Source: Vulcanimicrobiota bacterium
Lineage (GTDB): Bacteria > Vulcanimicrobiota > Vulcanimicrobiia > Vulcanimicrobiales > Vulcanimicrobiaceae
DNA length: 64,000 bases
Reading direction: 5' to 3'
Assembly: GCA_963790985.1 (NCBI GenBank)
Contig: CAWBQB010000003.1
Span: forward strand, 853,003-917,002
The notes under the pieces were generated by a model. That model ran no database searches, was not told the origin of the DNA, and saw nothing but the letters and a program-made list of their open reading frames with translations. The position numbers and the translations under genes were made by a program. Positions 1 to 64,000 of this stretch are shown piece by piece (position 1 is the first letter of the stretch; every line of letters starts with the position of its first letter).

Positions 1-1377
1 CACGAGCGGGTAGTTCGTTGCCTGCGAATCGTCGTCGCCGTAGAAGTTCGCCTGCGACACGCCGTTGAAGGCAACGCCCGTTACCTGGTACGTGCTGCCG
101 TGCGTGATCGTCGACGGCACCGAGGTGATCGCCGGCGCGATCGCACGATTGGGCCGCCCGCCCTGCGTGTAGACCTCGACGTCTCCCGAGCCGTCCGTTT
201 CGAGAACCTGGCCGTTCGGAAGGACGAGCAGGCGCACGTTGTACGAAGAGTCGTTCGCCGAGTTCGGCGGGCCCGAGATGCTCTTGAGCTTCTTGCCGTT
301 GTAGAGGAAGTAGGTTGCGGGCGGATTGTAGTCGCCGGGGCTCGCGACGGTCAGTACCTTGCCGTCGGTGAGCAGCGAGGCGGGGGCGTCGGCTTCATCG
401 AGCCCGCTGGGGAACGACGGGCCCTGCGTCCACGAGCCTGTCTTCTCGCTGTACGTTGCGGAAAAGCCGGTTGCGCCCGCGACCCAGACGGTGTCGTTGG
501 CGCGCATGGTTTGCGGCCCGATCTCGAGGGCCGAATCGGCAAGCCTCACCGGCACGGTGCCGGCGGTGGACCAGGTGTTGTTCGACGGATTGAACGCCTC
601 CGAATTCGGCTGGCTGATGACGTCTGCCGCGAGCACGTTGCCGTTGCGCAGCAGCGTCCAGCCCTCCTCGCTGTTATCGTCGGCTTTCCCGCTGCCGACT
701 TGAGTCCACGTTCCCGCCGATTCGTTGTACAGCGCCTGCAAGTTCGTGCAGCAGTTGCCGATCATGTAGGTGCCGTTCGCAAGGACGATGCTTTGCGCGT
801 CCCCGATACGGCTCCAGCCGCTCGGGCCGGTCACCGCGGTCCAACTGTTCGCTACGGGATCGTAGATCGCGCCCAGCGGCGTCTCGTCGCCGTTGCAGAA
901 GTTGTACTCGCCGCCGTTGATGATGAGCTTGCCGTCGGCGAGAACCGCCGACGCGAAGTAGAGCGGCCCGTAGTTCGACGGCATCGAGCCCGTCTTCGTC
1001 CACGTGCCGTTCACGTAGCTTCCGGTGTTGTCCGGAGCAAGCTTGTACCAGTTCGACGTGCAGTAGTCTTGGACCATGACCGTTCCGTCGGTCAGAAGCA
1101 GCTCGCTCCCGGCACCGTTCGTCCACGGTGCGGATTGCGTTACGGGCTGCCAGCCGGCGGCCAAGGCGTGCGCGCGATCCGCCGACGTCACGTTGTGACG
1201 GTGCTTGGGCGGGCGCGCGGGCGTGTGTTTGATGTGTTTGAACGCGACGAGTTCTCGCGCCGCCATCGAAGCCGAGCCGAGGCCGCTTGCGTTCGGCGTC
1301 GTGCCTCCGCCGGCACATCCGCTAAGCAAGGCAACCGCGATGAGAAGTGAGCCAACGGGACGGGGATTCCGCATCAT
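1..1377 (-). CDS. Secreted lipoprotein with Kelch/galactose-oxidase-like beta-propeller repeats (C-terminus runs off the window edge)
   Basis: Not in the supplied ORF track because it is open to the window edge. My reverse-strand translation from ATG 1377 (or 1374) gives MMRNPRPVGSLLIAVALLSGC, a signal peptide with an LSGC lipobox. Repeated blade motifs follow: NGTWTKTGSMP, ANSWTAVTGP, AGTWTQVGSG, NNTWSTAGTVP, TGSWTQGPSFP. AGGAG lies just upstream. The listed + ORF 100..1350 is an Arg-rich shadow. Confidence 0.7.
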   Translation of the reverse strand, partial: MMRNPRPVGSLLIAVALLSGCAGGGTTPNASGLGSASMAARELVAFKHIKHTPARPPKHRHNVTSADRAHALAAGWQPVTQSAPWTNGAGSELLLTDGTVMVQDYCTSNWYKLAPDNTGSYVNGTWTKTGSMPSNYGPLYFASAVLADGKLIINGGEYNFCNGDETPLGAIYDPVANSWTAVTGPSGWSRIGDAQSIVLANGTYMIGNCCTNLQALYNESAGTWTQVGSGKADDNSEEGWTLLRNGNVLAADVISQPNSEAFNPSNNTWSTAGTVPVRLADSALEIGPQTMRANDTVWVAGATGFSATYSEKTGSWTQGPSFPSGLDEADAPASLLTDGKVLTVASPGDYNPPATYFLYNGKKLKSISGPPNSANDSSYNVRLLVLPNGQVLETDGSGDVEVYTQGGRPNRAIAPAITSVPSTITHGSTYQVTGVAFNGVSQANFYGDDDSQATNYPLV

Positions 1378-1481
1378 AACTCCTAACGTGCAGATCGCTT
1401 TTAAGGTAACGCCTGTTTTCACCGCACGTGCGGTTTCCTGCCCATCGGCGGGAGGCTCACGAGCAGCGTCGCTGATGAAGG

Positions 1482-1502
1482 GGCGCGCGCCCGACGCGCG
1501 CC
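1482..1502 (-). terminator. GC-rich hairpin downstream of the HU gene (putative terminator)
   Basis: The minus strand reads GGCGCGCG-tcggg-CGCGCGCC (8-bp stem) starting a few nt after the HU stop codon. The following tract CCTTCATC is only weakly U-rich. Confidence 0.35.
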
Positions 1503-1507
1503 GCGAA

Positions 1508-1888
1508 TCAACGCCTCTTGCGGGTCGTGGTCTTTCTCGCGGCGGCCTTGCGAACTACGGCCTTCTTCGCGACCGTCTTCTTCTTGCGAGCCGCGCCGGC
1601 GCGCGCGCCGCGCTTGGCCATCACGGCCTCTTTGAGTGCCTTCGCCACCAAGAACTTGAAGACGCGCTTTGCCGGAACTTTGACCTGCTCTCCCGTCGCC
1701 GGATTGCGCGCCATGCGCGCGGCCCGGTCCCGCACTTTGAACTGGCCGAAGCCGGGGATTTTCACCGGTTCGCCTGCAGTCACAGCCGCCTGGATGTCTT
1801 CGAAGACGCCGTCAATGAGAAGAACGGCATCCTTGCGTGCTAGCTCGAGACGTTCCATCGCCGAGCGCACCAGATCTACTTTGTTCAT
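1508..1888 (-). CDS. hup: HU/IHF-family (DNABII) DNA-binding protein with Ala/Lys/Arg-rich C-terminal tail
   Basis: MNKVDLVRSAMERLEL...PGFGQFKVRDRAARMARNPATGEQVKVPAKRVFKF matches the DNABII fold, including the RNPxTGE arm. A roughly 55-aa AKKR low-complexity tail follows. ATG 1888 is preceded by AAAGGAA. The track start at 1984 is an upstream extension. Confidence 0.9.
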   Translation of the reverse strand: MNKVDLVRSAMERLELARKDAVLLIDGVFEDIQAAVTAGEPVKIPGFGQFKVRDRAARMARNPATGEQVKVPAKRVFKFLVAKALKEAVMAKRGARAGAARKKKTVAKKAVVRKAAARKTTTRKRR

Positions 1889-1983
1889 CGGTTCCTTTCG
1901 TGTGAAAAAGCAGCTTCGATTCGTGCGAAATCGCTTCGCGCTGCTTGCTACGAAATGAGGTTGGACTCCTTGTCGAAAAATCA

Positions 1984-3261
1984 ATGCCCGTGGCGGGTTT
2001 TTTGACGATTCAACCCGGGCCGCTATGCGGGCGCGCGAGCGTTCCGGGCGACAAGTCCATCTCGCACCGGGCGCTCATTGCCGGCGCCCGGTGCAGCGGA
2101 CCGTTTGCCGTGGCGAATCTCAACCCGGGGCGAGACGTTTGGGCGACGCGGGAAGCGCTGGCCGCGCTGGGCGTCGCGATCGAGACGGTCGAGGGTGACG
2201 TCGTCGTGCGCGGAGGCGCGTTGCGCGACCCCGCCGTTGCGCTGGACTGCATGAACTCGGGTTCGACCGCCCGCATGCTGCTCGGGGCGTGCGCCGGAGC
2301 AAACGTCCGCGCTCGGTTCGATGGTGACGCGTCGCTGCGCCGCCGCCCGCTCGAGCCCGTTGCAGCCCAGCTGCGGGCCTTCGGCGCTAACGTCGAGACC
2401 ACGCACGGGCGCTTGCCGCTGGAGTTGCGAGGGACGCCGGAGATTCAGACCCGCCGGTTCATTCTGCTCGCCCCCTCGGCGCAGGTGAAATCGGCACTGC
2501 TCTTTGCCGGGCTCTTTGCCGGCGTGCCCGTCACCATCGAAGGCGACCGCGGATCGCGCGACCACACCGAACGTCTTTTGCACTATCTTGGCGCCGATAT
2601 CGAGTGGAACGGGCGCTCGATCCGCCTCGGAGCGGCGAGGCCGGGCGGCCGCAGCGTCGAGGTCGCGGGCGATTTCTCGGCTGCCGCCTTCTTCATCACC
2701 GCCGCTGCAATCGTGCCGGGAAGCTCACTGACGGTTCGCAATACCGGCGTGAACCCGACCCGCACGGGGCTGCTCGACGCGCTGGCCCGGATGGGCGCCT
2801 CGGTGGAATTACGCAACGAACGCACGCTCTGCGGCGAGCCGGTCGCCGATATCGCGGTCGAGCACCGGCCGCTGACGGGCGCCGGCGTAGACTCGGCAAC
2901 CGCCCTGCGCGCGATAGACGAAATCCCGCTGCTTGCGGTCGCTGCAGCATTCGCGCGCGGCTCGACCCGCATTGAGGGCGTTGGCGACCTGCGCGTCAAG
3001 GAGTCGGACCGCATCGCGGCTATCCTCGCCCTTCTCGCAACGGCGGGAGTCGCTGCAGAAAGCGAAGGGTCCAGCCTGACGATCGCGGGCGGCACGCCCA
3101 CGCGCCCGCTCGGGAGAGTGGAGACGCACGGCGATCATCGCATCGCAATGGCCGCAGCCGTGCTGGGGCGCGCCATAGGCCCGTTGGAACTGGACGACGC
3201 CGAATGCGTCGAGGTGAGCTTCCCGGCGTTCCTGCGGTCGCTCGAGCGGCTACGCGGCTAG
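1984..3261 (+). CDS. aroA: 3-phosphoshikimate 1-carboxyvinyltransferase (EPSP synthase)
   Basis: Motifs PGDKSISHRALI, LDCMNSGSTARML and RVKESDRIAA are present and the length (about 425 aa) fits. The start is taken at the internal ATG 1984 (MPVAGF...). Confidence 0.9.
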   Translation: MPVAGFLTIQPGPLCGRASVPGDKSISHRALIAGARCSGPFAVANLNPGRDVWATREALAALGVAIETVEGDVVVRGGALRDPAVALDCMNSGSTARMLLGACAGANVRARFDGDASLRRRPLEPVAAQLRAFGANVETTHGRLPLELRGTPEIQTRRFILLAPSAQVKSALLFAGLFAGVPVTIEGDRGSRDHTERLLHYLGADIEWNGRSIRLGAARPGGRSVEVAGDFSAAAFFITAAAIVPGSSLTVRNTGVNPTRTGLLDALARMGASVELRNERTLCGEPVADIAVEHRPLTGAGVDSATALRAIDEIPLLAVAAAFARGSTRIEGVGDLRVKESDRIAAILALLATAGVAAESEGSSLTIAGGTPTRPLGRVETHGDHRIAMAAAVLGRAIGPLELDDAECVEVSFPAFLRSLERLRG

Positions 3262-3578
3262 GCGGCGGGCTCCGCGGACTTCGCCTCGGCGGTCTTGCTC
3301 TCAGCGGGCTTGCTTTCCGCGGGCTTGCTTTCCGCGGGCGCCGCGTCGGTCTTGGGTGCCGGTGCGTCGCTCTTTGCGGAACTGGCCGTACCCTTGGCGG
3401 CTTTTCGCGAGTCGGTTACGTAGAAGCCCGATCCTTTGAAAAGGACGGGCGCGGCGTTAAACACCCGCCGGAGCGGCGCACCGCAAGATACGCACGGCTC
3501 GCCGTGGCTCTCGTCGAACCCGTGTCGAACCTCTTGGACGCGGCCGCATTTCGTGCACGCGTAGTCGTAGAGCGGCAT
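3258..3578 (-). CDS. FmdB-family CxxC zinc-ribbon putative regulatory protein with repetitive acidic/Lys tail
   Basis: MPLYDYACTKCG...GEPCVSCG is the two-CxxC FmdB signature. The C-terminal AESKP x3 repeat is encoded by a 15-nt tandem DNA repeat around 3300-3345. Confidence 0.8.
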   Translation of the reverse strand: MPLYDYACTKCGRVQEVRHGFDESHGEPCVSCGAPLRRVFNAAPVLFKGSGFYVTDSRKAAKGTASSAKSDAPAPKTDAAPAESKPAESKPAESKTAEAKSAEPAA

Positions 3579-3637
3579 GGGCCAAAGTATACCCGCCTTA
3601 GCACTCTAGGTCAATGACTGCTAGCTTGGGCGGCGGC

Positions 3638-4141
3638 TTAGAAGTCGGCGAGGACCTCGGCGTCCCGCTTGTACTCGACGAGGCCCTTGAAGTGGACGAG
3701 CGACTCGTCGAGGGCGCTCGCGACGCGGCGGCCGGTGCGCCACCGGTCCAGCATGCTGCCGATGCGCCCGTGGTAGGCGGGATAGGTCAGCAGGACGTGA
3801 AGCTTCGAGCACGCGCTGCGTTGTTCGATGCGAAAGTCGAGCCGCCGGCGCACCGAGTACGCCCCCACGAGCGACAGCCGGTAGTTGGCGATGTAGCCGT
3901 CTATCTCGTAGATCTCTTCTTCTTCGCCCGGAAGCGAGGAGCGGATGATAACCTCGCTGCCGAGGCTGGGCCACGCCTCGCCGTCGACCCGCCGCGCGCT
4001 GCGTAGAAACGACAGCCAAACCGGCCACTTCTCGACGGCGCAGAGGAGCGCGAACGCATCCTCCGCCGACGACGCGACGTCCAAGCTCGCAGCGTGCGAA
4101 CACAGCCCTACCGGAAGAAATGCTCCGTTCGCCGGGATCAT
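3638..4141 (-). CDS. SRPBCC (START/polyketide-cyclase-like) family protein
   Basis: 167 aa with the pattern ...VEKWPVWLSFL...YEIDGYIANYRLSLVG... typical of SRPBCC ligand-binding folds. It has an ATGA overlap with the upstream gene. The family assignment is moderate. Confidence 0.6.
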   Translation of the reverse strand: MIPANGAFLPVGLCSHAASLDVASSAEDAFALLCAVEKWPVWLSFLRSARRVDGEAWPSLGSEVIIRSSLPGEEEEIYEIDGYIANYRLSLVGAYSVRRRLDFRIEQRSACSKLHVLLTYPAYHGRIGSMLDRWRTGRRVASALDESLVHFKGLVEYKRDAEVLADF

Positions 4142-5352
4142 AACCGCGGTAGGTTCCGCTGTGAAAGAGAGGCGTCCTCCGCCGGAACCTCGCCCCCGCA
4201 GACCCCGGCGGCAAAGAGTGCGAGCGTCGCGACGCCGACCGGCAGCGCCGACTCGTCCATCGTGAAGAGGGCGCTGTGAGCGGGATGAATCGCGCCGGCG
4301 GCTTCGTTACGAATGCCCAGGCGCACGAGCAGGCCCGGCACGCGTTGCGCGAAGTATGCGAAATCCTCGCCGCCCATGGTAGGAAGCGGACGCACGACGG
4401 GAAACGGCGCGTGCGCCTTCACGTAGCGCGCGAAATCGTCGGCGAGCGCGGCGTCGTTGACCACCGGAGGGTATCCGCGCACGACGTCCACCTCGGCGCT
4501 GGCGCCGTACGCGCCGGCGACGCCGGACGCGATGCGCCGCACGCGGTGCTCGAGGGCGTCGCGAACTGCCGGGTCGTGGGCGCGCAGGGTGCCGCTCAAA
4601 CGCACTTCGTCGGCGATCACGTTGTTGCGATAGCCGCCCGCGATGGTGCCGATCGTGACGACGGCGCTCGCCAGCGGGTCGGTTTCCCGCGCGACGATGT
4701 TTTGCAGCGCGAGCACGATCGCGGCGGTCGCGGGAATCGCGTCCACGGCCGCGTGCGGGTAGCCGCCGTGTCCGCCGGTTCCGCGTACGGTCACGTAGAG
4801 CTCGTCGGCCGACGCGTTGACCGGGCCCGGCGTAATGCCGATCGTGCCTGAGTCGAGGCGCGAATCCACGTGCAGCATCGCGATGGCGTCCACTCTCGGA
4901 TCGTCGAGCGCACCCTGCGCGATCATCGGCTCGGCACCGCCGGGGCCTTCCTCGGCCGGTTGGAAGATCAGCACGACCGCGCCCTGCAGCTCGGCGCGCC
5001 GGGCAGCGAGCAGCCGCGCCGCCCCTAAGAGCATCGCGGTGTGCGCGTCGTGCCCGCACGCGTGCATGCGGCCTTCGACCTCCGACGCAAACGGCAGGCC
5101 CGTGCGTTCGGCGATCGGCAGCGCATCCATGTCCGCGCGCAACGCCGCGACGCGCCCGGGTCTCGCGCCGCGCACCGTGGCGACGATCCCGGTGCCGGCC
5201 GCCCTGCGGTGCTCGATGCCCAGCGCGTCGAGCTCGCGCTCGACCAGCGCCGCCGTTTCGTGCTCCTCAAATCCAAGCTCCGGACGGCGATGGATCGCGC
5301 GGCGCAGCTCGACCACTCGTTGGGTCAGCGCGTCGTCCATGTCGAGAGCCAT
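4138..5352 (-). CDS. M20-family amidohydrolase (N-acyl-L-amino acid amidohydrolase / hippurate hydrolase-like)
   Basis: LRRAIHRRPELGFEEHETA, MHACGHDAHTAMLLGAA and GGEDFAYF motifs are present. The start is chosen at MALDMDD (5352). The upstream part of the track ORF is Arg-rich. Confidence 0.85.
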   Translation of the reverse strand: MALDMDDALTQRVVELRRAIHRRPELGFEEHETAALVERELDALGIEHRRAAGTGIVATVRGARPGRVAALRADMDALPIAERTGLPFASEVEGRMHACGHDAHTAMLLGAARLLAARRAELQGAVVLIFQPAEEGPGGAEPMIAQGALDDPRVDAIAMLHVDSRLDSGTIGITPGPVNASADELYVTVRGTGGHGGYPHAAVDAIPATAAIVLALQNIVARETDPLASAVVTIGTIAGGYRNNVIADEVRLSGTLRAHDPAVRDALEHRVRRIASGVAGAYGASAEVDVVRGYPPVVNDAALADDFARYVKAHAPFPVVRPLPTMGGEDFAYFAQRVPGLLVRLGIRNEAAGAIHPAHSALFTMDESALPVGVATLALFAAGVCGGEVPAEDASLSQRNLPRL

Positions 5353-5410
5353 GAGCCGGGAGTTACCGGACCGGTCTTTTCCTTCCCGCCGCCGAACCAG
5401 GACCGCCGCG

Positions 5411-6184
5411 ATGATGACCGCCGACCTCGCCTTCGCGATCCTGATCAACCGCACGAGCGCCTTCTACGAGGCGAATCCCCCGGCGTACATGACCTACCTC
5501 GAGCACACCCACGTCAACGCTCCCACGCTCGGGCGCACGCAGGACATCGACCGCTCCATCGCCGTCCGGGTCGCCGACGACCTCGCCGTCATGCAGGACC
5601 TTCCCAACGGCGCCTCCCGCCTCGGCCAGGCCTTCCCGGTCGTCGCGTACTTCGATCCGCTTTCCAGCTTTCAGTTCAGCTACTTCGCCAACCTCAAGCG
5701 CGTCGACATCACGCTGCAGCGCGGCGCGCCGCTTCGGCTGGCGATTCCCGACGAGGATCCCAGCGTCAACGTCGTCGTGCCGTACAACAGCTACTGGGCG
5801 ACGCGCTACGCACCCGACTCGACCGATGCCGCGTTGCACCTGCTCGTCGACCCGACGCCGCGCGTCCGCAACGGCTTCTACCCGTCGGAGGTCGTCGAGG
5901 ATCCCGCAACGCACCTGCCCTCGCACATCGAGATGCGCGTCTCCGGCGGCGACGACGAGAGCATCGCCTTCGATTACAAAGTGATAGACGGCCACTGGGT
6001 GATCGTGCACGGCCGCTTCAGCGCGACCCAGCACGCGGCGTTTCTCACCTTCAAAGTCATCGCCGACGTAACGTTCGAGAACATCGCCTTTCCCTCGGAG
6101 CCGCCCGATCCTCGGCTCGCGGGCGCGGCGCCCGGCGCGACGGTTACGCCGTCGGCACCGCCTCGAGCGCGCCCCGCTCCGTAG
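5411..6184 (+). CDS. Hypothetical protein
   Basis: Good GC3 and non-shadow composition from MMTADLAFAIL onward. The first 200 aa of track ORF 4817..6184 are antisense to the amidohydrolase. An alternative in-frame ATG lies at 5351. No family is recognised. Confidence 0.55.
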   Translation: MMTADLAFAILINRTSAFYEANPPAYMTYLEHTHVNAPTLGRTQDIDRSIAVRVADDLAVMQDLPNGASRLGQAFPVVAYFDPLSSFQFSYFANLKRVDITLQRGAPLRLAIPDEDPSVNVVVPYNSYWATRYAPDSTDAALHLLVDPTPRVRNGFYPSEVVEDPATHLPSHIEMRVSGGDDESIAFDYKVIDGHWVIVHGRFSATQHAAFLTFKVIADVTFENIAFPSEPPDPRLAGAAPGATVTPSAPPRARPAP

Positions 6185-9100
6185 ACGGCGCGCCGCCGCG
6201 CACCGGGCGGTCCTTGGGCGCCAACCAGACGTACACGTTGGGGATGAGCAGCAGCGTGAGAACCAGCGAGCTCAACACCCCGCCGATCACCACGATGCCC
6301 AGGCTCGAGCGCGGCGCCGAACCGGGATCGAAGGCAAGCGCCAGCGGAACGTTTCCGGCAACCACCGAGAAGCTCGTCATGATGATCGGGCGGAACCGGG
6401 TGTAGGCGCTCTGGCGTATCGCCGAGAGTTTGTCGAAGCCGCGCGCGCGCAGCGTGTTTGCGTAGTCCACCAGCAGGATGCCGTTCTTGGCGGCTATCCC
6501 GATGAGCAATATCATCCCGATCAGCGAGAAGAGGTTGAGCGTGCGGTGCGTGAGGACCAACGCGCCGACCGCTCCGAAGGCGGCCACCGGCACCGACAAG
6601 ATGATGATGAACGGCGAGATATAGCTGTTGTAGAGCGCGACCATCAGCAGGTAGACCAAGACGATCGAAACGATCATCGCCAACCCCATGCCGACGAGCG
6701 TTTGGTGCATGAAGTCTTGCTGGCCGAGCGGCGCCGGGCGCACGACGATGTTCGGCGGCAGATGCAGCGACGGCAGGCGCTTGAGCAGCCCGCGCTCCAC
6801 CGCCGACAGCGAGGAGTTCGGCGCGTAGTTGGCCTCAACGTGGATGACGTTGTTGCGGTCGCTGCGGGTGATCAACGGCGCCGTCGGCGTGGAAACGAAC
6901 CGCGCGATGTCGCCCAGATAGACGATGCCGCCGCTCGAGGAGCGCACCGCGACGCTCTTGAGCACGTCGAGGTTCGTCTGGTACGACTGCGGATAGATGA
7001 CCTGCACCTGCTCCAGGCCCGACGTCGTCTCGAACTGCGTGGCGACGTTCCCGCCGAACGCCGCACCGGCCGCCTGCGCGGCCTGCCCCACGTCAACGCC
7101 CAGCGCTTGCGCTTTGTCCCGGTCGAACTCGATGGAGATTTCCGGCGCCAGCTGCGTGCCGGTGCTGTTGACGCTCGTCGCTCCGGGAACCGTCTGCAGC
7201 AAGCGGTAGACCTGCAGCGCGTACGGCGTGGGGTCCCCGCGCGTCACGTCGGTGACGAGGAAGTCAATGGGCTGCGAGTTGCCGCCGCCGCTTGCCGTCG
7301 CCGGCACCACGACCGCCTGCACGCCGCTGGGCAGGCTCTCCGCGACGATCTTTCGCAGCTGCGCGACCCAGTACGACGTCGGATGCTTGCGATCGTCCTT
7401 CAGCCACAAATGCACCTGGCCGACGTTGCTCTGGCTGACGAAGCCGCCGAACGGAGCGGCGTAGGCGCCCGCCACGGCGGTGTTGGCAAACGTGTCGGAC
7501 GTGCCGAGAATCCGCTGCTCGAGCGCGAACGTGCCCTTCTGCACCGTCGAGATCGGCGTGCCCAACGGGTAGACGAGCTGGATAAAGATCTCGCCGCGAT
7601 CCACGGGCGGGATGAACTCCTCGCCGACGACGCCGAAGCCGACCAGCGCGAGCGCGAAGACCAGCGTTGCGGCGCAAAACAGCGCTACCGCCTTGCCGCG
7701 CTGCAGGCTCCACGGCAGAACGCGCGAGGCGTACCATGTCCGCGCGTCGTCGAACACGCGCCCGAACCGCTCGACGAGCGGCCAGGGTTTCCAGTGCGAG
7801 CGCAGCGCCCAGAGCCCCGCCAAGGTGGGCGTCACCGTGAACGAGACGAAGAGCGAGGTCAGCGTCGAGATCACGACGACGATGGCAAACTCGGCGATCT
7901 GGCGGCCGACTTGCCCGCCGATGAAGGCGATCGGAAAGAAGACGACCACGTCCACGAGGGTGATCACGACCGCTGCGGCGCCGATCTCTTCCCGGCCGCG
8001 GACGGCCGCCTCTTTGGGCGGCTCGCGCAGCTCGGCGAAATGGCGCTCGATGTTTTCCAAGACGACGGTCGAGTCGTCCACGAGAATCCCGATCACCAGC
8101 GACATGCCGAGCAGCGAGATCGTGTCTACCGTGAGGTGCGTCAGCTTCATGACCGTCATCGCAATCGCAAGCGACGTCGGAATCGAGATGCAGACGACGA
8201 TCGCGCTGCGCCAGGAGCGCAGAAAGAAGATCATCGCGACGGCGGTAAGCAGGATCGCGGCCGCGAGCGTGCCGGTGACCGCCCGGATCTGCTGCTGCGT
8301 AAACTTCGACTGGACGTTGATGACGCGGAAGCTGATCTCGGGGAACTGGCGCTCGATGCCCGGCAACGCGCGCAGGACGTTGTTTGCGGCGTCCACCTCG
8401 CTGCCGTTCGAGGACTTCTGCACCTGCAGGAAGAGCCCGGGCCGGCCGCTGATGTGCGCGTACTGCAATCGCGGCTCGTAGCCTTCGGTCACCGTGGCGA
8501 CGTCGCCGACGCGCACGACGGCGTTGCTGGCGCTCCACGGATTGATCGCGCCTGCGAGCGACGCCATGCCGCCCTGATAGCTGCGCACCTGGCCGCCGGT
8601 CGAGTTGGCGAGTGCCGACGCCACGCTGCCGCCGGCCGGTATGATTGCAAGGTTGCGCACGGCATCGAGGCTCTGGATGTCCCCGCGCACGTCAATGGTC
8701 GTCTGGCGGTTGGGCTCGTAGGCGAAACCGCCGGGCACGCGTTGATTGTTTGCCTGCAGGGTCGCGATGACGTCGTCGAGCGTGAGGTTGGCTGCGGCAA
8801 GCCGCACCGGGTCCACGACGACCTCGTATGCGGGCGTCACCAGACCGCCGACGTTGGCAAACGATATCCCGGGGACTTGCTCGAGTTGGGGCGCGATGAC
8901 GTTGACGGCGTAGAGCGCAAGGCGCGAGAGCGAGAGCTTATCCGAATAAATCGCGAGCGTGACGACGACCGACTGCGCCGGGTCGTAGAGATTGACCGTC
9001 GGCGGCGTGAGGTTCGTCGGAAGGTAGCGTTCCGCGGCCTGGATGGCTTTATTCGTGAGCGCGAGATCGGTCGCGGAGTCGGAATTGATGTCGAAGATCC

Positions 9101-9383
9101 CGGTGATGGACGCCTGGCCCTGCTGCACGACCGAGTTGAACGTCTGCAGATCGGCGGTCCCCGCGAGGCTCTGCTCGATGGGCTGCACGATGTTGTCGCG
9201 CATCTCGGTCACCGAGGCGCCGTTGTACCCGACGGATATCGTGACGGTCGGCTGGCTCACGTCGGGGTAGAGCTGCTTAACGATCGTCGCCGTCGAGAGG
9301 ATGCCGGCAAACGTCATGAGCGCGATGATCACGAAGACGAGCGTCGGCCGCTCGATGAAGAGCCGGGTGAGGCTGAACTTCAC
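6144..9383 (-). CDS. RND efflux transporter, AcrB/HAE family inner-membrane permease
   Basis: 1079 aa starting MKFSLTRLFIERPTLVFVI. It shows the 12-TM/2-large-loop RND pattern, with typical motifs around ...ISLLGMSLVIGILVDDSTVVLENI... Confidence 0.92.
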   Translation of the reverse strand: MKFSLTRLFIERPTLVFVIIALMTFAGILSTATIVKQLYPDVSQPTVTISVGYNGASVTEMRDNIVQPIEQSLAGTADLQTFNSVVQQGQASITGIFDINSDSATDLALTNKAIQAAERYLPTNLTPPTVNLYDPAQSVVVTLAIYSDKLSLSRLALYAVNVIAPQLEQVPGISFANVGGLVTPAYEVVVDPVRLAAANLTLDDVIATLQANNQRVPGGFAYEPNRQTTIDVRGDIQSLDAVRNLAIIPAGGSVASALANSTGGQVRSYQGGMASLAGAINPWSASNAVVRVGDVATVTEGYEPRLQYAHISGRPGLFLQVQKSSNGSEVDAANNVLRALPGIERQFPEISFRVINVQSKFTQQQIRAVTGTLAAAILLTAVAMIFFLRSWRSAIVVCISIPTSLAIAMTVMKLTHLTVDTISLLGMSLVIGILVDDSTVVLENIERHFAELREPPKEAAVRGREEIGAAAVVITLVDVVVFFPIAFIGGQVGRQIAEFAIVVVISTLTSLFVSFTVTPTLAGLWALRSHWKPWPLVERFGRVFDDARTWYASRVLPWSLQRGKAVALFCAATLVFALALVGFGVVGEEFIPPVDRGEIFIQLVYPLGTPISTVQKGTFALEQRILGTSDTFANTAVAGAYAAPFGGFVSQSNVGQVHLWLKDDRKHPTSYWVAQLRKIVAESLPSGVQAVVVPATASGGGNSQPIDFLVTDVTRGDPTPYALQVYRLLQTVPGATSVNSTGTQLAPEISIEFDRDKAQALGVDVGQAAQAAGAAFGGNVATQFETTSGLEQVQVIYPQSYQTNLDVLKSVAVRSSSGGIVYLGDIARFVSTPTAPLITRSDRNNVIHVEANYAPNSSLSAVERGLLKRLPSLHLPPNIVVRPAPLGQQDFMHQTLVGMGLAMIVSIVLVYLLMVALYNSYISPFIIILSVPVAAFGAVGALVLTHRTLNLFSLIGMILLIGIAAKNGILLVDYANTLRARGFDKLSAIRQSAYTRFRPIIMTSFSVVAGNVPLALAFDPGSAPRSSLGIVVIGGVLSSLVLTLLLIPNVYVWLAPKDRPVRGGAPSTERGALEAVPTA

Positions 9384-10654
9384 GGCTGAAACGAGACCTT
9401 TTCGCCGTCGCCGACGCTGGCCTGACCGTTGGCGACGACGCGGGTGCCCGGCGCGATGCCGGTGACGACCGACGTCGTTCCGTCTCCGCCGGTCTCGGCG
9501 ACCTTGACCGTCTTCACGGTGTCGTCGGCAAGCACCGTCACGACCGCATCGTGGTTGTCGTCGGTAAACGCCGTCTCGGGGATACGAACGCCGCGCAAGG
9601 GACTCACGGCGATCGTCCCCTGGACCGCCATGCCGGGTCGCAGGCGCTGCTGCGGATTTGCCAGCACGACCTTCACTTGAAAGTCCGTCGAACCAGGGTT
9701 GATCTCGTTGAGCACGCCCGCTACGCGCCCGCTCACGCGCGCCGCGATGCCCGCGTCGGCCGTCGCGATCGTGGCCGGCGCACCCGTTTGGATCCGCGCG
9801 ATCTGTTCGCCCGACGCGTGGAGCACTGCGTAAATCGGATTGACCTGCTGAAGCGTGAAGAGCTCGCGGTTGCCGGGATATTCGCCGGGGTTGAGGTTGC
9901 GATTGACGACCACGCCGTCAATGGGCGAGAGGATCGTCGCTTTGCCGATCTGCACGCGCACTTGCTGGGCTTGAGCGAGCGCGACTTTCTCCTGCGCCGC
10001 CGACTGCGCCACCGCGGCCGATTGCAGGCCGCCTCCCGACAGACTGCCGTTCGCCTGCACGTTCGACGCCGCAGCGGAGAGGGCGGCGCTTGCGGAGTCG
10101 AGCGTCTGCTGGTCGTTTCGCGCGAGGGTCGCTTGCGCGTCGACCGACTGCTGCGAGATGTACCCTTGCGCGAGAAGGTTCTGGTCGCGGCTGAGATTTC
10201 GGCGGTCGTTTTCGAGGGTTTGCTGCGCCTGCGCGACCGCGGCGCGGTCCGCCCGCACGGTGTCTACGCCCTGGGCGATGGAGAGTGAGCCCTGGTACAC
10301 GGCGTGCTGGGTGTTGGCCTGATTGCTGTTCGCCGTCGCAAGATCGGCGTCCATCTGCGCCTCGAGGTCGGCGGTATCGAGCCTCGCCAGCACCTGCCCG
10401 GCTCGCACCTCGTCGCCCTCTTGGACGTAGACGGCATCGGCGGGCTCGCTGAGCGAACTTTGGATCGCGACGTTCTCGTAGGGCGCGATGATGCCGGCCA
10501 GGTGCTCCGATGGATTCACCGCGCCGTAGGTCGCCACGGCTGTCTGGACGTAGGGAGGCGGTGGCCCGGGCTTTTCCGGGCGCGCGCAGGCGGCCGTGGA
10601 GAGGAGCGCGAGGAGCCCGCAGAGCAGCGGCGATGGGTGCTGGCGGCGTTTCAT
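9380..10654 (-). CDS. RND periplasmic adaptor (membrane fusion protein, HlyD-like), probable lipoprotein
   Basis: The signal peptide ends ...LLSTAAC. It has a long coiled-coil Ala/Gln-rich hairpin, a barrel-sandwich region and a beta-barrel C-terminus. It overlaps the RND permease start by 4 nt. Confidence 0.85.
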   Translation of the reverse strand: MKRRQHPSPLLCGLLALLSTAACARPEKPGPPPPYVQTAVATYGAVNPSEHLAGIIAPYENVAIQSSLSEPADAVYVQEGDEVRAGQVLARLDTADLEAQMDADLATANSNQANTQHAVYQGSLSIAQGVDTVRADRAAVAQAQQTLENDRRNLSRDQNLLAQGYISQQSVDAQATLARNDQQTLDSASAALSAAASNVQANGSLSGGGLQSAAVAQSAAQEKVALAQAQQVRVQIGKATILSPIDGVVVNRNLNPGEYPGNRELFTLQQVNPIYAVLHASGEQIARIQTGAPATIATADAGIAARVSGRVAGVLNEINPGSTDFQVKVVLANPQQRLRPGMAVQGTIAVSPLRGVRIPETAFTDDNHDAVVTVLADDTVKTVKVAETGGDGTTSVVTGIAPGTRVVANGQASVGDGEKVSFQP

Positions 10655-10710
10655 TGAATGCTCCGATTGTAGCCAAGGCGACGCCGCAGAGTCCTGGAGT
10701 GAGTCTGAGA

Positions 10711-11406
10711 ATGGGTCAAGACGCGGAACGACCGCGGGTGCTCGTGGTTGACGACGAGCGAGGGCTGCGCGAGTTGCTGGAGTACGGCCTCGCTCAGGCC
10801 GGCTTTACCGTCCGCAGCGTCACCGACGGCTCGGCAGCTCTGCCGGTGCTCGATTCCTGGGACCCCGACGTCATCGTCCTCGACGTCATGCTGCCCGGCG
10901 GCGACGGTTTCACCGTCCTGCCCGAAATCCGGCGGCGCACGACCGCGCCGGTCGTCATGCTCACGGCGCGCACCGAGGTGGCCGAAAGGGTCGCGGGGCT
11001 GACCGCCGGGGCCGACGACTACGTCGGCAAGCCGTTCGATCTCGAAGAGCTCGTCGCGCGCCTGCGGACGCTCCTGCGTCGGCCCGCGATCGAAGAGCGT
11101 GAAACGCTAACGTACGCCGACCTCAGCGTGGACGCGCGCAGCCGCAGCGTCTGGCGCGGAAACCGCCGCATCGAGCTGTCTCCCCGCGAGTTCGACCTGC
11201 TCGTTACGTTCGCGCAGCGCGCCGAGGAAGTGCTCACGCGCTCGCAGCTCCTCGATCTCGTCTGGGGCATAGATCGCGACGTCGTCCCAAACACCGTGGA
11301 AACGTACGTCTCGTTCCTGCGCGCGAAGATCGACAGCGGCGAGGCCGTCAAACTGATCCAGACCCTGCATGGCGTCGGCTACGCGCTGAGAGCGAGCAGC
11401 TCGTGA
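10711..11406 (+). CDS. OmpR/PhoB-family response regulator
   Basis: Receiver domain RVLVVDDERGLRELL...DVIVLDVMLPGGDG...K, followed by the winged-helix region LTYADLSVDARSRSVWRGNRRIELSPREFDLL...VETYVSFLRAKID. It is divergent from the RND operon. Confidence 0.9.
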   Translation: MGQDAERPRVLVVDDERGLRELLEYGLAQAGFTVRSVTDGSAALPVLDSWDPDVIVLDVMLPGGDGFTVLPEIRRRTTAPVVMLTARTEVAERVAGLTAGADDYVGKPFDLEELVARLRTLLRRPAIEERETLTYADLSVDARSRSVWRGNRRIELSPREFDLLVTFAQRAEEVLTRSQLLDLVWGIDRDVVPNTVETYVSFLRAKIDSGEAVKLIQTLHGVGYALRASSS

Positions 11407-12797
11407 CCAACCGGCTGGCACGGCGCATTGCCGTGTCCACCGCGACCGAGATCGCCCTCGTCGTGGTCGCGATCGTGCTTGCCGGCGCGCTCCTGGCCTT
11501 CGGCCTCTACGTTCGCGCGCTCTCGAACGAGCTGGCCGGAACGCTCGGGCAGCTGCGCAGCGCGCTGGCCGAAACGTCGCTGCCCGACGCGCGCGCCGGC
11601 GGGAATTTCGCGGCGTCGCTGCTCTTGGGGACGGGCACCGAGCTGGTCTTCCTCGACGCGAACACGCGCGTAACCGTCTACCGGCTGCGCCGTTCCGACG
11701 CTCGGCCGACCGTGACGGTGCGAAACCGCGTCGATCTCTCCGGCGATCCGCCGGCCGGCGGCGCTCTCGCTCCCGCCGTCGTCGGGCTTGCGACCGCGTT
11801 TGGACTGCAGCCGCTGCGCGCCCAAGCCGGCAGCATCTACGTCGTCGTGAAGGCCAACGAGGCGACGCTCGTGGCGACGGTGCGCGCGTTCCTCCTGCCG
11901 CTGCTCGCCGCGCTCGCCCTCGCCGTAGCCTTCGCCGTCCTCGTCGCGCGAACGCTCGCACGGCGCGCCGTTGCGCCGTTGGAGGACGTCACGGGTGCGC
12001 TCGGGCGCTTCGCATCGGGCGATCTGACGCCGCAGCCGATTGCCGCCGACGAGCATCACGATCTCGCCGCGCTCGCGGCCGCTTATAACGGCGCCGTCGA
12101 GCAGATGGCCCGCGCGTTCGGCGAGCGCGACCGCGCGAACGCAGCGATGCACCAGTTCATCGCCGACGCCGGCCACCAGCTGCGCACACCTTTGACGGTG
12201 CTTCAAGGCTTCATCGCGATTCTGCGCCGCGGCGGATTCGACAACCCCGCCGATCGGGAGCGGATACTCGACACGATGTACGACCAGAGCCGCATCATGG
12301 GCGCGCTCATAGACAAGCTGCTGCTGCTCGAGCGATGGGAGAGTCCGGACGAGCCCGGCGCCGCGCGACCGATCGACGTCGGCAGGCTGGTGGGCGATCT
12401 CGTCGCCCCGATTGCCGACGCGAATCCCGATCGGCGGTTCTCCATCGCGACGCAAGGCGGCATCCTCGCCTCGATAGACCCAACCGAGCTCGGCTACGTC
12501 GTAACGAACCTCACCGACAACGCGCTCAAGTACGCCCTCGGAGAGATCGCCGTGCGCGTGCGGACGGAGAACGGAGCCGCCGTCATCGAGATCGCCGACC
12601 AAGGCCCGGGCATTTCACAATCCGACGCCGCGCGCGTATTCGACCGGTTCTACCGCGGCGCGCAGCGCGACGTGCCGGGATCGGGGCTCGGCTTGGCAAT
12701 CGTCAAACGCGCCGTCGAGCGCGCCCAGGGGAGCGTCACGCTCGACTCGTCGTCGGGCGGCTCGCGCTTCACCGTGCACCTGCCGCGCGTTGTGTAG
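11403..12797 (+). CDS. Sensor histidine kinase (TM-HAMP-HisKA-HATPase_c)
   Basis: H-box FIADAGHQLRTPLT, N-box NLTDNALKYA, G1 ADQGPGI and G2 GSGLGLAIV are present. The GTG start overlaps the regulator stop (GTGA). Confidence 0.9.
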   Translation: MTNRLARRIAVSTATEIALVVVAIVLAGALLAFGLYVRALSNELAGTLGQLRSALAETSLPDARAGGNFAASLLLGTGTELVFLDANTRVTVYRLRRSDARPTVTVRNRVDLSGDPPAGGALAPAVVGLATAFGLQPLRAQAGSIYVVVKANEATLVATVRAFLLPLLAALALAVAFAVLVARTLARRAVAPLEDVTGALGRFASGDLTPQPIAADEHHDLAALAAAYNGAVEQMARAFGERDRANAAMHQFIADAGHQLRTPLTVLQGFIAILRRGGFDNPADRERILDTMYDQSRIMGALIDKLLLLERWESPDEPGAARPIDVGRLVGDLVAPIADANPDRRFSIATQGGILASIDPTELGYVVTNLTDNALKYALGEIAVRVRTENGAAVIEIADQGPGISQSDAARVFDRFYRGAQRDVPGSGLGLAIVKRAVERAQGSVTLDSSSGGSRFTVHLPRVV

Positions 12798-12816
12798 GCA
12801 TCGTTACAGCGGAAAA

Positions 12817-12906
12817 TGGCGGAGAGGGTGAGATTCGAACTCACGGAACGCTTTCACGTTCGCCCGCTTTCGAGGCGGGTGCCTTCAACCACTCGACCAC
12901 CTCTCC
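12817..12906 (-). tRNA. tRNA-Ser (anticodon CGA), CCA encoded
   Basis: The reverse complement folds as GGAGAGG acceptor, anticodon stem-loop CCCGC-CUCGAAA-GCGGG, a long variable arm and a GTGAG-TTCGAAT-CTCAC T-arm, ending GCCA. Confidence 0.9.
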
Positions 12907-12930
12907 GCAGCCTCGCGTTGACCGGCCGTA

Positions 12931-13413
12931 CTACCCCGGCGGCGGCGGGAACCCTTCTTGCGCGCCGGTTCGCCTCGCGCGAAAGAAGCGCTGAAGCTGT
13001 TCGGAGGCTTCGCTCTCGAGCACGCCCGCCGTTACCTCGAGACGATGGTTCGCATGCGGCGAGCGCAGCACGTCGAACGCGCTTCCGTCGGCGCCCCCCT
13101 TTGAATCGCGCGCCCCGTAGACGACGCGTTTGATGCGAGCGGCAAGCATCGCGCCGGCGCACATCGGACACGGTTCCTTCGTCACGTAGATCGTCGCGTC
13201 CGACAGGCGCCAGGTCCCCAGACGCCGCGCGGCTTCCTGCAGCGCGAGCATCTCGGCGTGCGCCGTCGCATCGGGCCGCGTCTCTTTCTCGTTCTTCGTT
13301 TCGATCACGACGTCGCCGCAAACGAGCACCGCGCCGATCGGAACGTCGCCCGCCCGAGCCGCCTCCTCCGCGAGGGCGAGCGCGCGGCGCAGGTTCCGTT
13401 CGTCGTCGTCCAC
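12931..13413 (-). CDS. tadA: tRNA adenosine(34) deaminase
   Basis: HAEMLAL and PCPMCAGA zinc-binding deaminase motifs are present. A GTG at 13413 sits 14 nt after the upstream stop. The rest of track ORF 12931..13911 is out-of-frame overlap with the neighbouring gene. Confidence 0.85.
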   Translation of the reverse strand: MDDDERNLRRALALAEEAARAGDVPIGAVLVCGDVVIETKNEKETRPDATAHAEMLALQEAARRLGTWRLSDATIYVTKEPCPMCAGAMLAARIKRVVYGARDSKGGADGSAFDVLRSPHANHRLEVTAGVLESEASEQLQRFFRARRTGAQEGFPPPPG

Positions 13414-13427
13414 GCCCGTATCGCGCC

Positions 13428-13994
13428 TCAGAATTTCCGCTCGTGGATGCGATACACCGCGCCCAGCAGGTACGGCATCTCCAAGAGACTGAACCGCTCT
13501 TCTTCTCCAACGGCAAAGACGTAACGCTGCGGCGCCGATCCGCCCCGCATGCTCACGACCACCGTGGAGGTTCCCGCGGGCAGCACGATCGTGCGCTCGG
13601 GGCTCGCAAGGTAGCTGACGCGCGAGAACGGTTCGTAGAACGTCGTGGCGTTCGACAGATCCAAGCGCCCGATCTCGCGCTTGTCGCTCCCGGTGATGAC
13701 GGCGACCGGTCGCGCCGCGTTGGCGGCGTCGCGCGAATCGACGAGCACCTGTGCCGGAACCCGCAGCGTGCGTGGTGATATGAGCGCATAGCGATCCTCT
13801 TGCCCCGCAGCGAGGTCGCCGTAGAACGCCCACGACTTTGCCGGATCGCCGACGACCACCGGGTTCGACGCCGGGCGCGGCGAGCAGGCAAAGCGCGGAT
13901 CGTGCGCGCAAGCACGCCCCGCCGAGAGCGCGCCCGCGGCGACGATGCCTGCGAGAACCAGCAGCGCGGCAATGGCGATACGTTTGGTTTTCAT
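13428..13994 (-). CDS. Secreted hypothetical protein
   Basis: MKTKRIAIAALLVLAGIVAAGALSA is a signal peptide. The composition is coherent and no family is recognised. Confidence 0.6.
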   Translation of the reverse strand: MKTKRIAIAALLVLAGIVAAGALSAGRACAHDPRFACSPRPASNPVVVGDPAKSWAFYGDLAAGQEDRYALISPRTLRVPAQVLVDSRDAANAARPVAVITGSDKREIGRLDLSNATTFYEPFSRVSYLASPERTIVLPAGTSTVVVSMRGGSAPQRYVFAVGEEERFSLLEMPYLLGAVYRIHERKF

Positions 13995-14008
13995 GCAGTC
14001 AAGAGATG

Positions 14009-14082
14009 CGCGCCCGGAGGGATTCGAACCCCCGATCCCAGCCTTCGGAGGGCTGTGCGTTATCCAGCTACGCTACGGGCGC
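14009..14082 (-). tRNA. tRNA-Arg (anticodon CCG)
   Basis: The reverse complement is GCGCCCGTAGCGTAGCTGGATAACGCACAGCCCTCCGAAGGCTGGGATCGGGGGTTCGAATCCCTCCGGGCGCG. The anticodon loop is CUCCGAA. CCA is not encoded. Confidence 0.9.
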
Positions 14083-14098
14083 AGGCAACCATCCGATT

Positions 14099-14335
14099 TC
14101 AGCGAGACGCGTCGGGCGGGGCTCCGGCGCTGGGGATGTGCTTGAACAGATCGAGCTTGTGATCTACCAGCGTGCGGTAGAACTTGCGCACGCAATCGGG
14201 ATGACCGAAAAAGTACGTGCGCGCGTACGCCAGATCTTCTCCGGAACTGTCGGGAACGTAGTGCGAGATCTCGATCTCCTCCATCTGGCCTCGGTCGACG
14301 GGATGGGGGCAGAAATCGCACGGAATGGTGGACAT
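14099..14335 (-). CDS. Small Cys/His-containing hypothetical protein (78 aa)
   Basis: MSTIPCDFCPHPVD...GHPDCVRKF has a CxxC..H / H..C arrangement that hints at metal binding. It lies between two tRNA genes. GC appears somewhat lower than the flanks. Confidence 0.5.
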   Translation of the reverse strand: MSTIPCDFCPHPVDRGQMEEIEISHYVPDSSGEDLAYARTYFFGHPDCVRKFYRTLVDHKLDLFKHIPSAGAPPDASR

Positions 14336-14350
14336 AAGATTATTGTTACC

Positions 14351-14385
14351 TCGAAACTAAAGCCGGCCGCCCATCGGCGGCCGGG
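14351..14385 (-). terminator. Rho-independent terminator after tRNA-Met
   Basis: The minus strand has a 9-bp stem CCGGCCGCC/GGCGGCCGG with a 4-nt loop, followed by CUUUAGUUUCG. Confidence 0.6.
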
Positions 14386-14390
14386 CCATT

Positions 14391-14462
14391 GTGGCTCGGG
14401 TAGGACTCGAACCTACGACCAAGGGCTTATGAGTCCCCTGCTCTACCACTGAGCTACCGAGC
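14391..14462 (-). tRNA. tRNA with CAU anticodon (elongator Met or lysidine-modified Ile2; not initiator)
   Basis: The reverse complement is GGCTCGGTAGCTCAGTGGTAGAGCAGGGGACTCATAAGCCCTTGGTCGTAGGTTCGAGTCCTACCCGAGCCA. The G1-C72 pair argues against an initiator tRNA. Confidence 0.85.
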
Positions 14463-14576
14463 CGAAACCGCCAAGCCTCGGATTCGACACCGCAGTATAG
14501 CAGGCCCCGTCGCGCTCTCGCAAGCACGGCGCCGACAGGCGTGCGGTCCCCAGGCCTCAAAACCATCTTCGTAACG

Positions 14577-16121
14577 GTGAACGCTGCCTTTACTCGCCGA
14601 GCGGCCCTGTTCGCGGCCTTGGCTTCGCTCAATGCGTGGGCTAGCGCCGGACCGGCCCGCGCCCAAGCCGTTGACGCCCATGCGCTGCTTCTAAAACATC
14701 GCGCCTTCGTCGGGTGGCAGCTCGGCGACGGAACGTTTCGCTCGCTGCGGCTGACGGCGCAGTACGCCGATTCGCAAGGGAAAGCGACGCGCCAAGTCTC
14801 GGAACTGCACCGAGGCCTGCTCTACCGCACCACGACGGCCTTTCTCGACGCGGCGGGCGCTTCGCGCGACGAAGGCTTCACGGGCAGCGTCTTTTGGAGC
14901 AGCAACGTCAACGGATTCACGACGCCGGCCTACGGCGAGCTCGCGAAGTTCCGCTTCAGCTACGCGCTGCTCGAAGACGAAGGCACGACGGCCCTCGATG
15001 CGGTTGCCCGAGGCGAAGAAACCGTGGACGGCACGCGCTGCGAGACGCTGCGCCTGGACGTTCCGCATGCCGATCCGATCGACGTGGACGTCGACCCTGC
15101 AACCGGCGCGTACCTGCGCGCCGTCGTGGATCCCGACGGCGCCTACGAAACCGTCGTGCGCATCCTTTCCTACCAAGACGTGCTGCCGGGCAAACGCCTC
15201 GCCTCGGCGCTGCGCATCGGCGACTCGGACGAGACGTACCGCGTCACGAAGGTTGAGCCGAACGTCGCGATCGCCGACGACGAGCTGCATCCCCCGCCCC
15301 CGCGGGCGACGTGGACGTTCGCCGCGCCGCAGCCGTTTGCGATAAGCGTCACGGCGACGCGCGTCCTCGTCGACGCCAGCGTCAACGGCGTCAAGGGGCG
15401 GTTCATCCTCGACACGGGAGCCAACGGCATATTTCTGAACGAACGCTTCGCCGACGCGGCAAAGGTGACGAAGCTCGGCGCCGCCGGCGCCGCCGTCGGG
15501 CTCTACGGCGGACGCAGTGCCGAGGTGCGGCGCGCCGACAGGATCGTTATCGGCGGCAACACGCTCTCCAACGCCATCGTAGAGTCCGAAGACTTCAACT
15601 CCAATGACGTCTTCGGGCTCGATCGCCGCAACTACGACGGGCTGCTGGGATACGATCTCTTCGCCGGCGCGATCGTCCGGCTAGACTTTTATGCGACCGC
15701 GATGACGATTGCGGATCCGGCGACGACGCTGCCCGAGACGCAGTCGTTCTCCGTCGCGGTGGACACGTCGCAGGGCGTTCCCATGGTTCCCATGACGCTC
15801 AACCGGTCCATCGGCGTTCGCGCGATGCTCGACACGGGCGACCCGTCGGGGGTCGTCTTCGGGCCGGATATTCTGTACCGCTACCACCTGCGCATGGCCC
15901 GCAACATCGGGATCGGCCTGCAGTACGGCAGCGTCGAGTGCGGCAATCTCGACACTCTCGAGCTGGGCCCGATCACCTATGCGGGCGAGGTGGCTTGCAA
16001 GCTCGACTCACCGCTGGTTGCCGGCAAGAACGTTCTCGTCGGCTTGGATTTTTTACGAAACTTCGACTTACTGTTCGACTACCCGCACGGACGCATCGCG
16101 TTCGGCGCAAAGCACCGTTAG
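14577..16121 (+). CDS. Secreted retropepsin-like aspartyl protease with two tandem DTG-type domains and a Tat-like signal
   Basis: The N-terminus from GTG 14577 reads VNAAFTRRAALFAALASLNAWASAGPARAQA (twin-Arg). Two catalytic-type motifs are present, FILDTGANGIFL and AMLDTGDPSGVVF. The track start at 14541 is an alternative. Confidence 0.7.
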   Translation: MNAAFTRRAALFAALASLNAWASAGPARAQAVDAHALLLKHRAFVGWQLGDGTFRSLRLTAQYADSQGKATRQVSELHRGLLYRTTTAFLDAAGASRDEGFTGSVFWSSNVNGFTTPAYGELAKFRFSYALLEDEGTTALDAVARGEETVDGTRCETLRLDVPHADPIDVDVDPATGAYLRAVVDPDGAYETVVRILSYQDVLPGKRLASALRIGDSDETYRVTKVEPNVAIADDELHPPPPRATWTFAAPQPFAISVTATRVLVDASVNGVKGRFILDTGANGIFLNERFADAAKVTKLGAAGAAVGLYGGRSAEVRRADRIVIGGNTLSNAIVESEDFNSNDVFGLDRRNYDGLLGYDLFAGAIVRLDFYATAMTIADPATTLPETQSFSVAVDTSQGVPMVPMTLNRSIGVRAMLDTGDPSGVVFGPDILYRYHLRMARNIGIGLQYGSVECGNLDTLELGPITYAGEVACKLDSPLVAGKNVLVGLDFLRNFDLLFDYPHGRIAFGAKHR

Positions 16122-16216
16122 CCGCGCCGGGTGAAAAGGCTAGCTGATTTAGAGATTTGCTTTCGGCAAATGATTGACCCAATATTTCGTAACAGAAGAA
16201 AGGCGGCTACTGAGAT

Positions 16217-16615
16217 ATGTCAGATTCAAATGACTACCCCGAGTTTCTAAAGGCCTTTTTCAGCCCACAGAACCTGGAAACGGTGCGGCGCATGCAGGAG
16301 GCGGCTGGGCGGTATCAGGAGGCCTTTAACACGCCGCAAATGAGAGAGCTGACCAGCCAATTGGAGCGCTTTCAAAAGACCACCATGATGGACAGCCCGC
16401 ATATGCGGGCATTCGTTGATTATTTCCAGCACCTTCAAGAGAATCCGATCAGCAAGGTGATGTCAACGGACGACATGGCAAAGATCTCCGAGTTGTTTAA
16501 GAAGTACACGCCCGACCAACTCTTCCTTGCGTGGATGAATGAGACGGCGAAGCCATATTTGGACCAGATTCAAAAGCTCTTGGCCGCGTACAAGATGAGG
16601 GGTTCAGAGGAGTAG
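16217..16615 (+). CDS. Orphan helical hypothetical protein encoded in a roughly 50% GC patch
   Basis: This 132-aa clean ORF (MSDSNDYPEFLKAFFSPQNLETVRRMQEAAG...) has A/T-rich third codon positions, unlike all its neighbours. No family is recognised. Confidence 0.6.
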   Translation: MSDSNDYPEFLKAFFSPQNLETVRRMQEAAGRYQEAFNTPQMRELTSQLERFQKTTMMDSPHMRAFVDYFQHLQENPISKVMSTDDMAKISELFKKYTPDQLFLAWMNETAKPYLDQIQKLLAAYKMRGSEE

Positions 16616-16707
16616 CGCATCCGGCGGGTACGCCCGGCGATAACGAGCGTCGGGACGTAGGAGGCGCGGTTGGAGCCCGCGCCCTCACGGTTGGCTTTAG
16701 AAAAAAT

Positions 16708-16781
16708 CGCGGTCGGAGGGACTCGAACCCCCAGCCTACAAGTTCGTAGCCTGTTGCTCTATCCAATTGAGCTACGACCGC
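16708..16781 (-). tRNA. tRNA-Arg (anticodon ACG; the TadA substrate)
   Basis: The reverse complement is GCGGTCGTAGCTCAATTGGATAGAGCAACAGGCTACGAACTTGTAGGCTGGGGGTTCGAGTCCCTCCGACCGCG. The anticodon loop is CUACGAA. Confidence 0.9.
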
Positions 16782-16792
16782 ATATCTCGTCG

Positions 16793-16888
16793 CCCTTCAC
16801 CCTTCGCCCTTCGCCCTTCGACTTCGCTCAGGGTGACACCACTTCGCTCAGGGTGACACCACTCGCTCAGGGTGACACCGGTGACGCC
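16793..16888. repeat. Compound tandem repeat in the spacer between two tRNA genes: 7-mer x4 then 20-mer x3
   Basis: CCCTTC(A/G) occurs four times (16793-16820). ACTTCGCTCAGGGTGACACC occurs twice exactly (16821-16860), followed by a 19-nt copy (16861-16879) and a partial GGTGACGCC. Confidence 0.9.
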
Positions 16889-16891
16889 ATT

Positions 16892-16981
16892 CGGAGAGGG
16901 AGGGATTCGAACCCTCGATACGACTTTACATCGTATAACGGTTTAGCAAACCGCCGCCTTCAGCCGCTCGGCCACCTCTCC
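16892..16981 (-). tRNA. tRNA-Ser (anticodon GCU)
   Basis: The reverse complement is GGAGAGGTGGCCGAGCGGCTGAAGGCGGCGGTTTGCTAAACCGT...GAGGGTTCGAATCCCTCCCTCTCCG, with a long variable arm. CCA is not encoded. Confidence 0.9.
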
Positions 16982-17032
16982 AGCGACGCGACCAACTATA
17001 CCACGTTCGCCGCGCGGGGCCCTATGCGAACG

Positions 17033-17572
17033 CTAGCGCGAGGCGGTCGGCCCCTCCAGCGGCGGCTCGGGCACGAACTCGGCGACGAGGGGCGCCGGCT
17101 GCGCCGGGCGGCGGCGAAAGAGTGCGTCTAGGCCCAGAATCCGGCCGGTGGGAAGCACGAGGCTGGTCGCCGAGAGCAGCATGAGGCACGCCTCGGTCGT
17201 CCCCCACGTGCTGACGCTGCCGAGCCCGCCCCGAGCGGCGAGGTAGTTGAGCGGCAGCAGGATGCCGATGAGGCCGCCGACTCGCGAAAACAACCCCAGC
17301 ACGAGCGAGATGCCGATGCAGACTTCGCCGAGGCGTACGAGTTCGGCGAAGACGGCGGCGTTGGGCGCGACGACGCCGGCGAGAAAGTCGTGATACGGGC
17401 CGCGAACCGTTGCGACGCCTTGCTGCAAGTAGGTCGCGAAGACGCCGTTGGGCGGCATGAACGCATCGCTCCTGATAAACTTTGGAACGCCGTGAATCAG
17501 CCAGATCACACCGGTGAGAACGCGCAGAACGGCGAGCCATCCGCCGTAGAGACGGGAGTAAGGCCGCGTCAT
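17033..17572 (-). CDS. DoxX-family membrane protein
   Basis: Four predicted TM helices. The N-terminal region GGWLAVLRVLTGVIWLIHGVPKF resembles DoxX. It overlaps the upstream gene by 4 nt. Confidence 0.7.
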   Translation of the reverse strand: MTRPYSRLYGGWLAVLRVLTGVIWLIHGVPKFIRSDAFMPPNGVFATYLQQGVATVRGPYHDFLAGVVAPNAAVFAELVRLGEVCIGISLVLGLFSRVGGLIGILLPLNYLAARGGLGSVSTWGTTEACLMLLSATSLVLPTGRILGLDALFRRRPAQPAPLVAEFVPEPPLEGPTASR

Positions 17573-18705
17573 GCCGGTACCTCCTTTGCATGCCGTATGA
17601 GACTCGTAATCGTAGCCGCCGCATCGGCGGAGGCATTCGGGCGCCCCAAACGCCGCGCCGCTGCGGCCATCGCGTCGCGTTCGAGCTCGCCGGTTAGGAG
17701 GCGCTCGACGACGCCCGCCAAGTCTGCCAAGCGGCGCGTCCGCACCGCGGCGCCGCCTTCGACGAGCACGCGCGCGTTGCGCTCCTCCTGCCCCGGAAGC
17801 GGTTTGCTGAGCACCATCGGAATCCGCGCGACGAGGGCTTCCGCCGTGCTCAAGCCTCCCGGCTTGGTGACGAGCACGTCTGCAGCGTGCATGTAATCGT
17901 AGACGTTCTCGACGAAAGGCACCGCGCGGATCGGATAGGCAAGCCGTTCCGCGGTTGCGGCCAGCCGCCGCTCGACTCGAACGTTGCGGCCCGCCAGCAC
18001 CACCGCTGCCAGCGGCAGGCGCACCGCCTTGAGCGCGGCCAGCATCCGTTCGAGCGGCGCGATGCCCAGGCCGCCGCCCATCAGCAGCGCGACGTAACGG
18101 TCGGAGGGGAGATCGAGCCGTTCGCGCAGCGTGGCGCGCGGCTCGCCGGACGGCGCAAACTCAGGGCGCACCGGGATGCCGCTCACGTCGACCTTTTCGG
18201 GACGTATGCCGCGCGCCGACATCGCCGCGCGCATCGCGTCGGTTGCGACGACGTAGCGGTCCACGTTATCGTGCAGCCAAAATCCGTGCACCGCGAAGTC
18301 CGTGACGATCCCGACGACCGGCGGCGAGTCCGCGTACGCGCGTTTGTATTCCGCCATCGCGCCGCACGGGAAGGCGTGCGTGCAGACGACGACGTCGGGC
18401 CGTTCGCGCAGAAGCAGCGGCCGAAGGTTGCCTGCGGTGAACTGGTGTGCCCAGGTGCGAAACGGGCCGACCTCCGTGGCGCGCTCCGCCCGGTCGTAGA
18501 TGTAGCGGTACATCTGCGGAATCGTCTGCACCATCCGCAGGTACCCATCGGAGACGATCCGCGAAACGACGAGTGCGGCATACTCGTACGAATCTACGAC
18601 AAGAATGCGTGCGCTCGGTTCTATGCGCCGCAGCGCGGCGCCGACGGCATTTGCCGCCGAGACGTGCCCGACGCCGACGCTTGCCGAAAGGAAAAGGACG
18701 CGAAT
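17569..18705 (-). CDS. Monogalactosyl/diglucosyl-diacylglycerol synthase-like glycosyltransferase (GT28, UgtP/MGDG-synthase family)
   Basis: The C-terminal motif is ADVLVTKPGGLSTAEAL. The essential N-terminal RVLFLSASVGVGHVSAAN motif lies upstream of the first canonical start (18534). The only start-like codon is ATT 18705, 8 nt after GGAGG (see findings). Confidence 0.75.
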   Translation of the reverse strand: MRVLFLSASVGVGHVSAANAVGAALRRIEPSARILVVDSYEYAALVVSRIVSDGYLRMVQTIPQMYRYIYDRAERATEVGPFRTWAHQFTAGNLRPLLLRERPDVVVCTHAFPCGAMAEYKRAYADSPPVVGIVTDFAVHGFWLHDNVDRYVVATDAMRAAMSARGIRPEKVDVSGIPVRPEFAPSGEPRATLRERLDLPSDRYVALLMGGGLGIAPLERMLAALKAVRLPLAAVVLAGRNVRVERRLAATAERLAYPIRAVPFVENVYDYMHAADVLVTKPGGLSTAEALVARIPMVLSKPLPGQEERNARVLVEGGAAVRTRRLADLAGVVERLLTGELERDAMAAAARRLGRPNASADAAATITSLIRHAKEVPA

Positions 18706-18706
18706 C

Positions 18707-19015
18707 TTACGCGCCTCCGCCTTCGTGCTCGTCGTCGGCCTCTTGCGCGAAGAGCAGAAAATCGTCGAGGATCTCCTGCGCGAGCCGGCCGTCCTCCACG
18801 AGATTTCCGGTCAAATCGGTGACGATGAACTCGCTGTCCTCGGGATCGGACGGCTCGTGCACGAGGACGGCGTAGGAGGCCGCGCCTTCGGAATCCTCGA
18901 GAATGCCTACGACCTCAAAGGGCACCGCCGCGCCGTCTTTGGTTTGGATTTGCAGAATGTCGCGCAGCTCGAGCGGCGCCTGCCCGAGTTCGCTCTCTCC
19001 GTTCGAGGATGACAT
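18707..19015 (-). CDS. DUF1292-like small acidic protein
   Basis: MSSSNGESELGQAPLELRDILQIQTKDGAAVPFEVVGILEDSEGAASYAVLVHEP...FIVTDLTGNLVEDGRLAQEILDDFLLF matches the DUF1292 pattern. The upstream part of the track ORF is an Arg-rich shadow. Confidence 0.7.
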   Translation of the reverse strand: MSSSNGESELGQAPLELRDILQIQTKDGAAVPFEVVGILEDSEGAASYAVLVHEPSDPEDSEFIVTDLTGNLVEDGRLAQEILDDFLLFAQEADDEHEGGGA

Positions 19016-19031
19016 GAGGCTTTCTCGCTTT

Positions 19032-20027
19032 CTATTGCAGGCAGCGGGCGACGTTCGCTTGGTGCTCGGCGAGCGTCTTGGCAAAGACGTGGCGCCCGTT
19101 CCCGCAGTAGACGTAGTAGAGATCGTCGCTCTTCGACGGATGGAGGGCGGCTTCCACCGACGCTCGGCCGGGATTGGCGATCGGCGTCGGCGGCAGGCCC
19201 GCGTGAAGGTACGTGTTGTACGGCGACTCGATCTTGAGGTCGGCGTACGAAAGCTCGCTTTTGTGCTCCGGCAGCGCGTACTCGATCGTGGCGTCCACTT
19301 CAAGCGGCATGTTCGAGCGAAGGCGATTGTAGATAACGCCGGCGATCCTCGGACGGTCCACGTCGCTTTTGGCTTCGCGCTCGACCAGCGACGCGACGGT
19401 CACCGCTTGCGGCACCGTAACGCCAAGCGCGCGGGCGCGCGATGCGGCGTCAGCCGGAAGCTCCCGCAGGAACGTGCCGGTCATCATGCCGGCGACCTGT
19501 TCGGGCGAACTGCCGAACGGCACGAGGTAGGTGCTCGGAAAGAGGAAGCCTTCGAGGCTTTTCGTCTGCGTGCCGTCGACGATCAAGCGCCGGCGCATGA
19601 AGTCGCGCGCGAACCCCGCCGACGGCCCGATGCCGGCGGCCCCCAAGCGCGCCGCGATTTGCGCGGCGGTAAAACCTTCGGGAATCGTTACCCACGCCGC
19701 CACCTGCGCGCCGCCCGTGACGAGCGCGCGCAAGACGTCGTCCTGCGTGACGTGCGCGTCGAAGCCGTACTCTCCGGCCCGCACCGCAACGTCCTGTCCG
19801 CGCAAGCGCGCCAGCAGACGAAACGTCCAGACGTTTCCGATCACGCCTTCTTCGGCGAGCTGCCGCGCGATCTCGCCGAAACTCGCGCCGCGCTGGATCA
19901 CGACCTGATGCGCCGCTGCCGGGTACGCGCGGTCTCGATAGATTGCATACCAGAGCCAACCCGTCGCAAGCGTGCACGACAGCGCGACGAACGCCGCGGT
20001 CCAGAGCGCGTAGCGTACGAACGTCAC
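19032..20027 (-). CDS. mltG: Endolytic murein transglycosylase MltG (YceG-like)
   Basis: N-terminal TM helix, then a YceG domain with TVASLVEREAKSDVDRPRIAGVIYNRL and PYNTYLHAGLPPTPIANPG. Confidence 0.9.
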   Translation of the reverse strand: MTFVRYALWTAAFVALSCTLATGWLWYAIYRDRAYPAAAHQVVIQRGASFGEIARQLAEEGVIGNVWTFRLLARLRGQDVAVRAGEYGFDAHVTQDDVLRALVTGGAQVAAWVTIPEGFTAAQIAARLGAAGIGPSAGFARDFMRRRLIVDGTQTKSLEGFLFPSTYLVPFGSSPEQVAGMMTGTFLRELPADAASRARALGVTVPQAVTVASLVEREAKSDVDRPRIAGVIYNRLRSNMPLEVDATIEYALPEHKSELSYADLKIESPYNTYLHAGLPPTPIANPGRASVEAALHPSKSDDLYYVYCGNGRHVFAKTLAEHQANVARCLQ

Positions 20028-20446
20028 GATTGGGGAGCGTTGCGCCGCCGGGCGAGAAACGAGTCCAAGATCAGTGCGGCCGCGAGGCTGTCCACGACGT
20101 CGCGCCGCTTGCGCCGGCCGACGTCTGCGGCGACGAGGCTCTTCGTCGCCTGCGCGGTCGTCAACCGCTCGTCAACGCGGTGAATCGGCCCGGCGAAGCG
20201 CGCGCGAAGATCCTCTACGAACTCGTCCATCGCTTGCGCGGCGATACCCCGTTCGCCCGCCAGGGTGATCGGGTCGCCGACGACGAGCTCGCTAGCCCCA
20301 TATTCTTCGAGCATCGCCTCAATTCGCGCGAAGTCCTCGCGGCGATTCGTTCGCTGGATCGTCGCGACCGGCAGCGCGAAGCTGATGCTCGGGTCCGCGA
20401 CGGCGACGCCGATGCGCTTGGTGCCGACGTCGAGTGCGACGATCAC
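20024..20446 (-). CDS. ruvX: Holliday-junction resolvase-like nuclease RuvX/YqgF
   Basis: IVALDVGTKRIGVAVAD...ELVVGDP...DERLTT motifs are present. GTG 20446 overlaps the recO stop (GTGA). The track N-terminal extension was rejected. Confidence 0.9.
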   Translation of the reverse strand: MIVALDVGTKRIGVAVADPSISFALPVATIQRTNRREDFARIEAMLEEYGASELVVGDPITLAGERGIAAQAMDEFVEDLRARFAGPIHRVDERLTTAQATKSLVAADVGRRKRRDVVDSLAAALILDSFLARRRNAPQS

Positions 20447-21189
20447 GCGCCGAACGTTCCCAAATGCGCGAGCGATTTCGGACGCCGGCCGAGATGGTGC
20501 GCGACGAGTTCCTGCACGGCACCAGCCGCCGCCGGGGTCGCGTGCAGCGCCGCTGCGGTGGCTTGCGCGCGCGGAAGCGCGAGCGCGCGGAGGCTTTCGA
20601 GGTCGCGTTCCTGCAGTTCGGGCAAATCGCGCCACCGCTCCACGCACGCGTCGTCCACGATGCCCCCCGACTGCGCGTCGAGCCAGAGCCGGCCGGGCCG
20701 CAGCGGTTCGCCGCACCGCACGCATGCAGCAAGCGGTGGGGCCAAGCCGAGCATCTCGAGCAGCCTCAGGCAGAAGCGCGGCAACAGTTCGCGCGGTTCC
20801 CTGACGGCGGCGATCGCCCCGATGGCCCCGGCGAGCAGCGCGTAGACGTCCGGCAACGCGAGGTCGGGCTCGCAGAATGCATCCACGACCTCGACCACGA
20901 GCGAGGCCGCAGCGTACCGTTCGGGTTCGACCAGCTTCGACCAGGGGGCTCGCAAGATGTCGGCGGTCACGATCACGTCGAGCGAGCGGCCCCGGTGCAT
21001 GCCCAACTCGCACTCGTTGCCGAACTCGAGCCGTCCCGCCAGGTGACTGCGCGCCCGTCTGACGCCTTTGGCGACGGCATCGAGCTTGCCGCGCTCGCTC
21101 GTGAAGAGCGTCACGATGCGGTCGGCTTCGCCGAGCGGTCTGCCGCGCAGAACGATGCCGCGCGTCTTATAGGCGCGCGGCTGCGTCAG
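20443..21189 (-). CDS. recO: DNA repair protein RecO (start codon uncertain)
   Basis: The OB-fold N-terminus YKTRGIVLRGRPLGEADRIVTLFTSERGKLDAVAKG and the Cys cluster CVRCGEP are present. No ATG, GTG or TTG lies near the conserved N-terminus, so CTG 21189 is provisionally used. Confidence 0.8.
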   Translation of the reverse strand: MTQPRAYKTRGIVLRGRPLGEADRIVTLFTSERGKLDAVAKGVRRARSHLAGRLEFGNECELGMHRGRSLDVIVTADILRAPWSKLVEPERYAAASLVVEVVDAFCEPDLALPDVYALLAGAIGAIAAVREPRELLPRFCLRLLEMLGLAPPLAACVRCGEPLRPGRLWLDAQSGGIVDDACVERWRDLPELQERDLESLRALALPRAQATAAALHATPAAAGAVQELVAHHLGRRPKSLAHLGTFGA

Positions 21190-22501
21190 AGCTTTCGGAT
21201 TCCGCTGGATGGCCCGGTGCGCCGTTGCTGTAGACGCGGACGGCCAGAATACGGCGGCCGCGCGTGCGGTCGACGCGCAGGCGCGTGTGATCGTCGGCTT
21301 CGATCTCCTCGCCTTCGCTTGGAAGGCGGCCGAAGAGACCGACGGTGTAGCCGCCGATCGTCTCGAAATCTTCCGTCGGCAGGTGCGTGCCCAGCTTCGC
21401 GTTGACGTCCTCGATGTTCGTGCCCGCCTCGACGACGGCTTCGAGATCGGAAACGACGAAGATCGGCTCCTGCTCGTCAACGTCGTGCTCGTCCCGAATC
21501 TCGCCCACGATCTCTTCTAGCAAATCTTCCATCGTCACGAGCCCGGCGGTGCCGCCGTACTCGTCCACCACGATGACCAACGAAAACTTGTCGCGCTGCA
21601 TCTCGCGCAGCAGTTCGGCGATCTTCTTGGTCTCCGGCACGTGCACGGCCGGCCGCATCAGCGAGCGTACGCTCGTGTGGGCGAGCGACCCGCTCGCCAG
21701 AGCGACGAGCAGCTCGCGGTCGTGCACGACGCCGACGATGTCGTCCTTCGACTCCTGGTACACGGGAAGCTTGGAGTAGCCTTCGGCGATGACCACGTCG
21801 AGCACGCGACGCGGCGGATCGTCGATCGAAACGGCGATCATCTCGGGTCGCGGCTTCATGACCTCGCGCACGATCGTGTCGCCGAATTCCATGACCGAAT
21901 GGATGAGCTCGCGCTCCTGCTCCTCGATCACGAGCTGTTCCGCACCGACGTTGACCAGGGCGCGTATGTCCTCTTCGGTCACGTTGACGCGATGCGGGTG
22001 CTTGACGCCGAAGGCCCGGAGAATCAGGTCGGTCGTCATTTGAAACGTTCGCGCGATCGGGCTGAGCACGTAGGTCGCGTAGACCGTCGGCAGCGCGAGG
22101 CGGAGCGCCCAGCGTTCGCTGTCGCCCGTCGCGACCGTCTTGGGAATGATCTCGCCGAAGATGAGGAAGACTGCGGTCATGACCAACGTCGAGATGACCG
22201 CGCCCGACGGTATCCCAAGCGAAATGGACACGTACGTCGCAAGCGAATCGGCGGCAAGCAGCACGATCGTGTTGCCGACGAGCATCGAGGTGAGGAACCG
22301 GTTCTTGTCCTCGACGAGGCGCTCGAGGTTGCGCGCTCCGCGAACGCCGCGTTCGGCGATCGTTCGGGCGCGCACGCGCGAGATCGAGACCAGCGCGGCC
22401 TCGGCTGCTGCGAAGAAGGCTGCCAAGAGGACGAGCGCCACCAGGGCGACGATCTCGTACGGCAGGCCTTCCGGGGTACTTCGAGAGGGGTCCGTGTTCA
22501 A
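21167..22501 (-). CDS. CNNM/DUF21-CBS-CorC_HlyC family membrane protein (hemolysin-like / CorC)
   Basis: The DUF21 TM region includes FLTSMLVGNTIV, followed by a CBS pair and a C-terminal CorC_HlyC domain. Confidence 0.85.
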   Translation of the reverse strand: MNTDPSRSTPEGLPYEIVALVALVLLAAFFAAAEAALVSISRVRARTIAERGVRGARNLERLVEDKNRFLTSMLVGNTIVLLAADSLATYVSISLGIPSGAVISTLVMTAVFLIFGEIIPKTVATGDSERWALRLALPTVYATYVLSPIARTFQMTTDLILRAFGVKHPHRVNVTEEDIRALVNVGAEQLVIEEQERELIHSVMEFGDTIVREVMKPRPEMIAVSIDDPPRRVLDVVIAEGYSKLPVYQESKDDIVGVVHDRELLVALASGSLAHTSVRSLMRPAVHVPETKKIAELLREMQRDKFSLVIVVDEYGGTAGLVTMEDLLEEIVGEIRDEHDVDEQEPIFVVSDLEAVVEAGTNIEDVNAKLGTHLPTEDFETIGGYTVGLFGRLPSEGEEIEADDHTRLRVDRTRGRRILAVRVYSNGAPGHPAESESSDAAARL

Positions 22502-22511
22502 ATCGGCGCCA

Positions 22512-23276
22512 TTATAACATAACGTGAGGCCGTACCAGCACGTAGATCGCTAGAGCGACCAGGGTGCCGAGAACGGCTCCCCACAGGACCTCGAAGGGCC
22601 GGTGTATGCGGGCCTCGACGCGGCTCTGGGCGACGAGCAAGGCAATGAAGTAGGCGAGGAGCGCCGCCAGCGGCTTCTGATAGAAGAACGCGAGCATCGT
22701 CGCGACGGCGAAGGCGAGGGCGGCGTGTCCGGAGACGGCTCCCCCTTGCAGGGGCGATCCGCGTCCCACCGCGGCCTTGGCGAAGATCGTCCCGATGGCC
22801 ACGACCGCGAGCACGATGAGGGCCACGTTGGCCGGGACCGCCTGCACCGCCTGGAACACCCGCGAGCCGCCGCTCATGATCCCTTGGTAGAAGATCAAGT
22901 ACGCCGCGAAAACCGCGCCGACCGCACCGACGAGCACGGCGCCCGCGGCGGCGTCTTTCGCGCTCTTCGCCAGAGGATGGTGCGTGACGGTCAGCAGGTC
23001 CACGATCGATTCAATCGCGGTGTTGAGCAGTTCCAAACTCAATACCAGGGTAACGAGCACTACCGTCGCGATGACGTAGTAACGCTCGAGCCGCAGCACC
23101 AGCGTCGCAAGCAGCACGAGCGCCGCGATGACGAAGTGGATGCGCATGTTCCGCTGCGTGCGCGTCGCGTACACGATGCCTTCGAACGCATGGTGGAACG
23201 AGCGCAGGAACGGGCTGCGGTCGATCGGCAGGTAGTGCGGCTCGCGGCGGCCGCGGTCGTCGGCTGGGTGCTGCAT
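22512..23276 (-). CDS. dgkA: Fusion protein: diacylglycerol/undecaprenol kinase (DgkA) N-terminal half plus PAP2 phosphatase C-terminal half
   Basis: DgkA motifs are FLRSFHHAFEGI, NMRIH and ELLNTAIESIVD. PAP2 motifs are SGHAALAF and SRVEARIHRPFEVLWGAVLG. The start is ATG 23276 (TGATG junction with ybeY) or 23300. Confidence 0.75.
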   Translation of the reverse strand: MQHPADDRGRREPHYLPIDRSPFLRSFHHAFEGIVYATRTQRNMRIHFVIAALVLLATLVLRLERYYVIATVVLVTLVLSLELLNTAIESIVDLLTVTHHPLAKSAKDAAAGAVLVGAVGAVFAAYLIFYQGIMSGGSRVFQAVQAVPANVALIVLAVVAIGTIFAKAAVGRGSPLQGGAVSGHAALAFAVATMLAFFYQKPLAALLAYFIALLVAQSRVEARIHRPFEVLWGAVLGTLVALAIYVLVRPHVML

Positions 23277-23737
23277 CAGCGTATCCCGGCGTACGGCCAC
23301 GGAAGCGCGATTGCGTCGGCCAGCAGCCGTTCCGCGCGGCGCATCGTCCGCCGCTCCTGCGCGGCGTGGTGATCGTGCCCCATCAGGTGCAGCAGGCCGT
23401 GAATGAGCAGCCGGTAGATCTCGCGCTGCAGCGGCGCGTCGTAATCGGCGGCTTGGCGGCGCGCGGTCTCGACCGAGATGACGACGTCGCCGAGCAGGCG
23501 TTCCCGCACCGGCACGGCATCTGCGCCGTCGCCGTCCAGCGGGAAGCTGAGCACGTCGGTCGGCGCATCCTTCCCGCGATACTCGCGGTTGAGCGCGCGT
23601 ATCGCGCCGTCGTTGACGAGCGTCAGCGAGAGCCCGGCACCGCCTTCGCCCGCGGCGTCGAGCAGCCGCCGGGCGGTGGCGACGAGCGCGCGCCCGTCAA
23701 TGCCGCTTCGGCGCACCTCGTTGCGATAGTAAATCAT
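23276..23737 (-). CDS. ybeY: rRNA maturation endoribonuclease YbeY
   Basis: The HGLLHLMGHDH zinc motif is present and the length is 153 aa. Confidence 0.92.
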   Translation of the reverse strand: MIYYRNEVRRSGIDGRALVATARRLLDAAGEGGAGLSLTLVNDGAIRALNREYRGKDAPTDVLSFPLDGDGADAVPVRERLLGDVVISVETARRQAADYDAPLQREIYRLLIHGLLHLMGHDHHAAQERRTMRRAERLLADAIALPWPYAGIR

Positions 23738-24687
23738 CGCCGCCCGTCGCGATCGGATGCGTACGCGCGCACGATCCTGGAGACGAGCGGATGGCGCACG
23801 ACGTCGGTGTGATCGAACTCGACGACCTCGACCCCCTCGACTCCGGCCAGCCGATTCGCCGCGTCGCGCAGGCCGCTGCTCTCCCCCGACGGCAGGTCGA
23901 TCTGCGTGGCGTCGCCGGTCACCACCATCTTCGAACCGCTGCCCAGGCGCGTAAGGAACATCTTGAGCTGCAGCGCGGTGGCGTTCTGCGCTTCGTCGAG
24001 GATGACGAACGCGTCGGAAAGCGTGCGGCCGCGCATGTAGGCAAGCGGAGCAACTTCGAGCGTGCCGCGTTCCATGTACTTGGCCACGAGCGTGTCGTCG
24101 AGCAGCTCGCCGAGCGCGTCGTAGAGCGGGCGCATGTACGGATCTACTTTCTCCCGGAAATCGCCGGGCAGAAAGCCGAGGCGCTCGCCGGCTTCCACGG
24201 CCGGGCGCGAGAGGATGACGCGTGAAACGTCGCGCCGCTTTAGCGCGCGCGCGGCCATCACAACCGCGAGGTAGGTCTTTCCCGTTCCCGCGGGGCCGAT
24301 GCCCAAGGTGAGCGTCGCGTTCTCGACGGCGGTGACGAAGCGCCGCTGTCCCGACGTTCGCGGCCGGATTTCGCGTCCGCGGTGCGTCCGAATGAGGGTG
24401 CTCGGCAACGCGACGCCGCCGGGCTCCAGCCGCGTCTCGGCCAACGCCAGGGCGACGTCCTCAGGCGTGATGTGCGCGCCGCCTACCGCTGCATCGAGCA
24501 CGCGCCGCACGACCTCCTCCGCGCGCCGCACCGCCGCATCCTCGCCCGCAAGCAAGAGACGGTCGCCGTCGGCATGCACGGCGACGTCGAGGGACGACTC
24601 GAGCGCTGAGAGATTGCGGTCGTACTCTCCGAACAAGCGGACACGGTCGGGGAGTTCGCGGAGATCGACGGATCGTTGCGCGGTCAA
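23734..24687 (-). CDS. phoH: PhoH-family ATPase
   Basis: Walker A GPAGTGKTYLAV is present, along with ILSRPAVEAGERLGFLPGD and FVILDEAQN. TTG 24687 overlaps the upstream stop (TTGA). The long Pro/Arg N-terminal extension of the track ORF was rejected. Confidence 0.9.
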   Translation of the reverse strand: MTAQRSVDLRELPDRVRLFGEYDRNLSALESSLDVAVHADGDRLLLAGEDAAVRRAEEVVRRVLDAAVGGAHITPEDVALALAETRLEPGGVALPSTLIRTHRGREIRPRTSGQRRFVTAVENATLTLGIGPAGTGKTYLAVVMAARALKRRDVSRVILSRPAVEAGERLGFLPGDFREKVDPYMRPLYDALGELLDDTLVAKYMERGTLEVAPLAYMRGRTLSDAFVILDEAQNATALQLKMFLTRLGSGSKMVVTGDATQIDLPSGESSGLRDAANRLAGVEGVEVVEFDHTDVVRHPLVSRIVRAYASDRDGRR

Positions 24688-25049
24688 CGAGTAGGGTATT
24701 CGTCGCTGAGCGCTCGGGGCTTTCCAAGCACTTCGGCCGCGATCACGGCGCGGACCACATCGCTGCGCCCGGCGAAAAGCCGGCGGCGAGGCGCGGGGGT
24801 GGACGCCGCGGGGGCCGCGGAGGGCGAGGGCGCCGGGCGGCGCGGCTGCTGGGGCGGCGCCGGGGGGCGCTGCGGCGGCGAGGCCGGTTGCGGGCGATCG
24901 GGACCAGGCGCGGGCCAAGGGAGCGGCGCAACGGGGCGCGGCGGCGCCTCTCGAGCCGCGCGCACCTGACGCCGGGCGCTCTTGGCCATGCTCGAGACGA
25001 CGCCGATGACGAGCAGAACGACCCAAACGATCGTTCCGATCTCACGCAC
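24684..25049 (-). CDS. Small membrane-anchored proline-rich protein
   Basis: MREIGTIVWVVLLVIGVVSSM is a TM anchor, followed by a Pro-rich spacer and a conserved-looking C-terminus. It sits directly downstream of floA, where Bacillus carries the small yqfB gene. Confidence 0.55.
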   Translation of the reverse strand: MREIGTIVWVVLLVIGVVSSMAKSARRQVRAAREAPPRPVAPLPWPAPGPDRPQPASPPQRPPAPPQQPRRPAPSPSAAPAASTPAPRRRLFAGRSDVVRAVIAAEVLGKPRALSDEYPTR

Positions 25050-25058
25050 GGCCCGCTC

Positions 25059-26060
25059 CTACTTGGTCGGCCCGGTCAGGGGCGGCGGAGACTCGCTGGG
25101 GCTCTCGGCCGCACCGATCGAGCCGCGCATCTCCGTATCCGCCTGAATGTTCTTGAGCCGGTAGTAGTCCATCACGCCGAGATGGCCGCTGCGGAACGCC
25201 TCGGCTATCGCCTGCGGTATCGAAGCCTCGGCCTCGACGACCTTTGCGCGCATCGCCTGGGTCTCCGCCTTCTGCTCCTGCTCGGCGGCCTGGGCCGCAT
25301 ACTGGCGTTCGGCGGCCTTCGCCTGCGCGATGCGCCGGTCGGCCTCGGCCTGACTCGTCTGCAGTTCCGCGCCGATGTTCTTGCCGACGTCAACGTCTGC
25401 AATGTCGATCGAGACGATCTCGAAGGCAGTGCCGGCGTCGAGGCCTTTGGCCAGCACGGCTTTGCTGATGCGGTCCGGATATTCGAGCACTTCCTTGTGG
25501 TCCACCGCGGCGCCGACCGCCGAGACCACGCCTTCTCCGACCCGCGCGACGATCGTCGGCTCGCCCGCGCCGCCGACGTACCGGTCGAGGTTGCTGCGAA
25601 CGGTGATCCTCGCCTTGACGTTGAGCTGAATGCCGTTCTGCGCGACGCCTTGGAACGTGGGCGTTTCGATGACCTTCGGCGTAACCGACGTCTGCAGCGC
25701 TTCGAGGACGTTGCGCCCGGCCAGGTCGATCGCCGCGGCGCGCTGCCATTCCAGCGGAATCTGCGCTCGCTGCGCCGCGATCATTGCCAAGGTGACGTTC
25801 TCCACGTTGCCGCCGGCCAAGAAATGCGACTGCATCTGATCCACCGTCAGCATCAAGCCGGCCTTGCGCGCGCGGACGTAGTTGGTGACGATCACGCCGG
25901 GCGGTATGCCGATGAGCCGCATGCGCACGAGCGCGATGATGCCTAGCGGAACGCCGGCGGCGACCGTCCGGATCCACAAGCCGATCGGGAAGTAATACAG
26001 GAATGCGAAAAACGCGATGACGACGATGAGGATGACGATCGCGCCGCTCAGGGCAATCAT
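25059..26060 (-). CDS. floA: Flotillin-like protein FloA (UPF0365/YqfA family)
   Basis: [31 protein letters not shown]...[15 protein letters not shown]...[13 protein letters not shown] matches the FloA pattern. Confidence 0.85.
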
Positions 26061-26068
26061 GTTGGCTC

Positions 26069-27367
26069 CTATGAGGGGACGGGCTCGACGAAAACGCGCG
26101 CGCCCTCGACGCGCACGACCCGAATCGATGTTCCCGCAGCGATGAACTCACCCTCCGTCAGCACGTCAACGCGCTGGCCGTCGATCGTTGCGATCCCGGC
26201 AGGGCGCAGGAAGCTGGCGGCCGTCCCGGCGCGTCCGCGCAGGTGGGTGCGGTCGGCGCTGGCAACGTACTCCGGGCCTTGCGCTGCCACCAGCGCGAGG
26301 CGATGCGCCCAGGCGTTCTGCGGAACCGCGCGGACGGTCAGGGTGAAGGCAATGACGGTCAGCACGATCGCGGTGGCGAGCGTCTCGATGCCGACGAAGA
26401 AAAACGGCAGTCCAAAGGCAAACAGCACCGCCAGAAGCAGCGCCAGCACGCCGAGGATTCCCGGCACCCCGTGCCCCGGCACGACGTGCAGCTCCCAGAG
26501 GATGCCGAAGAGGCCGAGCACCGCGAGCACGGCGACCAGCCCGTTGGAAAAACCAGCGTAGACGTGGCTCCCGAAGAACAGTGCCAGCGCGCCGATGCCG
26601 ATGAGGCCGGCGATGCCGTGAAGCGTCTGCATCTCGATGAGCAGGCCGAGCATTCCTAACGTCAAGAGCAGCCCGCTGACGGCCGGGTCGGTAGCGAAAC
26701 GGGCGACGCGTTCGGCCCACGTGAAGGACTCGACGATGCGCGGTGCGTCGGCGAGGTGCTGCTGCGCGAGCGCGGCGTCGAGCGTGGGCGCCGTCGAGTC
26801 GGCGATGCCCGCGCGCACCGCATCTTCGGTGTTCAGCGTTAGAATCGCGCCGGCGCGTTTGTACTCGGGAAGATCCACCTGCTTGTCGACCATCGCGGCG
26901 GCCACCTTCGGATTGCGATGATTGCGCTCGGCGGTGGACTCGAACTCGCCGCGCAGGCCGGAGATCATCTTCGCCGTGGCCGGAATCGGCTCGGCCGCCC
27001 CGATGGACGCGCCCGGCGCCATGACGATGCGGTTGGCCGCGAGCGATATGAGCGCGGCTGCGGAGTACGCGCGCTGCCCCACGTACGCGACGACCGGTTC
27101 CTGCGCCGAGAAGAGCGCGTCGCGGATCCGGAATGCGGCGTCAACGAGCCCGCCGGGGCTATTTACCTCGAGCACGATGGCGCGCGCGTGGGTTTGATTT
27201 GCCTCGTCCACCGAGCGCTCGACGAGGTGGGCCATCCCGCCGTCTACGGTTCCATCGATCGGCACGACGACGATCGGATTCCCAAATGGGGCCCCGGCGG
27301 CGACTCCCGCCACGCCGCAGAGCAGCAAGCCCAACGACACGGCGGCGCGCAGACGCAACGCTTTCAT
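26069..27367 (-). CDS. nfeD: NfeD-family membrane-bound ClpP-class serine protease
   Basis: Signal peptide, ClpP-like domain (INSPGG..., AYSAAALI), multi-TM region and a C-terminal NfeD OB domain. It is adjacent to floA, as is typical. Confidence 0.8.
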
Positions 27368-27398
27368 GCCGGGTGGTACCCCGGGCGGTCGCGGGAAG

Positions 27399-27851
27399 TT
27401 ACGGTTGGGCTGCGAGCTCTTCGGCGACGACGTCCCGAACCAGCGTGCCGTCGGCCAGCCCCTTGAGCCGGGGCATCACGTTCTTCATGACCGCACCCGT
27501 ATTGCGCGCCTCCGGCGGCATGCCGGCGAGCGCGCCGCGAACGATCTCGCGCACCTCCTGCGCGGAGAGCTGCTGCGGCAGATAGGCGAGCAAAATCTCG
27601 CGCTCGGCCCGCTCCTTATCGGCGAGATCCATGCGTCCGGCCTTCTCGAATTCGGCAAGCGAGTCCGACCGCTGCTTCGTCAAGCGGCGAACGACGTCGA
27701 GCTCGTCGGCTTCCGACAGCTCCGTGCCGCTCTCGGTGCGCTTGTAGATGAAGCCGGACAGCGCCGATCGCAGGGTGTCGAGGCGCAATTGGTCGCGAGC
27801 CCTCATCGCCTCCTTGAGATCGGAGGCGATGCGATCTTTCAGTGCTCCCAC
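27399..27851 (-). CDS. GatB/YqeY domain protein
   Basis: LKDRIASDLKEAMRARDQLRLDTLR is the YqeY N-terminal pattern. It lies downstream of rpsU, as in Bacillus. Confidence 0.8.
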   Translation of the reverse strand: MGALKDRIASDLKEAMRARDQLRLDTLRSALSGFIYKRTESGTELSEADELDVVRRLTKQRSDSLAEFEKAGRMDLADKERAEREILLAYLPQQLSAQEVREIVRGALAGMPPEARNTGAVMKNVMPRLKGLADGTLVRDVVAEELAAQP

Positions 27852-27863
27852 GTAACGGGTGTC

Positions 27864-28034
27864 CTAGGCTCGGCGCTTGCGAGCCGCAGCCGACTTCTTC
27901 TTCTTGCGGACGCTGGGCTTTTCGTAGTGCTCGTGCTTGCGGGCCTCGGCGAGAATGCCGGCCTTCTGGGTGGCCTTCTTAAAGCGGCGCAACGCGCTCT
28001 CGATCGTTTCTCCCGGAGCGATGCGAACTTCCAT
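27864..28034 (-). CDS. rpsU: 30S ribosomal protein S21
   Basis: Below the track's size cutoff. My translation is [65 protein letters not shown] lies 10 nt upstream of the ATG. Confidence 0.9.
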
Positions 28035-28083
28035 CTATAGACGACCCCCCTTCAAGCGCGCTCGCGCGGCCGCGCAAGACACG

Positions 28084-28113
28084 AAAAATTAGACCCAAAG
28101 CGGGTCCGGGTCC
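28084..28113 (-). terminator. Weak hairpin plus T-run after the HIT gene (possible terminator/attenuator)
   Basis: The minus strand reads GACCC-gcttt-GGGTC followed by TAATTTTT. The stem is short and rpsU starts only about 50 nt further on. Confidence 0.3.
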
Positions 28114-28163
28114 TACACTAGCACAGCGGCGCGCGCAGCGTCAAATGAAGCGACGCGCCGCGC

Positions 28164-28502
28164 CTAGCCGGGAGGCCAGTGCAGCCGCCGGCCTGCGAGG
28201 ACGTGGAGGTGGACGTGGGCGACCGTCTGCCCCCCGTCGGGCCCGGTATTGACGACCAGACGAAAGCCGTTGCCGCCCCGTTCGCCCCCCAGGCGCGCCG
28301 CAACCGCCACCGCTCGAGCGCACAGAGACGGGTCGGCTTCCGCAAGTTCGCCGATCGTTGCGTAGTGGCGCAGGGGCAGCACGAGCAGATGCGCGGGTGC
28401 CTGCGGATCGAGGTCCTCGATGGCGACGATGCCGTCGTCGCGGTAGGCGACTGCGGCAGGGATCTCGCCGCGGCCGATCCGGCAGAAAACGCAGTCGTCC
28501 AT
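28164..28502 (-). CDS. HIT-family (histidine triad) nucleotide hydrolase
   Basis: CVFCRI..., the HVHLHVL triad motif and a length of 112 aa. Confidence 0.9.
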   Translation of the reverse strand: MDDCVFCRIGRGEIPAAVAYRDDGIVAIEDLDPQAPAHLLVLPLRHYATIGELAEADPSLCARAVAVAARLGGERGGNGFRLVVNTGPDGGQTVAHVHLHVLAGRRLHWPPG

Positions 28503-30019
28503 CAGTGCGTCCTAATCGTGAAGGTCCACGACTTCGTCGTCGTGTTGCCGGCTTGATCGCTCACGCGAACCGTGACGCGGATCAGCCCCTCGGGATAGCT
28601 GAAGCTCGGCATGTATTGGATGAACTGCGCGGTGCGCACGCACTCGGACGTGACGTCGCGCCCGTCGATCGACATGAACGCGCTCGACGGATTGACCGGC
28701 ACGGCGTCGGCGACGAAGCTTGCGTACACGGCGGGCTGGGTCGTGTTCACCGTCGCGCCCGCATCCGGCGCAAAGTCGGCGATGCCCGGCGGAACGCTCG
28801 AGGCGGAGATGGTTTGCGGCGCCTGGCCTTGCGCGCGCGCCTGACCGGCCGCGAGACGCCCGATGAGCGGAACCTCGTCGAAATTTGCGCCGCGCGGGAT
28901 CGTGTAGCTTCCGGCGTACGTCCCGGGGGAGACCTCGCGCATCGCCTGATTTGCCACGTCCGAACCGATGTCGAACGTTGCCGCCGCGGCCGGCGTTCCG
29001 TGCATCGTCACGTGGATCGTCTCGCCCTGGCGCAACGGCCGGTTCGCGTCGGTGCCGACCGACGAAACCGCGAGCGCTCCGGGCGCTGTCGCCGCCGTTC
29101 CGGCAATGCTGCGGCTCGCCAGCACCTCGCGAACTTCGTTGGTCTCGACGTTGTACCGCACGGTTACGACGTCGCTGGGGCGCAGGTCGGTGAAGGCCGC
29201 AGCCTTTCCGTTAAGCGCTACCTCCGTCGTGCGTCCGTCGTAGATGACTTGGCCGTCGTCGAGCACGAATTGGCTGCCCGCAATGGCGACGATGCGCCCG
29301 TTGCGCGACCCGTACTCGTCCACGACGCGCTCCACGCGGCCGTCCTTGCGCATCTGCACGCGCGCGAAATCGCCGGGGCGCACGTCGCCCAGCTCGCCCG
29401 GCGACGTCACGTTGACGTTGACGTTCTCGACGTCGATCACCGCGTTGGGAGCGACGGGGATGGTCTTGACGCCGCCGTTATACCCAAGCGTGATCGTCGG
29501 CGGATCGGAGAGCACGTCTACGGCCGCCACGGTGCCGAAGCGTTCGAAGCCGCCGCCGACCTTCACGAGACCGTCGGCCGAACGGCCGACGAGTTGAGCC
29601 ACGATCGTTACCGTATTGGTGCGGCGGTCGAAATGTGCCTGAGCGCCCAGGACGTCGGTAAAGAAGCGCAGGGAGACGTAGAGGACGTTGTTGATCTCGA
29701 CGGGCGGCGCTTCGAGCGCGAGCGTGGCGCCGTCGATTTGCGCCTGGCGGCTACCGACGGTCAGCGTAACGTTCTTCGAGCCGACCTGCGTCGTGATACG
29801 GTTGCCGCTGCGGTCGAACGCGAGTCCGAGCGCCTCGATCGTGCGCCGCACCGGCACGAGCAGCAGGCTTCCCTCGAAACGCGGCGGCGGCTGCAGGGCG
29901 AGAACGTTGCCGTTGATGACGACCACGATCGGGCGCGCCTGCGCCGCAGGAGCAGCGGCGCCCGCGCGCGCCGCTGCGGCGCAGGCCAAAAGCACCAGTA
30001 CGGTCAGGCTCCGTTTCAC
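28502..30019 (-). CDS. Secreted multidomain protein with N-terminal copper-amine-oxidase-N (stalk) domain and Ig-like/beta-rich repeats
   Basis: GTG 30019 has GGAG 6 nt upstream. The signal peptide is VKRSLTVLVLLACAAAARAGA. This is followed by VVINGNVLALQPPPRFEGSLLLVPVRRTIEALGLAF...QIDGATLALEAPPVEINNVLYVSLRFFTDVLGAQ, which matches the Cu_amine_oxidN1 pattern. Confidence 0.75.
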   Translation of the reverse strand: MKRSLTVLVLLACAAAARAGAAAPAAQARPIVVVINGNVLALQPPPRFEGSLLLVPVRRTIEALGLAFDRSGNRITTQVGSKNVTLTVGSRQAQIDGATLALEAPPVEINNVLYVSLRFFTDVLGAQAHFDRRTNTVTIVAQLVGRSADGLVKVGGGFERFGTVAAVDVLSDPPTITLGYNGGVKTIPVAPNAVIDVENVNVNVTSPGELGDVRPGDFARVQMRKDGRVERVVDEYGSRNGRIVAIAGSQFVLDDGQVIYDGRTTEVALNGKAAAFTDLRPSDVVTVRYNVETNEVREVLASRSIAGTAATAPGALAVSSVGTDANRPLRQGETIHVTMHGTPAAAATFDIGSDVANQAMREVSPGTYAGSYTIPRGANFDEVPLIGRLAAGQARAQGQAPQTISASSVPPGIADFAPDAGATVNTTQPAVYASFVADAVPVNPSSAFMSIDGRDVTSECVRTAQFIQYMPSFSYPEGLIRVTVRVSDQAGNTTTKSWTFTIRTH

Positions 30020-31031
30020 CCTTGCTCCAACACCTCTCGGTAGACGTCCGCCGTCGCGCGCGCGCAGCGGTCCCACGTCAGTTCCCGCGCGGCTTCGCGT
30101 CCCCGCGCGATCGCGCCGGCCCTCAGATCTTCGCCGGAAAGCATCGCAACGAGAACGTTCCGCAGCGCGCCGGCGTCGCGCGCCGCAAAGGTCAACGCCG
30201 CGCGTTCGAGCACGCGGGGCACGGCGTCCGCGCACGCAACGACCGGGCACCCTGCAGCCATTGCTTCGAGCATCGGCAAACCGAACCCCTCACGCAGGGC
30301 GGGCTGCACCAGCGCGCGAGCGCCGGCGTAATACGACACGAGGTCTTCGTCGGCGACCTCACCCAACGCCACGATGCGCCGTCCGCCCGGGCCGGTGCGC
30401 TGCAGCTCCGCCGGGAAATCGTCGGGACCGGTAACGTAGAGGTCGGCGCAGAGCGCTTCCGGCAGCGAGGACCACGCAGTAAAAAGCGTCGCGAGATCTT
30501 TGTGCGGCCGGTGGTTTCCGACGTAGAGCACGTACGGGCGCTCTTGGGCTCGAGGCCGCGCCGCGGCGAAGAACGCTTCTCCGACGCCCAGCGGTATCAC
30601 GCGGATTTTCGCGGCCGCAACGCCGAGCAGCGTAACGAGGTCGGCGACGGTGCGTTCGTCGTCGGTGATGACGCGTGCGGCACGCGCGCATGCGAGCCGC
30701 ACGGCCGTGCGATAGTAGGGCCCCACCTTGCGCTTAAAGTACTGCGGAAAGCGCAGGTGGATCAGGTCGTGGATGGTCACGATCGACGGGCCCGGCGCGA
30801 GCAGCGGCACGTAGAGCGAGAGGAAGTGCACGAGGCCGAGACGGGCCTTGCGCATTGCAAGCGGCAGCGCGACCTGTTCGTCCCAGCCAAAGTTTGACCC
30901 GCGCGTGAACGCGACGTATTCGTACTCGGGAGCGACCTTCGGGAGGCGCCGCACGAGTTCGCGCACGTACGTCGCCATGCCGACCGAGACCTGACGCGTC
31001 AAGCGCGCGTCGAGTCCGACGCGCGCCGCGC

Positions 31032-31035
<4 letters not shown>
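30016..31035 (-). CDS. Glycosyltransferase family 4 (GT-B, RfaG-like)
   Basis: Begins VGLDARL...GMATYVRELV. The C-terminal EGFGLPMLEAMAAGCPVV is the EX7E region. GTG 31035 overlaps the upstream stop (GTGA). Confidence 0.85.
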
Positions 31036-34346
<3,311 letters not shown>

Positions 34347-34349
34347 GGC

Positions 34350-35435
34350 TTACGCGCTCGGCTCGCCGGCCAACAGGCGCGCGCGCTCGTCGGCGATGAG
34401 CTCCTGCGCGAGCGGAGCGAGGTTGCCGTCCAGGATTCCGCGGATGTTCCCGAAGCTGCGGTTGATGCGGTGATCGGTGACGCGGTCTTGAGGAAAATTG
34501 TACGTCCGAATTTTCTCGGATCGTTCGCCGCTGCCGACTTGCGAGCGCCGCAGCGAACCGACTGCCTCTTCCTGTTCTCGCCGCCTGCGGTCGAAGATCG
34601 TGGCGCGCAGCATCTGCATCGCCTTTTCCCGGTTCTGCTGCTGCGAGCGCTCCTGCTGGGACGCAACGATGATGCCCGTGGGCACGTGCGTGATACGGAT
34701 CGCCGATTCCGTCTTGTTCACGTACTGACCGCCGGCACCCGACGACTTGTACGTGTCGATCTGCAGGTCGCCCGGTTTAATCTCGATCTCGACGTCGTCT
34801 TCGATTTGCGGCAGCACGGCGACCGTCGCGGTGCTCGTGTGGATACGGCCCTGGGCTTCGGTTGCCGGAACGCGCTGGACGCGATGCACCCCCGACTCGT
34901 GCTTGAGGACGCGGTACGGCGCGTTCCCTTTCACGCCGAAGACGATCTCTTTGTAACCGCCGGCATCGCTCGGATTCTCCGAGACGAGCTCGACCTTGAG
35001 GCCGGTCGTTTCGGCAAAGCGCATGTACATGCGTGCCAAGTCGCCTGCGAAGATCGCCGCCTCGTCGCCGCCCGTACCCGCGCGGATTTCAACGAACACG
35101 TCCCGTCCGTCGTTCGGATCGCGCGGCAGCATGAGCTGGGTAAGCTCGCCTTCGAGCGCCGCGGCGCGTTCGCGCAGCCGCTCGTTTTCTTCCTCCGCAA
35201 GCGCCTTGAGCTCCCCGTCACCCTGACGCGCGAGCGCGGCGTTCGCATCCATCTCCCGGCGCACGTCGCGCAGCCGGCGAAAGGTTGCGACCGGGTCTTC
35301 TAATTGCGCGCGCTCTTTGACCAGCGCGGTGTACCGCGCTTGATCGAAACTGCCGGATGGGTTGGCGAGCTGCGCCTCGATTTCGTCGAACCGCCGCGCC
35401 ATAGTCTCGAGGCGCGCGTTGGCCGCGTCACTCAA
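34350..35435 (-). CDS. prfA: Peptide chain release factor 1
   Basis: The RVPATE (PxT) tripeptide anticodon and SGAGGQYVNKTESAIRITH (GGQ) are present. Confidence 0.95.
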   Translation of the reverse strand: MSDAANARLETMARRFDEIEAQLANPSGSFDQARYTALVKERAQLEDPVATFRRLRDVRREMDANAALARQGDGELKALAEEENERLRERAAALEGELTQLMLPRDPNDGRDVFVEIRAGTGGDEAAIFAGDLARMYMRFAETTGLKVELVSENPSDAGGYKEIVFGVKGNAPYRVLKHESGVHRVQRVPATEAQGRIHTSTATVAVLPQIEDDVEIEIKPGDLQIDTYKSSGAGGQYVNKTESAIRITHVPTGIIVASQQERSQQQNREKAMQMLRATIFDRRRREQEEAVGSLRRSQVGSGERSEKIRTYNFPQDRVTDHRINRSFGNIRGILDGNLAPLAQELIADERARLLAGEPSA

Positions 35436-35459
35436 CGGCGAGATCCCGGCGCGCGCTCC

Positions 35460-35738
35460 CTAGAGCGCTGCGGCGGCCTTCTTCGCCTCGCGTGCGACCT
35501 TGCGGGCGGCGGCCTCTTCTTGCTTCTTCTGGGCGGCTGCGCTGCGCTGGTTGAACTTGTCTACACGTCCGGCGGTGTCCACGAGCTTTTGCTGCCCGGT
35601 GAACAGCGGATGGCACGCGGCGCAGATCTCGACCGAGATCTCCGCCAGCGTCGAACCGGTCACGAAACTGTTCCCGCAGGCACAGTGCACGCGCGCTTCG
35701 GGATACCATTTCGGATGAATCTTCGTCTTCACAGCCAT
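35460..35738 (-). CDS. rpmE: 50S ribosomal protein L31 with basic Ala/Lys C-terminal extension
   Basis: [20 protein letters not shown]...[25 protein letters not shown]. Confidence 0.9.
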
Positions 35739-35811
35739 TGCATTATACCAAGGCTGTCAAAAGCGGCAACCGCGGAGGAGGCCCCCCGGCCCCTCCCAAA
35801 GCCTCAACGCT

Positions 35812-36435
35812 GTGAAGCCGCCTTCGTTAGCCGCAAGCGCCGTCGCCGGCGCCAGCCTCGTCGCCATCCTCGTCGCCGGGGGCCACGGCACTCCCACGGC
35901 CGCAGCCACACCGCCGCCGACCCCCCCGCCGATTAGCGGAACGCCGGTAACGCCCCAGCCGCAGCCCTCGACCTATCCCGACGACGCAATGCCCGGCGCT
36001 GGGCCCGCCCGGGGCGCGCCGGGAGCCTCGGCGACGCCCAGCCCGCCTCCGGCCGCCCGCAAGGGCCTAGACGGCGTCTGGGAGGTCGCAATCCAGCGCC
36101 CGAACTCCAACCTCGCCGAATACACGCATTTCCAGATCCAGCAGCAGGGCGACGCGCTCAGCGGCGTCTACCTCGACAGGAAGGGCACCAAGTTTCCGCT
36201 CGCCGGATCGGTTGACAGCGGAAACGTGCGGCTGATCGTGTCGCTCCCCAACGGCACGACGCTCCTGCTCGAAGGCAAGCTCGACGGCACGACCGACATG
36301 ATCGGCATCATTACCAGCTCCGAAGGCGAGGTGCCGTTCACCGCGGCCTACCGGCCGAAAGAGAAGTGGATCGAAAACGTCAACCCGTCGCCCGGCGGCG
36401 TCGGCGGCCAGGGCGGCGGCTACACCCCGCCCTAG
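35812..36435 (+). CDS. Secreted hypothetical protein with Pro-rich linker
   Basis: GTG start and a signal-like N-terminus, then a TPPPTPPP linker and a roughly 110-aa beta-rich domain (GVWEVAIQRPNSNLAEYTHFQIQQQGDALSGVY...). Confidence 0.6.
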   Translation: MKPPSLAASAVAGASLVAILVAGGHGTPTAAATPPPTPPPISGTPVTPQPQPSTYPDDAMPGAGPARGAPGASATPSPPPAARKGLDGVWEVAIQRPNSNLAEYTHFQIQQQGDALSGVYLDRKGTKFPLAGSVDSGNVRLIVSLPNGTTLLLEGKLDGTTDMIGIITSSEGEVPFTAAYRPKEKWIENVNPSPGGVGGQGGGYTPP

Positions 36436-36441
36436 CGGGCA

Positions 36442-36951
36442 CTAGCCGCCGGTTTGAGCGAGGCGCGCCTCGACGTAGGGAACGAGGCCGCCGGCATCGA
36501 TCAGCGAGCGCATGAACGGCGGGAACTCAGCGGCGCGGTACTCCGTGCCCTTCGTAATGTTCCGCACGACGCCCGTCGCCGGCTCGAGCTCGATCTCATC
36601 GCCCGACTCGATGCCGTCAACGGCCTCGGCCGACTCGAAGATCGGCAGCCCGATGTTCAGCGCGTTGCGATAGAAGATTCTCGCGAAGCTCTTGGCGATC
36701 ACGGCCGACGTGCCCGACCCTTTGATCGCGATCGGTGCGACCTCGCGGCTGGAGCCGCAGCCGAAGTTCGTCTCCGCGACGATGATGTCGCCGGCCGACA
36801 TGCGCGCCGTATACTCGGGGTCGAGCCCTTCGAGCGCGTGTTTCCCAAGCTCGGCCTGATCCACGATATTGCAGTACTTCCCGGGGATGATGACGTCGGT
36901 GTCGACGTTCTTTCCGTACTTATGAGCGCGGCCGCGCAACGTCGCTTCCAC
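36442..36951 (-). CDS. leuD: 3-isopropylmalate/homoaconitate dehydratase small subunit (short archaeal-type LeuD)
   Basis: [14 protein letters not shown]...[12 protein letters not shown] motif, 169 aa. Confidence 0.8.
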
Positions 36952-36952
36952 G

Positions 36953-38257
36953 TTAGGCTCTCCCTTTGGTCGCGACCAGTTCGGGAACGAGCACTTCCCG
37001 CGGATCGGTGATCCTGCCGGTGAGCGCCGAGGCGGCGCAGGTCGCCGGCGACGCGAGGAACACTTCGGCTTTGGGCGAGCCCATCCGTCCGACGTAGTTC
37101 CGATTCGTGGTCGAGATCGCGCGTTCGCCGTCGCCCAAGGTGCCCATGTGCCCGCCGAAGCAGGCGCCGCAACCCGGCGTGTTCACGGCACAGCCGGCCG
37201 CGGCGAGCGTCGTGAGGATTCCCTCGGTCGCCGCCTGCATCCAGACCTTCTGCGAGCCCGGGTTAACGATCACGCGCAGGCTCGGCGCGATTCGCCGGCC
37301 TTCGAGAATCTTCGCCACGACCCGCAAGTCTTCGATGTAGCCGTTCGTGCACGATCCGATAAAGACTTGGTCGACGGGAACGTCATCGCGCACGACCTCG
37401 GAGATCGGATGGACGTTGTCGGGCGTATGCGGGCAGGCGACCTGCGGTTCCAGCGCACCGATGTCTATCGAAACGACGCGCTCGTACGCCGCATCGGGAT
37501 CGGCCCGCTCGACGACGAACGGGCGGTTCGTGCGCTCTTTGACGTAGGCGATGGTTTTCTCGTCGGCGTGGAATATGCCGTTCTTCGCGCCGGCCTCGAT
37601 CGCCATGTTCGCCATCGTGATGCGCCCGGTGATGGAAAGCTCGTCAACCGTGGTGCCGTGATACTCGATCGCGCGGTACGTCGCGCCGTCGATGCCCAGC
37701 TCGCCGACGGTGCGCAGCATGATGTCTTTCGCGTAGACCATCGGCCCCGGCGTTCCGCTGTAGACGAGTTTGATCGAAGCGGGAACCTTCAGCCAGACCT
37801 CGCCGAGCACGAAGGCCGCGGCGATGTCCGTCGAGCCCATGCCCGTTGCAAAGGCGCCGAACGCGCCGTACGTGCACGTGTGGGAATCGCCGCCGACGAT
37901 GAGCTCGCCCGGGGCGACGAGACCTTCCTCCGGAAGCACGACGTGCTCGATTCCGCCGCGCCCGACGTCGAAGTAGTGTTCGACGCCTTGCTCGATGGCG
38001 AAGTCCTTCATGAGCTTGGCGAGCTTCGCCGACTGCGCGTCCTTAGCCGGGACGAAGTGATCCGCTACCAACGCGATCTTGCTCGCATCGAAAACCCGCC
38101 CGGCGCCCTTCATGCCGCGCATGACGCCGATGGCGACCGCGGCGGAAAGCTCGTTGGCGAGAACGAGATCCACCTTCGCGTTGATGATCTGCCCAGGCTC
38201 GACGCGATCGAGCCCGGCGTGGCGAGCCAGAATTTTTTCGGTAAGTGTCATCCCCAT
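36953..38257 (-). CDS. leuC: 3-isopropylmalate/homoaconitate dehydratase large subunit (aconitase family)
   Basis: MTLTEKILARHAG, GGDSHTCTYGAFGAFA and NPGCGACFG Fe-S ligand motifs are present. The start is at MGMTL (38257). Confidence 0.8.
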   Translation of the reverse strand: MGMTLTEKILARHAGLDRVEPGQIINAKVDLVLANELSAAVAIGVMRGMKGAGRVFDASKIALVADHFVPAKDAQSAKLAKLMKDFAIEQGVEHYFDVGRGGIEHVVLPEEGLVAPGELIVGGDSHTCTYGAFGAFATGMGSTDIAAAFVLGEVWLKVPASIKLVYSGTPGPMVYAKDIMLRTVGELGIDGATYRAIEYHGTTVDELSITGRITMANMAIEAGAKNGIFHADEKTIAYVKERTNRPFVVERADPDAAYERVVSIDIGALEPQVACPHTPDNVHPISEVVRDDVPVDQVFIGSCTNGYIEDLRVVAKILEGRRIAPSLRVIVNPGSQKVWMQAATEGILTTLAAAGCAVNTPGCGACFGGHMGTLGDGERAISTTNRNYVGRMGSPKAEVFLASPATCAASALTGRITDPREVLVPELVATKGRA

Positions 38258-38301
38258 GATACGGGCAGTATAAGGCGAAGTAGGCTCCGGGACCTTCGAC
38301 G

Positions 38302-39546
38302 ATGCAAGCAGATAGAGAGTTCGGTTTCGCAACGCGCGCGCTGCACGCGGGCACGCCGCCCGACCCGGTCACCGGGTCGCGCGCCGCGCCGCTCTACCAG
38401 ACGTCCGCGTACGTATTCGAGTCGACCGAGCAGGCGGCCGAGCTCTTTGCCTTGCGCGGCTACGGGCACATCTACAGCCGCATCAGCAACCCGACGGTCG
38501 CGGCCTTCGAAGAGCGCATGGCCAGCCTCGAGGGCGGCCTCGGCGCGGTCGCATTCTCCAGCGGCTTGGCGGCGCAGCTCTGCACCGTGCTCTCGCTCGC
38601 GCAGGCGGGCGACCATCTCGTCTGCGCGCAGAGCGTCTACGGCGGCACGCTGACGCAGTTCGGCGTCACCGTGAAGCGGATGGGCATCGAGACGGCCTTC
38701 GTTCCGGCCGAGGATCTCGACGCGGTACGCGCGGCGCTCCGCCCGGAGACGAAGCTGCTCTTCGTCGAGACGGTCGGCAACCCGTCCGGTATCGTGGCCG
38801 ATCTCACGTCGCTCGCGGCGCTAGCTCACGACCACGGCATTCCGTTGGTCGTGGACAACACGTTCGCGACGCCGTACCTCTGCCGGCCGATCGCGCTCGG
38901 CGCCGACGTCGTGCTTCACTCGGCCACGAAGTTCATCAACGGGCACGGTACCGCAATCGGCGGCGTGCTGGTCGAATCGGGCGCGTTCCCCTGGGGGAAC
39001 GGACGCTTTCCGCTGCTCTCGGAGCCGAGCCCCGGCTACCATCACAAGGTCTTTACCGAGACGTTCGGCGAGTACGCATTCCTCATGCGCGCGCGTGCGG
39101 AAGTGCTGCGCGACGTCGGCGCTCAGATGTCGCCGCTCGATGCGTGGCTTGCGCTCATCGGGCTCGAGACGCTTCCCCTGCGCATGGAACGGCACGTGCG
39201 CAACGCTCGCGAGGTCGCCGCGTTCCTCGAAACGCGCCCCGAGGTCGCCTGGGTTCGCGCGCCCGAGCTCGGCTCGATCTTCACGTTCGGTTTGCGCGGC
39301 GGACGCGACGCCGGCCGCCGCTTCATAGACGCGCTCGAGCTCTGGAGCCACCTCGCCAACGTCGGAGATGCGAAAAGCCTCGTCATTCACCCCGCTTCGA
39401 CGACGCATTCGCAGCAAAGCGACGAAGAGCTGCACAAGGCCGGCGTCGCGCCGGAGTCGGTGCGCCTCTCCGTCGGTCTCGAAGACGTCGCCGACCTTAT
39501 CTGGGATCTCGACAACGCGCTGCAAGCGGCAGAACGCACCGAGTGA
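38302..39546 (+). CDS. metY: O-acetylhomoserine aminocarboxypropyltransferase/sulfhydrylase (PLP-dependent, Cys/Met metabolism family)
   Basis: FATRALHAG...YSRISNPT...HSATKFINGHGT (PLP Lys). Confidence 0.85.
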   Translation: MQADREFGFATRALHAGTPPDPVTGSRAAPLYQTSAYVFESTEQAAELFALRGYGHIYSRISNPTVAAFEERMASLEGGLGAVAFSSGLAAQLCTVLSLAQAGDHLVCAQSVYGGTLTQFGVTVKRMGIETAFVPAEDLDAVRAALRPETKLLFVETVGNPSGIVADLTSLAALAHDHGIPLVVDNTFATPYLCRPIALGADVVLHSATKFINGHGTAIGGVLVESGAFPWGNGRFPLLSEPSPGYHHKVFTETFGEYAFLMRARAEVLRDVGAQMSPLDAWLALIGLETLPLRMERHVRNAREVAAFLETRPEVAWVRAPELGSIFTFGLRGGRDAGRRFIDALELWSHLANVGDAKSLVIHPASTTHSQQSDEELHKAGVAPESVRLSVGLEDVADLIWDLDNALQAAERTE

Positions 39547-40031
39547 TTCTCACGACGCCGGCGCAGATCCGGGCGCTCCTGGACGCCACGCGAACGGTTG
39601 CGATGGTCGGTGCGTCGGGCAACCCGCTGCGCCCGAGCTACACCGTCTTCTCCTACCTGCGCACGCAAACGCCGTACGACGTCGCGCCGATCAATCCGAC
39701 GCTACAGCAAATAGACGGCGTCGCCGCCTACCCGTCGTTGGCGGCGTACGCGGCGCAGCGCGGGGCGCCCGGCCTCGTAGACGTCTTTCGCAAGCCCGAA
39801 GAGCTCGTCGCCGTCGTCGCCGATGCCATCGCTGCGGGCGCGCGAGCGATCTGGTTTCAGTACGGCGTCGTCAATCCCGAGGCCATCGCGCGCGCCGACG
39901 AAGCGGGGCTGGACGTCGTCGTGGACCGTTGCGTGAAAGTCGAGTACGCAAGGCTGCACGGGGGCCTGGCGACGGCGGGCCTCAACAGCGGCGTCATCAC
40001 GTCGCGCCGCGCGCGCCTGGAACGTCCCTAG
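39543..40031 (+). CDS. CoA-binding domain protein (YccU/YneT-like)
   Basis: TVAMVGASGNPLRPSY...VDVFRKPE...IWFQYGV pattern. The GTG overlaps the metY stop (GTGA). Confidence 0.75.
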   Translation: MILTTPAQIRALLDATRTVAMVGASGNPLRPSYTVFSYLRTQTPYDVAPINPTLQQIDGVAAYPSLAAYAAQRGAPGLVDVFRKPEELVAVVADAIAAGARAIWFQYGVVNPEAIARADEAGLDVVVDRCVKVEYARLHGGLATAGLNSGVITSRRARLERP

Positions 40032-40498
40032 CGGCTCGGCGGCTTCAGCGCCGGATCCGGGATACCGTTCGGGCAGATCTTCGCCTGCGCCGCGGGTGAG
40101 ACGTAGTACAAGTGCACGTCGTAGTGCGGCACCGGATACCCGGGATGCCCGTGCGGTTCGAACTCGAAATCCATGTGATCGATCTGATACCCGGGCAGCG
40201 CGCGGACGTTGGCCCGGCTGAAGCCCTTGCTTAGCTGCGTCAGGGAGACCATGATCTCGGTGAAGACGGGCTTGCCTTCCCACGTGCCGTAGATCGGCCC
40301 GTTCGGCATGTCTTTGAGCGCGGCCCAATGCTCGCCCATCGTCTGGATGCACGGCGACACCATCACGGCGTCGCTTGGGATGCCGGCCGGATGGACGGCC
40401 GGCTGCGGCGGCAGCATCGAGCTTCCCGCGGCGACGGCAGCCGCGGGAGCGAGGCCGAGAAGGATGGCTGAGGCGAGAACCGGTGCAAGCGTGCGCAT
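40028..40498 (-). CDS. Secreted hypothetical protein
   Basis: ATG 40498 gives MRTLAPVLASAILLGLAPAAAVAAG, a signal peptide. His-rich motifs FEFEPHGHPGYPVPHYDVHLYY are present. The Arg-rich N-terminal extension of the track ORF was rejected. Confidence 0.6.
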   Translation of the reverse strand: MRTLAPVLASAILLGLAPAAAVAAGSSMLPPQPAVHPAGIPSDAVMVSPCIQTMGEHWAALKDMPNGPIYGTWEGKPVFTEIMVSLTQLSKGFSRANVRALPGYQIDHMDFEFEPHGHPGYPVPHYDVHLYYVSPAAQAKICPNGIPDPALKPPSR

Positions 40499-40512
40499 GC
40501 CGTACCGTTCCG

Positions 40513-41601
40513 TTACGAGGCGGTGAGCTCCTCGGCGTCCAGCGAGCAGCCGCGCGCCGGCGCATCCGTCTCGCGCCCGATGAGGACGAAGCCGTCGTCC
40601 CGTCGCACGCCGACGTCCTCGGTGGCGATCGCAACGCACGTGGAGCGGTTCGCCAGGTCCACGTGCACGAGGGCGCCCGCGGTACCCGGCGGCAGGGTCT
40701 CGCCCTGCGGCCCCACGACGCGCGCGCGCAGCCACGGCGGAGCGGCTTTCTTACCGCTTGCCGGCGGCGCGTCGTAGTACTGCGACGCCAGCTCGGTCAT
40801 GCCGTATTCGGAGAAGATCGCCGAGCTCGCCAATCCGAAGCGTTCGCAGATCGCCGCGTAGAGCTCGTCTCGCGCGACGATGCGCGTCCTTCCCTTGAAA
40901 CCGCCCGTCTCCATAACGCGCGATCCCGCGGGAAGCGCGAAGCGCACGCCGCGCTCGGACATGCTCTCGAGGAGCCGCACTAACGCGAAGGCCGTCGCCG
41001 CCACGCAAACCGGCTGGGCCAGCGCGATCGCGGCCCGCACGTCGCCTTCGAACGATTCGACGAGCAGCTCGTCCCCGCGAACGTACCAGCCGGCCGCACC
41101 GTCACCCCGGGTCGCGCTTACGCGAGCCATCATGTAGCCCAGCGACGAGTGCGGCCGCTCCGCCGGGTTAGGCACGAGGTTGAGGTAGCGCAGCCGCGCC
41201 CCGTCGCCGAGCACGAAACGGTCGAAGCCAGCCAAGAGCGATGCGTCGTAGAGCGCGCTCGTCTCCATATAGGTGCGGCCGCTCGCTCCGCGGCTCGTTC
41301 CGCTCGTCTCGAAGACCAGCTCGGCTCGGCGACCGTCGAACGTCGTCAGCACCGCCTCTTTGAACGCGGCGGCGGGTACGGGGACGATGCCTTCCCAGGA
41401 TGAAGGCGGCTCGGCCAGCGTGACGCCGAGACGCGCGCAGTAGCGCGCGTACGGCTCGTTGTAGCGAAGCTGATGCGCGAACACGCGCAACGCAAGGTCG
41501 TTGAAAGCGCCGTCGTCGAGTGCGGCTCCCGTGGCATGCCACGCCGCGATGACGCCGAGAATCTCGGCGTCCAGCGCGCGGGCCTGCGCCTCGTAGGCCA
41601 G
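40513..41601 (-). CDS. LuxE-like acyl-protein synthetase / adenylate-forming enzyme (start uncertain)
   Basis: FETSGTS, SEYGMTE and the overall pattern resemble the LuxE/ANL superfamily. The in-frame region upstream of TTG 41490 still looks coding (…GAFNDLALRVFAHQ). The upstream-most near-cognate start is CTG 41601, right after the rplQ stop. Confidence 0.6.
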   Translation of the reverse strand: MAYEAQARALDAEILGVIAAWHATGAALDDGAFNDLALRVFAHQLRYNEPYARYCARLGVTLAEPPSSWEGIVPVPAAAFKEAVLTTFDGRRAELVFETSGTSRGASGRTYMETSALYDASLLAGFDRFVLGDGARLRYLNLVPNPAERPHSSLGYMMARVSATRGDGAAGWYVRGDELLVESFEGDVRAAIALAQPVCVAATAFALVRLLESMSERGVRFALPAGSRVMETGGFKGRTRIVARDELYAAICERFGLASSAIFSEYGMTELASQYYDAPPASGKKAAPPWLRARVVGPQGETLPPGTAGALVHVDLANRSTCVAIATEDVGVRRDDGFVLIGRETDAPARGCSLDAEELTAS

Positions 41602-41603
41602 GG

Positions 41604-41957
41604 TTACGTAACGAGCTCGATGAGCGACAGCTCCGCGGCGTCGCCCGAGCGCACGCGCGTCTTCGTGATGCGCGTGTAGCCGCCCGACCGCCCTTTGAGC
41701 GCGGGTGCGATCTGCTCGACGAGCTTCTTGACGACGGCGGGCTCCGTGATGAACTCGGCGAGCTGGCGGCGAGCGGCGAGATCGCCGCCCATCGCCGTCG
41801 TGATCAGGCGCTCGGCAACGCGACTGATCTCCTTGGCCTTCGTCGAGGTCGTCTCGATCTTCTCGTGTTTGAAGAGCGACGTGGCGAGGTTGCGCAGCAG
41901 CGCCTTACGGTGGCCGTCGGTGCGCGAGAGTCGTTTGTACGCGATGGAATGCGGCAT
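41604..41957 (-). CDS. rplQ: 50S ribosomal protein L17
   Basis: MPHSIAYKRLSRTDGHRKALLRNLATSLFKHEKIETT. Confidence 0.95.
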   Translation of the reverse strand: MPHSIAYKRLSRTDGHRKALLRNLATSLFKHEKIETTSTKAKEISRVAERLITTAMGGDLAARRQLAEFITEPAVVKKLVEQIAPALKGRSGGYTRITKTRVRSGDAAELSLIELVT

Positions 41958-41972
41958 TGTAATTTTGCAACG

Positions 41973-42899
41973 CTACGATTGTCGCAGCGTCAGCCCCCTC
42001 TCCGCGAGAACTTGTTTGATTTCGTCGAGCGACTTCTTGCCGAAGTTCCGCATCTTCATGATCTCGTCCTCGGTGAGGTCCAGCAGTTCGGAGACCTTCG
42101 AGATGCCTGCGCGTTTGAGGCAGTTGAACGAGCGCACCGAGAGATTGAGCGTCTCCACGGGAATGTCCCATTCGTTCGGCGGCGCCTCGGGCAGCGGTTC
42201 CGCGCGATTCGTGAACGACACGAAGAGGTCGAGCTGCTCCTGCATGATCGCGGCCGCAGTCGAGAGCGCCTCGTCGGGCGTGATCGAGCCGTTCGTCTCG
42301 ATCTCGACGGTGAGACGGTCGAAGTCCACGCTCTGTCCGACGCGCGTATCGTCTACGGTGAAGTTCACCTTGCGAATCGGCGAGAAGATCGAGTCGAGCG
42401 GGATGAGGCCGATCATATGCTCCACGTTGCGCTGGCGGTCGGCCATGACGTAGCCGCGCCCTTTCTCTACGCCGATCTCCATCGTCAGCTTGGCGTCTTT
42501 CGCCGAGAGCGTGCAGAGGCGGTACTCGGGGTCGAGGATCTCGACGTCGGCGTCGGGCACGATGTCGGCGGCGGTTACGTCGCGCGCTCCGCTCACCGAA
42601 AGCGTAAGCACCTTCGGCTCGTCGCTGTTGAGCTTAACGGGCAACCCCTTGAGGTTGAGCATGAGCGCGATGGTGTCTTCGACCATCCCGGGGATCGTGG
42701 AGAACTCGTGCAGGACGCCGTCGATCTTCATATAGGTGACGGCCGCACCGGGAATGCAGCTGAGCAGTATCCGGCGAAGCGCGTTGCCGAGGGTTATGCC
42801 GAAGCCGCGCTCGAGCGGTTCGACGACGAACTTCGCATAGTTGTCCCGGCGCTCGCGCACTTCGATCGTCGCGCCGGCAGGCGTTTCCAACATGGTCAT
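41973..42899 (-). CDS. rpoA: DNA-directed RNA polymerase subunit alpha
   Basis: FVVEPLERGFGITLGNALRRILLS... with a C-terminal domain ...LNLSVRSFNCLKRAGI. Confidence 0.95.
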   Translation of the reverse strand: MTMLETPAGATIEVRERRDNYAKFVVEPLERGFGITLGNALRRILLSCIPGAAVTYMKIDGVLHEFSTIPGMVEDTIALMLNLKGLPVKLNSDEPKVLTLSVSGARDVTAADIVPDADVEILDPEYRLCTLSAKDAKLTMEIGVEKGRGYVMADRQRNVEHMIGLIPLDSIFSPIRKVNFTVDDTRVGQSVDFDRLTVEIETNGSITPDEALSTAAAIMQEQLDLFVSFTNRAEPLPEAPPNEWDIPVETLNLSVRSFNCLKRAGISKVSELLDLTEDEIMKMRNFGKKSLDEIKQVLAERGLTLRQS

Positions 42900-42941
42900 C
42901 TGGTCTAACGGTTTCCTTTGTAGCCGCTTACGTTATCCGTC

Positions 42942-42962
42942 GCATCCCGGTTTGCGGGATGC
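42942..42962 (-). promoter_or_regulatory. Perfect 8-bp hairpin in the rpsD-rpoA intergenic region
   Basis: The minus strand reads GCATCCCG-caaac-CGGGATGC with no U-run, so it may be a processing or attenuation element. Confidence 0.35.
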
Positions 42963-42997
42963 GGCGATCGGACGCCTAGCGGCGGCGTGGGTGAGGT

Positions 42998-43654
42998 TTA
43001 ACGCGAATAGTATTCGACGATGAGCTGTTCGTCGACCGGCGTGTCGATCTGCTCGCGCGGCGGCGGCTGCAGCACCTTAGCGGCCTTCTCCTGGTCGTTC
43101 CATTCGAGCCACTCGGGGGGCCGGCGGCTCTGCGCGACTTCGAGGTTCGACGCGAAGACCGGCGACTTGAGGCTGCCGGGCGCGATCGTGATCACGTCGC
43201 CGGGTTTTACGACGTACGACGGAACGTTCACGATCCGTCCGTTCACGCGGAAATGACGGTGGGTGACGAGTTGGCGCGCCTGGGCGCGGCTGGAAGCCAG
43301 ATTCAGGCGGTAGACCACGTTGTCGAGCCGGCGCTCCAGCAGCGCGAGGAACGTGCGTCCAGTTTGTCCCGGAACGCGCGCGGCCTCGCGGAAGTAATTC
43401 TCGAACTGCGTTTCGTGCACGCCGTAGTAGCGGCGCATCTTCTGCTTCTCGCGCAGTTGGCGGCCGTACTCCGAGACCTTCGTGCGCGACTTGCCCGCGG
43501 TCTTCTGGCCCGGCGCCGTTCCGCGCCGCTCCACGGCGCAGTTGCGCGAGAGACAGCGGTCGCCTTTGAGGAAGAGTTTGATTTTTTCGCCGGTCTTGCT
43601 GGCCGCCGTCTCGCGGCGGCAGAGCCGGCAGACCGGCCCGGTGTAACGCGACAT
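42998..43654 (-). CDS. rpsD: 30S ribosomal protein S4
   Basis: [15 protein letters not shown]...[10 protein letters not shown]... with an S4 RNA-binding domain. Confidence 0.95.
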
Positions 43655-43662
43655 CCTGCCCC

Positions 43663-44058
43663 CTAAACCCGGCGCCGCTTCGGCGGGCGGCAGCCGTTGT
43701 GCGGGATGGGCGTCACGTCCTTGATCATGGTGATCTCGAGGCCCGCCGCCTGCAGCGAGCGGATCGCAGCTTCGCGTCCGGCTCCCGGCCCCTTCACCAT
43801 GACTTCGGTTGACTTCATGCCGTGTTCCATCGCCTTGCGGGCGGCCGCCTCGGCGGCCATTTGGGCGGCAAACGGGGTCGACTTCTTCGACCCCTTAAAT
43901 CCGAGATTGCCGGCCGACGCCCAGGAGATGACTCCACCGTGCGGGTCGCTGATCGTGACGATCGTATTGTTGAACGACGCGTGCACGTGCGCAACGCCGG
44001 AGAGGACGTTCTTTACCTCTCGCTTGCGTCGCGTCTTCGTTTGCTTCTTGGCAGCCAA
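43663..44058 (-). CDS. rpsK: 30S ribosomal protein S11
   Basis: [30 protein letters not shown]. The start is TTG, with GGAG 7 nt upstream. Confidence 0.95.
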
Positions 44059-44120
44059 AAATATCTCCGAATGAAGTGAGGGCGTGGTGAGCCGGGGGCG
44101 CCTTGCGGCACCAAGTGAGT

Positions 44121-44150
44121 ATCTTACCTTAGGACCCGAATCCCGGTCAA
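44121..44150 (-). promoter_or_regulatory. Sigma70-like promoter upstream of rpsK
   Basis: The minus strand reads TTGACC-N18-TAAGAT, about 60 nt upstream of the rpsK start and directly after the terminator hairpin of the inserted genes. Confidence 0.5.
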
Positions 44151-44155
44151 ATACT

Positions 44156-44184
44156 AGGGGCCCTGCCTGATAGGCCGGGCCCCT
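44156..44184 (-). terminator. Terminator hairpin after the downstream OMP paralog
   Basis: The minus strand reads AGGGGCCC-(13 nt)-GGGCCCCT followed by AGTATTT, about 25 nt after the stop at 44209. Confidence 0.5.
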
Positions 44185-44208
44185 TCCGACGACCGGGTGC
44201 CCGGCCGC

Positions 44209-45537
44209 CTACGGGTAAAGGAAGCGGAATCCGATCCCGGCAAACGGCCCGTTGTAGGACCGGTTCACCGGGGCGTTCTGCTTGTTCGTCCAGCTGTCGC
44301 CCATCCAGCCGGCTTCGATGAAGAGCGGGCTGCGGCCGAAAGCGTAGTCGATCCCGCCCTGGTATTTCAGGATATTGTACGCCAGGCCGTAGGACGAGGG
44401 GCTCCCGGGAGCCACGGCCGTGGCCGGGACGGAGTACGTCCCCTTGACGTTCGGGTAGTACCAGACGTTGCCGAAGAACGAGAACGCGTGGTTGAGGTCG
44501 GGCAGCTTCTCGATGCCGTACCCCACGGCGTTCATGTTCGGGTAGCCGTAGTTGTTCGATACCCAGAGGTAGCCGACGCCGATGTAGACGCGCGGGTCGA
44601 GCACGCGAACGCCCAGCCGCAGGTCCACGTTCTGGTCCCAGAGCGGCGAGGTCGTGGTTACCGCGGTGCTGCCCTGGCCTCCGATGGTCGTGACGTAGCA
44701 CGACGGTGCGAACGACCCGTTGACCGAGACGCTGCAGTTGTGCGGGTACTGCCAGTGCTCGAAAGCCCCCTCGATCATGAAGGGGATGCGGCCGAGATTG
44801 AACTCGCCGCCGCCTCGAATCGCATACGAGTTGCTGCCGCTGTTCCCAGGGCTGAACTCGTTGTAGACCTTAGGTGAGAAGACGTAGTCGCCCGCAACGA
44901 ACGCTTCGGATGCCGGCGGTGGCATCGGAGTAGGCGTCGGCGGGGGCGGGGGCGGAGCCGTCGGCGGCGGCGGAGCCGGGCTGGGCGGCGGCGTCGGCGG
45001 AATGTACCGCACGACGACCAGACGCTTGTCCGGAACCCACTGCACGTACGCGCCCATTCCCTCGGAGATGACGCGAATCGGCACGAGCACCGTACCCTGG
45101 TAGATGATCGGCGGCACGTCCAGCGGACGAGCTTCGCCGTTGATGACGACTTCCGGTTTGCCGACGGTCACTTTGACCTCGGCGCCGGGCTTGGTCACCG
45201 TCGCCGTCTGGCTGCCCGCGTCGTACGACACCGTCGCGCCCATCTGCTCGAACATCGAGCGAAGCGGGATCAGGATCGTGCCGCCCTTCACCAGCGCCGC
45301 GAGAACGCGGCCCTGCTTGAGAACGTCGGGCTTGGAATAGACGTGGTGATCGTTATAAAGGATGGGGATCTGGCCGGAGGGCGGACTTCCAAAGTCCGCC
45401 GGCGGGGGCCCGCCGGATTGCGCGACGCCGTTTCCAGTGTTTCCTTGCGTCGACGCGAGCGACGGAGCCGCGACCGCGCCAAATCCGCAGAACGCAGCGA
45501 ACAGCGCTGCGAGTACCCCGGTGCGAGTTCGTTTCAC
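44209..45537 (-). CDS. Outer-membrane-type protein, paralog A: signal peptide + Cu-amine-oxidase-N domain + poly-Pro linker + C-terminal beta-barrel-like domain
   Basis: GTG 45537 has AAGGAGG 5 nt upstream, the same context as paralog B. Features include VKRTRTGVLAALFAAFCGFGAVAAPSLAS, GTILIPLRSMFEQMGATVSYD...VINGEARPLDVPPIIYQGTVLVPIRVISEGMGAYVQW, PPTPPPSPAPPPPTAPPPPPPTP, and an aromatic/Gly/Asn-rich C-terminal half ending GIGFRFLYP. Confidence 0.8.
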   Translation of the reverse strand: MKRTRTGVLAALFAAFCGFGAVAAPSLASTQGNTGNGVAQSGGPPPADFGSPPSGQIPILYNDHHVYSKPDVLKQGRVLAALVKGGTILIPLRSMFEQMGATVSYDAGSQTATVTKPGAEVKVTVGKPEVVINGEARPLDVPPIIYQGTVLVPIRVISEGMGAYVQWVPDKRLVVVRYIPPTPPPSPAPPPPTAPPPPPPTPTPMPPPASEAFVAGDYVFSPKVYNEFSPGNSGSNSYAIRGGGEFNLGRIPFMIEGAFEHWQYPHNCSVSVNGSFAPSCYVTTIGGQGSTAVTTTSPLWDQNVDLRLGVRVLDPRVYIGVGYLWVSNNYGYPNMNAVGYGIEKLPDLNHAFSFFGNVWYYPNVKGTYSVPATAVAPGSPSSYGLAYNILKYQGGIDYAFGRSPLFIEAGWMGDSWTNKQNAPVNRSYNGPFAGIGFRFLYP

Positions 45538-45548
45538 GAGTGCCTCCT
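44936..45548. repeat. Near-identical direct repeat, copy A (5' half of OMP paralog A plus its RBS)
   Basis: It aligns without gaps to 46390-47002 at a constant offset of 1454 nt. I count about 17 mismatches in about 610 nt by eye. Confidence 0.85.
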
Positions 45549-45668
45549 TATCGTACATGCCTCCCGGCATACTTGCCCCACGGCGAGCGGCGGTAAACCG
45601 CGGAGGTTTGAAAAGCGCAAGGCGCCCCCTCAACCGAGGAAGCGCCCTGCAGATTAGCCGCTGGGTTG

Positions 45669-46991
45669 CTAGAAGGGCAGGAAGATGAGCAGACCCCCGT
45701 ACGCACCGTTAACGGTGTACGAAATCGGGTAGTTGTTCTTGTTCGCGCCATTCTCGCCGGCCCACCCGAGGTCGAGTGCGACGGACGGGATGAACGCCCA
45801 GTCCACGCCCACCTTGTACTTCAGCAGGTTGTACCCTACGCCGAACGTCTGGCCCGGCGGGATCGCGTTGGAACCGGTCGTGTACGATCCCTTGAAGTTC
45901 GGGTAGTAGTAGACGGAGCCGTAGTACGAGAACGCGTGGTTGTAGTCGGGGAGCTTTTCGAGCCCGCCGCCCACCGCGTTCAAGTTCGGATAGCCGTAGT
46001 TGTTCGAGCCCCAGATGTAGCCCACCGCAACGTACACGTGCGGGTTGAAAATCTTGAACCCGAGACGCGCGTCGAAATCACGATTGACCGCGGTGAAGCC
46101 CGGTACGTAGGTGGAGCCTCTGCTGCCGATCGTGGTCACGTAGCATTGCGGAGAGCTTTGCGCCGATGCGCTCGATTGCGGCACGCCGCAGTTGTGCGGG
46201 TACTGCCAGTTGTTGTAGTCCACTTCAACCATGAGCGGCAGGGCAAAGGCGTCGAACGCCATCCCGCCGCGAACGCTGAACGAGCCTGCCCCGCCGTTGC
46301 CCGGCGAGAACTCGTTGTACATTTTCGGGTTGAACAGGTAATCGCCGGCGACGAACGCGACGTTCGGCGGCGGCTTAGGCGGTGCCGGAGTCGGCGGGGG
46401 CGGGGGCGGAGCCGTCGGCGGCGGCGGAGCCGGGCTGGGCGGCGGCGTCGGCGGGATGTACCGCACGACGACCAAACGCTTGTCCGGAACCCACTGCACG
46501 TACGCGCCCATTCCCTCGGAGATGACGCGAATCGGCACGAGCACCGTACCCTGGTAGATGATCGGCGGCACGTCCAGCGGACGAGCTTCGCCGTTGATGA
46601 CGACTTCCGGTTTGCCGACGGTCACTTTGACCTCGGCGCCGGGCTTGGTCACCGTCGCCGTCTGGCTGCCCGCATCGTACGACACCGTCGCGCCCATTTG
46701 CTCGAACATCGAGCGAAGCGGGATCAGAATCGTGCCGCCCTTGACCAGCGCCGCGAGAACGCGGCCCTGCTTGAGAACGTCGGGCTTGGAATAGACGTGG
46801 TGATCGTTGTAAAGGATGGGGATCTGGCCGGAGGGCGGACTTCCAAAGTCCGCCGGCGGGGGCCCGCCGGTTTGCGCGACGCCGTTTCCAATGTTTCCTT
46901 GCGTCGACGCGAGCGACGGAGCCGCGACCGCGCTAAACGCGCAGCATGCTGCGAACAGCGCTGCGAGTACCCCGGTGCGAGTTCGTTTCAC
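45669..46991 (-). CDS. Outer-membrane-type protein, paralog B (same architecture as paralog A)
   Basis: GTG 46991 has GGAGG 5 nt upstream. The N-terminal roughly 200 aa are nearly identical to paralog A. The C-terminal half has diverged but keeps NWQYPHNC, CYVTTIG, GYPNLNAVG and EKLPDYNHAFS, and ends LLIFLPF. Confidence 0.8.
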   Translation of the reverse strand: MKRTRTGVLAALFAACCAFSAVAAPSLASTQGNIGNGVAQTGGPPPADFGSPPSGQIPILYNDHHVYSKPDVLKQGRVLAALVKGGTILIPLRSMFEQMGATVSYDAGSQTATVTKPGAEVKVTVGKPEVVINGEARPLDVPPIIYQGTVLVPIRVISEGMGAYVQWVPDKRLVVVRYIPPTPPPSPAPPPPTAPPPPPPTPAPPKPPPNVAFVAGDYLFNPKMYNEFSPGNGGAGSFSVRGGMAFDAFALPLMVEVDYNNWQYPHNCGVPQSSASAQSSPQCYVTTIGSRGSTYVPGFTAVNRDFDARLGFKIFNPHVYVAVGYIWGSNNYGYPNLNAVGGGLEKLPDYNHAFSYYGSVYYYPNFKGSYTTGSNAIPPGQTFGVGYNLLKYKVGVDWAFIPSVALDLGWAGENGANKNNYPISYTVNGAYGGLLIFLPF

Positions 46992-47002
46992 GAATGCCTC
47001 CT
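46390..47002. repeat. Near-identical direct repeat, copy B
   Basis: See copy A (44936-45548). Confidence 0.85.
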
Positions 47003-47099
47003 TGAGTTAACTTGGCTCTTTTGGGACGGGCCGTGCCCGGCCCAAGTTAAGGAGCGAGCAGCGCCGTCGGCGCTTGCCCGTCCTTTAAAAAGATAGCCG

Positions 47100-48299
47100 T
47101 TATTGCCCCACAGCGCAACGTGATAAGCGCCAGAGCCACGCAATTCCTACCAAAGTCTCACACAATGCCAATGTAAATGCGACGCGCGGACCTTGCGACG
47201 AATTCGTCAGCGCCAACCGCTGCAAGAGAGCGGTCGTCAGCGCGGGCGCGGCAATTTGCGGAAGCACGACGGCCAGATTCCAAACGCCCATCGCCGCTGC
47301 CATCGAACCCGTCGGCAGCACGCGGCATGCAATCGCCCAGTCGGCTACGAGAAAAACTCCCCATCCCGCGCCCGCAAGCAGCGTCGCTGCCACGACGCCG
47401 GCCAGCGCGTGCGACGCGATGAACAGCGCGAGCGCGCCGATGAACGCCGCTGCGCCGATCGTCGCAACGAGCCTGCGGTCGAGCCGATCGCTCGGCCGCG
47501 CGGCGAGCGCCGCGCCGCCCGCGCTCACGATCGTGAACGTCACGATGAGGATGCCCGTCTCGCGCCGCGCGCCGGCCAGCGACGTCGCGCCCAGTACCGC
47601 GGTGACGTAAAAAAGCAAATAGCCCAAGAGCGTGTAGAAGCCGACGTAGACGAGCGCGCGCGAAATGAAGAGATCCACGAACGCGCGCGTCACGCGCGCG
47701 CGCGGCTGCGTTTCGTCGCCGGTCGAGAGCGCGAGACGGCGCGCGTGATCCGCAGTAACCGCCCAGCACGCGACCAGCAGCCCCGCGAGAGCGCCGCTCA
47801 ATACGCGTGCGTTCGCAATGAAGCTCGCCGCCAGGGCCCCGACGGCGTTGCCTGCCCCTTGAAGCGCGGCCATCCACGACGACGCCGCCCCGATGCGCGA
47901 CCGATCCACGAAATCCGGGATGATCGCCTGATAGGGACCGATCGCAACGTTGAGCGAGGCCTGCAGCGCGACGAACGCAACCGTCAGCGCGGCCAGCGTC
48001 GGGGCGTCGTAAAAGAACACGAGCGCGACCGCGCCTCCGAACGCGCCCACGGCGTAGAACTCGATGCGCCGGCTGCCGCGCCGCCGCCGCGCGTCCGACC
48101 AGACGCCCACGACGACCTGCGCGACCGCCGCTACGATCGCGCCGATCGTCGCGAGACGACCGTACGCGAGCAGCGCGTCTGCGGGAGCGAGCTCGATCGT
48201 TCGCGACTGCAGCGAGATTCCGAGCAGGGCTCCCCAGACGGCTTGAATGCCTAGCCAGAAGAGCGCGAGGCGGAATGGATTAGCCGTGCGCGCAGGCAT
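47100..48299 (-). CDS. MFS-type transporter (12 TM)
   Basis: 399 aa and hydrophobic throughout. An Arg-rich loop (DARRRRGSRR) follows TM2, as in the MFS motif A position. Confidence 0.75.
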   Translation of the reverse strand: MPARTANPFRLALFWLGIQAVWGALLGISLQSRTIELAPADALLAYGRLATIGAIVAAVAQVVVGVWSDARRRRGSRRIEFYAVGAFGGAVALVFFYDAPTLAALTVAFVALQASLNVAIGPYQAIIPDFVDRSRIGAASSWMAALQGAGNAVGALAASFIANARVLSGALAGLLVACWAVTADHARRLALSTGDETQPRARVTRAFVDLFISRALVYVGFYTLLGYLLFYVTAVLGATSLAGARRETGILIVTFTIVSAGGAALAARPSDRLDRRLVATIGAAAFIGALALFIASHALAGVVAATLLAGAGWGVFLVADWAIACRVLPTGSMAAAMGVWNLAVVLPQIAAPALTTALLQRLALTNSSQGPRVAFTLALCETLVGIAWLWRLSRCAVGQ

Positions 48300-49014
48300 A
48301 GCGATACTCGGCTAACGTGTCGACGTCGAAGGCGAGCTCGGGCGAGCAGCCGCGGACGGCCAATGCGGGCAGCGCCAACACCCGCGCGGCGAGGAGCTCC
48401 AAGTCGCCGACGCCCAGGCGACCCGTCGCGAAACGAAGCAGGCCGAGGGGACCGACGATCCCCGCCATCCGCCACGGCTGCTTACGCGCTTCGAAAAAAC
48501 GCGCGGCGACCTCGGCAAGTTTGACCGCTCCGCCGCTCGGAATCGAAAAGAGCCCGCCGTTAACGACGCGCTCGCCCGCAAGCGTGATGCCGAAAGGCGG
48601 CGCCTGCGGAAAGCGCGCCGCGAAATCCGCGAACTCGCTGAGCGCGATACCGAGCGTGCCGGCAGGCAGGCGCGCCACGAAGTCCGCGATCGCGGCGCCG
48701 GTAACGTAGGGGAGGTCGCTGGTGGCGTAGAGGAGCGCCTCGCCGTCGTCCGGCCAAGCGGAAAGCGCGCGCTGCAGATTCTCGCTCCCGGACGGGCTTT
48801 CCGCGATGCATCGCTCGACGCTGCCCTTGCAGGCAGCCCGAACCTCGTCGCCGCCGACGACGGCGATGCGCGTCACGCCGGCCGCGCGCAGCGCGGCGAG
48901 CACGCGCGCGAGCATCGTCTCTCCCCGAATCTGAGCGAGCGCCTTTACGCGGACGCCCGCAGCCTGCGCGAACGCATCCTCGATGCGCCCGCCGGCGGTG
49001 ACGACCGCTTTCAC
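48280..49014 (-). CDS. MobA-like NTP-transferase (GT-A fold nucleotidyltransferase) family protein
   Basis: MKAVVTAGGRIEDAF...K is a G-x-G-R nucleotide-binding loop. ...LYATSDLPYV supplies an acidic motif. It starts 10 nt after the rpsM stop. Confidence 0.6.
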   Translation of the reverse strand: MKAVVTAGGRIEDAFAQAAGVRVKALAQIRGETMLARVLAALRAAGVTRIAVVGGDEVRAACKGSVERCIAESPSGSENLQRALSAWPDDGEALLYATSDLPYVTGAAIADFVARLPAGTLGIALSEFADFAARFPQAPPFGITLAGERVVNGGLFSIPSGGAVKLAEVAARFFEARKQPWRMAGIVGPLGLLRFATGRLGVGDLELLAARVLALPALAVRGCSPELAFDVDTLAEYRYACAHG

Positions 49015-49024
49015 GAAAACGCGC

Positions 49025-49411
49025 CTACTTCTTGGCTATGGTCTTTTTCTTGCCGGCGACGGTGCGTTTGGGACCCTTGCGCGTGCGGGCGTTCGTCTTC
49101 GTGCGCTGCCCGCGAACCGGCAAGCCCCGGCGATGGCGCATGCCGCGGTAACACCCGATGTCCATCAGGCGCTTGATGTTCCCCTGCACCTCGCGGCGCA
49201 GGTCTCCCTCGACCCGGAGCTGCAGTGCGTCGATCGCATCGCGCAGCTTCTTCTCGTCTTCCTCGCTCATCGCTTTGACGCGGAGGTTCGGATCGATGTG
49301 CGCGTAGGCGAGCAGCTTGCGCGCCGTCGTCACGCCGATTCCGTAGATGTACGTGAGCGCGATTTCTACGCGCTTCTCGCGAGGCAGATCGATGCCGGCG
49401 ATACGGGCCAT
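49025..49411 (-). CDS. rpsM: 30S ribosomal protein S13
   Basis: [26 protein letters not shown]. Confidence 0.95.
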
Positions 49412-49426
49412 GAAAAACCGTTCCTT

Positions 49427-49543
49427 CTATCCCTGCACTTGTTTGTGCTTGGGATTGACTTCGCAGATCACGCGCACTTTGCCGTGACGGCGAATGATTT
49501 TGCACTTCTCGCAGATTTGCTTGACCGAGGGTCTAACTTTCAT
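49427..49543 (-). CDS. rpmJ: 50S ribosomal protein L36
   Basis: Below the track cutoff. My translation is [38 protein letters not shown]. Confidence 0.92.
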
Positions 49544-49644
49544 TTCGCTTGCCTTTTATTCCGAGTCACTTGTACCGATAGGTTATTCTGCCGTGCGTAA
49601 GGCGGCGTCCGTTAGCGAGCTCGACGCCTACGCGCCACGAGAGC

Positions 49645-50451
49645 TCACGCTATAGCTTCTCGAGGAGGACGATAGCGTTCGGCGGCCGGGTGCTCCCCAT
49701 GCTCCCGCAGCGTTAGGATTCTAGGCCCGTTCTCGGTCACGGCTATCGTATGCTCGAAATGCGCTGCGAGTTTACCATCTGCCGTGACGACTGTCCAGTC
49801 GTCCTTGAGAATCTTGATCTTCGGATTCCCCTGGGTGATCATGGGTTCGACCGCGAGGACCAGGCCCGGGCGCAGCTCCATCCCCGTTCCGGCACGCCCG
49901 TAGTTGGGCACCTGGGGCTCCTCGTGCATGGCCCGCCCGACGCCGTGCCCCACGAGCTCGCGCACGACGCCGTAACCGTGGCGCTCGGCGTGCTCCTGCA
50001 CCGCCGCCCCGATGTCGCCGACGTGCTTCCCGGGCTCCATCTGCGCGATCCCGAGCATCAGGCACTCCTGGGTAACGTCGAGCAGCCGCTGGGCGCTCTC
50101 CGAAATGCTTCCTACCGCAACCGTCGCCGCGCTGTCGCTCACGTAGCCGTCCAGCGTCGTCCCGATGTCGATCGAGAGGAGATCGCCATCGCGCAGAACG
50201 CGCGAGCCGGGGATGCCGTGCACGACCTCGTCGTCAATGGAGGCGCAGACCGATCCGGGGAATCCGTTGTATCCCTTGAACGTCGGAATGCCGCCGCGTT
50301 CGCGAATGCCTTGCTCCGCTAGCCGATCGAGCTCGCCCGTCGTCATGCCGGGGCGCACCGCCTTCATGAGGCTCGTCAGCACGGCCGAAGTGATCTTGCC
50401 GCTGCGCCGCATGATCTCGATCTCGCGCGAGGACTTCAGCGCGACCGTCAT
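49645..50451 (-). CDS. map: Type I methionine aminopeptidase
   Basis: VVHGIPG, DIGTTLDGYVSDSA, HGVGRAMHEEP and VLAVEPM metal-ligand motifs are present. Confidence 0.95.
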   Translation of the reverse strand: MTVALKSSREIEIMRRSGKITSAVLTSLMKAVRPGMTTGELDRLAEQGIRERGGIPTFKGYNGFPGSVCASIDDEVVHGIPGSRVLRDGDLLSIDIGTTLDGYVSDSAATVAVGSISESAQRLLDVTQECLMLGIAQMEPGKHVGDIGAAVQEHAERHGYGVVRELVGHGVGRAMHEEPQVPNYGRAGTGMELRPGLVLAVEPMITQGNPKIKILKDDWTVVTADGKLAAHFEHTIAVTENGPRILTLREHGEHPAAERYRPPREAIA

Positions 50452-51101
50452 TTCGCCGCCCGCTGCAAACCGATCGCCGCCGCGACGGCATCGGCCACGG
50501 CGTCGACGCCGTCGAGCGCGTTGACTTCCGCAAGCGTTCCGGCGCGCCGGTAGTACTCGACGAGCGGTGCGGTCTGCGCTTCGTAGACGTCCAAGCGATG
50601 CGCGACGGTCTCCGGACGGTCGTCGTCGCGCTGCACGAGCGGGCCGCCGTCGTCGTCGTCCGTGCCGGCGACCGCGGGCGCTTGCGTCAGCGCGTTGTAC
50701 GTCCGTCCCGTGCGCGGATTGGTCCAGCGAGCGGCGAGCCGCGCGATCAGCGCATCGCGATCCGCCTTAAAGAGAATGACGTGATCGAGCGGCCAGCCGC
50801 GGCGGGCCAGCAATTCGTCGAACGCCTCCGCCTGGGCGACCGTGCGCGGGAATCCGTCCATCGCAAAACCATCCGGATGCCGCGCCAGTTCCTTTTCGAT
50901 CATCGCGACGACCAGCGCGTCGGGAACGAGCTCGCCGCGGCGCATGTACGCGTCGGCCTGGCGGCCCAGAGCGGTTTCCTCGGAGCGCTCGTGCCGGAGG
51001 ATGTCGCCCGTCGAGATCTGCACGATGCCCGCGCGCTCCTGGAGGATGCGCGCTTGCGTTCCCTTGCCCGCGCCCGGGGGTCCTAGGAAGACCAGTCGCA
51101 T
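50448..51101 (-). CDS. adk: Adenylate kinase
   Basis: MRLVFLGPPGAGKGTQA...GDILR...DGFPRT. Confidence 0.95.
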   Translation of the reverse strand: MRLVFLGPPGAGKGTQARILQERAGIVQISTGDILRHERSEETALGRQADAYMRRGELVPDALVVAMIEKELARHPDGFAMDGFPRTVAQAEAFDELLARRGWPLDHVILFKADRDALIARLAARWTNPRTGRTYNALTQAPAVAGTDDDDGGPLVQRDDDRPETVAHRLDVYEAQTAPLVEYYRRAGTLAEVNALDGVDAVADAVAAAIGLQRAAK

Positions 51102-51114
51102 CAGCGGCCCGCCA

Positions 51115-52443
51115 CTATCGCTTGATGAAGCCCCGGTAATCGCGCATCGCCAGACGCGCTTCGATCTGATTGATCGTATCGAGCGCCACGCCGACGACGA
51201 TGAGCAGCGAGGTTGAGCCGAGATAGAAGGTCGTCACCGAGAGACCGCGCTGCAGCGCGCCCGGCAGGACGGCGAGCAGCCCGAGATAGATCGCCGCCGC
51301 CGTCGTCAGACGCATCAGGATCTTGTTGAGGTAGTCCACCGTGGGCTGCCCGGGACGAATCCCGGGAATGAACGCACCGGTCTTCTTCAGGTTGTCGGCC
51401 ACGTCGCGCGTGTTGAGCACGATCGAGCTGTAGAAGAACGTGAAGACGACCACCAGTAAGAAGTAGACGATGTTGTAGAGGAATCCGTTGGGCGTGAACC
51501 AGACGTTCAGCCAAGCCGAAAAGCCCTGCATCGCCCGCTGGAAGGCCGGCCAGAACCCGCTGCCGGTGATCGCTTGCCCGTGGCCGAACCACGAGAGCGC
51601 CTGCTGCGGCAGGAGCAGGATCGAGATCGCGAAGATGATCGAGATAACGCCCGCGTTGTTCAGCCGCAGCGGAATGTACGTAGATCGCCCCGCGAACATC
51701 TTGCGTCCGACGACCCGTCGCGCTTGCTGGACCGGGACTCGCCGCTGCCCCTGGTAGAGGAAGATGATCGAGACGATGATGATGATCGCGACCGCGATGT
51801 AGAGGAACAAGTTGAGCAGCGACTCCGCTCCTTGGCTCGCCGACGCGTAGGTCTGCGTGACGTACTGCGGATAGCGAAGGACGATGCCGATGAAGATGAT
51901 CAGGGAGACGCCGTTGCCGATGCCTTTGTCGCTGATCTGCTCGCCCAGCCACATGAGAAACAGCGTGCCGCCGACCATCGCGACGATCGCGTAGAGCAGA
52001 TACCAGATGCTCGTGTCGTAGAAGACGCCCGAGCGCTCCATCGAGATCGCCATGAACGTCGCTTGAATCGTGCCCAGGATGATCGTGAGCCAGCGCGTGT
52101 ACTGGCTGATCTTCTTGCGGCCTTCCTCGCCGCCTTTCTTCGCCATTTCCTCGAGCTGCGGCAGGACGACGGTCATCAGCTGCATGATGATCGACGCGTT
52201 GATGTACGGCGTGATTCCCATGGCGATGATCGAGAGCTTCTGCAGCGCGCCGCCCGACAGGAAGCCCAGCAGGTTGTAGAAGGCGCCGCTCTGGAGCACG
52301 CGCTCCCACGCCGCCTGGTTGACGTTGGGGAGCTGCACGTGGATCATGAAAACGAACCACGCGAAGGCAAAGAGAACGAAGAGAATCCGCGAGCGTATCT
52401 CCGGGACGAGTATCGCCGCCCGAAGGTTATTGAACACCCGCAT
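51115..52443 (-). CDS. secY: Preprotein translocase subunit SecY
   Basis: 442 aa, 10 TM helices, ...IIAMGITPYINASIIMQL... Confidence 0.95.
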   Translation of the reverse strand: MRVFNNLRAAILVPEIRSRILFVLFAFAWFVFMIHVQLPNVNQAAWERVLQSGAFYNLLGFLSGGALQKLSIIAMGITPYINASIIMQLMTVVLPQLEEMAKKGGEEGRKKISQYTRWLTIILGTIQATFMAISMERSGVFYDTSIWYLLYAIVAMVGGTLFLMWLGEQISDKGIGNGVSLIIFIGIVLRYPQYVTQTYASASQGAESLLNLFLYIAVAIIIIVSIIFLYQGQRRVPVQQARRVVGRKMFAGRSTYIPLRLNNAGVISIIFAISILLLPQQALSWFGHGQAITGSGFWPAFQRAMQGFSAWLNVWFTPNGFLYNIVYFLLVVVFTFFYSSIVLNTRDVADNLKKTGAFIPGIRPGQPTVDYLNKILMRLTTAAAIYLGLLAVLPGALQRGLSVTTFYLGSTSLLIVVGVALDTINQIEARLAMRDYRGFIKR

Positions 52444-52942
52444 CCTCCGCAGGGGACTCTTCCAGGCGCGCGCCGGCGGCCGCCAGCGCCTCGCGAGCGC
52501 TCTTCGAGAAGAGCACGTCGCGGAAACGCAGGCCTTGCGGAAGCGCCTTGTCGGCGCGCGCGCCGCCCAGGATCTTCACGCCGTCGTTCGACCCTTTGAG
52601 CAAACCTAGTCCGCGCAGCGCCTCGGGCGTCACCTCGACGGCAACGTCCCACTGCGCGAGCTGGTGGAGATTGATCACCGCCAGGCGCGAGCCAAAGTGT
52701 CCGGTGTCGCGCCCCTTCTGCGAGTAGCCGCGCGCGTGCGGAATGCGCCGCGCCCAGGCCGTCTGGCCGCCTTCGAACGCCGGCCCTTTGCCGCCGCCCG
52801 AGCGTACCGTCTGACCCTTGCCGCCTTCGCCGCCGGTCTTCACCATGCCCGACCCGTGGCCGCGACCGATGCGCTGCCGCTTCGGCCGGCTGCCCGGCGC
52901 CGGTTTGAGCGCGCCTAGTTTGAGCATTTCTTTCTCTGCCAC
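52427..52942 (-). CDS. rplO: 50S ribosomal protein L15 (extended C-terminus)
   Basis: LKLGALKPAPGSRPKRQRIGRGHGSGMVKTGGEGGKGQ. The start could instead be the internal ATG at 52927. Confidence 0.92.
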   Translation of the reverse strand: MAEKEMLKLGALKPAPGSRPKRQRIGRGHGSGMVKTGGEGGKGQTVRSGGGKGPAFEGGQTAWARRIPHARGYSQKGRDTGHFGSRLAVINLHQLAQWDVAVEVTPEALRGLGLLKGSNDGVKILGGARADKALPQGLRFRDVLFSKSAREALAAAGARLEESPAEDAGVQ

Positions 52943-52948
52943 CTTAGT

Positions 52949-53458
52949 TTACGCTGCGTAAATCTCTTTGACGGTCTTGCCGCGCAGCGCCGCAACCTGT
53001 TCGGCGGTCTTGAGCGAGGCCAGTGCGTCCACCGTCGCCATGACGACGTTGATCGGATTGTTGGTTCCGAGGCACTTCGTCAGAATGTCGTGAATGCCGG
53101 CGAGCTCGAGCACGGCGCGCATCGAGCCGCCGGCGATGACGCCGGTTCCGCGCGCCGCCGGTTTGAGCAGCACCGTCGCCGCGCCGACTTCGTGGCGAAC
53201 TTCGTGCGGAATGGTCCGCTCGACCATCGGCACGGTGACGAGACTCTTCTTCGCACGCTCGACGGCCTTGCGAATCGCCTCGGGAACCTCGCCCGCCTTA
53301 CCGATGGCGTAGCCGACCTTTCCCTTGCGATCGCCGACGACGACGAGCGCGCTGAAGCTGAAGCGCTTGCCTCCCTTGACGACTTTGGCCACCCGGTTTA
53401 CCCGGACGACCGTCTCTTCGAAACCGCTGTTGTCGCGTTCGCGACCACGATACTGCAT
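52949..53458 (-). CDS. rpsE: 30S ribosomal protein S5
   Basis: [27 protein letters not shown]. Confidence 0.95.
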
Positions 53459-53817
53459 TAGAAGTTCAACCCCGCTTCGCGCGCTGCGTCGGCAAGTGCC
53501 CGCACGCGCCCGTGATATTTGTAACCTCCGCGGTCGAAGACGACCTCGGAGACGCCTGCCGCCTTGGCCTTAGCGGCGATCGCCGCGCCGACCGCTTTTG
53601 CCGCGTCCACGTTGGTCTTCGACGAGAGCGGCTCTGCCAGCGAACGATCGAGGGTGGAGGCCGACGCAAGCGTGTGCCCCTTGGCGTCGTCCACGACGAT
53701 CGCGTAGATGTGGTGCAGGGAACGCCGCACGCACAGGCGCGGCCGCTGCGCGTTTCCGACGACCTTCTTGCGCAGGCGTACGTGGCGCGCGCGCCGCGAA
53801 TCGGCTTTGCTCGTCAC
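53458..53817 (-). CDS. rplR: 50S ribosomal protein L18
   Basis: [11 protein letters not shown]...[14 protein letters not shown]...[26 protein letters not shown]. Confidence 0.95.
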
Positions 53818-54365
53818 TTCTTCCCTGCCTTCCCGGCCTTGCCGAGCTTCTTGCGGACGTACTCGCCTTCGTAGCGGATGCCCTTGCCTTTGTACGGCTC
53901 GGGTTTGCGCAGGCGCCGGATATCGGCGGCGACCTGTCCGACGACCTGTTTGTCGATTCCGTCCACGTGAATCTTGTTCTGCCCTTCAACCGAGAGCGCG
54001 ACGCCCGCCGGCGGCTCGAACGCGACTGGATGCGAATAGCCGAGGCTCAAGTTGAGCCGCTCGCCCGACTTTGCGACGCGATAGCCGACGCCGGTGATCT
54101 CCAAGCTCTTGCGAAAGCCCTTGCTGACGCCTTCGACCATGTTTGCGATCAGCGTGCGCGTCAGACCGTGGGCGCTGCGATGCTGCTTGGCATCGCCCTT
54201 GCGCGCCACGATGACCTTGCCGTCGTCCAAGCGCACTTCGACGACGTCGGCAAGAATGCGCTGGCGCATCTCGCCCTTGGGGCCCTTTACCAGGACCTCG
54301 TCGGCCTCGAGCGTCACGTTGACCCCGGCCGGCAGCGCCACCGGCAGCTTTCCTATGCGCGACAC
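53814..54365 (-). CDS. rplF: 50S ribosomal protein L6
   Basis: [17 protein letters not shown]...GVGYRV. Confidence 0.95.
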
Positions 54366-54407
54366 GATTCGACTACCTCTCGCAGTGCGAGCCCTGCGGC
54401 TCGCGGC

Positions 54408-54806
54408 TTACCAAACGTACGCAAGGACCTCTCCTCCCACGCCTTGCTTCTTCGCGCGCTTCCCGGACATGATTCCCTGCGGCGTCGAGATGATGACGAT
54501 GCCCAACCCGCCGAGCACGCGCGGGATCTCCGTCTTGCCCGTGTACACGCGCAAGCCGGGCCTCGAGATGCGGCGCAGTCCCGTAATGACCTTCTCTTTC
54601 TCCGGGCCGTAGCGAAGCGCGATGCGTATCGTGCCCTGCGGGCCCGCCGAGATCCGTTCGAAGCTCTCGATGAAGCCTTCGTCTTGCAGGATCTGCGCGA
54701 TCGCGTGCTTCGTGCGCGAAGCCGGGACGTCCACGGTCTTGTGGTTGGCCGTATTGGCGTTGCGAATGCGCGTGAGCATGTCCGCAATCGGGTCGGTTAT
54801 AGACAT
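54408..54806 (-). CDS. rpsH: 30S ribosomal protein S8
   Basis: [17 protein letters not shown]...GGEVLAYVW. Confidence 0.95.
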
Positions 54807-54819
54807 TGCATCCTCCCCC

Positions 54820-55005
54820 TTACCATGAAGCCTTCGTCACGCCGGGGACCACGCCGGCGTGGGCGTTCTCCCGGAAGCAGATCCGGCACATCGCGAACTT
54901 GCGCAGGTACCCGCGCGGTCGCCCGCAGACCTTGCAGCGGTTGTGCTTGCGCACGCTGAATTTCGGGCTGCGCTGCGACTTGACGATCAAACTCGTCTTC
55001 GCCAT
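54820..55005 (-). CDS. rpsN: 30S ribosomal protein S14, zinc-binding type Z (61 aa)
   Basis: [25 protein letters not shown] carries two CxxC motifs. Confidence 0.95.
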
Positions 55006-55556
55006 CAGCCGCGACCCTTCTGCAGCGGCAGGCCCATCGCCGTCAGGAACTCCGAGGCTTCCTCGTCGGTCTTCGCCGACGTAACGATCGTAACGTCCAT
55101 GCCGCGCGTCTTATCCACCTTGTCGTAGTTGATCTCCGGGAAGACTAGCTGCTCGCGCAAACCCAAGTTGTAGTTTCCTCTTCCATCGAACGACTTCGCG
55201 GGCAAGCCGCGGAAGTCGCGGATACGCGGCAGCACGACGTTGAACAGCTTGTCTACGAATACGTACATGCGGTCGCCGCGCAGCGTCACCTTGGCTCCGA
55301 TGTTCGTGCCCTCGCGCAGCTTGAACGCCGCGATCGATTTTTTCGCCTTGCGCACGATCGGACGCTGGCCGGTGATCGCCGCAAGCTCGCTTACCGCCGC
55401 ATCGAGCGCCTTCGGATTCACGATCGCCTCGCCGACGCTCATGTTCACGACGACCTTCTCGAGCTTCGGTATCTCGTTGACGTTCTTATAGCCGAACCGC
55501 TCCTGCAGCTTCGCTCGAATCTCGCGCTGGTAGCGCTCTCTCAGTCGCTCAGCCAT
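55005..55556 (-). CDS. rplE: 50S ribosomal protein L5
   Basis: [40 protein letters not shown]. Confidence 0.95.
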
Positions 55557-55559
55557 GTG

Positions 55560-55922
55560 CTACGCTCCCTTCACGGCTTCGCGCGCCGGCTCGCCGCAGC
55601 GAGCGCAGATGCGATGCACGACGCCGTCGGGCGTGCGGCCGCGGCGCAGGCGCGTCGGAGCCTTGCACTTTTCACAGACGTACTGCAGCGCCGAAAGGGG
55701 CAGGGGCGCCTCCTTCTCGATGATGCCGCCGGTCTGCATCGAGCGGCCCGAGCTGCCTTGCTGCGAGTTCTGCTTCGTGTGGCGTTTGACTACGTTGAGT
55801 CCTTCGACCGTCGCGCGGCCCGCCGCCGCGTCGACTGCCTTCACGGAGCCGCGCTTGCCGCGCTCTTTGCCGCGACGGATCATGACCGTATCGCCTTTGA
55901 GAATATTTGCCTTCACCGCCAT
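55560..55922 (-). CDS. rplX: 50S ribosomal protein L24 with C-terminal CxxC...CxxC zinc-ribbon
   Basis: [22 protein letters not shown]...[28 protein letters not shown]...[10 protein letters not shown]. Confidence 0.95.
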
Positions 55923-55923
55923 C

Positions 55924-56301
55924 TCACAGTACCTCGGGAGCGAGCGAAGCGATCTTCAGGAAGCCGCGCTCGCGCAGTTCGCGCATGACCGGGCCGAACA
56001 CGCGGGTGCCCCGCGGGTCCAGATTGTCTTTCTCGCCTTTGATGATCACGCACGCGTTGTCGTCGCAGCGTACGACCGAGCCGTCGCCGCGCCGGATCGG
56101 CGAGCTGGTGCGAACGACGACCGCCTTGACGACCTGGCCCTTCTTGACCGCCGCGCCCGGGATCGCGCTCTTGACCGTTCCGACCACCACGTCGCCGACG
56201 TGCGCGTAGACGTGCCGGCTCCCGCCCGTGATGTGGATCACGAGCAGCTCACGCGCTCCGCTGTTGTCGGCAACTTTTAGCCTGGTTTCTTGCTGAATCA
56301 T
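55924..56301 (-). CDS. rplN: 50S ribosomal protein L14
   Basis: [27 protein letters not shown] 56301 overlaps the rpsQ stop (ATGA). The track N-terminal extension was rejected. Confidence 0.95.
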
Positions 56302-56582
56302 CGCGCGCGCTCCACGATCTCGACCAAGCGCCAACGCTTGTCGCGCGAGAGCGGGCGGCACTCCATGATGCGCACGACGTCGCCGACGTTCGCCTCGTTG
56401 CGCTCGTCGTGGGCCTTAAAGCGCGCCGACTTGCGCACGATTTTCCCGTACGTGCGATGGGGCACGCGGGTCTCCGAGACGACGACGATCGTCTTGTCCA
56501 TCTTGTTCGAAGCCACGCGCCCCTGCTTGATCCGCCGGGTGCCTCGAGCTGCGTGCTCCAAGCTTTGGTTAGGCTGCTCCAT
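56298..56582 (-). CDS. rpsQ: 30S ribosomal protein S17
   Basis: [40 protein letters not shown]...[13 protein letters not shown]. Confidence 0.95.
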
Positions 56583-56790
56583 GCTCTCCCTCGGCGAGGC
56601 GCTTCTCGCAGATGACGGTCTGAATCTGCGCGTACGAGCGGCGCATCGCGCGGATCTTGCTGAAATCGGTCAGGTGCCCGGTGCGAAGCGCGAAGCGCAG
56701 GTTGAACAACTCGGCCTTCGCATCGCGCGCCTTCTGCTCGAGCTCCTTCACGGTGAGGTCGCGCAGCGCGGTGAGATCGGTCTTCTTCAT
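56569..56790 (-). CDS. rpmC: 50S ribosomal protein L29
   Basis: [43 protein letters not shown] 56790 abuts the rplP stop. Confidence 0.92.
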
Positions 56791-57206
56791 CACGCAATAT
56801 CCTCGCGGGCGACGATCTTGGTTCCGATCGGCAGCTTGGCGGCGGCGCGGCGCAGCGCTTCGCGCGCGACGATGGGCGCGACGCCGGACAACTCGAAGAG
56901 CACGCGGCCGGGACGCACGACGGCGACCCAAAGCTCCGGATTACCCTTGCCCGAGCCCATGCGGACTTCGGCGGGTTTCTTCGTCACGGGCTTGTCCGGG
57001 AAGACTTTGATCCAAACTTTACCGCCGCGTTTGATGTGCCGCGTCATGGCGATACGAGCCGCTTCGATCTGCCGGTTGGTCATCCAACACGGCTCCATCG
57101 CTTGGAGGCCGAAATCGCCGAACGTGAGGGCGTTGCCGCGCACCGCCGCGCCGGACATCCGGCCGCGCTGCACCTTGCGCCACTTGACGCGCTTCGGAGT
57201 CAACAT
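56790..57206 (-). CDS. rplP: 50S ribosomal protein L16
   Basis: [19 protein letters not shown]... Confidence 0.95.
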
Positions 57207-58141
57207 GTTACTGCGAAACCTCCCCTTCCGGTGCGGCCTCGACAGCCGGCTCCGGCGTCGCTACGGGCTCTGGCACGGCCACGGGCTCCGACGCGGCCAC
57301 GGGCTCCGACACGGCCGACGGGCTCTGCCGGCGGTGCGGGCTGCGCCTGGGCCACGGGCTCGCCGTCTTGCGACGGCGCGAACTCGCCGGCCACGCCTGC
57401 CTCGACGGGCCGCGGTGCGGCCGACGGGAAGCGCGCGTCTCTGCCGCGTCCGCGGCCGCCGCGCTCGCGGCGCTGCGGTCCGCGATCCGAACGCAGGCCG
57501 TCCGCACGCGGTTGATCCGGCAAAACTTCGCCGCGGTAGATCCAGACTTTGACGCCGATGCGTCCGAAGGTCGTAAAGGCTTCGACCTGCGCGTAATCGA
57601 TGTCGGCGCGCAGCGTGTGCAGCGGCACCTTGCCGTCGGCGTTATGCTCGGTGCGCGCGATCTCGGCGCCGCCCAGGCGTCCCGAGACCTGCACCTTGAT
57701 GCCGCGAGCGCCCGCGCGCATCGTCCGCATGATCGCTTGCTTCATCGCGCGGCGAAACGCGATGCGTTTCTCGAGCTGATCCACGATGTTCTGCGCGACG
57801 AGGCGGGCGTCGAGCTCGGGATGCTGGATCTCCATCACGTTGACCGCGATGGTCTTGTGCGTCAGCTGCTCGAGATTCTTGCGAATGTCGTCGATGCCGA
57901 CGCCGCGCTTGCCGATGATGATACCGGGCTTGGCCGTGTTGACGATGACCCGAGCCTGATTGGCGCGGCGCTCGATTTCGATCTTGCTGATCGAGGCCGA
58001 ACGCATCCAACGATTGAACGACTTGCGGATCGCGACGTCTTCGTGCAGCCACTCGACGTAGTGCTTCTTCTCGAACCAGCGGCTGTCCCAAGTCCGCGTG
58101 ATGCCCAGCCGCATGCCGACCGGATGAATCTTCTGTCCCAT
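57200..58141 (-). CDS. rpsC: 30S ribosomal protein S3 with roughly 90-aa C-terminal extension (3' tail probably frameshifted as assembled; likely true stop at 57208)
   Basis: [23 protein letters not shown]... with KH and S3-C domains. See the finding on the tail frame. Confidence 0.93.
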
Positions 58142-58666
58142 TTACGCTCCCTGGGCGCTGCGCTTCTTGCGCGCACCCGAACTCTTGCGCGCGCTCGTCT
58201 TCTTGCGAGGCGCCGCTGCCGCGGCCGCTGCGGCGGGCGCCGCTGCCGCGCGGCGCGTGGTCTTCGCCGCTTGAACCGATGCGCCGGCGCGCCGCTTGCC
58301 GCGCTTGGGCGGGCTCTCGCTTACGATGACCGTAACGTGCGAGAGGCGCTTGCGCTTGAAGGCCGCGCGGCCTTGCGCGCGCGGGTCCAGCCGCTTGGTG
58401 AAGCGTCCGCCCGGGCCGCCGTCCACGGTGATGCGCGCGATGTACAGTTCGTCGGCGTTCATGTCGTGATTGTTTCCCGCATTCGCAACGGCGCTGCGAA
58501 CGAGGCGCTCGATCGGCTCGGCGGCGTACACGTCGGCGAACTTCAGCAGCACGAGCGCTTCGCGCACGCTCTTGCCCCGAATGGCATCGGCGACCCGCCG
58601 CAGTTTGCGCGGCGCGGTGCGCATGAAACGCAGGTGCGCGACGGCTTGCGAGGGCTGCTCGCTCAC
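58142..58666 (-). CDS. rplV: 50S ribosomal protein L22 with roughly 55-aa Ala/Lys/Arg C-terminal tail
   Basis: [34 protein letters not shown]... Confidence 0.95.
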
Positions 58667-58941
58667 GACTTCACCGTCGCCTTATCGCCGCCGTGCCCGC
58701 GAAAGTGCCGGGTGGGCGCGAACTCGCCGAGCTTGTGACCGACCATGTTCTCGGTAACGTAGACCGGGACGTGCGTCTTGCCGTTGTGCACGCCGATGGT
58801 GTGCCCCACCATCGTCGGCAGCACGGTAGATGCCCGGCTCCAGGTCTTGATCACGCGGCGCTCGCGCGTCTCGTTGAGCTTTTCGATCTTCGCGACGAGA
58901 TGGTCCGCGACGAACGGGCCCTTCTTCAGCGATCTTGCCAT
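58663..58941 (-). CDS. rpsS: 30S ribosomal protein S19
   Basis: [15 protein letters not shown]...[29 protein letters not shown]. Confidence 0.95.
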
Positions 58942-59769
58942 TTACTTAGATCCTCTGCGACGGACGATCATCTTCGTCGTGCGCTTGTTGCGGCGCGTCT
59001 TCTTGCCCATCGTCATCGTGCCCCACGGCGTCGTCGGGGGGCGTCCCGACGTCGAGCGCGCTTCGCCGCCACCGTGCGGATGGTCCACCGGATTCATGGC
59101 GATGCCGCGCACGCTCGGGCGCTTGCCCAGGTGGCGCGAGCGGCCGGCCTTGCCGATGACTTGGTTCTCGTGCTCGATGTTGCCGAGCTGACCGATGGTG
59201 GCGCGGCACTCGATGTGAATCTTGCGCACTTCGCCCGACGGCATGCGCACTTGCGAATACTCGTTCTCTTTGGCCATGAGCTGCGCGGAGACGCCCGCGG
59301 AGCGCACGAGTTTTCCGCCCTCGCCCGGACGCAGCTCGACGTTGTGAATGACGCTGCCGACCGGAATGTTCTTGATGGGCAGGGTGTTGCCGATCTTAAT
59401 GTCCGCAGCCGGGCCGCTCTCGACGACGTCGCCGACCTTCAGCCCTAGCGGCGCGAGAACGTAGCGTTTCTCTCCGTCGCGGTAGTGAAGCAGCGCGATC
59501 CGGCACGACCGGTTCGGATCGTACTCGATGGTCGCGACCTTGGCTGGGACCCCGTCCTTCCCGCGCTTGAAATCCACGATGCGATAAATACGCCGCGTCC
59601 CGCCGCCGCGGTGGCGCACCGTGATGTGGCCGTTGTTGTTCCGCCCGGAGTGCTTCTTGCGAACCTCGAGGAGCGAACGCTCGGGAGCGACCTTCGAGAG
59701 ATCCGAGAAATCCGGAGTCGTGATGAAACGCCTGCCCGGCGAGGTCGGCCGATACTTCTTTACCGCCAC
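58942..59769 (-). CDS. rplB: 50S ribosomal protein L2
   Basis: [15 protein letters not shown]...[12 protein letters not shown]. Confidence 0.95.
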
Positions 59770-59784
59770 GTCGCACCAAGTTCC

Positions 59785-60093
59785 TTACTGCTCAAAGTAG
59801 TTAACTCCACCCAGCTCGATCTTTTGACCGGCCTTGATCTTGATGACCGCCTTCTTGTAGTCGCTCTGCTTGCCGGTCGTGCGCTTGCCGCGCCGCGCGA
59901 ACGTGCGCTTCTTGCCGCGGACGTTGACGGTGTTGACCTCCAGCACGTCCACTTTGAATATCTCTTCGATGGCGTGGCGGATCTGCGTCTTGGTGGCCTG
60001 CGGGTGAACCACGAACGTGTACTGCGAGTTGAGCGCGTTGCCCATCGCCTTTTCGGTGATGCGCGGCGCTACGATCACGTCACGGGCGTCCAT
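59785..60093 (-). CDS. rplW: 50S ribosomal protein L23
   Basis: VIVAPRITEKAM...YTFVVHPQATKTQIRHAIEEIFKV. Confidence 0.95.
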   Translation of the reverse strand: MDARDVIVAPRITEKAMGNALNSQYTFVVHPQATKTQIRHAIEEIFKVDVLEVNTVNVRGKKRTFARRGKRTTGKQSDYKKAVIKIKAGQKIELGGVNYFEQ

Positions 60094-60754
60094 TGCGTGC
60101 CTTCTCCTGCTTTGCTTCCAGCGTTTGCTTCAGCGCGTCGTACGCGGCGGTGGTAAAGACGAGCCGCTCGAAGCGAAGCACGTCCTTGACGTCCAGCGCG
60201 CCGTCGTGCGTGAGCGCGACGCGGGGGAGGTTGCGCGACACGCGCTCGAGCTCGGCCGCATGCGGCTCGTCGAGCCGGCAGACGATGAGCGTCGTCGGCC
60301 CGAGGCGAGCGGCCTTGGCGCTGCCGAAGAGCAGTTTGGCCAAGCCCGCGGTTTTCGCGATGCCGAACTCGGTCGCGTCCATGAGGGTTACCGCGTCGTT
60401 GCGAAAGCGATCGGCCAGTGCGGCCAGAAACGCGAGACGCCGCTCCTTTTTGTTCAGCGATTCCACGAAGCTGCGAGGCTGCGGCCCGAAGACGACGCCG
60501 CCGTGACGCCACTGCGGCGAGCGGATCGAACCCTGGCGCGCGCGCCCGGTGCCTTTTTGCCGCCACGGCTTGCGTCCGCCGCCCGAGACTTCGTCGCGCT
60601 TCTTCGTCGAGGCCGTTCCCGCGCGGGGATTGGCGAACTCGCGATGCACGGCGCGGTAGACGACGTCGAGCTTTCCGCCGAAATCTTGCTGCAGGATCGC
60701 GGGCGTCTCGAACTCCCGCACGACCTTGCCGCTCGCGTCGATAACGTTGGGCAT
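60080..60754 (-). CDS. rplD: 50S ribosomal protein L4
   Basis: GTASTKKRDEVSGGGRKPWRQKGTGRARQGSIRSPQWRHGG. Confidence 0.95.
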   Translation of the reverse strand: MPNVIDASGKVVREFETPAILQQDFGGKLDVVYRAVHREFANPRAGTASTKKRDEVSGGGRKPWRQKGTGRARQGSIRSPQWRHGGVVFGPQPRSFVESLNKKERRLAFLAALADRFRNDAVTLMDATEFGIAKTAGLAKLLFGSAKAARLGPTTLIVCRLDEPHAAELERVSRNLPRVALTHDGALDVKDVLRFERLVFTTAAYDALKQTLEAKQEKARNGRP

Positions 60755-61389
60755 TACGCGCCTGCCTTTCCGGCCTTGACGCTGCGGCTCACGATCACGA
60801 GCCCGTTCTTTGCGCCCGGCACGGGGCCGCGCACGAGCAGAACGTTGCGCTCCGCGTCGGCGCGGACGACCTCGAGATTCTGCAAGGTCGTGCGGTCGGT
60901 GCCGTAGTGGCCCGGACGGCGGCTGCCTTTGACTACGCGCCCGGCGTTCGTGTCGCCGTTGGATGCGGGCTGGCGGTGAATCATCGAGCCGTGGCTCGCG
61001 CCGCCGCCGCTGAAGTTGTGGCGCTTGATGCCGCCCGAGAAACCGTGGCCCTTCGAAACGCCGACGACGTCAACGCGATCGCCGGGCTCGAAGCCCGCGA
61101 CCGTGACGCTCTGACCGGCTTCGACGTCGTCGATATCCGTACGGAACTCGCGCAAGTGGCGCGACGGCTCGACGCCTTGCTTCTTGAAATGTCCCGCGAG
61201 CGCGCGCGTGAGGCGGCTGCGTTTGACCGGCGCGAAGCCGAGAACAACGGCGTCGTAGCCGTGCTTCTCCTTCGTCCTGCGCTCCACGACCGTGCAGGGA
61301 CCGGCAGCGATCACCGTGACGGGCACGGAGCGCCCATCCTCGGTGAAGACGCTCGTCATCCCCACTTTACGGCCCAGGATATTCTTCAC
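60754..61389 (-). CDS. rplC: 50S ribosomal protein L3
   Basis: MKNILGRKVGMTSVFTEDGRSVPVTVI...HGFSGGIKRHNFSGGGASHGS. GTG start with GAGGACGAGG upstream. Confidence 0.95.
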   Translation of the reverse strand: MKNILGRKVGMTSVFTEDGRSVPVTVIAAGPCTVVERRTKEKHGYDAVVLGFAPVKRSRLTRALAGHFKKQGVEPSRHLREFRTDIDDVEAGQSVTVAGFEPGDRVDVVGVSKGHGFSGGIKRHNFSGGGASHGSMIHRQPASNGDTNAGRVVKGSRRPGHYGTDRTTLQNLEVVRADAERNVLLVRGPVPGAKNGLVIVSRSVKAGKAGA

Positions 61390-61434
61390 GATCCTCGTCC
61401 TCGACGCCCCGACGGGCTGACATAGTACACGGGT

Positions 61435-61486
61435 CCAGGCGTATCGCCTGGTTCTTTACGCCGGCACGGCAAACTGCCGGACCGGC
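61435..61486 (-). promoter_or_regulatory. Structured 5' leader of the rplC-led operon (two strong hairpins)
   Basis: The minus strand has GCCGG-tc-CGGCA-gtt-TGCCG-tg-CCGGC (61460-61486) and then CCAGGCG-ata-CGCCTGG (61435-61451). Both lie between the predicted promoter and the rplC RBS. Confidence 0.45.
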
Positions 61487-61504
61487 GTGGACCACAACTT
61501 ACGC

Positions 61505-61533
61505 AGTTTATCAGGGGCCTGGCCCCCCGTCAA
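61505..61533 (-). promoter_or_regulatory. Sigma70-like promoter for the rplC operon
   Basis: The minus strand reads TTGACG-N17-TAAACT, immediately after the stop of the acyl-CoA dehydrogenase gene and about 115 nt upstream of the rplC GTG. Confidence 0.5.
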
Positions 61534-61539
61534 GGTGCG

Positions 61540-62745
61540 CTACCCGAAGGCGTCGAGCCCGGTGACCGCCTTCCCCACGACCAGCGCGTGCATCTCGCTG
61601 GTGCCTTCATAGGTGAGGACGGATTCCAGGTTGTTCATATGCCGGATGATCGGATATTCGAGCGTCACGCCGTTGGCGCCCATGATGGTCCGCGCTTCGC
61701 GGGCGATCGCCAACGCCTCGCGCACGTTATTGAGCTTCCCGAAGCTGACCTGAGCGGGGTGCAGGCGGCCCTCGTCCTTCGCCCGGCCGAGGTGCAGAGC
61801 AAGCAGCGTCCCCTTATTCAGTTCTAGGAGCATGTTCACGAGCTTCTGCTGGGTTAGCTGGTACCCGCCGATCGGGCGGTCGAACTGGACCCGGGACCGC
61901 GCGTACTCTAGAGCCGTTTCGTAGCAGCTTCGCGCCGCCCCCATCGAGCCCCAAATGATGCCGTACCGAGCCTCGTTCAAGCAGGCCAGGGGGCCGCCGA
62001 GCCCATCCGCGCGCGGCAGCAGCGCGTCGCCCGGAAGGCGGCAGTCGGCTAAGACGAGCTCGCTGGTGATGGACGCGCGCAGCGAAAGCTTGCGATGGAT
62101 GTCCGCGGCTTGCAGACCGCGCGTGCCGCGCGGAACGATAAAGCCGCGGATGCCGGCATCGCTCTGAGCCCAGACGATCGCAAGATCCGCGATCGAGCCG
62201 TTGGTGATCCACATCTTCGTGCCGTTGAGGATCCAGTCGGATCCGTCGCGGCGGGCGTAGGTGCGCATGCCGGCCGGATTGCTTCCGAAATCCGGCTCCG
62301 TCAAGCCGAAGCAGCCGATGAGCTCGCCGCGCGCCATGCCGGGAATCCAGCGCGCCTTCTGCTCCTCGCTGCCGAAGCGGTGGATCGCGTACATCGCGAG
62401 CGATCCTTGCACCGAAGCGAAACTGCGGACACCGGAGTCTCCGGCCTCGAGTTCCAGGCAAGCGATGCCGTAGGCAACGGCGCTCGCTCCGGCGCAGCCG
62501 TTGCCGCTCAAGTGCATCCCGAGCAGGCCGAGCTCTCCGAGTTCGCGCCCCAGCTCGCGCGGCAGGGTGCCGTCTTCGAACCACGTTGCAACGTCGGGCA
62601 GAACGCGGGCGCGCACCCAAGCGCGAACCGTGTCGCGAACAAGCCGCTCTTCGTCCGAGAGCAGCCCCGCGACGTCGAGAAAATCCACCGGGTCGGGAGT
62701 TCGCGCGCCCGCGCGCGCGACCGCCGCGGTCACCTCGGACGCCAC
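61540..62745 (-). CDS. Acyl-CoA dehydrogenase, glutaryl-CoA dehydrogenase-like
   Basis: GCFGLTEPDFGSNPAGMRTYARRDGSDWILNGTKMWITNGSIADLAIVWA and a C-terminal ...YEGTSEMHALVVG. Confidence 0.85.
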   Translation of the reverse strand: MASEVTAAVARAGARTPDPVDFLDVAGLLSDEERLVRDTVRAWVRARVLPDVATWFEDGTLPRELGRELGELGLLGMHLSGNGCAGASAVAYGIACLELEAGDSGVRSFASVQGSLAMYAIHRFGSEEQKARWIPGMARGELIGCFGLTEPDFGSNPAGMRTYARRDGSDWILNGTKMWITNGSIADLAIVWAQSDAGIRGFIVPRGTRGLQAADIHRKLSLRASITSELVLADCRLPGDALLPRADGLGGPLACLNEARYGIIWGSMGAARSCYETALEYARSRVQFDRPIGGYQLTQQKLVNMLLELNKGTLLALHLGRAKDEGRLHPAQVSFGKLNNVREALAIAREARTIMGANGVTLEYPIIRHMNNLESVLTYEGTSEMHALVVGKAVTGLDAFG

Positions 62746-62746
62746 G

Positions 62747-63172
62747 CTACCGTTTCAGGACCCGCGCGAGCTTGTCGAAGAGCGCCTCGGTCGAGCGCTC
62801 GAACTGATCTTCGAAACGCCGCCAGAGCAACCGTCCGTCGGTGTCGGAGAGCATCGCATCGACGCGGTACTCGAGGACGGTCTCTTTCCCGGCGGCGACG
62901 ACGTGGAACGCATGCGTTCCGTCAACGCCTTCGTTGCGAAACCGCCAGACGATGCGTTCCTCGGGAACGGCCTCGTCCAGCACGGCGTGGATTCCCAGGT
63001 GCCACTCTTCGGTGCGTCCGGGCGCGAGCGGGCCGGGCGAGCGCATGAAGGGCTGCGACGCGAACGGCCAGATCTGATCGCCGGACGTGCCCATCTCTTC
63101 GAGCAGGTGATAGATGCGCCGTTTGGTGCCGTGGAAAGAGCGCGACCGGACTTCATGAAGCTCGATGGGCAT
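62747..63172 (-). CDS. SRPBCC-superfamily (START/AHSA1-like) protein
   Basis: 141 aa. The family assignment rests on size and secondary-structure-like pattern only. Confidence 0.5.
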   Translation of the reverse strand: MPIELHEVRSRSFHGTKRRIYHLLEEMGTSGDQIWPFASQPFMRSPGPLAPGRTEEWHLGIHAVLDEAVPEERIVWRFRNEGVDGTHAFHVVAAGKETVLEYRVDAMLSDTDGRLLWRRFEDQFERSTEALFDKLARVLKR

Positions 63173-63187
63173 GGTCGGTCGGTTCGC

Positions 63188-63730
63188 TTATCGGAGCGCG
63201 ACGACCCCTACGGCGCCGGCGAGCACGATGAGCAGCGGCGCGCTGACGTTGGTGCGAATCATCAGCGCGGCCACGGCCGCCGCGGTCACGTAGGCGACGG
63301 CGTTGGCCGGTGCGCCGCGCGCGATGGTCCAGACGCTCGACCACACGAGCCCGACGATCGCCGGCGCCAGCCCGCGGGAGATGATCGCGCGCCACGGCGA
63401 GGCTTGGAAGCGCACCCAGAGTGCGTCGAAGGCCACCATCATGAGGCTCGAGGGAAGAAACATGCCGACGGTCGCCGCTGCGGCGCCGACGATCGGGCTT
63501 CCCGGCATCGCCGCGTAACCGACGAGCGCGGCGAAGATCGTCGTCGGCCCGGGCACGAGCTTCCCGATCGTGTAGAACTGCGTGAACTGCTCCGACGTAA
63601 TCCAGTGGTACGTGGTGACCGCATCGGTGTGCATCTGCGGGATGATGCCCTTACCGCCCCCGAAGCCGAGCACCGAAAGCTGCCCGAAGACCCACAGCAG
63701 GTTGAGGACCGTCCGCAGCGCGCTATCCAT
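63188..63730 (-). CDS. chrA: Chromate transporter (CHR) family, half-size subunit
   Basis: FGQLSVLGFGGGKGIIPQMH...GKLVPGPTTIF is the CHR signature. Confidence 0.8.
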   Translation of the reverse strand: MDSALRTVLNLLWVFGQLSVLGFGGGKGIIPQMHTDAVTTYHWITSEQFTQFYTIGKLVPGPTTIFAALVGYAAMPGSPIVGAAAATVGMFLPSSLMMVAFDALWVRFQASPWRAIISRGLAPAIVGLVWSSVWTIARGAPANAVAYVTAAAVAALMIRTNVSAPLLIVLAGAVGVVALR

Positions 63731-64000
63731 TGGAGCGCTTTCGCGTGCGCAGATACTCGTGCACGATCCCGATGCCGCCGAAAACGACGAGCACGAGCAG
63801 CAGCGGCATCTTCAGAACCGAGACCGCGGCCGCGGTGACGGCCAGCAAGAGGATGCGCACCCAGTCCGCGCCCTGCTCCCACGTGAGCTGCAGCGCGTTA
63901 CCCACGGTCAGCCCGATCGCGCCCGCGGCGCATCCAAGCAGCGCGCCGTGAACGTACGAATTAGCCGCGAACTTAAAGTACAGCGCGCCGACGGCCAGGA
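63723..64000 (-). CDS. chrA: Chromate transporter (CHR) family, second half-size subunit (5' end beyond window)
   Basis: The frame stays open to the window edge (…LAVGALYFKFAANSYVHGALLGCAAGAIGLTVGNALQLTW…). It overlaps the partner start by 8 nt. Confidence 0.7.
   Translation of the reverse strand, partial: LAVGALYFKFAANSYVHGALLGCAAGAIGLTVGNALQLTWEQGADWVRILLLAVTAAAVSVLKMPLLLVLVVFGGIGIVHEYLRTRKRSNG

Follow-up and report, generated by a model that had tools for sequence, protein, structure and literature searches.

A candidate outer-membrane-to-wall tether of Eremiobacterota combining a Cu_amine_oxidN1 domain with a predicted C-terminal β-barrel

Two neighbouring minus-strand genes, A (45669..46991) and B (44209..45537), located in the 64,000-nucleotide stretch of DNA that was analysed (“the window”), encode proteins in which a signal peptide is followed by a Cu_amine_oxidN1 domain, a proline-rich linker and a predicted C-terminal β-barrel. 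An initial sequence-only reading had described this tandem architecture and stated that no family with such a combination was known. The former was borne out by open reading frames, Pfam, AlphaFold and Foldseek, and the latter by searches of Pfam, NCBIfam, the PDB and the literature, in which no Cu_amine_oxidN1 domain fused to an outer-membrane barrel was found. We give an even chance to the proposal that this protein family constitutes an outer-membrane-to-wall tether or anchor of the OmpA/OmpM-like kind, whose N-terminal domain is periplasmic and binds the wall.

Models of the diderm-to-monoderm transition are informed by the way in which diderms outside the Proteobacteria secure their outer membrane to the wall (10.1101/2021.05.31.446380; PMC10628300). 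Soils harbour abundant Eremiobacterota, of which one member only is cultured, and a conserved, phylum-restricted barrel carrying a wall-type module on a fixed-length spacer provides a concrete candidate tether, which would also give an initial clue to what the widespread Cu_amine_oxidN1 domain does. Should the more tentative reading given at the end of this text hold, wall-binding modules on barrel tethers have been exchanged at least once within Terrabacteria, and the numerous Firmicute proteins with PF07833 would be anchored to the wall via this domain.

Gene arrangement and conserved locus

Gene A encodes a 440-residue precursor and gene B a 442-residue paralogue of the same architecture, both from GTG start codons; the assignment is based on the open reading frames, Pfam, AlphaFold and Foldseek, and in the case of A also on the ribosome binding site. 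Direct reading of the sequence revealed an identical start context in both genes, AAGGAGG-N5-GTG-AAA-CGA-ACT, with the Shine-Dalgarno motif 5 nt before the GTG of A (46997..47003, minus strand) and likewise upstream of B (45543..45549, minus strand). A mechanical list of open reading frames had placed the start of B at a TTG at position 45633; this was rejected in favour of the GTG at 45537, because the start context is common to both genes and the alignment of A and B begins at that codon. The N-terminal 204 residues of the two proteins are 97% identical and the barrels ~50%. On the DNA level, identity falls from ~97% to 55–70%, with the boundary at the proline-rich linker (44914..45003 in B, minus strand). 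Gene conversion keeps the N-terminal modules of A and B identical, while divergence resides mainly in the barrel.

Both genes are located in a ribosomal protein region, as had been noted from the sequence, namely between rpsM and rpsK. Among the Eremiobacterota loci whose sequence includes enough flank, the order of orthologues is fixed, comprising rpsM, NTP_transf_3, MFS, the outer-membrane protein gene in one or two copies, and rpsK. The gene for the MFS transporter (47100..48299, minus strand; Pfam MFS_1, E 1.4e-24, and synteny) is found immediately upstream of the outer-membrane protein gene(s), a position that is conserved, and is set apart from them by a structured 108-nt spacer. The gene for the MobA-like nucleotidyltransferase (NTP_transf_3; 48280..49014, minus strand; Pfam and synteny) starts 10 nt past the rpsM stop codon and extends 20 nt into the MFS gene; the nearest solved structure to its product is the Thermus hypothetical protein TTHA0179.

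Downstream of A, a terminator-like element was found (45610..45651, minus strand), in which a G+C-rich hairpin of 16 bp precedes CUUUUC; upon RNA folding of the minus strand of 45538–45668, its stem was present in both the minimum free energy and the centroid structure. A terminator-like hairpin with a U-rich tail also follows B (44148..44184, minus strand). Upstream of rpsK, a sigma-70-like promoter match (44121..44150, minus strand; TTGACC, 18-nt spacer, TAAGAT) is the only one in the region 43900–49500, where 0.4 would be expected by chance. In terms of codon adaptation, the ribosomal protein genes are not separable from other genes of this genome. Very high expression had been suggested on the basis of the ribosome binding sites and the operon location; while the strong ribosome binding sites are real, the operon argument is weakened by the hairpin and U-tract after each gene, the promoter-like site of rpsK and the uninformative codon bias.

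Modules of the encoded proteins

The signal peptide of A (46908..46991, minus strand) comprises residues 1 to ~28, MKRTRTGVLAALFAACCAFSAVAAPSLA followed by STQ, and was judged by eye to be of the Sec type, with a KRTR stretch, a hydrophobic core and a cleavage site between SLA and STQ. In the AlphaFold model, this region contains a helix at residues 8–17 with low pLDDT. A lipobox was considered and rejected, since homologues such as P0112 do not retain the Cys residues.

The Cu_amine_oxidN1 (PF07833) domain of A (46458..46820, minus strand; residues ~58–178) matches its Pfam model with an E-value of 1.8e-27 over residues 80–175, and that of B (45004..45366, minus strand) with an E-value of 2.3e-27. 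Scores of 95.8 bits (A) and 95.5 bits (B) compare with a cut-off of 24.2, with model positions 12–107/108 being covered, and the profile match identifies the N-domain of both proteins as a bona fide PF07833 member. AlphaFold confidence for the domain is low in A and ~90 in B, where a β-α-β repeat pattern is modelled; the domain of A additionally matches the N-domain of the Escherichia coli amine oxidase (E 2e-4). With a mean column conservation of 0.86, the N-domain is the most conserved of all parts, versus 0.64 for the barrel, and across species its identity is 57–93%, versus 47–83% for the barrels; this conservation is better compatible with an internal, conserved ligand than with surface exposure. 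The window encodes one further PF07833 protein (~28502–30016, minus strand), in which the domain directly follows a signal peptide and a barrel is missing; the module is thus also employed by proteins of this organism that are exported and presumably periplasmic. PF07833 is among the predicted cell-wall-binding modules listed in bioRxiv 10.64898/2026.09.23.753664, and it recurs beside peptidoglycan-hydrolase domains (PMC4137172).

The N-domain is connected to the barrel by a poly-proline linker of 34 residues, which begins with IPPTPPPSPAPPPPTAPPPPPPTP and contains 62–65% Pro in A and B. In A (46368..46457, minus strand; ~30–34 residues, 65% Pro), it is modelled with low pLDDT and without secondary structure, and AlphaFold predicts no helix at residues 179–209 of either protein. 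Across the family, the sequence of the linker drifts, and its length has a median of 36 residues (interquartile range 34–38, n = 48).

The C-terminal ~230 residues are without match in Pfam, NCBIfam or PDB sequences and, as judged from these comparisons, represent a new sequence family without a Pfam model. AlphaFold2 predicted 10 long, antiparallel, hairpin-connected strands with a barrel pLDDT of >90 in both A (model m2b558e49c7f8) and B (model m0bc58828f8de); the model of B has a mean pLDDT of 80, with >95 in the barrel. In A, the predicted barrel (45672..46367, minus strand; residues 209–440) is composed of strands 211–225, 230–248, 251–266, 299–315, 319–330, 337–346, 354–371, 382–401, 404–419 and 425–439. 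Next to AlphaFold and Foldseek, which also delineate the barrel of B (44212..44913, minus strand), invariant columns and dyad hydrophobicity support this assignment in A, the latter as an alternation of hydrophobic and polar residues along the strands as a membrane barrel would show.

Foldseek returned 25 and 23 PDB matches with E ≤1e-3 for the two models, and all matches listed are outer-membrane barrels, with OpcA, OmpT/Pla and Legionella porin I at the top. OpcA is the best structural match (TM 0.55–0.57; for B, 2vdf with TM 0.57), with the matches to OpcA and OmpT/Pla having E-values of 5e-6 to 1e-4, a target-normalised TM of up to 0.57 and 8–14% identity, and the autotransporter EstA is among the weaker ones (rank 18, TM 0.19–0.25). 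Based on the AlphaFold prediction and the likeness to solved barrels, the C-terminal domain is assigned as a 10-stranded outer-membrane β-barrel. In line with the sequence-only reading, the C-terminal half is modelled as a barrel, and profile searches gave no full-length match to a characterised outer-membrane protein family.

The Cys pair that had been noticed in the sequence is present, and it is contained in the longest loop, L2 (residues 267–298; 32 residues), which is the least conserved part (0.54) and, by the predicted topology, extracellular. On the periplasmic side, the strands are joined by short predicted turns of 2, 3, 7 and 2 residues. Conserved barrel motifs are YPH, NNYGYP and EKLPD, the last of which is located in a periplasmic turn and invariant. 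As to the aromatic C-terminus that had been described for both proteins, this is true for A (…IFLPF), while B is atypical (…GFRFLYP), its aromatic residue being penultimate; the family consensus, …GLGIKF, resembles the β-signal recognised by BAM. General features of BAM-dependent proteins, that is, an even count of long amphipathic strands, a signal peptide and a β-signal with an aromatic end (penultimate in B), are thereby found in A and B.

Family distribution and relation to known envelope proteins

The family comprises 329 clusters at 50% identity, and all named members are from Eremiobacterota. Besides the architecture of A and B, there are barrel-only forms, one double barrel and a 1378-residue protein (P0122), in which ~1100 residues of adhesin-type DUF11 and DUF5979 repeats precede the same barrel via a short proline-rich joint. 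Barrel-family paralogues are also found away from the rpsM–rpsK block, such as an extra copy in locus L072. Given these varied N-terminal parts, which count against the tether reading, the barrel may be a general anchor, possibly displaying passengers.

The proteins had been described as “OmpM-like”, which holds for the order of the parts. In the OmpM/SlpA tethers (e.g., OmpM1 of Veillonella parvula, PMC10628300), a signal peptide is followed by an N-terminal wall-associated module, a spacer and a C-terminal barrel, as in A and B; the hosts are in each case diderms outside the Gracilicutes, and the respective wall module is also used by monoderms on wall-associated proteins. The modules themselves are different, however, with SLH in OmpM versus Cu_amine_oxidN1 in A and B, a trimeric coiled coil versus poly-proline as the spacer, and 16 strands in OmpM (VpOmpM1, PMC10628300) and 30 in SlpA versus a predicted 10; moreover, there is no sequence similarity between OmpM and A or B. 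A Pfam scan at E-values of up to 1 returned PF07833 alone for both proteins and no SLH domain (PF00395), and identity with OmpM was rejected for want of this domain, a coiled coil and 16 strands.

OmpA of E. coli shares with A and B a small closed barrel (predicted in A and B), a proline-rich hinge and a globular periplasmic domain, and its role, which is to couple outer membrane and wall non-covalently, is also proposed for A and B. In contrast, the OmpA barrel is N-terminal and 8-stranded, while that of A and B is C-terminal and 10-stranded, and the hinge of A and B is approximately twice as long; membership in the OmpA family was rejected on account of this barrel and because OmpA_C (PF00691) was not detected in Pfam or NCBIfam. 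OpcA from Neisseria and the omptins OmpT/Pla have the number of strands and long extracellular loops in common with A and B at modest TM, but lack a periplasmic N-terminal domain and linker; since neither Pfam nor PDB sequences yielded a match to these families, the likeness is one of fold only and membership was rejected. In intimin and invasin, an N-terminal periplasmic LysM domain precedes an outer-membrane barrel, which is 12-stranded in intimin; intimin carries a large C-terminal extracellular passenger, whereas A and B end with the barrel. The Cu_amine_oxidN1 “stalk” domain is also known from TynA of E. coli and from Firmicutes; in many secreted Firmicute proteins it immediately follows the signal peptide, an arrangement shared by A and B.

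Possible roles in the cell envelope

By published accounts, the host phylum is diderm. In Vulcanimicrobium alpinus, a member of the same family (Baltobacteraceae), an outer membrane was visualised by TEM (PMC9758169), and BamA and LPS synthesis genes are present in WPS-2 genomes (PMC6664022); neither BamA nor Lpt is encoded within the 64-kb window. In a survey of tethers, OmpA, Pal, Lpp and LolA were found in 0/2 sampled Eremiobacterota genomes, one of which was without any known tether (10.1101/2021.05.31.446380, supplement). The same supplement lists the WPS-2 MAG PKUW01 with an OmpM homologue, SLH and CsaB, implying that the family of A and B is probably not the sole tether in the phylum.

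For A and B, we infer a periplasmic location of the N-domain, binding of this domain to the wall and a tethering role. Following Sec export and cleavage of the signal peptide, BAM would insert the C-terminal ~230 residues as a small 10-stranded barrel, the even number of strands leaving both barrel ends in the periplasm and the variable, disulfide-containing loop L2 facing outward. With both ends periplasmic, the ~34-residue proline-rich segment would hang into the periplasm, where it would act as a stiff, polyproline-type spacer of ~10 nm when fully extended and bear the highly conserved Cu_amine_oxidN1 domain. The latter would bind peptidoglycan or a wall-linked polymer non-covalently, possibly as a dimer, making the protein a functional analogue of OmpA and OmpM that is built from different modules. 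This tether reading is based on the topology, on how strongly the N-domain is conserved, on the small variation in linker length and on the published link of PF07833 to cell-wall hydrolases.

Alternatively, the proteins may be structural without wall binding, with the Cu_amine_oxidN1 domain dimerising or docking a periplasmic or outer-membrane partner and the barrels arranged in pairs or a lattice. A literature search for peptidoglycan binding by any Cu_amine_oxidN1 domain retrieved no experiment, and the sole biochemical role found was homodimerisation, which the domain mediates in PaSOD (PMC10432803). The 97% identical N-modules of A and B would permit homo- and heterodimers via one interface, and the invariant EKLPD motif could serve as a docking site. 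We regard this explanation as unlikely, considering that the domain recurs beside hydrolase domains and that a spacer constrained to ~36 residues is more easily explained if the domain has a set distance to cover in order to reach its target layer. Wall binding would, furthermore, be compatible with dimerisation, as the LysM domain of intimin both binds peptidoglycan and dimerises.

Surface display in the manner of an autotransporter would require that the barrel both anchors and translocates, so that the N-domain and linker come to lie on the exterior, serving as an adhesin or as a surface module. This would be in accordance with the repeats of P0122, which are of a type typical of surface adhesins, with the order of passenger, linker and C-terminal barrel known from type Va autotransporters, with the surface exposure of PF07833 proteins of monoderms (PMC4137172) and with EstA being among the Foldseek matches. 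However, the 10 strands predicted here compare with 12 or 16 in the barrels of known autotransporters, a helical pore-plug segment is not predicted at the poly-proline linker, and OpcA and OmpT, which match best in structure, are closed barrels of 10 strands. The N-domain also far exceeds the extracellular loops in conservation, an uncommon pattern for a module exposed at the surface. Membership in the type V autotransporters was rejected for lack of a Pfam match (PF03797 and relatives), together with the strand number and the weak EstA match, and surface display of the N-domain is considered distinctly improbable.

The conserved gene order between rpsM and rpsK, including the 20-nt overlap of the NTP_transf_3 and MFS genes directly after rpsM, would suit a substrate-specific channel, through which the barrel passes a small solute that is imported by the MFS protein and activated by the MobA-like nucleotidyltransferase, the N-domain being accessory. 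Yet, the outer-membrane protein genes have predicted terminators of their own, with the structured spacer lying between them and the MFS gene, barrel-family paralogues such as the L072 copy occur outside the block, and searches yielded no substrate for either the MFS protein or the nucleotidyltransferase. In addition, known diffusion channels are wider than a 10-stranded barrel allows, and neither OpcA nor OmpT/Pla forms a diffusion pore, which makes the porin role that had been put forward from the sequence unlikely and such a channel very improbable.

Returning to the tether reading, we raise, more tentatively, the possibility that A and B exemplify a further, so far unrecognised and Eremiobacterota-specific type of tether beside Lpp, Pal, OmpA and OmpM, in which Cu_amine_oxidN1 would be a binder of peptidoglycan or a wall polymer and the spacing of outer membrane and wall would be determined by a polyproline rod of constant length. 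At the present locus, A and B may be two barrel variants presenting one putative wall-binding module.

Predicted architecture of the two outer membrane proteins

Genes A (45669–46991, minus strand, 440 aa) and B (44209–45537, minus strand, 442 aa, GTG start at 45537) are neighbouring paralogues encoding a signal peptide, a Cu_amine_oxidN1 domain (PF07833), a poly-Pro linker and a C-terminal barrel. This architecture, initially proposed in a sequence-only reading, is borne out by Pfam, the linker composition, AlphaFold2 and Foldseek. PF07833 is the sole Pfam domain in either protein (E 1.8e-27 in A, 2.3e-27 in B), and searches against NCBIfam and PDB sequences yielded a match limited to the N-domain of the E. 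coli amine oxidase. The linker comprises 34 residues, with 62–65% Pro. A lipoprotein signal peptide was rejected, given that the Cys residues in the h-region vary among homologues. For the barrel (C-terminal ~230 residues), there is no match in Pfam, NCBIfam or PDB sequences, and the family profile is also without a credible PDB match. When 28 family members were scanned singly against Pfam and NCBIfam, sub-threshold matches were obtained only to YfaZ (E 0.026), PagL and MOSP_C, all of which are outer-membrane barrel families. At the level of sequence, the C-terminal barrel is a new family.

AlphaFold2 models based on family alignments predict a barrel-like C-terminal half (residues ~210–440) with a pLDDT of >90 in A and >95 in B, and the same set of ten long strands in both proteins (in A, residues 211–225, 230–248, 251–266, 299–315, 319–330, 337–346, 354–371, 382–401, 404–419 and 425–439). 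The significant Foldseek matches in the PDB are all outer-membrane barrels, headed by OpcA (10 strands; TM 0.55–0.57 on target) and the likewise ten-stranded pOmpT, OmpT and Pla, followed by the Legionella Dot/Icm porin I and, further down, FadL, OmpG, FapF, NspA, OmpX and Ail. Across the family alignment, strand positions switch between hydrophobic and polar or charged residues, and the family consensus ends in ...NGPYVGLGIKF, which is beta-signal-like. Strand pattern, structural neighbours and C-terminal consensus agree with the beta-barrel proposed earlier; it is, in our view, highly probable that A and B are outer-membrane barrel proteins. A porin role, which had been named as an option, is disfavoured by a predicted barrel of ten strands.

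To our knowledge, the C-terminus is periplasmic in all known outer membrane proteins (OMPs). If this also holds for A and B, the predicted turns on the periplasmic side are short, with 2, 3, 7 and 2 residues, and the 32-residue loop 267–298 of A (L2), which bears the Cys pair, would be extracellular. No other part of the protein is as variable as L2.

Paralogy, gene order and distribution of the family

The start of gene B deserves a comment. A TTG at 45633, as given in the ORF list, was rejected, since the start context AAGGAGG-N5-GTG AAA CGA ACT CGC is common to A and B and the protein alignment begins at the GTG. The two proteins are 72% identical overall, with 97% identity over the first 204 residues versus about 50% over the last ~235. 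The DNA likewise shows about 97% identity over ~660 nt (44926–45537 versus 46380–46991, minus strand), which run from the start codon through the poly-Pro linker; beyond the linker, identity falls sharply to 55–70%. In other genomes, A-type and B-type barrels have separate orthologues (the C-terminus ...GFRFLYP of the homologue P0043, e.g., matches B), and most Cybelea-like loci contain an A-type copy followed by a B-type copy. A recent tandem duplication giving rise to A and B was rejected on account of the ~50% identical barrels, the separate orthologues and the restriction of 97% identity to the first ~660 nt. At a homologous locus in another genome (L002), the two N-modules (the N-terminal parts with PF07833) are 93% and 79% identical to that of A, i.e., they have diverged more. 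Since the N-modules differ more in other genomes, while the 97% DNA identity is limited to the N-module here, the sequence comparison points to a recent gene conversion with its breakpoint in the proline-codon repeat of the linker.

The minus-strand gene order is rpsM (49025–49411), a MobA-like nucleotidyltransferase (NTP_transf_3 according to Pfam; 48280–49014), an MFS transporter (Pfam; 47100–48299), A, B, rpsK (43663–44058), rpsD and rpoA, in accordance with the placement among r-protein genes described earlier. Synteny was assessed by tblastn of the window proteins against 81 fetched loci and judged on loci with enough flank; in these, the gene order is the same, the OMP gene is present in one copy or two, and additional genes appear occasionally, such as DUF72 in L001; in L039, L040 and L050, the OMP gene and rpsK are as much as several kb apart. 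The block, conserved across the Eremiobacterota loci examined, interrupts an rpsM–rpsK junction that is otherwise near-universal. The nucleotidyltransferase has two matches only, the Thermus hypothetical protein TTHA0179 and, at a weak level, KdsB; the MFS protein has no relative in the PDB.

The genes rpsM, NTP_transf_3 and MFS are closely packed (10-nt gap, then 20-nt overlap). The 108-nt spacer 5' of A (46992–47099, minus strand) is structured, with two GC-rich hairpins; its predicted fold is more stable than that of shuffled controls (z -3.1), as are those of the two spacers that follow. The A–B spacer (45538–45668, minus strand; z -2.2) contains a perfect 16-bp GC hairpin plus CUUUUC, and the B–rpsK spacer (44059–44208, minus strand; z -2.7) a hairpin with a U-rich tail, both terminator-like. 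The sole sigma-70-like match in the region lies directly upstream of rpsK. Based on the spacers, the terminator-like hairpins and this site, the OMP genes look like separate transcription units outside the r-protein transcript. For the very high expression suggested earlier, the consensus RBS is the one piece of sequence evidence. When codon adaptation was scored with the r-protein genes of the window as reference, the index did not tell any gene class apart (ranks of A and B: 29th and 50th of 67) and was rejected as an expression proxy, the r-protein genes themselves not standing out in the window.

A word-indexed search with the barrel retrieved 184 proteins. When 1.84 billion cluster representatives were searched exhaustively by HMM, 329 matched at E ≤1e-3, and scanning the GTDB species, each represented by a single genome, yielded 342 loci. 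The top 80 of these 342 loci are from Eremiobacterota/Vulcanimicrobiota MAGs (Cybelea, Tumulicola, Tyrphobacter, Baltobacteraceae), with few exceptions, namely two bins named Acidiferrales and a few named only “uncultured bacterium” or “bacterium”. The loci L026 and L034 show the full Eremiobacterota-type synteny, yet are named “Candidatus Acidiferrales bacterium”, and the homologues P0268 and P0375 are named Verrucomicrobiae and Mycobacterium, respectively; these are probably mis-binned contigs.

The barrel is C-terminal in every member, and most full-length members contain the PF07833 N-domain. Barrel-only members (P0131, P0146, P0148, P0164) consist, apart from the barrel, of a signal peptide plus a short lead rich in Pro and Ala. 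In P0243 (501 aa), a single polypeptide contains a tandem pair of barrels; P0186 (688 aa) has pentapeptide repeats followed by PF07833 and the barrel, and P0122 (1378 aa) DUF11 and DUF5979 repeats ahead of the terminal barrel. A homologue search with the N-domain alone, aimed at other architectures, turned up nothing beyond short fragments of these genes from Eremiobacterota, several of which share long contigs with separate barrel-only ORFs. Gene calls in many MAGs split the gene in two (a ~200-aa N-domain ORF and a ~230-aa barrel ORF) or stop at a contig end; the break coincides with the poly-Pro linker, a C-rich homopolymer (e.g., P0010 and P0349 on a 914,798-bp contig, P0273 on the L007 contig). 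Stand-alone pieces are probably due to frameshift or assembly error in poly-Pro/poly-C rather than to biology, and gene splitting at the linker would lead to under-annotation of the barrel family.

Relation to known envelope proteins

The literature supports a diderm host. In thin sections of Vulcanimicrobium alpinus, which belongs to the same family (Baltobacteraceae), two membranes, inner and outer, and a thin peptidoglycan are visible (PMC9758169), and WPS-2 genomes contain genes for BamA and for LPS synthesis (PMC6664022). A survey of tethers sampled two Eremiobacterota genomes (supplement of 10.1101/2021.05.31.446380): Ca. Eremiobacter sp. bin22 is without OmpM, OmpA, Pal, Lpp and LolA, and in the WPS-2 MAG PKUW01, a single OmpM-like protein with SLH is encoded, together with CsaB, but OmpA, Pal, Lpp and LolA are likewise missing. 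Within the 64-kb window, none of BamA, Lpt, OmpM, Pal and OmpA is encoded; the only envelope genes seen encode a YceG homologue, an RND pump and the membrane-fusion protein of that pump. The pump, a 1079-aa efflux transporter of the AcrB family, and its membrane-fusion protein are encoded at 6144–10654 (minus strand) with no outer-membrane factor adjoining, and a two-component histidine kinase gene (11403–12797) adjoins them.

SLH, which serves the surface proteins of monoderms as a wall module, is found ahead of a barrel, as OmpM, in diderm Terrabacteria (PMC10628300). OmpM is a close parallel to A and B in that a module of monoderm wall or surface proteins is placed before a barrel (SLH there, the putative wall module PF07833 here); however, A and B lack SLH, the coiled coil and the 16-stranded barrel and are not members, so that of the “OmpM-like” label only the order of wall-type module and barrel stands. 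Neither are they members of the OmpA family, given the missing OmpA_C and the reversed domain order, nor of the omptins or OpcA by sequence, nor of the autotransporters; they do belong to the PF07833 domain family and to the general class of outer-membrane barrels. The combination of PF07833, poly-Pro and outer-membrane barrel was encountered in none of the searches (Pfam, NCBIfam, PDB, literature), in line with the earlier statement that no such family was described, and no paper joining Eremiobacterota to OmpM or copper amine oxidase domains was found in the literature searched. A barrel with a periplasmic wall module is already known as a kind; new here are the barrel sequence family and its combination with PF07833. 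A and B would most plausibly act like OmpA or OmpM.

Proposed wall tethering and alternative functions

The even strand count of ten would put the N-terminus of the barrel on the periplasmic side, and hence, by default, linker and PF07833 domain are read as periplasmic, a placement of the N-domain that we consider likely. For the function, wall tethering or anchoring is the leading reading, to which we assign close to an even chance. The N-domain has the highest conservation (mean majority fraction 0.86; barrel, 0.64; L2, 0.54), with a cross-species identity of 57–93% versus 47–83% for the barrel. The linker varies freely in sequence and narrowly in length (median 36, IQR 34–38, n=48), as expected of a spacer that would bridge a fixed distance. 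Polyproline II rises by 3.1 Å per residue, and in this conformation the linker would span about 11 nm. In monoderms, PF07833 is a recurrent domain of cell-wall hydrolases and surface proteins (PMC4137172), and a list of predicted wall-binding modules includes it (10.64898/2026.09.23.753664). N-domain conservation, linker length and these published associations fit a wall-directed function.

Alternatively, the barrel might carry the N-terminal part outside the cell, as prompted by the DUF11/DUF5979 repeats before the barrel in P0122; such surface display conflicts with the strand number, the missing plug helix and the conservation pattern. For a channel coupled to the MFS and nucleotidyltransferase genes, the conserved synteny is the sole argument. 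A and B might also be structural OMPs that dimerise or form a lattice without wall binding. Dimerisation is the only PF07833 biochemistry found in the literature (PMC10432803); it is compatible with tethering and no demonstration of it.

A second Cu_amine_oxidN1 protein is encoded at about 28502–30016 (minus strand), adjoining a GT4 glycosyltransferase gene, with a GTG encoding VKRSLTVLVLL... as its likely start. It is composed of a signal peptide, PF07833 (E 1e-19) and a beta-rich part of ~350 aa with a weak Big_13 Ig-like match and no barrel; it shows the module to be reused in other exported proteins of the organism.
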